Positions 1-64,000 of a DNA stretch of 64,000 bases are shown in pieces. The stretch covers positions 639,520-703,519 of the forward strand of contig NMRA01000159.1 in NCBI GenBank assembly GCA_002633005.1, read 5' to 3'. The translations under genes and the position numbers were made by a program. The notes beneath the pieces are model-generated. The model was given only the letters and a program-made list of their open reading frames with translations, searched no databases and was not told where the DNA came from. Each line of letters begins with the position of its first letter. Position 1 is the stretch's first letter. This DNA comes from Phoronis australis (taxonomy: Eukaryota; Animalia; Phoronida).

Positions 1-2859
1 TCAAAGTCTTGCTTTAGTTTTGAAAGGCAAATAACATCTCCTTGTGTTAGAATCTTCGATTCAATGAACTCCAAACAAAACTGTAGAAAACATCTCTGAA
101 AACTGTGAATTCGTCACTCTTCACAATCGTTGTCTTTCTATTTTTTATAGCATGATGATCTGTGGATTCTGTGGTACTTGGCTTCTAAGACACAAGGTCT
201 TTATCTTTGAATTTCATTCGCATATTCAGAGCTCTGGACTGAGCTGTTGCTTGCGATACAAGTCCAACTGAAAAAACCCGAACTGTTAACACTAATTTAA
301 CATTCAACTATGAGTGATTTGGCATGCAATTTTTCAGACGGACTTATCAGGAACTGATCCACCACCAGCCTAACAAATTTACATGCCGTCTGATCTGTAG
401 CCTAATAATGTTGATCGTCTAATAATTAGATCAGTTGATGCAACTGAAAATAAATCAGCTGATATACCAGTGCAGTGATTGAAATTTATTGTTTTTCAAA
501 TCAGATGCTCAAACCATAGTCAATCGATTTACACTTAAGGTAATCGACGTTTGACGAAATGGACAGTGGCTTCCATCGTCCTCAAATTTCGACGGTGACG
601 ATGGCCACTTAGGCACTTTAATTTAATTATCATTGCAGCTACCTAAGTAATTAATGTTTACAAAAAATTTAGACTACGGGCAGGGGATGACGGCCACTTG
701 GGCATGTTGTTTGCAACCATCTACTCCATTTAACCTTCTCAAAAATTTTTGACTTAAAGTGCTTTAAAATCCCACCCACAGTATAACGCCATAGGATTAT
801 CCCTTAGCGCAAGCAGTGTCGATGTGGCAACTGAATGGAGTGTTTGAAAAACAGGATTGCAGGAGTATTTGTTTAAACTGGGAACAGATGAAAACATTAA
901 CGACCTCCTCAGAGGCATCTCTCTACGCGGTATTTCTAAACTTATAGGAACATAATTTGCCGAAAAGTATCCGGCATATGGAGTACCTATGGTATGATCA
1001 TCGTCTCTACTGGGTCAGCAGTATTGTCTAAGGCCTAGGCAGCCAAAGGACTGAACAAGTTAAAAAACAACTGGTGATAATGCTGAAACACACATGGAAA
1101 ACACCAAGATGTATTTTTAAAAAACACGTACCTGTTTTTGAAAGCTATACTTCTTTCTCTTTCTTGAAATGTGGCCCATAACGTACTTTTCCTGCTAACA
1201 AATGATGCACTCATGTTTCAGAATGTTCCTATCTTGTTCAGGTTAATTGGGTGTTTCAGATTTTGGAAGTATAATTGATTTTCTTGGGAAATCTTGGATA
1301 ACATCTGTATCACTTTCAGCAACTTCAGCTTTAGTACTACTGTTGGTGCCTTGAAACGTTGCTATGCCGTTCTATGTCCTTTCAATTTTTTGGTGTGACA
1401 CTTGGTCTTCTAGTCTACAGCACTCAGCAGTATACTGTGTAGACTACCAGGACATGCAGCTGTTTTCTGCACAAACGTTTGTGACACCTCTTCTTCTTTT
1501 TAATCTACTGATCTACAGAGTTCCACAGTTAATCAGCTTTCATCAGGAAGCTTTCCTAAGCTTCTTTAGGCTCTGACATCACAATTTTGTGCTGTTTGAT
1601 AAACCTTGAATTATACAGGCATCACACTCCATGGGGGCAGCCATATTGAAGTAACTAAGCACAACAATACAATCTGACTCTCTGATTGGTCAATTTATTA
1701 GAAAAGCGCCATCAAGTGGCAGGAATGTGCATCATATTTTGTGCAACAAAAACACCTTTTTTAAATAAAATGTGCAAGTGTAGACGTGGGAACTTTTTGG
1801 AATTTGATTTATAGGTATATTATCTAGCCACATAGAAAAACTAGGTTGCCCCCCGAAAGTACTCACAAGGATGAACGCTATGAGATCTGGCCCACCGACT
1901 AAATAGTGAAATTTCCATGCATCCTGGTAAGTTTCTGGCACTTAACATGTCTCTGGAGTTTTTCGTAAGATAATTTAAAACCTTCTCGATTTTGTCACAT
2001 GAACTTGGGTCATAAGTTTCGTGAAACCATTGTGCACATCTGGGTATGAGTCACGCCACCAGCAAAAATTTTTGTTGGAACATCTGCTTACACACACACC
2101 TTTTTTAGCATACGAAAAGTCATATACGAAAAAGTTTGGTGTGCATACAGGGGTTTAGACAACTTCCAAATATTCAAGAGCATAAGGAGCACTGATGGGG
2201 CGTAAAAACTTGAATATCAGATGATCGCGTAACAGCAGCCTTAAGTTGTTTAAGAACGAAGACCTGTACTGTTAGTCCGGAAATAAACATGTGTTCTGTC
2301 TCGTTACGAGAAAAACTGGCGAACGATGGTGCTCTCAGCTCATAGTCTATTATTAAAAGCGACAATAAACAATTAGTATCACTTTATTAAGCTGAATCAC
2401 GTTGACAACAATTGAAAAACGTTAAATGTATCAGGAAACAAATCATCTGAAAACAGGTTCACGAAACCAAAACATCCAGTGCACAGTGGTGAAAAGATAT
2501 ACTGGACCAGTTTGCAGAGGGACCAGAATAACACTGAGAGTACAAAAAAAGGCTGACCTGGTCGGTCACGAGACCAAGAGTGCACCTGTGCTTATTATCC
2601 CTATAAAAATAGTCGATCTGTTGCGGGACAAAACAGTAGTGGCTGAGATAAATAGATTTACAAAGCACACTTTGGTAAAAAAATCACAAGACTAGTTCGC
2701 CGAGGGACCAGAAGTACACTGAAACTCAATAGCTACACCAATCAAGCTGGCCTGATCCGTCGCGAGACCTAAAGTGTACTATGCAAAAAATTTTGAATTG
2801 AAAACTTTTCTCTAGGCACTTTTTAATCCCCAGTGGTTACTCATACGTTAGTCCTATCC

Positions 2860-3530
2860 TTCTGTTGTCTAGACTGCCAAGGAATCTGTATATCGGATCC
2901 AATGGTTTGCTCGTCTTGGAACCATTCTACCCAGATATCTTTGATGTTTGTTCCCAACGCTTGCACTTCGTCAACTGCTGTGTAAATGAGCTTGTAAGCC
3001 TCTACAATGCCAGCATCTTGTTTCGCAGCTCAGTTAGCACTAAGACCCTTGAGGTTGCCAAGTCCATTCAAAAGACTTACATGCGCAACTAAATTTGATC
3101 CGTTCATCATGGACTACTTCAAACCTTGGCGATGTATACCGGGGCCTATTTGCATCTCTTGCAATTTTCGAAATAAACGTCCCAATGTCTGAACGCTTAT
3201 AACCCGAAGTATTAACATCAAATAAATGCCCATGGGCATGAGCGTTTCATCGGGTGGGCCATTCTGCGGAAATTCCCAGTATAGAAGACGGCAGCCTGTG
3301 CTTACTGCAGGTAGAAAGACGGTAGCTGTTGAGGTCGGAGCTAGGGCTCCTTAGAAGGCCTATTGAACATCGCACCAGTCCCGCAAGACTTTGTTGTGAA
3401 AGAACAGCCTCCCCGCAATTTCTGGTACTGTACACAGTTCGCAAACGCGGTCACTTTGTCAATGTGAGTGCTCCCTTGGTCATTCCGTGCATAGACATAA
3501 CTTGTTAGAGTGTATCTTCAAACGGACTCA
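2860..3530 (-). pseudogene. Decayed hAT transposase fragment (THAP12/ZMYM1-like subgroup)
   Basis: Minus-strand translation with stops and frameshifts gives LKGLSAN*AAKQDAGIVEAYKLIYTAVDEVQALGTNIKDIWVEWFQ, resembling the hAT 'LS..LQ...DI..AY..I' region. WPTR* near 3250 may be a CxTRW-like motif. Recognised by eye only. Confidence 0.45.
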
Positions 3531-3539
3531 CGAGCAGAC

Positions 3540-3694
3540 CCCCTCCCCCCACTCAATTTGCTTTACTTGGGGTTTACACACGCTGGTGGGGCCGTTTTTG
3601 TTTTGCTGGAGACGTTTTTGTTTTTTTTTTATTTTTGGGTCCTGGCCCAAGGGGGGGTAAACCTCCTGACCCCCCCCCCGTAGATCCGCCACTG
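3540..3694. mobile_element. hAT-type MITE fragment (one end)
   Basis: Ends in TAGATCCGCCACTG, the reverse complement of the CAGTGGCGGATCTA terminus seen at 5477 and 16529. G/C-run subterminal tracts are present. Confidence 0.55.
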
Positions 3695-3699
3695 GGTTT

Positions 3700-4066
3700 T
3701 CGCACGATAGTCCCCAACACGGAGGAGGACACTGGTGTTGAATTGGATTACAACAGAACAGTATTAAAGAGATGTGGCTATCCTGAGTGGTCGATCATTC
3801 CACAAGGCAAACCATTGCGGAGTCAGGCCTCAGATCACGCAGCCTGACAAGAGGGGAAACATCAGAAAAACATTACCTTTTGTGCCAGGGATCTCAAACC
3901 AGGTTAAATCTCATATGAGGGGCCACGATATTCCTGTTGCGTTCAAACCAATTAACACCATAAGGAGTCAGCTGATGAATGTGAAAGATAAGACCACGAA
4001 ACAGAAAAAATCAAATGTGGTGTATGGCATTTCATGCTCGGATCCAGGGTGTGAGGAAGCCTACAA
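3700..4066 (+). mobile_element. Penelope-like retroelement fragment (RT C-terminal linker to start of GIY-YIG endonuclease)
   Basis: Translations VLKRCGYPEW and TLPFVPGISNQVKSHMRGHDIPVAFKPINTIRSQLMNVKDK...KSNVVYGISCSDPGCEEAY match the characteristic PLE linker/GIY-YIG start. Frameshifted and truncated just before the YIG motif. Confidence 0.85.
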
Positions 4067-5476
4067 TAGCCCACTTGCGAGTTTCTCATTAGTCAATGTG
4101 ACGTCACCGGAAGGGGGCAAAACCCGGACGCCATATTGCTCTTGTTTTCACACACGCTAAGGAGGCACTGAACAGTTCTCATATTGATTTGCCTATCAGA
4201 ACACACGTCAATAGACTCTTCACCCTTTCTTCACTCTGTCAAAAACTGCACGCAAATAAAGAAAAGTTTTGAGTCATTTCACATCACAAGCCCTACAGGT
4301 GAGCACAGAAACTTTGTACTCTCTTGTATTTTTGACCCTTTCACTCTCAATGGAAACCAAGCTGAACTAAGAAAAATAAGGGCAAAAAATGCAAAATCGG
4401 CACCTTTCACCACTTCCCTGCCGAGGCACGACTAAAACCAACAATATATTCTGAAAGAAAATTTCCTACAGATTCCGAAAATCTGGTCCAGAAGTACTGT
4501 CAATCAACTATTTTTTTTTGCAAATCTGGCTTGTTTGAGGGCTACCTGAAATCGCGGCCAATTTCTCAGTCGCTACCCAGCAATGCACAATTGCAACCGG
4601 GGGCCGCCATCTTGAAGAAGAGTGCAGCTGCAGCCTAGAAAGTGGCCTTTTTATTTTCAGCATGTTCACAAATGCAAACAAACCACATTCACCGAGCCTA
4701 CATGCAATGCCCACCTACAAAATGCCCCCAAACTTGGCCTACCCCAAAGTTTTAATATTTTGGCCGCAACCTAACTATTCAGTGCCCCCCCCCGGGCTAG
4801 TGCCGCAAAAATAAAACAGGCAGAGCGTAGGGAAATGTTGAGTTTATTAATTAACCCCGGTAATTAACATTATACGGCGGAAACAAGATTGAAATGTGCA
4901 CATGTTAGTATATGGGCCTGCTACCGAGTCTGGCAAATGAGCTCTGATGACACGCACGCGCTCGCTCGCAAACGCGACCCAGTCGCAAAATTACCTTTTT
5001 TACTCTCGCGACATCTAGCGCCCAGATAGCGTTTTGATGACATGCGCGTTGATAGAATGACCGGAGTCTTCACAAGTGGAGGAGTATTTTATATAGGAAG
5101 TAAACACTTGCGGAGGTCGGCTTTGTTTTTGTTTTCAAATTACACTGCAGTTGTATTCTTTGATAATTTGTAAAGGTGTAAACAAAAATACTCCAAGTAT
5201 ATGGCCTCTGTGCTTATGATATACCTCGCATTTTGCCTAATATAACTTTTGACATAAGTAATTGGCTTGTAAAATGCACACTTTATCTATTCATCAGTCT
5301 TACACAGTCGGTCACAAAGCCGATGTTATGTTTATTTGACGCCGCATGGTTGTCAATACTTGCATTTGAAGGCAACATGTTCATCTAATCAGATTTTGAA
5401 TTTGTCAATGCCCAAATAACATGCAGTGCTGCGAACACAAACCAATTTGCAAGTGTGAGGAACTGGCCGTACTAAT

Positions 5477-5796
5477 CAGTGGCGGATCTAGGATACCATT
5501 AAGGGGTGTCCAACATGTTGCCTCGGGACATTGTGCAAGGTGTGATTGGCAATTGCATGTGCGTAAGCAGCCCCAAAGGTGAGGGAGCCAGCCCGCGGAA
5601 GTGCACTTTCCATTCAGGAAAATCAACCATTCGACTATCGATTAAAAAAAGGAGCAGCCACTCCGCGGCAACTTGGACGTTCACCGCTACCGGTCCTACT
5701 TCCTAGACTCAATATTTCCTCACACTCCACACTGTTGCCCCTTCATTTGCTTGCGGCAGCTGAGGGGGGGGTTGTCGGGGGCTAAATCCGCCTATG
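5477..5796. mobile_element. hAT-type MITE nested in the MULE-like element
   Basis: Termini CAGTGGCGGATCTAG ... CTAAATCCGCCTATG, flanked by CTAAT/ATAAT (4/5 match). Body is similar to 19410-19645 and 22754-23077. Confidence 0.75.
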
Positions 5797-8270
5797 ATAA
5801 TTCCCATAAATTCTGAAGGTGTTTCGTCTTTAGTCAAGAGGTAGTTCTTCGTGGTAAATGGAAATGTAATCCTATCAAGGTAAGAACTATAAAAAATTTT
5901 TATAAGCGTAAAGCGAGGTCGCATTTCATTTCTTACAGCTAAATGGTGTGCAATGAAGCCTAAAGTCAAAAATAGATTGTACATGTAGGCTAATTTCAAC
6001 ATTCTGAACACCATAAAACTTAGTGTAAGCAGAAATATTGTATTTACCATCAGAGAAAACAACATAGGATTTGTAGTTTGCAGGTGATTCATTTTATTTT
6101 ACATTGTTTCATGACACGTAAGAACCATCTTTAACGATCTGTATTTCTAGATATACAATATTAGTTAGCATTGATGTGACTTATTCAAAGCAGACACCTG
6201 CAGAACAAATGAAGTCTCAAACAACTGAGGAAGAATAAAAATAATTATTGAATAATTTGAAATAGAAATGGATGTTGATTGTTATCAAATACTGATGCAA
6301 AATATGATAAAAAACAACATCAGTTGTGTTGTTGTCAACACTTTCCAACATTTGGAAATAAACTGGCATCTAAACTGATACAAAAATAATAAATAAGACC
6401 AGAAGGTGACACAGAATACAACTTATCCATCTGAAAATAAAATAAGAACTGTAATCAATTGAAAATCAAGCTTTACAATGATTGATGAAATACCTGTAGA
6501 TAAACAGTAATTATTAAACAACATGTTGCTAATGTTTAGTAGTAAACCCTGAATTCTTAACCCAAGTCCTTTAGAGTTTAAAACATCACCAAGTTCATTA
6601 TATAGTTCTTGAGTCATTTGAATTGGCAACTCTAGATGTGCTGCCATGGTGGAGTTTGAAGCCTGATAGATTGAAGCCAGAATTTTATGTATCTTTTAAT
6701 CAAAACTATTAGCTGTTATGATTGAACTTTATAAAAGTACAAAACGGATACCTACAATAGTAAGTTAAAGGCTATGACCAGAAACGGAAGATGCATTTGA
6801 GCCGCATAATACTGGGCAACGCATATTTTACATAAAGTATATTAAAAGTGAATCAAACATTGAGAATCATTAACATATTCTGCATCAAGTAGTAGTTAAT
6901 ATTTGATAACAGTTGAGCAACAGTTAGTTTCACATAATAAAGATGAATAAGTGTGCTTGTTTTTGAAGTAATTAATATCTAAAGTCAATCATTTGATTGT
7001 ATGCTGGAGTACCAAGCTAGACAAAACCATTCCACCTCAGAGGGAGGTGGATTGTCCTCAATAACATTTTCACATTTGAAATGAAACCAGTCGTATCATC
7101 TGTCACATTGAATGGATGGTTGAATTCCCTCATCAGGGTCCTTACATTCTAAGTTACATACGGAACACAAGAAATGTTTCAAACTTGTTTTTGGCCTATG
7201 CTTTGACGGTTTAGGAGAAAGCTTATGCTTTGCAATTTTTGCCAAACCAGGTTTCTTGGAATTCTACAAGTCTTGTAGTTTTTTAATTGGAAAGTAAGGC
7301 ATAGGAGACAAACAAGCATCTTTATCCTCAAATGTAGAAGATGTGATAGAATGCTTTTTGAGATGGTTGCAGAATTCTTGGAGATTTTTGAAAATACAAT
7401 TCACTCCTTCTTTATAACAATACATAAATCTTCGCTTCCTATGATTGGACTGAATGCATTTCCTCAGGCTACCCTCATTAGTAAAACAGAACGGTTTAAG
7501 TCAGAAAGCACGCTTGGCACTGAATCATTACAGAAAGTTTTTTTTACAATTTTGACTCTCATTTTGTGGATGGGTGTTTGAGATGGGAAGACGAGTAATC
7601 TGGAATATGAGGCACAGTACTCATATACAATTATTTGTTTTAGTCCGTTTCCTGGTTTCTGAATGATAACACAACATACAGGTGTTTAAAAAGTATGGTT
7701 TCCCTATAACAATAAATGACAGACAAGTGCAAAAGTGCACAAATAATATTTACAAACATTGTGACCAGCAAGCAGCACGTGATACTCTTCAGGGATGTAA
7801 AATTTGGTCTTTTCTCTGTTAATTTGAAGCAACATTCCCACCAGGTCCTTATTGGTTCTATTAACTGGAGCATCTGCATTATATCCATGTTCGGAAATGC
7901 CAGTTTGTAACACAGAAGGACTGAAAGTAGAAAGCGTGAGTGAATTATTCTCAAAAGACAATGTATGGAAATTCACCATCTGTCCACATGTAACATTTGC
8001 CATCCTTTTCTAAAAGTTTTACTCACACTCGCTTTCAAGAACCGATGTAAAACACAGTTCACGAATCAAACAGTTTGGTATCGACATGGGTTAACAGCAC
8101 AGTTGATATTCAGACATGATTGGTGCATCTCCAACGTGACATCGAAACGGTTCTGGCACATTGTAACATCTCAGTTATTGATGCAAGTAATTTGTTCCAG
8201 AGAAACACTTCAATTGAGACGTAATAATTTTATGGACTCTTCCTCATTCTTACTTGATGATTTATTGCAG

Positions 8271-8518
8271 GTCAAGCGTCTGGAAGTCTACAACCAAATT
8301 TATGAGTTGCTGGAACACTTAAAATAATTATGAAAATTAGGCCCAAATTAATACCTAACGAACGGTTACTAAGTCTAAGCCAGGTTACAAAACAATTGTC
8401 AAGCGTCTGAAAGTCTACAACCAAATATATGAGTTACTGGAACATTTAAATAATATGAAAATTAGACCTAATACACAACGAACGGTTACTAACTAAGCCA
8501 GGTTAAAAAACAATTGTC
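8271..8518. repeat. Tandem duplication of ~120-127 bp
   Basis: Two adjacent copies begin GTCAAGCGTCTG(G/A)AAGTCTACAACCAAAT at 8271 and 8398. Confidence 0.9.
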
Positions 8519-9013
8519 TGCTCTAGACCTTTAAACACGGAGCTGCAAACTAATGATTAATGACAAAATGAAATTATGCACTACTATGTAATTAAGCCTT
8601 TACAACTGTAATCTTGAACACGTTAAGAATTAGAAGGAATCACTAATTTTGTAATAGAAGAAGCAACCCAGGTAAATGTCGCTTGTATGTTCGCTTTCAA
8701 TCGCAGTCTGTTTCTGCACCAGCAAATGCCAGAATCAGAAAGAGGTAAAAGTGCTCCATCCGGTAATACGCTATCTGGGCGCTAGATGTCGCGAGAGTAA
8801 AAAAGGTAATTTTGCGACTGGGTCGCGTTTGCCGCTCGCTCACTCGGTGCACACCTGCAGACTAACTTCAAAACAAACGTCACGTGACAACAACTTGTGT
8901 TCGTCCAGATTTTTCGCTTGTTGCGGGGTGCGATCTAGCCCAGACTTGGATTGCGATTAATCCCGACTCCACAGGAACTTGAAAATCTTAAGTACGCTAT
9001 TTGGAAAACTTAA

Positions 9014-12000
9014 AGTCCTGGTCTCAAAATGCCCATGTGGTTCCACTATCCGACATATAGGGTCAGAAAGGAATGAATTTGACACCGTTTCTCAAGAATG
9101 CAGGAACAGGTGACAATGTTTTTCATCTATTTGAAGGTTGTGAATTCTTTTGCATGTCCACATGATTATTTTTTGGTGTTTTGTATGCGCAGAATGAGGT
9201 GTTAGTGTATAACGTACACTGTCGGTTTTTCAAGTGCATGAAACATGTACCTCCACCAAAAGTGTCCTGGTATTGTTATCGCAACTGATTTTCAAGTATC
9301 AGTGACATTCTGCTTACACAGGTCATGCACATACCACATGATATCAAAGTTGTCGTCTGCAGACCCGTAGCCAGGAGGGTTCGGGGATTCCATCGCAGTT
9401 GAAAATTTTCGGGCACAGTAGGCCTACATTCGTCACAGATGGGACATAGATGAACAACAAATACAATAATTTGTTGCAATTGTTACTGGTACTGTACTAA
9501 CTATAATAATTAGCAAGTGGTGTTAATAATTTCGAATTTGATTCTGAATGAAAGCAGTACTTTACATTGTCTCTTCGGGCCAATTCGGGCCGTACCCCAG
9601 CGGCCAACTTCACCAAGTGGCCATTTGTTCGCGTAGATGACACTGAGGGTCGTGCTGACCGCTAGAGGACGCTTGATGTTATTGAAACTCTTAAATTCCT
9701 GGTCTTTCACGTTGTTAACCCTTATTACATGGTTAGAGGATGTAAAACGATCCAAGAAGTACCTACCCCATAACTAATACACGATCCGTACTCGAAAAAA
9801 GTTTGAACGCACCACTTACGATTCGCACCCGAAGAACCACCGCCATTTTGAACTTGCCGCGAACCCGGAAGTACAATTCATTCTGGAACCCAGGCTAAGA
9901 AAACGCCGTCAGAGTGAGTGCCTGTTACCAACCTGCAAACGGGGGTGAAATAATGGACAGCGCGCCTTAATTTTAATAAAATCAAAATACGGACAATTTT
10001 ATCGAATTTGCCGAAAAAATGTGACGAATAAATTTTCACAGAAATTATTTTGCCGGCCTCAGGACCGCAGCCTATTGGACCCGGTGAGGATCGAGACAAG
10101 ACCCACGCGAACGGTAAAGGCATGCGGTTGCAAGCTGTTTTGTCGAAGTGAAATGTTCAAATCATGAAAGCCGTATACATGTATATTGAAAGGTAGTTTC
10201 AGACACTTGCATAAAATTACGGTCTCGTTAATCCTGTGTCACACTGCCGCGGCAGCCCTTAGCTAGCGTCAGTGCCAGCTACCAGTATGAATTAAGACTA
10301 TACCGTCAAAATACAGCTAGCTTGTTAGTAGGCCCATACAGCTTTGGGCCAAGGCTACCCTTAGGCCTACCTGATCGCTGGCCACAGCGCTCGCTCAAAC
10401 GAGGTTTATTTAGAGCTTGGGTACTTCTGGCGAACTGTGCAAAGTTGTTGGCTTTCGACAGAGATTTTCCCAGACTTTGTATGAGCGCACCAAGCTTAAA
10501 AAATTGGTGGCTGGAATTTTTGGGAATGTTTAGCTTTTACTATAAGATTCACTGGGTATGTTCAGAGTTATGAATGGCAGACGCTAAATTTTGGTACTTC
10601 CTGTCTTCTAGTGGAATATATCGTCTCGCTTTCTACTTTTTTCGGAGTTCGTGCTTCTCTGACTGAGGCAGACCTTTTTCCATTTCTCCAAATAGGGGCT
10701 CGTTCGAGCACATAAGTATGACAAGTCCAATACAAAATGTTATCATTTTTTATTCATTAAACCAAAATGATTCAACCTTTTAACATAATAAGTAACTTAA
10801 AATGCACAATACTTTACAACCTTTAGCATTACAAACACTATTCAACAGCAAAAGTTTCCACGATATGAAAGTGGACATACATGTAACTATTACCATGGTG
10901 ACCGAATAGTGTTTCCTTACACCAGAATTTGACAAGCATGAAATAAAAAATATGAAGTTGCAAGGAATAAGACTGGAGGCTTGAAGCTTCACAATAAAGC
11001 ATAGCTTATTTCTCAAATTAAGATTATTCATATTGTTGACTTGATAACCTGAATTAACAAGCAATAAGTTACAAAACATGACTTGAAAGCAATTGAGACT
11101 TAAAATTTAGAAAAATGTTAATCATTTTTGACACCTAATCAAGCCTTGAACAGCAGTTGATAGTCAAACAAAAAACCATTTCAAAATTATTTCAACTATT
11201 TCTTAGCTTAGTGTAAGATCACCTGAATGGGAAATTCACAGTAAAATAATTCGAATTATCTTACATTTTTGCACAAAAAACATGAAAATTGAACAAAGTT
11301 CCTTTTTTGTAGCAAAGTTTGTCAAAATGTCACAAATTACAAAGTATCAGGTTGAACATGCCTTCCAGTTCAGCAAAAGTCGCCATGTTGCCGGTGCCGC
11401 CAGAAATGAGACGGGAATTGTGAGCACATTTATCACTTAATGAGTAACAACTGCGAGGCTGAAATTTGGTGAACACTGTTGAATCGTGCAGAATAGTAAG
11501 TAAAGATATGTCTCATTAAATTTCACCGTAAATTGTTGGCGAAAACAATTTACACAAAGTTTTAAACTCGTAACTTATACCGCTGTCCTCCAATAAGGCC
11601 GACGCGATCCAAACAAAGTGACCCAAATTTCGCCACAAAAATTGCAATAACGTAACAGTGCTTGCCCGATTTTGATAATTTTGATTTTTACTGGGTAGGA
11701 TGCACTACCTTTCCGATGATAGCAAAGCACTTTTTCAAAACGAGAAAAAAAAAATGATCAAAACGGAAAGAAATTGGTTCGACCCATATTGGTTCCTAGG
11801 TTCGACCGCCCAACGTAAAGAACTAAACACCAATGCTATTTTAACATAATAAGTACGAGTACCATTCCAAAAAAATTCAACGACCACTAACTACAAACTA
11901 TAAATACACTACACACACAAAGGAATCACGAGATATTACTTATAAAACAAAATAATGAAGACTTTTCGAGCAAGCCATAGCACATTCAGTTACAAGGAAA

Positions 12001-12238
12001 AAAATGGCGGCGTTCAGGACAAGTTCCTGAACTGATGAGCCGGAAATGTGGGTACGGAAATAGCCGATGACAGCCGGTAATTATACATGTACGCTCACAG
12101 AGAAGGGACAAATACTGTTAAAAATCGCTTTTGGCAAGAAAGGCGAAAAGAATATAAAGAAAGGGTGTCGAAAATAAGATTTTATGTAGTAAGTATTTTC
12201 GGATACTGGAACCACGTGGGCAGTTTGAGATCAGGACT
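9014..12238. mobile_element. TTAA-flanked non-autonomous DNA transposon (Kolobok-like)
   Basis: TTAA|AGTCCTGGTCTCAAAATGCCCATGTGGTTCCACTATCCGA at 9010 is an imperfect ~38-bp inverted repeat of TCGGATACTGGAACCACGTGGGCAGTTTGAGATCAGGACT|TTAA ending at 12242. Termini are AG...CT. Confidence 0.7.
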
Positions 12239-12929
12239 TTAAGCCACCGACTACCATGTTGAACGTGCGTGGTGACTACACCATAGGATAACAAGAACCT
12301 ATAGTAGTAAATGCCTATACTAATAGAGCTAGGAGAGTTCCAAAAAGTAGTGTGTGAATAACTTAAAATCGATCAACCAACAAAGCAGCAGAAAACAGGT
12401 TTGTTAATTATATGCTATTTCGATACAGTTTCCAGCATAGTGAAGTGCAGGCTTTTTTAAATTTGAATTGAATGTGATCGTCGATTATAATGTTCATCCA
12501 CTGCACGCTTGGGTTGTAGATTGGTGGATTGACCAGCAAGTGATGTGTGCGCTTTCGTTCTTCATTCAGTTCACTACTCTCTGATTGTCTGATTATGAGG
12601 CAGAACGGGAATGCACAAAATATTATATCTGTGTTCATTCAGTAACCATTTGAAGGGTGTGCAAAAGTTGAATAGTTTTTAAGAAAATCGATTGCATTCT
12701 GTGTTAATGAGCTCAGTTCCTATCACTAACAACGAGATTCTTGAAATTAAAACGACTCATTCTCTAACAGAGACAACATCTGCGGACGGGGATATTTTGT
12801 TTCAGGGCTGCAGCGACTAACGTGGGTATTTAGATTTGAGAAGACTTGATGTGACTCTCTGACTTGATAAAACTGGGAGAGGTAGAGTACCTTATTCTGT
12901 GTAAAAGTACGCAGAGGTACATGTATATT

Positions 12930-13165
12930 AAGAAAAAGTACGCATAGATTAAGCACATTTCTATGCGCAGAAAGCTACTCGTTCATACACTGTATAACAT
13001 GCGTGTACGGTTGCTTAATCTAGGCGAACTTTTAGCCCTTAAACGATTATCGTTCTGCTCTTAATAACTTAATTTGAGAGCAAGGGAGTGATTGGACTAC
13101 ATGAATTGATTAAAAATACGCGTAGATTAAGCACACCATTTCTACGCGCAGAAATGTACTCGTTT
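12930..13165. repeat. Degenerate direct repeat (~55 bp, two copies)
   Basis: TACGCATAGATTAAGCACATTTCTATGCGCAGAAAGCTACTCGTT (~12938) recurs as TACGCGTAGATTAAGCACACCATTTCTACGCGCAGAAATGTACTCGTT (~13117). Confidence 0.7.
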
Positions 13166-14346
13166 AAAAGAGGCCTGGAATGCGATATTTTGAAGAGCTT
13201 TCTTGTTCCATGTCTCTTTAAGAACCCTTTGGCGCTTCATACTTGCCAAGTAACAGTGCGTACTACGCAACTAGATAGTTATGGTAAAATCAATTCAAGG
13301 CTTTCTGATTATTAAACTGTGAGTTCGTTAACCCCATTGTCACCGACAATTAAGCACCAGATCGACATCCAGCACTGTGGACTCGAAAACTGTCATAGTT
13401 GTGGCCATTTTACACAACACTACCGACACAGTCAAGCTGGTTACGCCTTATGTGTAAGTGTTTTTTTCTAGAGACTTGCATGGGGGTTACTGAAACTTGA
13501 AATTTAATGGACAGATTTAATTGGATATTGGCGCAAAATTTCACCAACATCAGACTGATCAAAGTCTTCATGTTTAGCCATCTCTTGTACCAGTTTTATC
13601 ACACGTGGGTTTCAAATGATAATTTTGTGTGTGTCCTAAAACACGATTTTGTGGGCGCAATGTGCATTTGTCATTAGCTTTTACACGTGCGCTGGTTATT
13701 TTGAGAACCCTCGTCAGACGTTGATGAAACTTGACACAGGGACATTCATATACATGTACGGTGGGTAATGTGCTGACACTAGACAATTTTCGAAAGGATT
13801 CCAATACGAATCAATGTTGATGTCACTGCAGCCAAAATCGAAACTAACTGTTACTCAATGACAATTATCTTTAACGCGTCTTACCTAAGTACCGAGTTTT
13901 TTTCTTAAATATTCATTCTAGATGTTTGGAATTCATTAAATTTCAATAGAATTTCCATGACTATGTGCTCTGACGAAACTATTGTTGCAATTAGTCGTGA
14001 CACAATACAGTTTGATTTTTTTTAGGTAGGAGCACAATGTAGTTTCTTTCTCAGAATTGTGTATGAAATGGTTTCATAGGAAATGATTACAGGTTTCATT
14101 TTACATATTTCTAGCAAAATAAGAACCTTGATTTTGCAATCTTTGTAAGACATATTACTTCGAGAAGAATGAACCAGGTTTTAGAAACGAGATAGAAGGA
14201 ATTTGTTGGAGAACAGATGAAAAGCGGATGGGAAAGTAAGTGGATGTATGCTGAAACTCAAAAAATGCCATCGTGGATCCAGACATCCATAATTGTACCT
14301 GCGTGAACTGTGACCTCTCTTTAAAATTGAAATGAAAACGTGTTAA

Positions 14347-15740
14347 AGGAGAATGCCACCCGATTTAATTAGTCTTTTTTGCCGTCTTAATCGGTCTATA
14401 TCCACATCGCCTCGCATACGGTCGACCTTACCTTGCCGAGAGGTGTCGCATTAACCCGTGAGGAAGGTGAGAAGGCGACGCAGCGACATCAGTGGTTCAT
14501 TTGCAGAGTGAATTCCGCTATGTTGCGGTGCCATCGTTCCCGTTTTTCCGAACTATGCAACTGGGGGGAAAGCGGGTATATCATTTTTTCGACTTCCCCG
14601 AGAGTTCGAAATGCTAAGGAAGTGGCTGGCGGTAGTGAAGAATGAAAAGTACGCTGCAATGTAAGTAGCAAATATGAGGCCGTGAAACGTCTGTCTCATT
14701 AGATGCAATTTGGAATGCCTTTGGAGTGCTCGTGAGTGCAAATGATTTGAGAATTAAGCCAGCAATAAGTAAATCACTGTGTTACCGGCTTGGTGCAGCA
14801 ACATTAATTGACGGGATATCGAGGCCGTGTGAGCGCATGCTAATTTAGTGTTTGCTGACAGAAACTGTTGTGAAACAACTCGATTTCTATCCCACGGTCA
14901 CGTGTTAGGGGAATCTTTATTTACATTTACATTATTCAAATAATGATTGTCAATGTACAACTTCTGCCCTGAGGGTTCTGTGGCTAAAGCGGAACCTGAA
15001 TTAGCAGCCCCCGACGAGTAAGTAGGTTTGCAGTTTCGTAGCTAATTCACCAACATAATCACGTGCACGTTACTTCTTTGGCTCACTAGTATAGTATTTT
15101 CTTGACTGGAAGTTTAATTTCCAACTTTGTCTGGTTCATGTTCGTTATGTCTATCTTCAGTCTGGCCGCGACGGGCCTAATCGGTTTCCGAGCCACTGGC
15201 CGGGATAACTAGTCAGTCCGGCCGGTCGCGACGGGCCTGATCAGGCTCCGAGCCACTCATTGGCCATGATAAGAAACGTTTTGTGTGTTTAGAATTAAAA
15301 AAATCCCAAGTCTAAACAACACAGAGCTAGGTTCTCCTGTCTGTATCTCACGGAAAAATACTTTGAATTTATCTCCGAACAGACCGCGAACTTATAATTT
15401 ACATGTATTACTGGCCTGCCGAACTTTGTAGGCTACGGTGTGTCCAAATACCAATACATCCGTAACAGCGAAACAAAACAACACGTTTTTATAAGACCTC
15501 GGTGTATTTTTAAGGATTTTACATCGAAGTTTGATGATTTCAAGCGATAAGCTGACACCAGTAAACCGTGTTGTGAACTGCTGACCAGACTGCGTGTGAA
15601 ACCAATTACGTCATTGGATAATTTCAACACCTCCGTCTGCCGTTAGGTGTCAGGTAACGCAACCGTATGTGCCGTTATCGATTAGAACTACTCGATTTAA
15701 ATTGATACAAATTAGGTTGCTTTTTGGGTGGCATTCTCCT
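14347..15740. mobile_element. Kolobok-like non-autonomous element, copy 1
   Basis: Perfect 15-bp TIR AGGAGAATGCCACCC with TTAA on both sides (14343-14346, 15741-15744). Homologous along its length to 33336-35150 in inverted orientation. Confidence 0.85.
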
Positions 15741-16589
15741 TTAAAATACTGAATGAAAAGCCAATGATTAATCAGGACCAGCATCTGATAATTCTATTAG
15801 GTCCAGGTGTTCCTAAATCATATTCTTAAATTTCGTGTAATTTAATGATTGTTTTATCGTCATAATTCGATGCTGTCAACTAATTCAAACCATGCTGATA
15901 CCGGTTGCTTGCTTGACTCTTTCTTACAAGAAGATGCTAAAGTCCTAATACTAATATTTTCAAAGCGTCTGCTTTCTTACTAACATACAGTGTAGGGATG
16001 CATTAGAACCAACAGCGTCAGGGCCCAGACAATAAGCCTGCACAAGCTTAGGGCGTTAACAAAACAAATGTGAAATGCATTTTTATTACAAGAATGATTA
16101 GTCTACATTTAATATGTAGGATAGTCACGCTTGCTTACTTAGTTTAGTTCTGAATCTGGACCGGTATTCAATTTGACGCAAAAACAGTGTTCCTAATGAC
16201 AACAGGTGTCAGGTACAAAATAACTATCAGTCTCATTCTCATAGTGACCATCTTTTAAGAGAAGTGAACATTTTGGGGGGTTGTTTTATTTCTTCAAATG
16301 TGTAAAAACCAGCACAGCCCTAACTGTGGCGTGTGCTTACGTGCAAAAACCCTATCGGTGCACTGTGTAATATGTTGTACTTTTCCTGAGAAACACTCTG
16401 TAGAGTACAACCTTCGCACATCGAATGGGAAGCAGAATTCCATGTTCACGCGCACCAAGCTGTAATAGTATTGTAGTTTGTACTGGAACTACACTTGCCT
16501 TATATGGCACAATTAATTAGAATGGTTTCAGTGGCGGATCTAGGATACCGTAAGGGGAGGGGCCAACATGCAGTTTGCCTCGGGGAATA

Positions 16590-19407
16590 GCGGAGTTGCA
16601 ACCGAATCGATTTAACGATTGCTCATGTCCGGAAATTAGGGTGCGCAAAGGCTATTGGGATTGATTAATGTATGTGGAATGGCCGATTGGTTTGCACGAC
16701 ATGTGATTTGTGTGCATTTAATTACGCTGCTGTATGTAATTCTGCCGCTATTCGCCCTAATAAGCGCCTATGCCCCAATAAGTACCCCAACGCGTTTTCA
16801 GACTTCGAAGTAAGAGCCCACCGAAAAATGCCTTATCTACAGTTCTAACGACTCCAATTCATCAATTGAAAGATCCGACAGTCCTGAATTTGTAGACCAG
16901 GAGCCTCACCGTTATGTCCGTATATACATGTACACTTCAAACTTTCGCCGCGATTCAAAAAGAAGGCAAAAGTTTTGCTGCTCTTGCGAGGGATGTGCCC
17001 CATCATGCGGTCAGAGGCCCTAAAGTCGTGAGTGCCCTAAACTTCTAAAGTCGTGAACGATCTCATTTTCTCTTCTGCGCGGTCCTGCGACATCTGGCGT
17101 TGAAGTTTCCAGCGTTCGTCTGCTTACGAACGTCAAACGAATACCCGGACGTGTTCGTATTCACAATATGATAACAAACAGTGAGTGAGTGGCTTCTTTT
17201 TTCAAACGTATCTTCAAAACAGCATATTTCACTAATCCACTTTTTGAGCATTTTTGGGATATTTTTTCGAAAATATTCATTGTTCAGATTTACTCAAACA
17301 CGAGCTCCAGGGGTAGCTTGAACAATGTATCAAAATGTCCCAGGGTCGATAAAGTTTTGTAAGGCCAAAGCAATAAAATACAGAGAGATAATTGATGCTG
17401 GGTCCTTAGCGTTTTACGTGAACAACCTCATTGAAAACGTCTGTGCACATCAAAGTTGAGTGCACAACATATATCAATTGCAACTGAATTAATAAACAAT
17501 GCAATGCATTTTTATGTCATCTAGAGTAACTGTACGCACTGTAGTTGACTTGCGAGGTCTTACTTCGTATATTTCCGTCTAACCGAAACGGTCACGACTT
17601 TAGGGCCTCATTCAAAATGGCCGCCGATATCAGCGACCGTTTCAAAACTCTGCTTACGGAGACAAACAAGGATTAAGATTGTCAAAACACGTATATTTGT
17701 GAAGGCTGATATATGTCCATGACATCACATGAGCAGTTGCTAACGGACATTGGGTAGTATGACAATCGGCACTTATTATGCTAATATTCACGACTTTAGG
17801 TCACCGGTGTATACATATCTTCTCAGGCCTCAACAGGAATCCAAACTTCTTAGTACACGTGAAAACCGTGAATCAGAGACTAATAAAAAAACTCGACCAT
17901 TGTTAGCACGCGGCCAAGAAGCGCGCGCTGCATAATGTACCGCTGTCATTGAAGACATTTAGTCGGGAACTATCTATTCATGAAACGGGTAACATAGCAT
18001 CGACAAGAAATAAATATTGGCACTAATTTCCGAAAGTTTCTAATATCGTAAAAAAATGCATTATTTTTAAGAGAACTTATTTAGCTAATCATAATTGGTG
18101 TTTTTAAAGTCAAAATGACCCACTGATCGTGAACACATTCGCACCCTTACACCCCGAATCTTCCGGATAATAGCTGTTACACTACGGTCACGCATCCATT
18201 CACCCGGCTACTCAATGAGTGACACATCGGTCTTACCGAAACAATTCTCGAACGTTTTTTAGCAGATGAGACCAGCAAGTGCTCAATATTAAAACATGAA
18301 ACACGCTCTGCTTGACTGCTTGAGTTAATTTCTTTTTATCCCATACGCGTTGAATCTGTCGAGGGAAATACGGCCATGTAATGAAGTTTTCCGTATTTAC
18401 CTCCCGCACTGCTTCAACAGTGAGCTCTGACATGGAAAGTTCAAAAGGTAGGTCAATGTCGACTCGACGTCTTCAGCCGGTTCGATACTCAAACTTTCCG
18501 AATATAGTTTAAAGTAATACAGTTGCAGCAGAGTAACTAACACTCGACATGCAACCAGGCCCTAAACGTAAAATCTGGAACAAAACTGTTAATTATAAGA
18601 CACTTATGTCTCAGTTTTGAATGGTTGGATACTATAACGTCTGCAACTCAGGCGCCGATTCCTAGGAAACCAAAATATCAAATACTGTTGTTTTAACTAG
18701 TTCCAGGAGATGTTACAAGTTTACTGCACATTTAACATTGTTTCATATTTGTTACCTCTTTTCAAGAAATAAATCGTTACTTTTAAAACTGCTGCTTTTA
18801 CAACAGAAAACTTGCAACATAACGCGCAAGTACATACATATAGGATGTGATCCGCCATGTGAACAGTCTGGGTGAAGTATTTGAAAAATCTGTCGAAAAA
18901 ATGTAAGAAACTTAGAAATTCTGCTCTTTATCTTAGCACGTTAATGCATAGTGTGTGTTTTAAGTGAGTTGACCGGCAGAACAGGTGATTGTGCAGAGGC
19001 ATTATCCTCAAAATTGCTCAGGTTGGCTTGGTTCTGGTCAAGAGACAACAAATTTTTTTCACTGCCATCCGCCGTGGAGTATTTGTTACTGTTTCTTTCA
19101 AGGGAAATATTGTTGGGCAGTTTCCAAGATACGTTTTCTTGCCGACCTCAAAATGAGCGCTTTATATGCTACGAAGTCGGAAAGAATTCACTAAGTCGGT
19201 CTTTGCAACCAGCTCTACCGATGTGTCTGACCCATTTTTAACGCAGTGCTTGATCCTTGGGAAACAGGTAGTAACTAAATTCTTTATCTCGCTAACTGGC
19301 ACACAACACGTATAACCTCCCTGTTGCCGGTTCACCCCCACGCGTGCCGACTTAACCACAATGCAACGTTCTGACCCATTTCCAATATGGCGGCGTTGCA
19401 ACTCCGC
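16590..19407. mobile_element. Unclassified DNA element with 13-bp TIR
   Basis: GCGGAGTTGCAAC ... GTTGCAACTCCGC termini fall where the host MITE is interrupted. Flanks are GAATA/GAATT. Confidence 0.6.
17013..17811. mobile_element. Tc1/mariner-like MITE remnant
   Basis: Inverted CTAAAGTCGTGA motifs (17013-17058 vs 17593-17611 and 17787-17799). The right end ...GACTTTAGGTCACCGGTG|TA resembles a TA-flanked Tc1 terminus; no left terminus was found. Confidence 0.45.
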
Positions 19408-20315
19408 GAATTAAGCGCGACTGCATGTGTACGGCCGATCTGCAAGTTGCGGCGGGGTCTCACGTTGTGGACCTACTGTTCAAAATGTCAATCAGAGGAC
19501 TAAAAAAGAAGAAAAACCGGGGACACGATTCCGCCGCGGTCTGGGGTCTGAGAGCCCCTCTTCCGCTACCGGTTCTAGTTACTGCACTCAATATTTCCTC
19601 ACGCTTCACGCTGTTGCCGTTGCATTTTCCTTGCGGCAGCCATGGGTTTAGTACATGTATATAACTCTTCCCAAACGGTTCTATGAAATGTGACTCATAT
19701 GCATGTGGTCTTGTGTATTAGCGGCAAAAACATGTTGTACAGTAGTTAACCAGTCCGCAACAAAGTAGTGTTCAAGTAAAGACGTCTTATTCACTCCTCT
19801 CTCCACAAGACATTACACAGGCGCGAGGCAGAAGAAATTTCGTCCTTCGTTGAAAAATTACAATTGTAACGTAATGGAAAACTTGAATTATCTGCTATCC
19901 CACATAACGTAGAATTGTCGTGAGGGCTTGACAAGGACTTCACTGAGGGGTCTCACACTCCACTGATTTTTTCACATTATTTTGAAAACGCTTTGTCTAG
20001 TCACACATTTTGTGTCATAAAAGAGATAAGCATACCTGCAGCTGATGCAACAAGTAGAATTACTCTCGTTTATCACATTGGTGTAGACTCACAGTTGAGC
20101 TGTGGTTTTCTGCTGACCCCAGACCGTCCTGAGTTGCACCATATACCAACTCTGGACGGTCTCTTACGACGATTTAGCGTTATGATATGGCTGTTCAACA
20201 TCCTCAGTTAGCAAAGACTGCTTGACAGGTAAGTCATATACGACTCCGAATGTCGGCGGCATTTACTTATCATATAATCTGCTAATCTCAGCTTCTGGAA
20301 ACTCATGGTGTCATC

Positions 20316-20698
20316 ACAGACTATAGTACATAGACCGCTAACTCCATATTTTCAGTAAACGACTGTGATCGTGCGCATAGGCCGTGACGTAAGTATTCAC
20401 TAGCAACACCTGGCAGTCGTAGCACGTTTTACTTCCTGCAAGTACGTCTTCTGCTAATCATGGTTGGTTTTTGTGTGGTCGGGTGTCAAAAGTACTCACG
20501 ATACCAAGAGTTCTACTATTCGAAGTTTTTGAATAGCGTTTGAATACCGAATTTTTTTTGTTTTCGTTGTACTGGACAGTAAAATTGATACAAGAATATT
20601 TCCCGTCTCAATACACTAACCGGAAGCCGAGTTTTTTGCTATGTTTAGATGGTAGCGCGCCTATAGGACGCAAGAACCCGTTGTCTATAATCTACGGT
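20316..20698. repeat. Dispersed short repeat (MITE-like); inverted relative at ~38127-38355
   Basis: 20490-20625 aligns to the reverse complement of 38220-38350 (AGTACTCACGATACCAA...TGTACTGGACAGTAAA...AATACACTAACCGGAA). Similar CATAGAC/GTCTATG-type ends occur at 41335-41727 and 49216-49245. Confidence 0.6.
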
Positions 20699-21496
20699 AT
20701 TATCGAGTGTTTTAGACAGGCCTCGGTTTCTTTCACCGACTTATGTAATTTGTTAGAGTAAACAAGCCAACTTACTTGCCTTTCCCCGCAGCAAAAGTAA
20801 GAGGACTGAAGGGTAGGGTCAGTTAAAACCAAAATTTATCGGAAGTTGGTACACTGTCCGGCGGGGTAGTCAAACGGTTGTTTTATATGACAGCCCTGAC
20901 TTATTCAATATGTGTTAAAAGCTTATTTTTCTTCCTGAGACAACACTATGGCTTAGCGTACTTGAACTTTGGGCAGTTGGAGTAACGCAAATGTTTATTG
21001 GTAAAAGTCTAATACTTTACAAGGTCAGCCACCGAAGTCCACTCATGGATCAGTTTTTATACTGTTAGTTACTGTATCCATCGATACAAATTAAGCCCGA
21101 GTCTTTAAATTAATTCAATGATTGCATTCGCAATGAGTTATTGCTGTCGCCAATCTCCACAACATCAGTTGACCAGTAAAGCCGAGATCCCACGGATAAA
21201 AGCCAACTACACGAGTAACATGAAAAGTTCTCAATCCAGACAATACGCACATACTAATGGTATACAGTGTATTTGCGTTGTTTTCGCTCTTTACTTGAGT
21301 GCATTGAGAATAGACAGGGTTCAACGGCCCATTATCACAGCAAGGGTATTGAGAACTTCGGCACTGTTGTATGGAAGTTGTTATGCAAACACTAGTTGCT
21401 GTGAATGATTCGTAGATGCACGGTTTTCAGGCAGTTTATACGGTGACCCGAAAGTATCATCGCTATTTTAGTTTAATTTTTCTTTTATTTTTCCTT

Positions 21497-21650
21497 TTCC
21501 ACCTAGGTGGAAATAATTCAACCTAGGTGGAAACTATTTTCACGCAGATGGAAATTATTTCAACCTAGGTGGAAATTATTTTCACCTGGTTGAAAAATAT
21601 TTTAATATAGGTTGGAATTATTTTCACTTGGGTGGAAATGTTATTCATTC
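21497..21650. repeat. Subterminal array of ~21-22-bp palindromic repeats of the IS3EU element
   Basis: About 7 degenerate units of TTCCACCTAGGTGGAAATAATT with no unique spacers. Two units are mirrored at 29821-29860. Confidence 0.85.
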
Positions 21651-21737
21651 GGGCACCTATTTTAATCTGTCTTGTGATTCTTTGAGGTGCAGGTCGATTT
21701 TGTGCATTTTGGTCAACAAAGTTCAAATTAGATTGTA

Positions 21738-22083
21738 ATGTCGGCGCCTTTTGGAGTTGTCATGGACTTCAACAGAGACAGTGTGTTTACGTATTACTTT
21801 AATCTGGGGTTCAAGTACAGGGAAATAGTTGACTTTTTGTGTTTTTACCACGATTTCTGCCTTAGCCTTGCTCAGTTGAAACATGTTTTTAGGAGACTTG
21901 GGCTAGGACGGAGATGCTGCCACAAAGAATTCGTTCAGAGGGCCATTAGCGTTATTGAACATGAGTTACGTGGCAGCGGCAAGCACCTTGGTTCATCGGG
22001 CAATGCACGACAAGTTACAGAAGGGACACCAAGTCTTCAGTGATCGTGACACTGTGCGAGTCATTCTAAATCACCTCGACCCA
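21738..22083 (+). pseudogene. IS3EU transposase, N-terminal part
   Basis: YYFNLGFKYREIVDFL...LSLAQLKHVFRRLGLGRR...IEHELRGSGKHLG, then a frameshift, then AMHDKLQKGHQVFSDRDTVRVILNHLDP. Continues at 26844. Confidence 0.8.
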
Positions 22084-22119
22084 TTTTCACGAAAGACGTT
22101 GCTCTAGTCGGTTGGCGAC

Positions 22120-25100
22120 TAGTCTTTCACATATGGCACTTCACATTTACAAAATACCGCGAAAAACGGGTGATGAGGCTGGATCTCGCGAGATCATATC
22201 GGTTCGTATCCGCGCCTAATAAACCGCAGAAAAACGTTTTGTCATTGTTGTAATTTGAAAGAGTTTTGTAGCAGTTAGGACTAAGTTCTTAAAAATGGTA
22301 ATTATAATCCTTGTAGATGAGAAAATCCGTATTTTCCAACTCGTTTATGTATCAAAATAAACACTTATCTCCCTTTGCCATGCATACTCGGGGAATTCCG
22401 TGTCAATGGAATCCCCGAGTAGAATTGCGACGAATCCGGACGATATTGGAGTGCCTGTAGTATTAATTGAAGCAATTTTAAAACGAAAAACATCATTGAA
22501 ACGGTGAACATAAAAGGTTCACTGTGCGATTAAAATAAAACTAGCAGAAGAAGCACAGTTGACAGATCAACTATTGACGTTCCCACACTGAACTGAAATT
22601 TGTTTGCTTATTAGCCCTGTTGTTCATCAAACTTCAGTAGATCTTTGCCGTGCACTAATTACAATACCAGAACAGCAAACATTTTTGGCGAGACATTAGT
22701 GATGATGATACTGATGATGAAGAAACTAGTGGTGACGTTTTGTAGTACTGTTCCATTGGCGGATGAGTAACCAGAAGGGGGTCCCCAACATGCTGCTTCG
22801 GGGCCGGAATTGGGCAGAGCGCGGTTGTATGTGTACAGGTGTCACGAAAGTTGCGGGGGCCCGGAGTATGAGCCTTCTGTTCTGGAAATCTATCGTCGAC
22901 TAAAAAACTGAAAAAATAAAAAAATAAAAAACGGGAATGAGAGCCCGCTACATTCTGGGGTCTTAGTCCCCCCCCCCTTCTCCAGTATCGGTCCTAGTTA
23001 TATTTCCTCACGCGTCGCCCTGTTGCTGTTTTATTTTGCTTGCAGCAGCTCCTGCCCCCCTCCCAAATCCGCCTATGTGTTCCAATTAGTGATATAATTA
23101 AAGGAACTTATCAAGTAGTGTATGCTAACCTGAGGCTCTGACATCAACAAGTGATGCTTTGAAACGCTTACAAAACAAGAAATTAGCTTCCAAAACAAGG
23201 AATTAGCTCCCAACGTGGCAATTGTGGTAATCAACGAAGGACACAGTGTGTTCGAATGGTGAGTTTAATGCAGACAAAAAATACGTGCAATAACATCTAG
23301 TCGTATCACAACAGGTTTCACAGCACCAATTTTTATGCCTTTTCTTATACCCAGAATTTCCAAAGCTGAGCCTGGAAGTTTTACGGAAATCTGGGAAAGC
23401 TGCCAAAAATAATCAAAAAACATAAATTTATTCAATGCAGATGCTCTAAATAAAAATTCCTCCCAATCGAGACACAACAACCTGTAATTAATAAGGAACC
23501 CAGCAGCCCTTGAGGTAACCCTGAAGTACAAAAATGGGGACAGAGTCGGAAATCAACATCATTAAAATAAGATTTTCGTGGGTGATTTTACTGTCAAAAT
23601 TGCCCTTTAATTTTTGATTTTTGATAGAGTAACACCATCAGTGATAGTGTTATCAAAGCAACAAATGTGCAGAAAACATCATGTAGGCATGCATTCTAAA
23701 CCTTAACTATGATATAGGAAATCCAAAATCTATAACATTTTAAATGTTTATGTAAAAGGAATCCTGTATTAAACATTGACGTTATATGCTAAAGACTCAA
23801 TTGTAATATTTCATTACCTAGTTAAACCATTTATTTTTCCAAAACATGTAAACAATAACATTTTATCACATGGCACAAGTTCCCTTAGTATGTATCAGTC
23901 TAACCAATAAAAATATTATTCTTTGATCAAAACCCCCTTAAGCATATTAAGCACTGAGATCATTCAGTGGCTAACTCAATATGCAACTGATTTTAACAAC
24001 ACACACACACGTCATTTCTTGTGAAAAAAACACTGATAGCTTACATATCAGAAAGTCCCTCAAGATTTTTAAATGGAAAGCATTAGATGTACGTCATTAC
24101 TCATTAACCACATGGGCATTGCCACTACATGTATGTGCTGCTTCAGAGTCACTAACTGAAATGGACTTTTGATATCTGTTGTCATTTATGATTTCCACCT
24201 TTTATCACTGACATTTTTAAAGCTGGTGTAACTACCACACCATCACTAAAGATCAAAAACTAAACAATAAATTGCCATCACTTTAACAACCTTTTTTCCT
24301 AAAGCAGATCCTCTTATAAACAAGAACAGTCATCCATCAGTTTTACAGTTAACTACACACTGAATTTCAAAAATTAATTATGCAAAAATTCTCTAGTTTG
24401 GGACAGTGAATAATTATTTTGATCAAAGTCGGAGCTTGTCCCAATTTTTAGAAATTCACAAAATTTGTCTGCCAGAAATTCAAGGGGAATGGTAACAATT
24501 TATTAGATGTTTGTCATAAGAGTCACTTTTTATGAACTTACAGGTGTATTCTTGCAATCTTTTATGCTACAACATAGCGTTAGGAGTTTGAAAATACGAA
24601 AATATACAAATCACTCACGCCTCAAAGTTCAGGATGAAAACATTAAATTTCAGCCATGATTTCTGTGTTCTGAATTTAGGAGAATATCTCAATCTGGAGA
24701 ATTTTTTATATAATATATCACCGATCTAACTGCTATCATCAACTATGTCACCTTTGCTAAAAATATATGTTAAAAACGGTTATAAGCTATAAATGTGATC
24801 AATCTGAAAAATGTTCAAACATACACCATAGCCAGCACGATGATGAATACAGCAGCAGACAATAGCCTCTGTACGGCACAGAGTTGAGGCTTTTTGGCAA
24901 ACATCTACATGTACATGTATAACATACATTATGGCTACAGTAAAATTATTCTTAGTTACAGCAATATGAAGTGAATGCCACACTGAATTGGTAGCCCATG
25001 TGGACAATTTTCCATGTCTTTCACAATTTTTCAAAGAAACGGCTTGTCATCCAGGTCCCTCATGGGAAGTCTAAGCACACTTTTTTCTGAAGTCTTTAAA

Positions 25101-26810
25101 AGATCATCCAAAGATGTACTGATTTTAAAGAACAGTTTCCGATCAATTTGCTTAGTTGAGTCTTTAGACACGTTTGACAGGAAAGGGATGGATTGTTGAT
25201 AATCCTCAGATACTGAATACCCATAGTCAACTACCTCAGACTCAAAATTTAACAATTTCTTTGCTCCTGTTGGCTTCTTAGAAACAGGTGGTGAAGGCGA
25301 ATCAATTAGTACATGTTTCTGTCGATCTGACATTCATTGTTGCTGATTTCATGCAGCTGTGTGAGTTTTGTACAAAACTGAATGCATGAGCTTCAGATAA
25401 ACACAGGCCTAGTGTCCATCAAATCATCGTTGAATTGAATGTAAATGAGTTAAAAATAATCCAAGTACCTCTGCTTTAATGCAGCATTTTTTAACTTTGT
25501 GTGCATGAGAGTCAGAGTATAACAGTTTGCCACATAATATGCATGTCTTTGACTTTGCCTTTTTCAGCGGAGTATTACAGTTCACCATCTCAAATTAAAT
25601 ATACGTAAGTAGCAACGTGCCTCCTAGAATTATCTGTGTTCAAGTGAGTTGACTTACGGCTGTAAAATTTTAATCAAGCTGATCAATTTTAGTAATGCAG
25701 ATGGGAAATATGTTTAATTAACCTTTTGCAGAAATTCTATAGTTACATAATTACAAAATCTGACTCTGCTCGGATATAATGGTCCCTGACATGGATAACA
25801 AGTTTCATCCACTGATAGTTACATACGCCGGAAGATTTAAAGCGAATTATGCCTCACACTGGCAGGCGCGGTAAAAATAGGTGGGCGAGCAGTGTAAAAT
25901 TGGCCAGTTGACGATCTGGGCAACTGAACAAAGGACTGATTGAAGAAGAAAGTACATTACAGGAGTATTTTTTGATTTGGAAGAAATTAAAGACAGCAAT
26001 GGGTACCTAAGGTGTCCCTCTATGAGCAAGAGGTACTTAAACAACATGACTTTGATGTTTTAATCAGTGTGAGGCATGTTTCACCGAAAATTTATCAATG
26101 TATGAAACTCCCATAGGAGCTTCACTGTCTCTACTGGGGCCAGCTAGAGACGGTGGTCACTATCTAATTCACTGAATAATATGAATGTTATTCAGTTGTT
26201 ACATTCATCAACTTTTTTCGATCATGTCCTTGTCCTGTTGTTCGTTTCCCATTTTTCCCAAGTATAAAGTGTCCAACAACACGTGTACTCGCCTGGTCAA
26301 GTCTAGACATTTGCTGTGACTGGTGTGTTCCATCTGGCTAACACTAACAGCCTGATTCCGTGAGGTATAACTAGTGAACCTGCACTGAAGTTTTTACAAC
26401 ATATTGATAGCGACATTCTCAAAACCAGGGAACATTATATCCGACTTGTTTCCAAAGTAGTTTGGTGTGATGAGACTGAACTCTGAAGTCGAAGTCCAAG
26501 CGGCCACAGTCACAGTGATGTGTCGAAAATCGCCAATTTATCTTCAGTTCAGACCTCTTTTAACTCACTTGTTAAGCAAGCACCACCGTGCAGGCGTACA
26601 TGGCTGGTCCAGGTTAGATTCCCGGTTCGGACATTGATCTGAGTTGACGTTTGAGTGATTTACAACAGTTGTTCAGTAACATTAATTTACATTGATTCAT
26701 AAACACGATAGGCCTACTGCCTAAAAAACCAGAAATCGCGAGCCACCATAGCAAAATGATAGAAGTGAACTACTTTCGCGCAGGCAAATGTACTCCATAT
26801 GAGTAAGATA
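22120..26810 (-). mobile_element. Academ-like DNA transposon remnant inserted in the IS3EU transposase
   Basis: Imperfect TIR: TAGTCTTTCACATATGG...CACATTT vs AAATGTA...CCATATGAGTAAGATA. Palindrome GATCTCGCGAGATC at 22182. Minus-strand coding remnants include SVLRLPMRDLDDKPF (ORF 25031-25333) and PQLCAVQRLLSAA (~24850-24890). The superfamily is tentative. Confidence 0.45.
22754..23077. mobile_element. hAT-type MITE with 5-bp TSD
   Basis: CATTGGCGGAT...AAATCCGCCTATG flanked by TGTTC/TGTTC. Same family as 5477-5796. Confidence 0.75.
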
Positions 26811-26843
26811 ATACACGCAGTGTTGGCTAACGTAGTAAATTAC

Positions 26844-27660
26844 CTAGACCCAGAAGGTGTTGAAATAAGAAGTCAAAGACGTCTTCAAAGAAGGTAGTCC
26901 TTTGCGCCAAAGGTCCAAATGATCTCTGGCATGTGGACGGATGGGACCAACTGAAACCCTTCGGTTTCTGTATTCAAGTGGATTTGACGTGTTTTCTCGC
27001 AGCATTTTATGGTTAGAGGTAGCCTCAACAAACAATGATCCATCCGTATTTTGCCATTATTTTTCAAATGCAATTGTACAACTCGGTGGCTTGCCCAATG
27101 TGGTGAGGGCAGATCGTGGTACTGAAAACGTGCACATTGAGCGGATGCAGTCCTTCTACGCAGTGCCAACAATAACTCCCGCGGTAGACTTCAGACTTCG
27201 TTTTTATATGGATGCTCCACAACCAACCAGCGAATTGAATCTTGGTGGAGTATGTTCGGTTCCAGATTGATGACAACATGGATTGGTCATTCCAAGGAGC
27301 TGGCTAATGCGGGAGTAATTGAAAGTCACGTCGAATACTCGTACACATAGACTGTTGTGGGTTTTCTTATACATGTATGCATCTGCTGAGAACTTAATTA
27401 GACGAAATCTGGATGCTCTGGAACACGCATCACATTCGATCGTCATTTTTCGCCATCTGGAAGATCTGATGTTAATTATTTTTTACCGGAAATTACTGGA
27501 GGTGTAAATTGCTTGCATGAAGTCAACAACGCTTGGCTGGACGCCATTTCTAACCTGCTTACAGTCAACCCTCGCTGGTACCCTACGTGCTTAGCCACCA
27601 CGCAGGTACAGTGTATAACGCAGTGGGCTGGAATGCGGTTTAGCATTGGTTGACATAACC
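26844..27660 (+). pseudogene. IS3EU transposase, integrase-like DDE core (frameshifted)
   Basis: Across frames: LDPEGVEIRSQRRLQRR; GPNDLWHVDGWDQLKPFGFCI; FSRSILWLEVASTNNDP; GGLPNVVRADRGTEN; YGCSTTNQRIESWW; WNTHHIR. Confidence 0.9.
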
Positions 27661-29220
27661 TCAGCAATCATTGCTTACATGTAGCTGTACAACACCGTGT
27701 AAAAATGGCGGACTGTTATCGATTTTTAGCCTTGTCATGCAAGTGGCGTTGCAGCAACTACATGTATTTCGCTTCTGCAGTGATCTTTAATAGCCGCGTG
27801 CTTGAAGCACATACATTTACAATAAACACATTTAACCGGTGTGTTATTCATACTGTATGAATACAGGACAGTATCGTAAACAAAAGTCGTCGGCAGTAGA
27901 AAGATGCACTCTGAAAAGGCGCAACCACAATTTCTGGGATTCACATTTCCCGAACAAAAACTTTAAGCACCGATTTGTCTGACAACTGACCACATTTACA
28001 CTTCAGTCCATCACTCATGCCAGTTTGTTTGCGTAAAGCGCTGCCTGTTGAGAATTCGACTAGCCAATCAGAAACGCCAGTGTAAAAAAATTTTCCAAGG
28101 AAAATCAAGTGATACCTGCCCGCTGGCTACTGACCGCCTAGCGGCATGCAGGGAACCGGTCTGTTTGTAGTAGCCCTGATCATGAGGAATTGTTCTAAAT
28201 TCTCATGAGAGAAGAAAATCGAGCAACACCCAATTGCATGGACGAGGCTGACAACACCTTGGTTTTCTTGTTAGATAAAGTTGACTCATCTAAATTAAGG
28301 GTTCTTGTGCATCATGAGACCCGTTTTGAACTAGAAAGGACTATTGGAAACGTTACCCCGTCCAATAAAAAGGCTTCGTCTTACCAATCGACAATCAAAC
28401 AGTGGGCGGCTACTATATGATTAAAGACAAAATTACGCAATCTTTTTATAATTGCTTCTTTACATTTGAAAATCGATTTCCTGTGCTTTTCACTCATTAT
28501 TTCGTTTCATTAACTTTTCTAACCAAATGCAGTAAGTGTGCATGGGGTCGTTGCCTGAATATCAGATCAAGAAGTCATGATTGTATACTTTCAACACGTA
28601 TATTAAACATGTCACTAAACAAATACACAATTGTTTCACAATCAACGTTTAACATTCAGGTACAATGAACATTTCTTAAATAAATCTTTTATAAATTATA
28701 TGTAACTTATATTTAGTGAAAAGTTCATTGTGATAAATTGCATACTTTTCATGTGACGAAATAAAAACTTCGGTCAAAGCTGTGAATTCAAACAGCACTG
28801 ACATGACTTGAATGGTGTTTGCTGCTAATGGAATTTAGCAATTTGATATCCATGAATCGTAAACAATGTATCTTGATGACATTGGTCGAAAAAGACAAAT
28901 TTTGAAATAAAAGAAAAACAGTTTGTTGACTAAAATGTCACATTTTTGTTGATATTGTGTGAAATAAACACGTATTTAAAGTTTTTGTGGTTACCGTTTT
29001 CTATTCCGAGGGATGCATGTATTTGTAAGCGAATCACAATTTTGGTATCAATTTTTCGACTGAAATTTTTAATTTTGTTAGTGAACGAGCCGTATGAAAC
29101 TTATCACAATATTTTCAGCAACCTCTAAAGAAGAATAAGCAGATATCATTAGTTTGGAGATACAGCCCTTCAAATTTCAGAACTTTTTTGACACGACAAT
29201 CAAGGCTGGAATAACAGAAC

Positions 29221-29273
29221 CACGTCACACGTTAAGCACGTTACACGTTAAGCACGTTACACGTTAAGCACGT
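29221..29273. repeat. Short tandem repeat (CACGTTA/CACGTTAAG units)
   Basis: cacgtcacacgttaagcacgttacacgttaagcacgttacacgttaagcacgt. Confidence 0.9.
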
Positions 29274-32200
29274 CAAAAGCCAGCTGAGTTTGAAATGCCT
29301 TCATCCGTGTTGATCTTGAATGTGTCAGAGTCATCGGAAACTAATGGAAATGGCGAATATTCCGAGGGAGGGAAAACTTCACTTGTTGTGATGAAACGCA
29401 AGATGTATTTGAGGGATGTTTGGAATTTGTTTTCTGTAAGAAAGGTTTTAAATTCAATTACTTAAGGTTATGTAGGACCTTTTCGACTTGTTTTATTTAT
29501 GGAAATATCTACAAAACTATACATTTTAACTCAGTAGAAGTACACATTCTCTGAAAGTGGAGAGCCTGCAGAATTTGATTTTTGGACATTCTGATATTAA
29601 TCGAGTCTTTTTAGTGAAGGTTACAAAAAAGAAATTAATATTCATTACAAAACAACGTATCAATAACATTGACCAAAACTTCGTTTGACGTCAATGTTCA
29701 AGAGAATATGTAAAAACACGTTGTTACAGTTTTCTAAACTATTTCATTTCCGTTGTATGCAACTTTTGAGTCTTTTCATAGAAATCATAAGTCCTATTTT
29801 TATACATCCCCTCATGCAAATAATTTCCACCTAGGTTGAATTATTTCCACCTAGGTGAAAAAGGAAAAATAAAATAATAATTAAACTAAAATAGAGATGA
29901 TGCTTTCGGGCCACCGTAATACGGTGGAAAACATCATTTTTGATGGGGGCTGTAGGTCATGAGTGTGACTTTTGAGTTGACCTACTAATTTCAGATTGCT
30001 TCGGAAAGATCTGATGCGGTACAATTAACAGCACGCGTTTTCACGTGTATTGCTGTGAAAGGGCTATTGTTCCACACAATAGCAACGTTGTGTCAAGTTA
30101 CTGGCGCATTTCCAAAGTGCCTAAACAAGGTTCCTGAAATAGTCACTGCAACGTCACAGCCCTAACCCTGGCACGTTCCCTGAGGACCCGTGGTTCCGGA
30201 CCCACAGCTGAATTCTATCTATGATGAACTAAGCCCAAACTTCCTTCCCAGAAATCAAGAAGCAAACCAAACGAGCCCCAGAACGATGTCAATACCAGAG
30301 CTTGTAACTGGGTTACTATCATCATGAAAAGCTAGCTGCTACCAACACTTGAATCTCACAAGACACCCGTTCAGTGGCTACAGATATGGTCGAATTAATG
30401 ATGAGGAAGATGGAACGTTTACAGAGTCGTCAATCGGAGTCGTTCTCAAAGGGTCAAATGGTCTGAACTGGCATATCAGAAGAAACATGTGCTCTCTCTC
30501 ATATCGATTGTACCTCCAACTCCAACCCCGTTTCATCTACCCGGCAGTCATGTTGCCTTCAATGAAGAACCGGCGGTTTTCTTGAAGTCTCTTGGCCCGT
30601 GTTTCCACAGACGAAAATCAGTGTGATGTTTTTGTGCTTTTAGTTTTAGTCTCGCATATACGATACTTAGACGAGAGTTGTAAGAAAACGTTATTGTAAC
30701 GCAAGGCGCCATGCTGGAATAGGTTTAGTGTTTATCATGAGCTGAGTTTTTATGCCACGTACTACAGTCAGCATTACGAACATTATACTGAGTAGAATTT
30801 TCCGGAGTGGCACAAACGTCGAGACCATCGGCATCACAGGATCAAAGTTTAAGACTATGGGTTCACGCAAAGCAAACCACGACGAATTAGCGAAGGACCT
30901 GATCTAAAAAAGCGTATCATAAATCCTACAGCTCTCCCTATTTGGGTTGCATTTTTTATAGGTGCGTTTTTGATCTGGATGAAGCACCATCTTGGGGTGC
31001 GTTGGAAGTAAAGTGTAGTATGAAGAAGCAGTTTGGTTGAATTGGCTAACCTGCGACATTTTATGGAGATGATGGCTGCACAATGAAGCAAACGCATGTA
31101 CTATTACGATGACGCAAAGGGTCAGCTACTGTAGGCACATCTGGAGCTGCTTGGTTTTGACGTTTATGTCAACCATGTGTCTAATTGAATTCCACTGCGA
31201 AGGAATATACTTTGACATAAGTGCTTTACTGCTACAACTTAAAGTGGACATTTTTATCACAACGTCTATTTTTAAAGGAGTTGTTGGTAATAAAAGCTTT
31301 TTTAAAGGTATTAAAATAGCGTTCACTTGATGAGTTGTGGGATACAAAGGTCATTTAAACTTTTTATGTAAAACAGTTTTGCATGTACATTCTTGTCTGT
31401 GCACTGTATTAGAAGTTCCACGGCTTACAATTGAAGGTGCTGTACTGTAAGGCATTCTTGGATTAAACATGTCTAAGTTCACTTTGCGGTTTTGACCTAT
31501 ACCATTGCAAAACTTTTGTATAACCGCTATTTGACAAGATAATTTATAATAGCATAGGTATTAATAATATACTTTATAATAGTAAAGTTTATAATAGTCT
31601 AGTTACATGTTTATGTCATCCTCCACACTAATGACACAATCATTTCAAAATGCACTGTATTTACAAAAATAATGAGACTAACTAGTAAAGTTTATTGAAA
31701 ACCAAATGAAGCAATACATACAGAGTAATTAGCTGAAGGGAAAAACATCCTCGCGTGACCCATGCAATTTTTGTGGAACCTAAACGTGTATACTTCATAA
31801 GTGGTTGTTTCATGTCTGTATTCGATAGTTGGCGCTTTTGTTAAAAAGCATGATTATTTAAAAGACTTTAAAGAAAAAATGGAAGCACACGAGTTTTCAG
31901 GATTTGGCAGCGGCTCCGTGTAACATGTCTCCACGCAAATTTGGCTTGATTTGGTAACTACAACACTCCGCCAAAACTCAATAGAGTGGACAACACGGGT
32001 CGCTCTAAGAATAGAATACAATGGTCACGTGCGGGATAGAGTTGGCATTCCAATGCTGGAGTTCTGTGGTCAAACGAAAACCATTTCTGAATCAAAAATG
32101 CTGAGCTCGCATTTTTTATTTCAAATTCAAAATTCCGACTACTTACTATAGCGCTTAAGATGTATACCGGGTCTAATTTTGATTACTCATGAAAATTGAC

Positions 32201-33335
32201 ATGTACATCAGCTTGCGTGGTTTTATCTCCGTGAATAATTTCGTCCTAACCAACTAAACCCGCACTTCGGTTTGTTCATTATGGCATTATGGTAGCCATC
32301 TTGTAATTTACTATCGATGGTTGTTATTGTGCAGCATTTAAAAACTGATCCAAATTGCATACGTGAAGATAGTGATAATATCATTTTGTTTGAGATGAAC
32401 AACTAAAGCAAAAGTACCGCACTTACAGTGAGACTCTGGGGGCCGTTCGCAAGATGGCCTGCCATGTTCAACTTCCTTCATTGAAAAATCTTTAATGAAA
32501 TTATTGTGGAACACTATGTGCGATTTCAAGTAGAAAATTATGATTTTGTAAGTCTAAAATAAAGAATACGATGTCAAAATTAGTGAGTCGGTACTTTCAA
32601 TAATCTAAGATGGCAGCCAGTCACAACTATAGTGATACTGATGGGCACCTGGCCGAATTTGGATAAGGGCGTCAAAATTGTACACCAAATTTTCTTGCTT
32701 TTATCAAAGGGTGAACAATTTTGGTCCTTGTCCGCTCCACTGAAGCGCAAAAATGTTCACAGCCGACGATTTGATTTAAGTTCACTCATTACAAAAACAC
32801 AGTAAAAAGCCATGTCATTTCTCTGCCCTTCCTGGTTATGATCGAAATGTCGTCTGTTAACATTTTTGCATCTGTCTTTATTTTTGTTAGATTTTACACT
32901 CGATGCAGTTGAGTTTTAATGTGAAAACTTTATATTTAAGATCTTTTTAAAGCTGGAAGGAAACTTCAAAAATGGTGAAGGCTTGTCTTCAAAAAAGAAA
33001 ACGAAAGTAAGTTAAGTGACTTGCTCACAGAAGTCGCACAAGGATAACAGGATGACCTATTCTTTGCCAAACTTCAGCGAGAAGCTTACTTCAAGAAACG
33101 AAATGAAACAAGGATTATTAAATTGTATTTCGCTAATGCCTTGTTATAACTTATATTTCTCCTGTCCCATGCATCGTTCCTCGATCCCAAAAAATGGCAA
33201 TTCAAATCAACTGTAGGTGGCGACTTCAAAGCTGTATTTTGCAAAGAAACAAAAACTGAAGAATAACCTTAACGGTAAAATATGTTTAGGGCACCGTTTT
33301 ATGACAGATTTGTGCGTCATCGTTAGACTCGTTTA

Positions 33336-35150
33336 AGGAGAATACCACCCAAAAACAACCTATTTTGTATCAATTTAGATCGAGTAGTTCTACTCGATAA
33401 CGGCAGGTTCGGTTACGTTACCTGACACCTGACGGCAGACAGAGGTGTTGAAATTGTCAAATGACGCCATTGGTTTCACACGGAGTCTGTTCAGCAGTTC
33501 ACAACACGCTTACTGGTGTCAGCTTGTCGCTTGAATTCATCGTTTAACACCAATAAATCACCAAACTTCGATGTAAAACCCCTAAAATACATCGAGTTAT
33601 TATAAAAAACGTGTTGTTTTATTTCGCTGTTGCGATTTATTAGTATTTGGGCACACCATAGCCTACAAAGTTCGGCAGGCCAATTTACCAAGGTCCGTAG
33701 CAGGAGTTTGGGGTCTGTTTAGAGATGAATTCTTCCGTGAAATACAGACAAGAGAACCTAGATCTGTGTTGTTTAGTCTTGTGATTTTTTGACTTCTAAA
33801 CACACAGAACTCTTGTTATCCCGGCCAGTGGCTCGGAACCCGATCAGGCCCGTCGCGGCCGCCGGGACTGGTACGAACATAAACCAGCTTGAGTTGGAAA
33901 CCAAACCTCCAGTCACGAAATGACTATAATAGTCAGTGATGTAGTGGTAAATGTAGAGGTAAGTAGGCGCCGAAAGCCCACCGCACCACCTTGAGCACTG
34001 AACGTAACTTACGGTGCGTAGGCGCTACGTTCAAATGCCAAAAGGTGGTTGGCTGCGCCTACGTGCGCCTACGTGCGCCTACGCCCCACAACATCACTGA
34101 TTATAGTGATCCAAAGAAATAATGTGCACGTAATTATTTACGTGAATTAGCCACGAAACTGAAAAGCTACTTACTTGTCGGGGGCCTCGATGTCGGGTTC
34201 CCCTTCCACAGACCGTCAGGGCAAAGATTTTACATTAACAATGATTTGAATAATGTATTTGTATTTCTGAATAAAGATTCCCGTAACATGTGACCATAGC
34301 ATATGAAATCGAGTTCTTGTTTCACAACAGCTATCTGTCAACAAACTCTGAATTAGCATGCGCTCACACGGCCGCGGTGCCCGGTCAATTACATTTATGC
34401 ATTGCTGGCATCAAAAGCCGGTATCGCAGTGGTTTATTTATTGCTGGCTTCTCAACATTTGCACTCACGAATACTGAAAAGACATTACGAAGTGTATCTA
34501 ATGAGACAGACTTTGTTTCAGTTTTGTATAAGCATTGGTGAAGATGAGAAAAATTCATTTTGAAACAGAACGCAGAATACATGGCAACTCGCCCGGCGCC
34601 AATCCCGACTTAGTCAAGAGCTCATCCGACGAAGACTTCACGGGTCGGATCGTTAGGTTTCACAGGCTATCAGTTCGAACCGGAATACACTGATCAAGAA
34701 ATACTAGCGAGGCGCCGTAAACGTGCATAGGCAACTGAACGTATGGATAGTTCTTTGTTAAGCCGGAATTCGTCAGAGAAATCACCGTCGACGAAATGCC
34801 GGCCACAGACACGGAGATGTTTCACGGCCTCATACTTGCTATAACAGCGTATCTTTCATTCTTCACTACCATGAGCCACTTCCTAAGCATTTCGGGCTCT
34901 CGAGGTAGTCGAAAAAACGATATACCCGCTTTCTTCGCAGCTTAGTAGTTCGGACAAACGGGAACGATGCACCGCAATATAGCGCATTAACTCTGCAGAC
35001 GAACCACTGACGTCGCTGCGGCGTTTCTAACCTTTCCCACAGGTTAACGTGACACCTCTCGGCAAGGTGAGGTCGACCGTATAAGATGCAATGTGGGTAT
35101 AGACCGATTAAGACGGTAAAAAGACTAATTAAATCGGGTGGCATGCTCCT
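33336..35150. mobile_element. Kolobok-like non-autonomous element, copy 2 (inverted, longer)
   Basis: TTTA|AGGAGAATACCACCC ... GGGTGGCATGCTCCT|TTAA. Reverse-complement homology to 14347-15740, plus two extra segments (33934-34099 and ~34512-34818). Confidence 0.85.
33934..34099. mobile_element. 166-bp hAT-type MITE with 8-bp TSD
   Basis: TIR CAGTGATGT(A/T)GTGG (13/14), TSD ATAATAGT/ATTATAGT, and GTAGGCGC/GCGCCTAC subterminal repeats. The empty site is visible in copy 1 at ~15085-15095. Confidence 0.85.
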
Positions 35151-35297
35151 TTAATTGGTGATTCAAATCAGCGGTAGATGGAGCTTCTATTGCATTTTGC
35201 GAAAAAGTCTTCTTAATGAAAGGATACAAAACCCCGGTCTTGGTCCATTAAGAGACATTAAAAACGATATTCCCTTTCAATTTTCTGAAGCAAAGCA

Positions 35298-35326
35298 ATG
35301 CTCATAATCCTCAGCAACCCTCAAAG
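35298..35326 (+). CDS. Candidate first coding exon of gene copy 1 (MLIILSNPQR)
   Basis: ATG...CCTCAAAG|GTATGG is a phase-2 donor that fits the acceptor at 36410. It is not clearly conserved upstream of copy 2, so it is speculative. Confidence 0.2.
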
Positions 35327-36409
35327 GTATGGAGGAAAATTTAAAAACTCCTTTCAAACTCGGCTAAACGGGCAAGCGTAACCAGCGCTTTTACTGAATT
35401 ACACGGCAGATGTGGGAAAATAATCACTAAGGACAATGATGTCCAAACTGTGACATAAGGAATATGAGTTTTTAGTTTATTCATGCCTTTAAATTGGAAG
35501 ACTGGCGCCAATAGTGACAAAACGAGGATTGGTTGATCATCAAATCTGTGTTTAGCTTCCTTTAATCGACACTCTTTTCTCTTTTACGTATTTTTTCTTA
35601 AGAGTGGTGCATTTTTCATAAATCTGTTTTTATCCAGTTGCTTCTAAATCAATTCAGATCGTGATCTCCATTTTACAAGCCCAGGGATGACGCTAGGGCA
35701 TGAAAAGCAAATGTGATTATGCCGCACATTTGGTAGTATGGGGTAAATACCCAGTTACATGACTGTATGAAGCACTAGTAAGCAGGAAGAGATTCCATGA
35801 CAGTCATCGAACATCACAGCAATATAAGTGTGCATTATTTCTGTACGGGACCCAGGGGCGGATCCAGGATTTTGAATCACGGGGGCAGGGCAGAGTATTA
35901 GCCAGGATTTTGCTCGTCAGACATTGTGCACCACTAAACTGCCAAATGGAATCTGGGAGAATTTTAGTGTGGGGATAAGGCCCCCTTGACCCCCGTCTGC
36001 GGGATTTGTGTTCAAATAAAGCGCTTTCAGATTAGGTAATAACTATAACTTATCGGATGAAGATGATTATGTAATTATTTTCTTTTATTAGGTTAGCATG
36101 TGGCTTAGCAGACTACAAAATGGCAGCCACGCCGTCGCAGCCTTTACAAAACAGCGCAGCATTAATCCAAAATTCTCATCGATTGTCTCTGTAACAACAT
36201 TTAACGGACAACGCAGCCTGTTGATAATTTGAATGGGTGTCCAGAATGAGTGCAACTGGTCCTACTCTGCTAAGTTTCACGAACATAGAATCTTGCGGAA
36301 ATTTAGGGAACTTCGTTTAACACATAGTAAATTTTCCAAATCGTACAAAAATTAAACTTGAATGACGTTGAATTGTAATAATTTACGGTTTTCCTATTTT
36401 GTTTTACAG

Positions 36410-36673
36410 AATTGTGTTCACGTGTCTAATAGTATGCTGCGTGTCATGCTATTACTTGTACCAGCAGGAGCTGTTATTACCCAGGCTATTTCTCAATGAT
36501 GTAGAAGGAAAGAAAACGAACACGTCCTTTCTGTATTACATTCAGACAGCGTCCTGTTTGTCGAAGTACCATCTGCAGCCAGACCTTCTTGGAAATGCCT
36601 CTTTTTGTGACTGTGATGTTTTGGTACTCAGCTACAAGACAGAGTGCATACAAAATAATTTCCCACATGTTAG
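36410..36673 (+). CDS. Coding exon of an uncharacterised type II membrane protein (gene copy 1)
   Basis: Acceptor TTTTGTTTTACAG| and donor AG|GTGAGT. Encodes hydrophobic IVFTCLIVCCVSCYYLY, then FLYYIQTASCL...CDCDVLVLSYKTEC...PHVR. Frame and both splice sites are conserved in the paralog at 53523. Confidence 0.85.
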
Positions 36674-39600
36674 GTGAGTTGGGCAAATGGTCACTAAGGT
36701 ATTCGAAAGTTTCCGTAAGGCACTGTTGCAACGAACGCCCTATCGTCAACGCATTTTTTGTCGTTGCTCACGTTATCGAACTCAAAACATGCATCATGTG
36801 AATCTTGGGACAACCGTATGCCGCGCTTTCCAGTTTCTGTTCTTCGCCGTGCAATCAATTTATTCAGTGGACGAAATTAAAGTCGCCGCAGACTGAGCAA
36901 GTCAATATTGAATGATTTTCCCGCCATGGGTGTTTACTTGATCAGTGGCACCGTCTGGTGCTCTAGGGTAGGGATGGTTAAATCCGACCCTACTTTTCTA
37001 GGCGACAATCTCAAGTTTGCCTCAAGCTTTGGTCGGGTTTAAACCTAAGTGGTTTCTCTAAGAAAATCTTCGTAATGCATTTTTTACTCCAAAGCCAGCC
37101 CAGAGGAAGTAATAGGGCTTTGTCTGTCTTTTTGGACTTCAAGCCAAATAAAAAATGGAAATCACTGCAATGTAAGCAGTTTTGTATGAATTTCGCAGAT
37201 AAAGAAACGCCGTCGCATTTCAAAAATCAACAGCGAATTATTCATTCTATCCAGAATTGAACAAGGGTTATTACCCGTAAAATCACAAACAGCCCATTTA
37301 AAGAAAACATTAAGAATACTGGGCTCAATGCTTACAAAAACGTGAAAGGAACAAAGCAAGTAGAACCAGAGAAGAACGCCTCGGCACCACACTTAATTTA
37401 AGCATGCTATAGCGGAGAACAACCACACTCGGGCTTCGAAGCATTCTCAATATAGCCCCAGAGTATAACCTTTTTACTCGAAACCGAACACGAGAGTGTT
37501 TTTAATATTTTCCTTTCTACTTTTGTACGAATACAAGAGGACTGTCTATTATTCGATGCTTGAATATATTATGATTTACGTGGTCGCCTGCGCACCTCAA
37601 AATTTTCACTTCGTAACCTCAGCATTAAACACCTCACGCCAAGGTCATAAATGCTTGAATTCGGTTACCAACAATTTATTCATGGTATTTTAAATGTTTT
37701 TCTTCAAGTTGTGCACTTGTAATCAAGATATAAACGCAAAAATTAAAATATTGAATGTTTAGTGTGACGTCATCAGTGGCGCTCCGGTCTCTGCCATTGT
37801 TTTGTTCTACACGAGTTGTAAGCCGGCCGGGAGTGGTATCGAATAGAGTTGAATATTGCGTGAAACACGTGTAATGAAAAGGTGCACGTGCGGAGTATGC
37901 ATATGAATAGCAATCATACAGCCAATAATAATTTCAGTTGATGTATTTCCAAAAGACGTTATAAGATCTTCCAGAAAATACATAGATTCGTGCATCGGAA
38001 ACGGGTATGACAGCACACAGTTCAGGGATTATGTTGTGTTTCCGTCTATTTTGGAGAATTGTGCTTCGACCCGTTGCTGAAACGTAGATTTTATGAAGGT
38101 TTCTCCAGCGCGTAAGTGCATTTGATCAGAGATTATAGACAACAGATTCGCAACTCTGACATTTTCTTCCGTGCTAGCATAGAGGCGCCGCCACTCTCCT
38201 AAATTTTCTGGTGCAGTTTCCGGTTAGTGTATTTTGACGAGAAATATTTGCATCTACTTTACTGTCCAGTACAAAAAATATTAATTTCGGCATTGGAACG
38301 CTTTTCAAAGTCTTCCAATAGTAGAAGTGTTGGTATCGTGAGTACTTTTGGCAATGCTACTGGTAATTAATTACAAAATTCAAACTTAGGTGCCGACTGA
38401 TTATGACGTCTACTTGCCCAATAGCATAGAGCATAGTTATTCATTACCAGCAATACATGTACGTAAACTAGGTCATCCGCCAGGTTCTCTGCATAAACTA
38501 GGTCATCGCTTATGGACCAGTTAGCGCTTCACACTCCGCGTGTCTGCTTGTAAGAGAAGCACCAGGAAGGTTGTTCTACATTGTGTAGCCCAAAATTCCC
38601 AAAGTTCAAATATATTCCGTTAAAAAGGAAAGACAAAACATATTATTACAGATGTCTGGCCAATACCAACAGTCACCACTCGTAAGCAAGTCAAAGCTGT
38701 CCTTTTTACTCGTTGCCTTATCTCGCACTACCTTAATCGACTAGTTTTTCGCAATGCAACAATACAATTCTCATAAATTCAACTTGTAATGACTCCTTTC
38801 AATTTTAAACCATGCCCGAAGTACTCGGACACAAATTATTATTAAGTACAAAAACATTTTTTTCTCTGAAGTGGATCGTAAACAGCTCGGGTGACTTTTC
38901 CTGACATGGCTACCGGATTTCAGTGCCTAATTTTAGCTCCCATTAGGTCGGTCAAGGGCCAATCTCTGCTGTACGCACTACTGAGAGCATTGGAATCAAA
39001 CTGTTATATATATAAATCAAACGTTTATTAGTATACTGGTGTGAATATTATCAGTGATTTAACCAACAACTTCGAATTAACTAGACCCACTGATGATAGC
39101 CTATGACAACATATACTGATATCAAAAGGCCAAAATTGGCAATTTTCGGCCACCCCATGTTAAATACAAAATTTCGTCTAATTTTCTTCAAACTCCTACA
39201 TTTCAATCTTGATTATACTGACATCTGTTGGGTCTATCGGCAACTAACCGCACATGAAGGGCTTGGTCGAAAATTATCGTTTTCTCACATGCACTTTCCG
39301 GTTTTCAGCGGCGATTCCACTGATCGAAGCGACAAAATAAGCCGAAACTTTGGCCATACCCTGTTAAACATTTTTTTTCCAATTTTGCTGAAACTTGACC
39401 ACGTTTTTAATAAAATACTTATCTATGTTATGTGCTGTCGGCAAATGTGATTGGTTCATAAATAAGACCCCCGCGCTGTGTTTTCTGCGAATCCCATGTA
39501 TCCTGGAGGGGACTGACTGAGTGATTTTCGCGCATGCGCAGCTCACGGTTTCAATATTGCTGGTAATGTGGACAGTTTGTGATTTATATGGTTCACATTG

Positions 39601-39778
39601 ACCTACGAATGCATGTTTGTGCACAAATTCCAAGGAGTACCTGTGAATGCAAAAGATACTTATATAACGTTTTTGGTTTAGAAAAATATTAATTTTGTTC
39701 GAATTAAAAAATGCGCCTCTGCAACGATTTGACTAGTTAAACCTCTCAAGTGAGCAGTTCTTCAGGGAAGTGTTGAGT

Positions 39779-39794
39779 GGCCCTTAAAAGGGCC
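39779..39794 (-). terminator. Histone-mRNA-type 3' stem-loop (distal)
   Basis: Minus strand reads CCAAC-GGCCCT-TTTA-AGGGCC-ACTCAA: a 6-bp stem, 4-nt loop and flanks matching the metazoan histone 3' UTR consensus. GAAGAA lies ~16 nt downstream. Confidence 0.75.
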
Positions 39795-39835
39795 GTTGGT
39801 TGTAGTGTGCATGAGACTTAGGTATAGCTTGAAAT

Positions 39836-39851
39836 GGTTCTTAAAAGAACC
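39836..39851 (-). terminator. Histone-mRNA-type 3' stem-loop (proximal)
   Basis: Minus strand reads TCAAC-GGTTCT-TTTA-AGAACC-A, starting 10 nt after a TGA stop. Confidence 0.7.
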
Positions 39852-39861
39852 GTTGAATAAT

Positions 39862-40200
39862 TCAACATAAATCACACAGTATACCGTGCGCATTCAAGTA
39901 CTGAAGGTCCTTTTCATTCAAGTTTTCATCAGGGAAGGTTGGATGAAAACAGAGGAGATGACAATATCGATGACAGTTGTAACACCTGATATAAATGTTA
40001 CCGTTCTCCAACGTTATCACGAACCCTGCCGCTTTCAGTTCAGTAACCCTGAACAGTAGGGAAAAAAGACATACAACAAAAATTTTTTGAAAATCATCGC
40101 CTTCGTACGATTCCGTGTTGCTGTCGCTAGACTGATGTTCCTCCCCAACATCAGTGTCGAAAATCGACGTTACAAGTGATGGAAACTTATGTCCTTTTTT
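39862..40200 (-). pseudogene. Stop-to-stop 112-codon frame encoding an acidic tract plus a PHD-like zinc finger (no ATG; probably 5'-decayed)
   Basis: ...DTDVGEEHQSSDSNTESYEGDDFQKIFVVCLF...ENGNIYIRCYNCHRYCHLLCFHPTFPDENLNEKDLQYLNAHGILCDLC*, which gives the pattern CxxC-x4-H-xx-C...CxxC. Absent from the ORF track because it has no suitable start codon. Confidence 0.6.
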
Positions 40201-40544
40201 CTAACTTTTAACCCATTTTTAAGAAAGGGGTACACTGATTTTGTCTAATGTTGATAGAGCATAACTTTAATTTTTTACAATGTGAATTGTGTTGGCTGCA
40301 TTCATATTAAGTGGCTTCATTGAGTTGAACAGAAAATAAATTAAATGTAACACAAAGTTTTGAAAATAAATAGAGCAGTAACAGGACTCCCTAAGAATCG
40401 AATTTTTTTCGAAAACTTTGCACCATTGATGATCTGATTGGTTCATGCATTTACGGCGGGAAAATAATAGACCAAGTATCGTGCACGTGTGCACTGTAGC
40501 AACACTTTGTAGCTTATTCTTTATTGGCCAGTCTGTTGATACAG

Positions 40545-41271
40545 TAAATTTCCTTATTTATGCCCATCCTGATTTGACTGCAACTTGAGCTTGTTGGGTT
40601 CTATCATATATTAGGTTGGCATTGGGACCCACATGGTGCTTACTCGAATGGGCTTCATTTTACCAACTATTTCAAATTGTGTAGGTGAAGTAAATAAACA
40701 AAGTGGGTGATTATCATCACCGGAATTTCATCATTAGTATCTTTTGCCGGGTGCTCAAATTTTCTGAGACTAGAGATTGTCAGATTTGTAAGGTAGAAGT
40801 GTTTCGCTTGATTTCCAAGTCTGTGGCGTTATTCATACATTTATACCGGACCAAAATTAAAAAACGAGGCCTTTGTTTAAATCAGGAGCTGCATGATACA
40901 CGTTTTACGAGACGTGCGCAGACAGCGCATATGGGTACATTGCACTGATCACTTGAAACCATTTTCATGGTTTATTAATATATAGTTAAACCAAGCTGAG
41001 GAGCTTGAAAGCTGATTCACGGCAATTTTTGGCAGTGGGATTTTCTGAAAACTGCTCGTAAGTTAACAACAAATTGACAGCAATGCACTGCAGTTTTGTA
41101 GAAACTGTCATAGATTACAGATGCGACACAGCGCGCAAATTTGATGAATTCTAGCTTACGATTTCACCTGTTTTGGAGACCGGGTTTCAACCACTTTTGG
41201 GCTATAATAAGCGCCCACTTTCTGAAGCGGATTTTATAAAGCGCCCTGGCCGCTTATTAGGGCGAATACGG
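40545..41271. mobile_element. pogo/Tigger-like MITE remnant
   Basis: TA|CAGTAAATTTCCTTATTTATGCCC ... GCGCCC...GCTTATTAGGGCGAATACGG|TA. A related terminus, TATTCGCCCTAATAAGCG, occurs at ~16749. Confidence 0.45.
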
Positions 41272-43147
41272 TAATATGTCAGAAGGGCAATACTTAGTAT
41301 CCTTTATGCACGGGACCCTTTGTTGTTGGGTTTTCATAGACTGCAGTCGAGAGACTTTGTGCGGCATATACAGTCTCGACATGAAATGAGTGTGTAACCT
41401 GCTGTTGAATTGCGAGATAGATTTTGACTGGTCCAGGTGGGTATTAATGTAATCTTTATTTGTGTTAAAGGTTTTACCAGCGTTCTGTTTATTTGTACAC
41501 GAATGTGAATTCGTTGAAATCGCTGATCCAGATCCTAGCCAAATGTACGCATTCTGCTGAGACCAACCGTCTGATCAGGGCCAGCGAAAAGTAATTTGGT
41601 TAATTCGCTCACTAGACTATGGCTGAAGTTCCTCGTAAGGACAAGAGTTTACGCTTGTGTGTAAGATCACAGATTTCGCCCATTGAAAGTATACGGAGTT
41701 GGCGGTTCATGTACTATAGTCTATGATTTGATGAACAAAAAGCGTGTATTGTGTTGCACTATTGCCGAGTGTCGAGCACTTATTGTATAAACGCTTCTGC
41801 TTCAAATTGGCCGAGATGATGAATGTGATTGCAGTAACAAAGTTCTCAACAGTCATCAGTGCAGTCTTGCATGCGCGCACCCAGCCTTTAATATGGGGGG
41901 CTCGAATCTCTGACAAAGTGTACATATTGTTAACAAAAAAGCGGGAGGACTAAAAAAAACGGGGTAGCACCATCAGGTCTGTGAACTGTGCGTCAGCACC
42001 TTTTTAGTGGACTTTTGTCTCGTTTTTTGTCTCGTTTCTCAGAATTTTTGTTTCTATGAGGCGGACCTTTTTACTCACCCGTTCGAGCCCCCATGTCTCG
42101 CTTAAGATTTTGTGGGAATGCGTCAATGTCCAATTGTACGAATGTAAATAGTGCCGTTTAGACATCAACTTTTGGCCCTGGCGCCCGTTTATACACACAC
42201 AACCCGCCACTAACTTCGGCAAGGTGGAAGTTGTAGGCTGGAGAGTGGAACGCACGCAACGCACATGTGCAGGTTTATAAATGGCGGGAGTTGCAGAAAC
42301 AGATAACCCGTATGTAGGTCACTGCACAAGCGCAGTAGAGTTGATCCTTTTCGCCTTGCCCCAGTTTCACGTTTAGACATACACTGTATAATTGACACGG
42401 GGCAAGATGATCGAGTGCAAATTGCTCTACCTCACAAACGGATAGCAAAGGCTGTCACCGTGGTGTCAATTTGCCCCAGATCAGTCTTGTTTACAAACAT
42501 ACTTGCGCTAGAACATCTCGTCCGTGTCAGCTGATCGGTGGCAACTTTAGTGTTAAAGCTACAAGTTCAATTTTTACTCGAAATCTTTAACTTTACTAGA
42601 GTTTGTAGCCGAGTCTAGGGGCTATCAAGTCCAAATTTGAACTGCACACTCGTTTGTATGTTCCATAATGTACTCAAGTAAAAATAATGCATAATTGTGT
42701 TAAAGAAGAAAGGAAATTTCAAAAGCATTTTCGAGTTCGATTTCCCTGGGCACTGCCTCAACCAAAAAGCTACTCGTTGATCTAGTTAAAACTGCTCCTA
42801 GTTTTCCTGGCCCGTCAAGTGATTTGTGGCCAGTGTGAGTCGAAGGTCTGCATACAAGTAAGGAAGCCCGTGGCTTATTTTTTATTATTCTTTGAATGCT
42901 ACATGTACGTGGGAAAAAGATATCAATTACCGGTACATGTATATGTAACAGTAAAGTTCAAAAAGGCTAAAGAAGAGGATATGCGGTCTAGATATAGGTA
43001 GATCCAAAATTTGCAATAGATGTTCAAACATGCTTCAAAACGAGATTGTGCAAAGCATTTCGGTGGTATAGAAATAAAAATTCCATTACATGCCTCATAC
43101 AATTTGCTATTTGTAAGCCTTCAAACAATCTGTACATTCGATTTCAG

Positions 43148-43895
43148 GTATATTTTCTCAAACAGAACGACTTGGACGACGGGTCGAAACCTTTTGTACC
43201 GAAGAGCGAAAATAGTGATGGACGATTACAATCAGTATAGCTACCACACCTTCATGGACGGGGATATTCTTTGGAATTGGTCTGAATGGCCTCGTTTTGA
43301 TGTTAACATCAATCGATCAAACGTATCTCCAATGCGGGCGTACGAGCAATTTTTGTTGCGAAATCTACCCGTTTACTCCAATCCGTTTTATTCTCAAACT
43401 AACATGAAATACGACATGGAAACATTGATGAGAAACTATGCTTGTGGATCGCGATGCGCCCAAACTAACAAAACATTACCCGCTATTTGTCTTGCAATTG
43501 CACCGGACGCTGCAGTTGCCAGTTTCCACAGGCATGCCATCGACAAGCTCTTGCCGTACAGTGAGCAATACGAAGCCAAATCTTGGTGGGTGTCTCAACA
43601 GATTATGTACGTTCGACTGTACGTCAGGTTCCACAAACAAAGTTTGACTTTTTTGCCAGTAACAGTTTGCAATCCGTCCCACTCCAACTACCCTCGTGGA
43701 GTGATCCCGTACCACAAAATTGTGGCTGCAGAAAAGTTGTTGTCGCCTCTTTCGAAACAAAATTTGTCCATTTGGCTCGAAGCGCACAGCACATTTGTCA
43801 AACTGAAGACGGTGCCCACGTGCCACCATATGCTAGACCCGACCATAAAGAGAACACCGAACTTAAATATGGAGACGTATGTTACGATGGCGTGA
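43148..43895 (+). CDS. Terminal coding exon of gene copy 1; putative GT-A-fold glycosyltransferase-like domain
   Basis: Longest ORF in the window. Acceptor ATTTCAG|G joins in phase with the donor at 36673 (HV-AG|G-YIF). Motifs TTWTTGRNLLY...YSYHTFMDGD (RN...DxD arrangement) and FH...LLPY...SWWVSQ. Function is inferred only. Confidence 0.85.
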
Positions 43896-44718
43896 TCGGC
43901 AAGCACTGATTAGGAACTGTTTATGAACTGGATATGTATCCATATTGTTTCGCTTAGTAAGGCTATACCGTCATTTTTCTTTGTTTATTGTGGAATCGAG
44001 ACACATCGAAGAGGCATGGAACACGAAAGCTCGTCAAAAATATCTTTTGAACAATTCCCGCCGAAAGTGCCTCCTCGAAACGTCTAGTAGAGAGTAATTC
44101 ACTTGTCCTTGTAGGGAAATTTGCAGACAAATATTGAAAAATTCACGATTTTTGAAAAAGACGCGAAGGGAAAACTCTATAGTTACCACAGATATTCTAA
44201 TCTCCTTCCCACTTATGATAATTGAAAGCATACGCTCACAGTCAGTTGCTTGAAGTCTCTCGAGGGCAAAGGTCACATTTGCCATGAGGGAAATGTGCTA
44301 CATCTGTCTTGCTATACCAAATAAGGAGCCGTGCTTTCTTTGTGGAAGAAAAGTCGACGAAGTGGCGACCAGTTGACCGATCTTTTCTTTTTTTGAAATT
44401 TGAAACAAAAAGAAAATGCATTGATATGAACAGAAATTAAAAATCTTTACAAACAAACCCTAAAAATACCTGGTGAGCAGGTTGAATTCTATTTCAGTGG
44501 CAGAGAACCACTTTCAGTATTGCAATTTAGTCCGTTTATCGCGTTCCAAGCCTCTTAAACATAAACTCACAACTGTGAATTTGTGCAAGATACAATATTT
44601 GTTCCGGGGTCCTAATCAGCTAAGTAGCATTTTGATGTTTTGAAAAACATTTCCAAATTGTTATTAGCTTCTATTGCCTAAATTAAAACGTCAGTATTGG
44701 TATCGGGCTGACTATCAT

Positions 44719-44773
44719 TTACACGAAGGACATCGCTCTAGTCGGCTGGAGACTCAGGTGTTGGTTTACGTAG
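44719..44773. mobile_element. ~55-bp mini-element flanked by a direct repeat
   Basis: CACGAAGGACATCGCTCTAGTCGGCTGGAGACT matches 22088-22120 (28/33) and GTGTTGGTTTACGTAG matches 26820-26835 (14/16). Flanked by GGCTGACTA(T)CAT on both sides. Confidence 0.6.
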
Positions 44774-45464
44774 CAAACGGCTGACTACATGTACTTGTCA
44801 CTCAGTATATAGCGAATCCTACACTTGTGTCAGGTTTATGACATGGGCAAAACATCTTGGAAATTTCACCAAAATCTCGATGTTTGCCGAGGAGAACGAA
44901 AACGTGTGTTTTTGAGATCTCACCTTGAACATTTCATATCAAACAAAGTGTGATCATGTTATCAGTGTACCTATTTTGCTAAATGTTGATAAAAAGCGCC
45001 CGTTAATTAACTCTCTTCATTTACTGTAATGTTGTATGGTTAGGACGCATTGCGAATTTGGTTTCCTCTGTATTGAAGGCTCAGAAGCAGACGGACAGAC
45101 ATTCCATCAATTCACATGTTTAACAGACTGGAATGTCTGCCAGTTGACAAATATTTTGTATATAGGCGTTTATGTATGGTACATAAATGTTTCCACAATA
45201 ATGTGTCGAGTTATTTATCTTGTAACTTTTTACCCGTTCAAAACAGCCGCCAAATCAGCACCAGATTCTGTTCCTGGAACAACTTACCCAGACACAGAAA
45301 TTCGTTATTCTCTAAGTCCTCTTTTATTCAAGGCATTGGAAAATGGAACGATTTACCAATTTGATATATTTGATTTAATTTATTGCTGCAAGAGAATCAT
45401 GTTGTATATTAACCTTTGGCTAAAGCATGTTTTGAATTCTATTCTATTTTATCCTCAAATTAAG

Positions 45465-45535
45465 TTTATTGTTGTCGTTATTGTTGTCGTTATTGTTGTC
45501 GTCACGGTTGTCGTTGTCGTTATCGTCGTTATTCA
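45465..45535. repeat. Degenerate trinucleotide microsatellite (GTT/GTC/ATT)
   Basis: attgttgtcgttattgttgtcgttattgttgtcgtc... Confidence 0.9.
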
Positions 45536-48500
45536 ATATCAATATCATTTATTGCACATCGTAAGCATTGGCGACACAGGCAGAAATACATAAATTCAAA
45601 TGTATATTCAGAGTATTTACACAGAGAGCAGTTCCTGTCTTAAAGCCACAGCCTTCTGAATATACAATGCAAGGCGCTGGATACTGCCATGATTCTCATG
45701 TTGGAATAACCTTACAAGAGAATAGTTAACATTCACATTATGGAAGAAGATTTTTGGTTGTTATTATTATTAGACATAGTCAGATTTCCCAATTAATATA
45801 AGATTGATGAAATGTCAAAAACCAAATTTTACAGGCTTTCTACATTTAGCAGTTAAAGCATATATTATTATACACTTTTACTGAGTTAAAACCTATAGTT
45901 TCGATGATAGCTGGCGGTATACGAAGACCTGTCAATAGGCACCTACTTAAACATGAGGATCACTGCTATTCGGAACGGACTGGTTTGCAATGCTACATTC
46001 AATCGCTACCATGGAGTTGATTGACATGATGCAAGTAGCATTGGCGTCTTGTGGGGGTAGTAGAGTGTGTGGAAGGAGGAGATTTTAGAAATCTGATGTT
46101 AAATATTGGTACTGTGCAATTTGAAATACATTATGCTGTAAACGTCTTCAGTTTTGGACCGAACTGGCTAATGGTACAGAGAAAATCATGTCCACAGTTG
46201 TAGCGTTTACTTAGGCGCGTGACATAAAAGGGTTCCCTGTTATTTTCCAGCCTCGTCCCCAAACCTCAAGATGGCGCTGACCAGTTTAGCCACTTAAGGC
46301 TTGGTGCGGAGACATTTACTTGCCAGAATTCTGACACACCGGAATATCAAGAGTGCTATAAAGATATATCAAATTTGAAATGTGCTGTAGAATAATATAA
46401 AATCAAAAAATGGTAACTATACAGCAATTTAAGTTTATATTATTGCAAAAATGATATATTTTGATTCAAAAAACAGAATTATTTTTACGGTGCTATCAAT
46501 AACCAAAACAATGTCTTTTGCTTCCGAATCATGGATGGCAACAGCAATATATGTGAAAATTATTAAAATCTGAGTTTGGATTTTATTTAGTTTCTTCAAG
46601 AAATATTCAAATTTATCACATCAAAGAAGAAAGGACAAAAATCTTCAAGAGCTGATATTCCAGTATTCAAAGATCCACGTTTTTGAAGGTTTCTTGTGAG
46701 TGTCGGTCTTGTTAGCGGTGAAGGTCGCTTACGGCAAATCAGCGCGCAGAAGAGATATCTCCTCACCAAGCCCTAAATGGCTAAACCAATCAGCACCATC
46801 TTGAGGCGTGGGGCCATGCTGGTTATTTTCCAAGTGCGAAGCTGTGCTCCAAAGAAGTAACTGAGTGAGAGCCCTTATCTTTTGCAGTATGTAAGCATTT
46901 CGATAGGATGACACCTTAGGTACTGCTGGCTTCATTATAACATGTACAGTGTATTAACACCCCAATAGCTGTTGAAATTAGGCGAAACTAGGAATTGAAG
47001 AAGCAAAAGTTTAGTACATTTTAATCGGTGCTCTAAGCCATGCTCAGCAACTGCAGTGAAGGTCAATGCTGACCAAGAGTCGAAACATACTAGCTGGCTA
47101 AATACTTTCGAATGTTCATTGTCTAAAATCGAATCCTTTGATTAATTGCAGGCGGCACTTTATTTCAAAACTCATTATCAAGATGCTTAAATGACAAAAT
47201 GTCACTTAATCAAGAAAAGAAAGTAAAGTTTTCTATTACATTTGTCAGCCATTTTTCTTGTAAAAATTTTTTTTTACGTTTACGCCCCCTCCCCCCCTTA
47301 CGACAATGTCGAAAAAACGATCACGTGGTGCTATAAGCAAAAGTATACGAAATAGTTTTTCACAAAATTGAAAGCTCTCTGATGTCTTATAAACAGTCTT
47401 GCGTTATATGTCAGTGTAAAAAAGCCGCGGGCGTCGGGCCCTGCCTTATACTAACCCAAAGGGGTGCAACGAAACAGCTGTTCTTATTCTTTCGTCTGTC
47501 TCCATTTTACATTAAATTGAGGTTCCAACGAATGATTAGTCAGAAATAGTCCTTGGGGGAATAGTCAGTCAGTTAAATAAATTCAACTGACACGTTTACG
47601 GGTATTATTAGTTGACCACCGTGTGCTTCGCAAATAAGGTTAGTGTATCTTTCTGTGGCTTGGCTCTTTCTCTTCTCAATTCAAAGACATCCCTTCCTTA
47701 GTTTTCACTAATTTAAAAAAATGGAATTATACTTATGAATCGAAATTACCACTTAGTGGGAACATTTTATGTATGCATGCCTTGTATTTTATCCGTCTTC
47801 AAGCTCATAAGAACGGGAGTTCGATGCCATTGTTAGATTTTTGGATATTTTTGAAAAAATTGACGTCCTTTGCTTATATTGAAGGAGCATTATTTCAGAA
47901 TTCGTTTCGGCTTATCTGGGTTCGCTTAAGTTTGGTTCGAGAGGTTTTTGATGAAATGAAATAGAAATCTTAATTTTCCATTTTCACGCGATGTAGTTGG
48001 TCTATTTGTGAGCCGAGTTTGGAGTAAAATTTGGTGGACGGGCTATAAAAATGAATGATCAGAAAACTACGTTGGCATATCCATTCCTGTTGCAAGTGTT
48101 CACCAAAACAGCGTTGAACGACACTCCATTCAAGCTCGTTTTCAAATATAGTCATAGTTGCGTGTGCTACTACCACCACCGCTTTTTAAAACCGTTATCA
48201 ACTCGCCTTTTCATGTTTTTATCAAACAGTGAACAATTTAGGTTCCTGGTCACTCCACTAAAACGCAAAACTGTTCACAGTCAACGTTTTGATTTAACCA
48301 CACAATCATTACAAAAACAAGGAAAATGCCATATTTTTATGCTTTTTGATTCTGTAATTGCCTCGAAACGTCGTCTGTGAATATTTTTGCGTTTGTCTTT
48401 TATTTTGACTTTTTGATTTATAATGTTGCGCGGTTCTACAAATTATATGGATTTGTCAATTAAGTTGACTTCGCCGTCTGCGAAACATGCGTGGTCCACA

Positions 48501-50562
48501 TACATAGGGTACTGTTATCCACAGCACTAAGCCACAAGTATATGGACTTAAATCGCTCGGTGATGATTATTCCTAGCGTGTTCGCAGGCAGGAACAGGGT
48601 TAATCGAGCGTTGCGAGCGGATTCAAAAATGTTATCAAAAACACCTCCTATCAAAGTGTAAAACTGCTTTTCAAAACACCACACGTTATCAAGAATTGAT
48701 GATCTCAGATAATATCTCTAGAAAAAAATATTAACCAAATCAGAGTTAGAATCATAAAAGCGTGTTTGCGAACTTCAAAATTCTGTCATATGTCTTTGTG
48801 TGAGAATCAACGGTAGCGTATGAATATATACTGCAGACTTTCAGACGAAGGTGCTGGACTAACTTGTTACCTTTCTGTGTGTAAACGGCACAGGTTGGTG
48901 TGATGAATTCGCCTAGAAACGTTTTTTAGTATCAACAGAAGATTTTTATGAACCTGTTGACATTTTAGTGCGCTTTTTATAGTCCAGTTTGATATAATGT
49001 ATTTTGTGGTGCAGGCATTTTAGCAGAATTCGTATGTAATTAGGTTTATCGGTTTAAAAATTACCAATTTAAACAAATTACATTCATTATGTTATTTTCG
49101 AACCTGCATGCTTTTTATTGGTTAGTGCGAACCTTGTTGTCCCTACATTAAAAGAGGCGTGATCACTTAACGGCCTGAGATGACCTACACTATGTAGTTA
49201 TCTCATTACACCTAACCATAGATTATAGACAACTATAGTCTATGATCTAACTCCCGTTTAGTTCATATTCCTGACAACACCGGTTTTCAGAGGCATGAGA
49301 TCAATCTTTCTTTTGTTTATCGCCAGGCTCAGTCTTTTGTCCGATGACACGAAGCAAACGTCAATTATCTCCACGTACTCTGAAGGAATGCATTGATGTA
49401 AACACACATCGACTCAAAATTTTGTAAACAACTAAAAAACTCCAACGTTTTGGCCATTCTTATCGTATTTCCTACACGAAATAGTGATTCTGCACTAACT
49501 TTTAAAAAGAGGAATTATATTTCAGAAACCAAATACGTTTAATATACGACTTTCTGCCCTTGACATTCCCATTTATTTCTGACACCATTTTGTTGCCGCG
49601 AAGGTATTGTTAATTCGATAATTGCGCTCTACAAAACAATGGGAGTATAAATCAACTTTGGTGATATCAAGATACCACTGAACCGTCTAAAGCAATACTC
49701 CCAACTTAAAACGCTAATAACTTCATTTATTTGCAATTTCGAACTTAGCAGCCCTCAATAAGTGATCAATGGAAGTTTTGGTTGTTTGCAGTATGTGTTG
49801 TCTGCTTCTAACATTACTTTGTCCTCAAAACTTTATTAATAGACTTGTTAAGTGTTAAGTTTTAGCAGGCTGACTAGTGTACAAATGAGGTGACTGGAAT
49901 AGTTGGATGAGTCAAAGTAAATGACAAATTCGTGTCATGTTACCGATGCATTTGAGCTCTATTGTGACGTAAAACTTTCTATTCAAGATACGCCTAAAGC
50001 TGGAAGAAAACTGCAGAGATGTCGAGGAGGAGTCTTAAAACAGGACACAAGTAAGCTGAATGACATTGGTCACGTGCCACGCGGTGGTCCTGCAAGTCAC
50101 GCTACCGGATGTTGTCGCAACAACCCACTTTTGTAGCAAGCGATAGGTTTACTGTGCGAAACGAAGTGAAATTAAATTTAAATTTAACTTTATTAGTGCA
50201 TTTATCGTCATTATTTTGACATTTGTCACTTTTATTATAGAAATAAATTGATTGATTGTAAAAAGCCTGAAGGTCCTTACAGATAATGTATAATAAGAGA
50301 AAATAAAACGGCATCCGGGATAAAGGTTGGGAAAAGTAGAGAGAAAAAACGTAGAGGTCTTGTAGACAACGAGGTATGTGGCTGAATGAACTAGACCACG
50401 CTATACTGAACCAAGGAAATAATGTCGAGTAGAGAGGTGCATGAATATAGAGGTAGAAACCGGAGGATATACATAGAAAGAAGTAATGTAAAATAAACCA
50501 TAATGGTTGGTACAAAAATAAAAGTTCGGGCAGAAGGGACACACTCTGTTTGCCCTATCCAA

Positions 50563-51565
50563 TTTTTTAAATGTTTATTACAAAATCTTCAGAACTCAAT
50601 GAATATACATAACCCAGAATGCGCCAAGAGGCTTTAGATCTGGGCGAAAATTACAAAGAAGTCTATATACAATGATTATATACGAATACATAAATAAAAA
50701 CTGATGTTAAGAATACAATGATATATGACAACGAATGAAAGTAATTCATTTTCATACAGAAGTATAAAATTCTATCCACTCACACAAATAGATTTAATGT
50801 TATAAAGAAATTCTGATACTATTTCAAATAAAACCTTATTTTCGTTTGAGTTAAGTTCTTAACATCCATATAGAAAGAAATTAACTTTGTTGTACAATTG
50901 CGGAATTTCAGAATATTTTTTGTAAACATTGGGGGCATTGTTCGAGTGCCTGGAAGAGCTGTACCCTCTCCTCCTTGCATACCTCACAAGCAAAGAAAAC
51001 ATGAGGATATGTCTGGGTATCTTCACAGGAACACAGAGCCGAAATATTATTAAAATTATGTCTAAATTTCTCGTTGTTTAGGAATAGACCACATCTTGAT
51101 CTGTATAGGGTTATTTCATGGTTGCGGGGAAGTTGGAATGATGTCAATGGGACTGGCAAGTCTGGAGTAGTGGTATGCATTTTAAAGTTATTTTCGAGAG
51201 TGACGATTGAAGTGCTTTCTTTTATTTTGAATGGTAAGGAATTCCAGTTGTCAATACAAGTTATTATCGTTGATCTTCTGAAGGCTTGGCTGATCGAGAC
51301 TGGAATAGTATACATATTGCTTTGCCGGAGTCCTGGTCTCGTGCTTGGTCTTTAGTAGGAGTCAAAGAGGATTTTGTTAGAGTAATTGTTTATGTTGGTT
51401 AAGACTTTGAATGCATACATGGACAGGTGGATTTTACGACGGGTTGCTAGTTTGCTCCAGTGAAGACTATTTAGAACCTTGATTGTGTTGGACCCTTTGT
51501 ATGCCCCGGTTATGGCTAAAGCTGCTTGGTATTGTAGTCTTTCTAATTGAAGAAGTATGACAGCG
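50563..51565 (-). mobile_element. 5'-truncated non-LTR retrotransposon (CR1/L2 group), 3' end
   Basis: LERLQYQAALAITGAYKGSNTIKVLNSLHWSKLATRRKIH...WNSLP...CSCEDTQTYPHVFFAC. The minus-strand end reads AATAAACATTTAAAAAA. Flanked by a 134-bp direct repeat. Confidence 0.85.
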
Positions 51566-51669
51566 GTAGAGAGGAGTATGAATATAGAGGTAGAAACCGG
51601 AGGATATACATAGAAAGAAGTAATGTAAAATAAACCATAATGGTTGGTACAAAAATAAAAGTTCGGGCA

Positions 51670-52790
51670 GAAGCGACACACTCTGTTTGCCCTATCCAAA
51701 TTGAAGTGCCTGCCTACTTCAGTCATGGCTGGAACAACGAAAACGTGCCATGAACATAATTTGTGCACGGGGTATACTCAAACATAATTTTTTCCAATTT
51801 GAAATCCCTTTTAAATTGATTATAAATACACAGTTTAGGATTACTCTCAACATTTTGTCTCCATCCTTGCAAATAACAAACCCTTATTCGCTGTCTAAAA
51901 ACTAGCAGAAAAGTATTTTCACACACAATGCCTTGATTTAACCAAACTTCGTGGAATCCATAATTTGACAATATAAGTCTAGCTGAAACTGATGTGGCCC
52001 AATTTCGGGAGTGCCGACCATTTTGATCTTAGTCAAGCAAATTGTCGTAAGCTGCCCTTGAGTTACTATGAGGCTGCATTTTGAGAAGTTTGAACCAATA
52101 CTTGATCACGGCAAGATAGTACTTAGTAAATAACGGCAACCGCCCACAGTCTTGGGCGGCGCAGCTAAAGCCCCATCAGCCCCCCTGTGGTGCACCACCT
52201 ATAGACCATGTGCGGCGTTGCACTTAAAAAAGTGGGGCTATAGCCCCCCAGCCCCCTATGGTGTGCTATGGCCCATGTCAGTACAGCATCGTTTGAGCAT
52301 GAATTAGCTACACCCAACACACGCTTACAGAAATGAATATGCACTTGTTCCAATTAGTTGCATTCTTGAAAGACCTATATTTCAGCTCCATGTAGGTTAG
52401 ATCATTTTATCAAAAATCTCAAAAGCCAACACGCGATTGAAACATAGTCAGGTTTCTTTGTAACTTACCGTGAACACTACACCAAGATACTTGTAACTGG
52501 AAAGCACTTCGAGATTTTCTCCTCCAAAATACCACTTCTCGCAATTTCTCAGGGGACCTCTGTCTCTAAACACCATAACTTTGTTTTTTTACTAAATTTA
52601 CAGACATGCCCCATTCCTGGCAGAACTTATTTAAAGCACACCGTAGTTTTTGCAGTTTAACTGGATACGAAGCACACAAGGCCATATCATCGGCATATAA
52701 CAATACTTTTACGTCAGAGACATTTTGACTTAGAAAAATACCATCGCTACTACTAGAGTGAATACATTCTACAAACTCATTCAAATACAA
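51670..52790 (-). mobile_element. Decayed non-LTR retrotransposon RT (RTEX-like)
   Basis: VLLYADDMAL...FCQEWGMSVNL; EQVHIHFCKRVLGV; GRLPL...IKYWFKLL; YGFHEVWLNQ; GRHFNLDRANRVCRFC. Confidence 0.85.
52151..52277. mobile_element. Small hAT-type MITE interrupting the RTEX-like frame
   Basis: C(T)TGGGC...GCCCATG termini and GGGGCTATAGCCCC motifs. The RT reading frame (DAVL...GRLP) is split at this point. Confidence 0.6.
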
Positions 52791-53522
52791 TATTTGTTTA
52801 TAATCTTCTCTTTGTACATTTTCTGTTAGTCCCTTCAGACTTTTTCCTAATTCTTCTTTTCATTTTTGTTCCATTATTACGGGCATTTCTTTGTACACGC
52901 CGGTGGCGTTTTCCCCCATCTTGCAGAGCCTTCATCTACTTAAGTCATAATAAATTACACTTTTCGTAATCCTCATCTTGTTTTACTCTGCAATATAGTT
53001 CGTTTCGTACCCCAGGCAAAACAGATTACGATAAACGAGGATTAACAAACTGTAGGTTTGCTGAAGGAGCAGATTAGAAATACCGTCGTCCGTGAAAATA
53101 CCCTTAGGGTGCCAGCGTAACCTTCATAAGATCTAAATTAATTTTCGCCTTATTGTATTGTATCTTAACGTAAATAAACATGTTACTCACTCCTTAAACC
53201 AGAGCGTCGTCCGTAGACTCATCTTGTCATAGATATTAGGCTGAAGCTGAATTTTAAGTGGTATCCCAAGGTTAACTGAACACTAACAAAATCCAATTTG
53301 GGAATGTTGTGTGCTTGTTATGTGAATGGGTGTCCGGGTCCCAATTTTCCAATTTTTACAAAAATAAAGACTTGAGAAAAGTTCTGGGAGCTATATTTAA
53401 AACGTAAAAAATGTTCAAATCCTAAAATTATACTTGTGTAACGGGGGCGGTGTCTACAGGGCACTCCCTGTTACACTTTAATGAAGAACACTAGTCTGAA
53501 GTTGTTCTACTTTGTTTTACAG

Positions 53523-53774
53523 AATTCTGCTCATGTGTCTAATAGTATGCTGCGTCTCATACTATTACATGGCCCAGCACCGGGTGTTGCTACCCAGTGA
53601 CGTAGATGGGAGAAAAACGAACAAACCCTTTCTGTATTATGTCCAGGCAGCGTCCTGTATATCCAAGTACTATCTACAGCCAGACCTTTTTGGGGATGCC
53701 TCTTTGTGTGACTGCGATGTTTTGGTACTCAGCTACAAGACAGCATGCTTACAAAATAATCTCACACATGTCAG
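53523..53774 (+). CDS. Coding exon of paralogous gene copy 2
   Basis: Same acceptor (TTTGTTTTACAG|) and donor (AG|GTGAGT) as 36410-36673. Open frame with an in-frame 12-nt deletion. The downstream exon was not found in the window. Confidence 0.8.
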
Positions 53775-54024
53775 GTGAGTTAGTCAAAATCACGGTTCTA
53801 TCCTACATGACGTCATGTTCAACGCGATTCTTCTCCTCGTCCCTTACGTCATCAGTCTGCATCTTGGAGATATTGGTACAACCTTATATATGTTTTCTGC
53901 TGAGTTGATGTTCTCCTCCGCACAATGAATTTAGTCAGTGACACAGCCTGAAGGTATTGAAGACAGCGAATGAGGCTGAAACAGTCGTTTATGTCCAGAG
54001 GTTTTAATCTCTCGTGGCCTTAAG

Positions 54025-55668
54025 TTCAATTTACGTTTTTGGGAATAAATTTCAGCATCAATCTATCGGAGATTCCTGGTTTAAATTATTCTAGGAATAT
54101 CAAAGAAATTCAAAAAGGGCACCAACTCGGCAAAATTACTGTCATAAAATCACTGCTCTTACAAAATCAATTCTTCTTTTTATGGCTTTGCCATCACCAT
54201 CAAGATAAGAAGTTTATCTATTAGAACGTATGATTTACGAATTTATTTGGGGTAAACCAAATAAAACCAAAAGGACCGAAATTGTTTAGAATTTTTCCCA
54301 TGATGGATGCAAAATGATTGATATTGAATTTTCTTTAAAAACATTGAAATTATTTTGGTTTAGAAGATTATTAAATGGTTATGAGGAATTTTGTACACAT
54401 CTGTTTTTGCAGCATGATCCTTTGAGAACGCGGAACTCTTTACTTTTTGGAGATGCGTTTTATAGCACTTATGCAAAAGACATTAAAAATGTGTTTTGGT
54501 TTGAGGTCTTTACGTTTGTAGCACAAAGTATGTGTATGCTGATTACTTCCTTTACATTCCAATCTGGTATAATAGCAACATACATGTATTAACAGAAAAC
54601 AATGTAATATGTTATAGGCAATGGTTTTAAAAAAAGGAATCATTCATGTTTGTAATTTGTTGGGTATTGAGGGAACATTTATGACTCATCAGTCCCTTTG
54701 CATTAGGTATGGCTTTTCTTCACCTTTCGTTTTGTTTTATGGTCTCAAGAATCCAATTTGCAATTTGAAAAAAAGGATCACAGGCAATGTCTTTTAATGT
54801 TAGTCTCTTTAATATGCCAGTTGTAATTGTAAGGTTAGCTAAAAACAAACATGTTCTAATTGAATTAAATCTATTTATACAAAGCCAAAGCGTGAATATC
54901 AGTGGGAAACTGACCTTGGTATTGATGCATCTCCTGATTGGTGGAGAAAGGCGTATACTTATTGATGCATCTCCTGATTGGTGGAGAAAGGCGTATACTT
55001 ATTGATGCATCTCCTGATTGGTGGAGAAAGGTATAATTTACTAGTGATACTAGATTGAGATGGTTTCTGGTTAGTTCCATACATCGTTAAAAATCAACAA
55101 ACTGATATTTACATAAGACTGGAGATAAAGAATGAGATTCATGTCCATTTTGTAAAAAAGTACCTGAGGACATTAGTCATCTTTGTGTTGGAACTGTGAT
55201 TTGACAAGGTCTTTCTGGATTTCACTTGATGAATGGATCATAAACAAAACCGGAAACTCGCTTAGTTTTCAAATTTAGATATATTTTCGGAAAGATTGAA
55301 GGACAAGACGTCATTAATCTTATTGTTTGTCTATGAAAATTTCATGTTGATTGACAGCGTCTTAAAAACACGACTCCCAATTTCACATTCTTTAAAAGGG
55401 AAGTCTTTGAGTATTTCAGAATTGAAAGATACTCGTTTTACAATAATCTAAAATTCGAGGATTTTAATAACAGATGGGCCCCTATGGTAATTCGATTTTG
55501 AGGCAGTTTATTTTTGAGTTGTAAATGACCCCCACCACAAGTGTGCTCGTGCATATGTATGTGCGTATGAATGTGGCTATAACGGTGCGTATGGATGTGG
55601 GTATGTCTGTTTTCTCTTCATTTTCACGTGTCTGTAAAAGTATTATGTTTAATAATAACAAACAAAAA
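54025..55668 (+). mobile_element. 5'-truncated L1/Tx1-clade retrotransposon in the intron of gene copy 2
   Basis: FTFLGINFS; GKITVIKSLL; YEFIWGK; DGCKMIDI...LKLFWFRRLL; IWYN; CPFCKKVPEDISHL. A-rich tail AATAATAACAAACAAAAA. Many stops and frameshifts. Confidence 0.85.
54920..55031. repeat. Perfect 40-bp tandem repeat (2.8 copies)
   Basis: TATTGATGCATCTCCTGATTGGTGGAGAAAGGCGTATACT twice, plus a 32-bp partial copy. Confidence 0.95.
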
Positions 55669-57527
55669 GTAAGGCTGACAGAGAGAAATTCGAAATATTT
55701 CCGGGGGAGATTCACGATCTTACAGTGGAGCCGTCTGTAGTCGTTTCTTCTTTTTGGTGTTGCCTCTTGTAGAATGTGTTTCAATCCAACGCTGCTTCCC
55801 TAAACGGCAATCCCAAGTTTGCTCCAAGCTTTGAGTGGGTTTAAACCAAGCGTCTTTGTACCAAGACGCCAGCGCCGGGAGTAAATTAACCTTGATGATA
55901 GGCATTCATCCTTACCTACCATCTGGCACTTAAAGCGAAATACAGAAATTCCTGCAAAGTAAACATTTTTTGTGTTAATTTCGCATTTTAAACGCTATCA
56001 CTTTTGAAAAAATACAGAATTCATTTCAGAAAAAGCAAAAGTTTACATCCGTAAAATAACAGATTTTTAAAAATTTGGAAAAACATTGGGTTCAGTGCTA
56101 CATACTTAAAACAACGTGAAAGCAACAAGGTAAATGCAACCAAAGAAGAACGGATCGGAATCAAACTTCAGCATGTTATAGTGGCAGACGTTTGCAAATG
56201 TGTTTCTTGCCGCACCTCAGTCTGAACGAAAGTAAATAAAATCCATTGTGCTTCCCTAAAGCATGTTACAGAGCTAGGCGCGCTTTTTCAGTGGCATAGA
56301 TAGTATGTGGTATAGATGTAATGTTTAATTTCCTTACCCCTACATTTAGGCGGTTACCTGACGGAGAGCTAGCTAGTTCACGTTGTTGGGTCAAGATGGG
56401 TTAATACGCTTGTTTAGCATTTTGGGCCCAGCAAATGAAATTAAAAAATTAAGAAAGATAATTAATAATCAGACCAGATTCACGTATCCCTGTGAATTGC
56501 TAAGCATTTCTAAAATTCTTATCTGGCAATGGATGTGGTCAATCTTTATCCTTTATAACTTCCCGGGAGTATACAGTGGGTGTAACCGTTGTTGGAGAAC
56601 ACCCATAAACCCAAACAGTGACATACTTTTTTAAAAATTACAAGTGCAAAATTACCACCGCGGTTCACTGAATCGGAAAAATCCAAGACCCTTGCAAAAT
56701 TTTTGAAAACGTGATGTGACTGCATATCTATTCCTGTTTGTGGTCCAAATCGCATCATCTCTAAATATTCGAATTCTGCCTCACCTTTCTCTCACTGATG
56801 TAATTTCCGCCTATAAATAAGCTCTTGGTCGTTCGAAGCAGACGAAAACCTTTTTGTTTAGACACAAAAGTGGTACTTCAACAAACACGCTGAAAAAGTT
56901 GTTGCCATTTAATGTGTACATGTAACAAGCTATGTCCACGAAGACATTAGTTGTTAAATTTGTATCGTTGGCCAAATGGATGAACGTTACGCACGCATAG
57001 GCGGATTTAGGAGGGGCAGGGGGCCCGCCCCACCCCCCCCCCCTTGGCTGCCGCAAAAAATAAAACAGAGAGTAAATGTCGAGTTTATTAATCAACCCCG
57101 ATAATTAAAATTATACGGCTGAAACAAGATTTAAATGTCTGCAGTTTTAGTGTTTGGGGGGGCTCAGATCCAATTTCAAGTGTCAAATTCGGAACACGGC
57201 GCAATCGTAACGGAACTATGGCTAAGTATAGGCTCTCCCGCGACATCTCAGGCGACCGGCAGTAGCGCTGGGCACTACGACTCCGTTTCCATCGTCTGCT
57301 CCACTGTGCAATGAAGAAAATTTTTAAAGAAAATGGAATCTTTGTGATGATGAAAAAACAGAAGCTGCTGGTAAGATGTCAATTTTAATCGAAGCCTTAG
57401 TGAATCACTCAGAAACTCATAATGCTCTCTTCGTCAAACCTTAACTTAACTGATTAAGACGATATCCAAAGCAATCGCGTCATTATTGCCAACACAAAAA
57501 AACGGATTTGGTCTTTTGGGCAATTAA

Positions 57528-60500
57528 GTATCAGTCCACGGATCCACCGACCACTGTACAGCCAACAAGCGGCAAGGTGGGGGGTCAGCCATTCAGATCC
57601 ATGTTTAGTCTGATGAATCACATTAGGGATGAGAGAAAATGGGTGAAGTATGACACCACAAAGTTTGGTGGTTTAGGAGATACAAGGGAAGTGTTCTGGG
57701 GGGCAAAATGAGGCAATTTCTTGGTGTGGAACGAGTCATTTTTGACCAAATTTCCTACTCCAGTTTCTGCTTCAAACAGAATCGTTTCTGAACAATTTTG
57801 ATATCACATGATAGGTTCATGACCAATGTCAGTAAAAACGGCACCGACACTGCAATATCGGTTACCATGGTAACACTGGAACTGTTTCCGTGGACTCACA
57901 TTTCCGTCTTGTGAAAAACCAGCAGTAAGCTGTACCCTTATAGCGAAGCTGCCCCAACGAGAAAACTAAAAATAATAACATGGGCATGTAGAAGACTCCA
58001 TGCCCTTGAAATTAATACAATAAAAACTTTGTCGGCCCTTCGGGCAGGCTTGGTAATAGGTGTCTGAATTTCACTATTTTCAGACCGCGTATATGTATTT
58101 GTCATGTTAAACCAGTCACTAGTTGTGCGCCGCTTCTACGCATTAATATGCCGTGGTATAATACAAAAATTAAAACAATTGGTTTGCTTAAATGTTTTTC
58201 ATTAACTTTAAGGATACTAGCATTTCCAAATAGAATATGAAATTATACTAAATTTGTTCATCCAATTCGTTTGAATACCAAACTAAAGCTTACAATGCGT
58301 TAGTTGAATGATGGCTGACCTAATGTGCAGGGTTGCGAATTTATTTATTTATCTGGCACTGCCAGTCGCATCGAATGTGGTATTTCCACAAATTGCGGAG
58401 AGAAACAACTTTGGAAACTCTTGGGAAATGCACAAGGTATAGAGCGAGACATTTGAGCACCTTATAAGAGTACGTGGAGCTGATGTGGAGGTGGAACGTG
58501 TCCTCCTGAGAAGTAGTCTGTCTTTGCCTCGGAGGCAGGTGTGCAGGAGCTACAATCATAATCTACCGTATTAGATTCACTTAACCGAATCATCGTTACA
58601 ATACTCGAGATATATTGGCGTCGCCAAAGACACTGAGAACATACACTGCACACTAGAGGAGAAATCTGACAGAGGTCTGAAAAATGACCAAAGACGTTAA
58701 GTCAAGGTTCAACGTCCAGCTTCGTGTGAGCTCAGGTAGGAATCACTAAACTCCAGGGTCCGACCCTGAGGAATATTTTTAGAAGCGCGTCATTCATGCA
58801 AAAATACTTTATTGACACACCGTGATTGCTTATAACTTGGGCCTTATTGCTTAATCATATCTTATTCAAATGTGTTGATGTTTATGCAACTACATTGGCA
58901 TAGAAAATAGGTAGTCATCATAACTTTTCATAACAACCACCAAATGTGTAACATAACTTCTGCCCATGAACTACTTTTAGAGACTAGGGAGTATGTTATG
59001 TCTACCAATGATTTTCTGCGATTATGAAGTTAATTAAACATGCTAAAGCCGTCAAAAATATTGGTGCCTTCACTTTAGCTTGGTATTCATATTTTCTGAG
59101 CCGAAATGGCCACATTAAATTTAATATGTTTAATTTTTTCATTAATACAATTTTAGGAATCAGGAAAGGCTTATGCTGAAGAAGTGGCTTCTGCTGAAGT
59201 TGGAGACTTGCCGATTATTAGTAAAGGTTGGGTATGGAAAAGTTCACAACCAGCAAGAAGGTACCCTTCTGGACAACTAAGTGAGGGGGCTAGAGAGAGG
59301 CCGAAAAGTCTAATCCCAGAAGATATGTCAAAGAGAATTTGTAGCTTGAGGAACGAGTCGGGGAAAAAGTATTTGCCAAAGATTACTGGCTTATACCACA
59401 ACAGGTCCAAAGTAATTTGTTGAGATAGGCCACTTTCAGCAAATGTGGGGAAACTGGGACAGAGGAAGTGGAGTATGCATTGAAAGAGGCAATCTGCGAT
59501 TGTCAAGGATGTAGCATTGTAAAAATTCAAAAGGAGGAAAAAGTACAGTGGCTGGACCTGTAAATACTCTGGCTGATCTACTAAATTCAGTGGGGGCATT
59601 ATTGTATCAGCACAGCAGTGTGTTGTTGCAAGCTTTGTTTGCACCAGAACTGCTTGTGTGAACAGCACAAATCTAAAATTTACCTAGTCTAAGACTGAAG
59701 TTTTGTCCAGGCACGGATCATGATCCTGGGCCACATGGTAATGGTACATTGTTCATTTTGTTTCGCCACTGGATTTTTTGGTCTGACAGGATTTCTCAGT
59801 GTCGCCATCACATTTAGATGATTTCTGACCATTGTACTATTCCTTTTCCTTGAAGATGCGTAATTGATCTGAATTAATGTTTCTGCATTTTATTTACCAT
59901 TATAGATTTTTGTTTGTAAATGGGTATATATTACTGAAATTTGAGACCCTTTTGCAGTTAAGCTGGTTTTGTTAACTTATCTTTCTGCCTGGGTTGTAAA
60001 CCCATATTCTGTCCAGGAGGTAATAAGTTTTGATTTAGACCATTTACCTCTATAAACTTTTGCTCAGTTTGTTCTTTATCCAGATGGGAAGTGATTTCTG
60101 GAATTGTAGCGAATTGACAGTTTGCTATTCCTTGAGTCCATGCTGCGTGTATAAAATCACACACTATTGGTCTGGTCTCTAGCAATTGCATATTGCCAGA
60201 TCTTTCAAAGTTCTGAAATTGCTCAAAGTGACCTGGAAGTAATACCTATTTCGTGATGGTAAAATGTCTTAATCAAGAGTTGTTTATGTGATTTTAGGCG
60301 AGTTTATGTCCACTTCAAATGATTTTTTGTTGCAGTACTGAAAGGTATTGGCACATTAGCTCTGGTGGCTCCTTGTTTTTTTGGCGAATTGACCATTTTA
60401 TGGTTCCCATGGGTAATTTTGTAACTGGTCTAGTATGTATATACAACTGTAATCGTAGGGCAATTGTAAAGCAAACCATGTTGCAAAAGTATTTTTTCAT

Positions 60501-62526
60501 GACCATTTTATTGTAAAATGCTGCCTAATTGGAACCGACAAGCCAATTTTTCATTTTGTGGTGGTTAGTTTTGATAAGAACATTGATGTGGTAAATACAG
60601 CTACCTCAAGTTTGTGAAGAAGAGATTTCCAGTGTTGTCAGCGATATTGCGAAATCACTTTTTCACAATGAGACTGCATCACCTTAAATGTAATTCTCTG
60701 ACTTTATGAGCTTTGTGTGGTTGACTCTGTCCTGTAGCAATTAGAGTGTTGAAAAGATCTGGAAGGCAATTTTTTATTAGGGTCATAACATTTGCACTTT
60801 TGACTGTACAGTTATTTTTGCATTGTATTACGAAAACACATTTTGTAGTACACAAGTCTCTAGTTGGTATTTTATATTTTTTCACAAGGAATATTTTTAA
60901 CTTAGATGAGTTGTCTGTGAGGTAGGCAATTTTCAAATAAGATAATGAATAAAATTGTCAAACGTTGTTTTATTTTTAGATGTGTGATCTTCCAATAAGT
61001 GATTACTGTTAAAAAAACTTTGCAGAATTTGACTTTCACTCTTCATTTGAAGGAGAATAAATCCATAAACCTGCATTGTCTAGAAATTTTACTCAAGCTA
61101 TATATTACAGGGTTGGGGATTGGAATCTTAATACAACAGAGTCTGAACCAGTACCATGAGCAATACCACGCAATACACGGATTAAAAAAATTGGGTTTGT
61201 TTAAGTTCCACGGAAAGGATTCGTGTGCGCGGTAATAGTTACTAAGATGCGTGGTCTTTGTTTGTGGATACTTTAGGATTCCTCTTCTGTGGTCATCCAC
61301 GGGAAACCTGGTCGCATAGACAACAATAGTTTAGCATCTTCATTGTTCCCGTTGTTATAATAAAAATAAAATGACGAGCACTTATCGGCAACGGTCTGAT
61401 GTACGCAAGGTTCTATATCCATGCGACCTGTGTTGTTACATCCAACAATGACACAACAAAGGAAAACAGTGATAGGGCCCATGGGCGAAAAACATGCGAC
61501 GAGTTGCCACGGACAGTGGTGGAGTTTGTCTTGTCATTCGAATGTTTTTAGAGAACTGCAAACCCGGTATTTCGTCAGGAAAATTTCTGCGGTCTTTTGT
61601 TTTAAGACGTGGGAAAAATTGCGGTCATGCAACCAAACTTATCATTCATTTGATATTACAACGCATTGCATGAACATTTGATCAACAGAAAATCTGACTT
61701 GAATATGTGTGAAGAAATACCCATGAGGAAATTGCAAAGTAAAACAACGGTAAATCAAAATAACCTACATTTGTCGAGTTCATGTCTAACCCTGTTCACT
61801 GTGGAGGACATAATCGGCTTTTTACAAAATGGAACCGTGTATGGTATTTAGGAGTACTGTAGCCCTAATTGGTAAGTAGTAAAACGTTCAAAACATTCAG
61901 GAGGAACTAACTTGTTGCAAAATATCGAAAAACATGGAGGACAATCGGATTTTACGGTGCTCACCCATCGGTCTCAGATATATGAAAATTTCTCATTTTA
62001 GGTACATTTGAGGTACCAAAATGTATAACTAATAAACTGGCTGACAAAGTTTTTATTTTATGAAATGAAAGTAACATGTTTTGTCAACATTTTGGCTAAG
62101 TTTCATTCTCATAACTGGGGGCAGATTTGGTACAGCAGTGTACTGAACACAACCTCAAAATGGCATAACGGGGGGCAGTGTAGTAAAACTACTAAATGAG
62201 GGTGGTAAATCGGAGTCGTGTTTCAAGACATCTGTGTAACAATCTACAGGCACCACTAAACAATGCCAAGTGAATAATAAATCAATAGCTTTCATTCAAG
62301 GAAAAATATGAACAGTTTTAAAAACTGGACAGTTTTTATACCGTGAAAACATGGCTGCGACGCCGTAAAATGTGTTCGAGCCTATAACTTTAGAAAAACG
62401 TAATATTTTGAGGAAATATTTTACCGCTGTTTATAGATCCCATAGGGCTACCTATGTGCCAAATTTGGTGAAAATCGGCTGACCCCCACCTTGCCGCTCA
62501 TGGCTGGTGCTCTCGTGGACTAGTAC
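57528..62526 (+). mobile_element. TTAA-flanked DNA transposon remnant, Sola3-like
   Basis: TTAA|GTATCAGTCCACG ... CGTGGACTAGTAC|TTAA, with a shared subterminal GCGGCAAGGTGGGGG(G)TCAGCC. Coding remnants: EVERVLLRSSL...VCR...YWRRQR (~58480-58640) and KGWVWKSSQPARRYPSGQL...PEDMSKRICSLRNESGKK/FAKDYWLIPQQVQS (59184-59425). The superfamily is recalled from motif similarity and is tentative. Confidence 0.6.
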
Positions 62527-62677
62527 TTAAACACTATCTTAAACACAACAAATTTGTTACGAACTGCTTGCACAAAATATAAAACATGTAATAAGCATTA
62601 CAAAAAGAAGGTTTCACGCGCAAACGCTGTGGACCATAAACAAGTAGGTCTCTTAGTATCAAATTTGGAGTTAAATC

Positions 62678-62745
62678 GTGGTGGTGCAGTGGTAAAGCAT
62701 GCGCGCTCTGTCCGCCAGGTCGTGAGTTCGAGTCTGTGGTGCTTG
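62678..62745 (+). other. tRNA-derived (SINE-head-like) sequence
   Basis: A-box-like TGGTGCAGTGG (62682-62692) and B-box-like GTTCGAGTC (62726-62734). No convincing acceptor stem. Confidence 0.5.
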
Positions 62746-63699
62746 CGGTTTTTCCTGTTTGACACTTTCTGCGTTTCTTTTTTGCCTTTTTTTCTTGGAT
62801 AATACTTCGGGAATCAAGGAAAATGCTTGATTTTATAGGAAAAAGCAGAAAATTTTCCTGGGCGGGAGGGGGCAAACCCCGTTCCGATCTCCTCCCATGC
62901 GGTGCTATGGCATCTACAATCTTGCTTTGAGCAAGTGTTTACAGACAAAATGTTGGCCCCCCCTTGTGATATCCTAGATCAGCCACTGGCACGTATAAAT
63001 TACGTGGGTAAGTTAATTCTTGCACCAATATAAATGTTTAGCATGACGTCATTGTGACGTTTTAGGCACAGTCTGACGGCATGTCTAATCTTATTTCCGG
63101 GACCAAATTCCGTCATCTACTGCCATTACACGTCATTACTAAACATCTGAATACTGTATGTGTACGCTACGTCAAAATGGGACCGAAGCAATCTCACTCG
63201 GGCTTCGAAGCGTACTCAGTCTGAACTGATTGGAATCAAGGGCTTGAGCGAATACCTCAACGATTACGCGACTTACTGAGTTGTAATAGAAACTGAAAGA
63301 TTCTATGAACCAGCCTTCCGAAAAAATAACTACACTTCAAACTGGTCACAATTTTCCTGACCCAGGTTACAAGTGATTTTGGCATTATTGAGCTAACTTA
63401 TAGGATAATAAACCCTGTTTTGATAATTTCAACCAATCCTGGATGCATCGTAAACGTCAATCTTCCAATTTAGAGACAGGAGTCAACTAAAAACTCGTAA
63501 CCCCTATCTAACAAATTGGACATTATTTTCTTAGTTGGTGGTCTTTTCCCACAATTGCCACGTAATTCACTGAAAGCGTAGGTCACGCTTGCCCCTTCAA
63601 CAGACTTTGAAATTTTCCAGTCCAAATTGTGAGAGTTGTCGATGGTCATTATTTTGTTTCAGATAACTGGTTGGGAAAGTCGTTTGTAGTATCTGTTAA

Positions 63700-64000
63700 G
63701 TACTAGTCCACGAGAGCACCAGCCATGAGCGGCAAGGTGGGGGTCAGCCGATTTTCACCAAATTTGGCACATAGGTAGTCCTATGGGATCTATGAACAGC
63801 GGTAAAATATTTCCTCAAAATATTGCGTTTTTCTAAAGTTATAGGCTCAAACACATTTTACGGCTTCGCAGCCATGTTTTCACGGTATAAAAACTGTCAG
63901 TTTTAACTGTTCATATTTTTCCTTGAATGAAAGCTATTGATTTATTATTCACTTGGCATTGTTTAGTGGTGCCTGTAGATTGTTACATAGATGTCTTGAA
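63700..64000 (-). mobile_element. Second, inverted copy of the right end of the 57528-62526 element (runs off the window)
   Basis: TTAA|GTACTAGTCCACGAGAGCACC... is a near-identical reverse complement of 62222-62526. Confidence 0.9.

Follow-up and report, generated by a model that had tools for sequence, protein, structure and literature searches.

A transposon-like repeated unit in our window (the whole 64-kb stretch of DNA analysed here) carries the remnant of a PHD-finger gene that is followed, on its own strand, by two tandem hairpins of the type that ends histone messages. The explanation we favour, and consider somewhat probable, is that the PHD gene of a DNA transposon acquired a histone-type 3′ end, which SLBP and U7 would use in active copies. 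A wider proposal, which we offer tentatively, is that unrelated animal DNA transposons have repeatedly put a histone 3′ end on their own genes (the PHD gene here, a Merlin-type transposase in contig L006), which would yield SLBP/U7-made messages without poly(A). Passages of PMC4604434 and PMC5054213 hold finishing by stem-loop, SLBP and U7 to be exclusive to histone messages among cellular mRNAs, and PMC4604434, in the part cited, describes histone messages as the only non-polyadenylated cellular mRNAs. If our explanation is true, a transposon gene with the full signal would break this histone-only rule; on the wider proposal, the histone 3′-end pathway would have a second, selfish class of client.

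The gene remnant is a decayed PHD-finger frame of 112 codons, stop to stop, on the minus strand (39862..40200), with homology from about 40155; it ends ...CYNCHRYCHLLC...ILCDLC*. It has no in-frame ATG and is therefore not an intact gene. The first CxxC pair is lost, leaving only the C-terminal half of the C4HC3 ligand pattern, and a short middle segment that matches the related protein P0002 sits in a different reading frame. Identity with P0002 is 66% over 80 columns and the PF00628 score is 13.9 bits, against a cut-off of 24. We class the window's PHD copy as a pseudogene. The nearest CCAAT box upstream of the remnant is at 40437..40441 (minus strand), and further CCAAT boxes lie at 40527 and 40625. 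P0002 and other copies code continuously through 40080-40047, which is why a candidate splice acceptor there was rejected.

Ten nucleotides past the stop of this frame comes the first stem-loop (39836..39851, minus strand), and 57 nt further on the second (39779..39794, minus strand). Folded separately, each forms a 6-bp stem with a 4-nt loop, and direct reading finds the stems to differ at two pairs, both compensated. Thus far the sequence-only reading was accurate: the coordinates bear out its 112-codon minus-strand frame, the ILCDLC end and both spacings, and its tandem stems with two compensatory differences are as described. It proposed scoring both hairpins with the Rfam Histone3 model (RF00032), where hairpin 2 scores 35.6 bits (E 1.2e-6) and passes the gathering threshold of 34, and hairpin 1, at 26.8 bits (E 2e-4), does not. 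Its remark that it recognised no histone coding sequence agrees with our scan, in which none of the window frames examined matched a histone and the frame upstream of the hairpins is PHD-like.

A degenerate histone pattern has two exact matches in the 64-kb window versus 0.07 expected, and none of 100 shuffles of the window contained at least two. The shuffles exclude chance, and we regard it as highly improbable that the hairpins are look-alikes or DNA palindromes acting as transposase binding sites. The stems are indeed palindromic on DNA and lie inside a transposon-like unit, and a third, weak Histone3 match (20.4 bits; 39123-39177, plus strand), which we take as chance, proves that look-alikes occur. 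Yet loop, AAC 5′ flank, 3′ flank and purine element agree with the RNA signal, all on a single strand, and short derivatives of the unit, presumably mobilised, carry no hairpins. The 20.4-bit match itself has histone-like flanks and a longer palindrome, and sits within a nested insert.

The purine element, GAAGAA, lies at 39758..39763 (minus strand), that is, at +16..+21 after stem 2, and is a candidate histone downstream element. In another animal, the H2A, H3 and H4 genes on contigs L008, L011 and L009 have AAAGAA at +16..+21 past the stem, the same register, and H2B has AAAGTA. By chance AAGAA is expected with probability 0.0017 at a single fixed position and 0.008 within ±2. At the corresponding register hairpin 1 has TAAGTC, a poor match, so that only hairpin 2 has a good downstream element. 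In other copies position +15 (39764) is also a purine, in 52/52 RNA reads of X6, 56/58 of X7 and 7/7 of X8; the variant is present in DNA contigs of other copies too. A UCUUU box is common to U7 RNAs according to part of PMC5054213, and GAAGA would be able to pair with this conserved box with one G-U wobble. The passage of PMC7026596 that deals with mouse gives AAAGAG as the core of the downstream element and a cleavage site fixed in distance from that core; here the predicted cut falls after 39774. At the level of sequence, hairpin 2 is a complete histone-type signal.

We compared this arrangement with the 3′-end system of metazoan replication-dependent histone mRNAs (RF00032 stem-loop, histone downstream element, SLBP, U7 snRNP and CPSF73). 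The window shares with it the 16-nt stem-loop, the right flanks, the sense strand, the location just past the stop and a purine element at +16..+21 as in the other animal's histone genes. It differs in that the gene is a PHD frame, the hairpins are in tandem, the carrier is a high-copy mobile unit and processing is predicted from sequence. Bivalve histone genes also carry the hairpin, as PMC6210712 states in part.

The stem-loop of hairpin 2 is identical at 16/16 positions to that of the H3 gene in L011, and together with the histone register of its purine element this makes a histone origin likely. We suggest that a histone gene was the source from which the signal was copied, and that it was duplicated. 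The same two observations would suit a fragment of a histone-gene 3′ end that was carried along passively and never used by the PHD gene, as would the lack of a hairpin in distant relatives and the fact that no processed RNA ends were seen. This we think unlikely: the hairpins are on the correct strand, 10 nt past the stop and free of any histone coding remnant, there are two of them with two compensated pair differences, and the same arrangement recurs in an unrelated transposase remnant and after a non-histone frame of another animal. DNA depth is also highest at the hairpins. Summed depth, which is not copy number, is greatest in the bin of hairpin 1 (61,247); the bin of hairpin 2 ranks fourth (31,013), and the median is 7,450. 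No variants among copies fall in the stems among the 40 of 165 variant places listed, which is not significant.

The unit lies in antisense within a GT..AG intron of a host gene (38112..43147, plus strand), as the sequence-only reading had placed it; the RNA joint 38111->43148 is supported by 34 reads in X6 and 19 in X7. The host gene is on the plus strand, and the PHD frame is therefore antisense to it. The host exon at 43148-43895 (plus strand) is expressed and has no Pfam match; its look-alikes in the Atlas, at scores of 0.94-0.95, are hypothetical viral proteins and proteins of the DUF707/DUF5672 type. A second RNA joint, 36669->43144, suggests an alternative first exon of the host gene.

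Three stranded RNA runs, chosen by species label and with selection unstated, were searched by reading 18-19% of each. They gave 806 reads on 39560-40520, of which 4 are at 99% identity. The reads thus come from other copies or alleles. Sense and antisense depths over the frame are 39/33, 26/21 and 2.6/4.5 in the three runs, a pattern that resembles passive transcription of many copies. RNA ends do not pile up at 39774 or 39831 in any of the three, so that the runs lend the predicted cut no support; the libraries, if poly(A)-selected, could not show such ends. Sense reads that cross the predicted cut, counted at 39764, number 14, 35 and 1. Eight molecules in X6 begin at 39805, and were rejected as processed ends: they are on the host-sense strand, occur in one of three runs and lie off both predicted cuts. 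They probably reflect the edge of an alignment where other copies have a gap.

In the mechanism we propose, active copies would be bound by SLBP and cut by U7/CPSF73 at the equivalent of 39774, with hairpin 2 as the main site. Alternatively, SLBP might bind the hairpins in RNA that is longer, read-through or polyadenylated, with the hairpins controlling translation or storage or acting as an SLBP sponge, and with no U7 cleavage. Only one of the two hairpins has a good downstream element, RNA reads traverse both, and a polyadenylated form of H2AFX is described in part of PMC4604434 as retaining its stem-loop. Against this stand the purine element of hairpin 2, which is in the cleavage register and is longer in other copies, and the read-through RNA itself, which comes from both strands, as passive transcription of many copies would. 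Binding without cleavage strikes us as quite unlikely, a little more so than passive carriage. The HeLa-cell section of PMC4604434 names histone messages as the sole targets of SLBP, which counts against use by a transposon.

The sequence-only reading called the frame PHD-like. This is true of the family, and the window's copy retains half the ligand pattern and lacks an ATG. A homologue search against 1.8 billion representatives (threshold E<=0.001) gave 6 matches for the PHD frame, and further searches added more members, among them P0016, whose name marks it as a PHD-type protein of Dreissena polymorpha. The intact proteins of the family measure 107-114 aa and have an acidic start and C4HC3 spacing; the C4HC3 ligand pattern is present in 7/13 sequences tested. 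The cut-off of PF22908 (PHD_NSD), 23.9 bits, is passed by two of the seven family proteins scanned (27.7 and 26.1 bits). A first structure model of the family was poor (pLDDT 58). The model of P0016 has a pLDDT of 81 and its 13 best structural matches are all PHD chains, the best of them weak (Z 4.9, rmsd 2.8 over 64 residues). Foldseek with this model gave no match at E<=0.001, and sequence searches of the PDB were uninformative.

The C4HC3 pattern of the intact relatives, together with a model that matches PHD chains best but weakly, supports the assignment of the family to the PHD fingers. Intact relatives share C4HC3 with known PHD fingers (PF00628, PF22908; MLL1 PHD3 3lqh, ARID5 6lqe, Pygo 3zpv). 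The family differs in being a stand-alone protein of about 108 aa with an acidic N-terminus, two inserted helices and weak structural scores, and the window's copy differs further in the missing first cysteine pair. The protein may read chromatin on the element's behalf.

A tree of 12 rows divides the family into two subfamilies with 100/100 support, the window, P0002 and P0003 versus the remainder. A profile search with the window's own, near subfamily recovered its own members alone. Of 11 candidates, none was a longer relative of the last 61 residues, which is weak evidence. No relative was found in genome contigs with query A4. No member of the window's subfamily was recovered as an intact copy with flanking sequence, and P0002 and P0003 yielded no flanks.

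The outer repeated unit (38125..41727) is likely a non-autonomous DNA transposon. It is 3.6 kb long and holds the PHD remnant and both hairpins. Its ends are inverted repeats (38125..38138, plus strand, and 41714..41727, minus strand) that match at 12/14 positions. Depth in DNA contigs of the same species, which again is not copy number, is about 11 in the unique flanks versus about 430-5600 in the bins of 38004-41677, with 3,893 in the hairpin bin, a several hundred-fold contrast between unit and flank. At 38130 many reads break off, with mixed sequence beyond, and joints from 38170 or 38351 to about 41662 occur in other copies. The window also contains a short, internally deleted relative on the minus strand (20313..20698; 386 bp, 81% alike to 38218-38353 and 78% to 41665-41727), which has both ends and neither the PHD gene nor a hairpin. 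The unit thus has what characterizes a non-autonomous DNA transposon, namely many dispersed copies, defined inverted ends and deletion derivatives; these features, with the high depth, sustain the earlier idea of a mobile-element relic. A 32-bp piece (49215..49246, plus strand) consists of two end motifs only, and may be a minimal copy or an excision product.

Within the unit, 38442..39568 is bounded by a perfect 14-nt inverted repeat and is probably a nested insert; a joint 38425->39570 supports it, as do contigs of other copies that end at 39568/39569. The gene end and the hairpins are kept together in contigs of other copies (39745-39987, 39748-39921 and 39744-40041). We suppose that the gene and the inverted ends have been carried by a single element from the start. 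No contig linking the gene to both ends of the unit was found, and the joint 40744->41870 reveals other arrangements.

Searching 74 frames of the unit revealed no transposase, recombinase, integrase, polymerase, capsid or viral gene. The sequence-only reading had suggested a Polinton/Maverick-like or viral source, and in our view it is most improbable that the unit is a fragment of such a virus or of a large element using histone ends. An integrase core remnant is indeed present in the window (26923-27270, plus strand; rva_4, E 5e-8), but it lies some 11 kb outside the unit. The unit itself spans 3.6 kb, ends in 14-bp repeats and has short derivatives, none of its 74 frames matches a polymerase, capsid or integrase, and relatives of the PHD gene are tied to a frame of the cut-and-paste transposase type. 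Viral contigs held no relative with query P0001 and no match to four patterns. One viral-contig match to A3 (L005; E 4e-4, 22 residues) was rejected as a phage false positive, which leaves no true viral relative in seven scans of viral contigs.

The ends of the unit, CCATAG...CTATG(G/A), with inverted repeats of 11-14 bp, the size of a tyrosine-recombinase site, and non-autonomous derivatives, resemble those of Cryptons. Part of PMC3212892 gives CryptonS ends as TATGG and recombinase-site repeats as 11-13 bp; for the animal groups CryptonA and CryptonI, the same portion of this 2011 paper reports that no terminal repeats were found. CryptonV is named in passages of PMC8869645 and PMC5753468, and the part of PMC8232201 seen here contributes names only. 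Set against this likeness, no tyrosine recombinase occurs in the 74 frames, though a non-autonomous copy need not have one, and no autonomous partner was found. The Crypton resemblance is a lead only.

Four metagenome loci (L001-L004) carry distant relatives of the gene, all of the other PHD subfamily. In each, the PHD stop is followed after a gap of 2 to about 35 nt (2 nt in L002 and L003) by a long frame, or by what remains of one. The long frames of L001 and L002 encode a transposase-like protein, and the L002 frame scores 27.7 bits against DUF7869. From its transposase motifs we take this frame to be Sola-like. The likeness to Sola-type transposons thus lies in the placing of the PHD frame of the other subfamily just before such a frame. 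The window's unit is unlike them in lacking such a transposase, and at the place of the relatives' transposase start it carries hairpins; tblastn with the frames of L001-L004 against the window gave no match apart from PHD, hence no Sola-type transposase. In L001 and L003 a splice acceptor upstream of the PHD frame of about 108 aa hints at a two-frame transposon message.

None of these four loci has a Histone3 match (E<=0.5) or a match to the pattern close to the PHD stop, and L002 has no hairpin past its transposase either, which speaks against the signal having long served the whole family. Homologues without hairpins were named in the sequence-only reading as telling against it; 0/4 distant loci have one, but these loci form a separate subfamily. 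What would fit is a single lineage in which a frame that stood before a transposase became a stand-alone gene with an end of its own.

A second case comes from G001, a bacterial assembly of GTDB. The 932-bp, animal-like contig L006 is the sole match to the hairpin pattern among genome contigs, and holds at 521-871 (plus strand) the remnant of an IS1595-type transposase (PF12762 E 5e-5, below the cut-off; NF033547 E 2e-7), which we presume to be Merlin-type. Its hairpin (824-839) has the orientation of the frame and lies about 85 nt beyond the transposase domain; it scores 35.8 bits with Histone3 and shares 21 identical nt with the region of hairpin 2 in the window. In this copy the frame stays open across the hairpin, whose downstream element is degenerate. 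The frame has no relative among plasmids or viral contigs. By itself the pattern match is not significant, with about 4 chance matches expected in that collection (calculated by hand); what gives L006 weight is how it scores with Rfam and that G001 also contains animal histone contigs. Contigs L008-L013 include animal contigs with H1, H2A, H2B, H3 and H4 genes (judged by eye from translations), and these are host contamination. The L006 case is independent of the window's element and unrelated to it.

Of the Histone3 matches in G001 at E<1e-6, five of eight follow histone genes and three (L007, L012 and L014) do not; of two weaker matches, one is the tandem partner in L014 and the other lies in L015. 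In L007 a 120-codon frame without a Pfam match (155-514, minus strand) ends 24 nt before a hairpin at about 115-130, which scores 43 bits with Histone3 and has a histone-like downstream element. L014 has two tandem Histone3 hairpins 29 nt apart (602-675, plus strand); the 57-codon frame before them matches nothing in Pfam, and no histone was seen.

For cut-and-paste elements, transposition in S phase brings a gain in copies. If our preferred explanation is true, mobile elements could time their own genes to DNA replication, and the message would peak in S phase or in eggs, with the copy gain and the germ line open to the element. We expect the product to be a message without poly(A), expressed in S phase or in the oocyte and early embryo, and such transposon messages would escape poly(A)-selected RNA-seq. 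Histone-type messages are coupled to S phase in the account given in part of PMC4604434. Within the limited library searched, with Repbase Reports outside it, we found no publication on transposon or other non-histone genes with histone ends.

The window is rich in other repeats. Further high-copy repeats occur at 41870-42700 and 44009-44556, the latter with inverted ends (18/25 match). A repeat of 1.4-1.8 kb occurs twice in inverted orientation, at 14343-15727 and 33348-35154; pieces of the two copies are 80-97% alike. At 62222-64000 there is a long, near-perfect inverted repeat (203 nt at 98% and 96 nt at 99%), which is probably a young foldback or TIR element.
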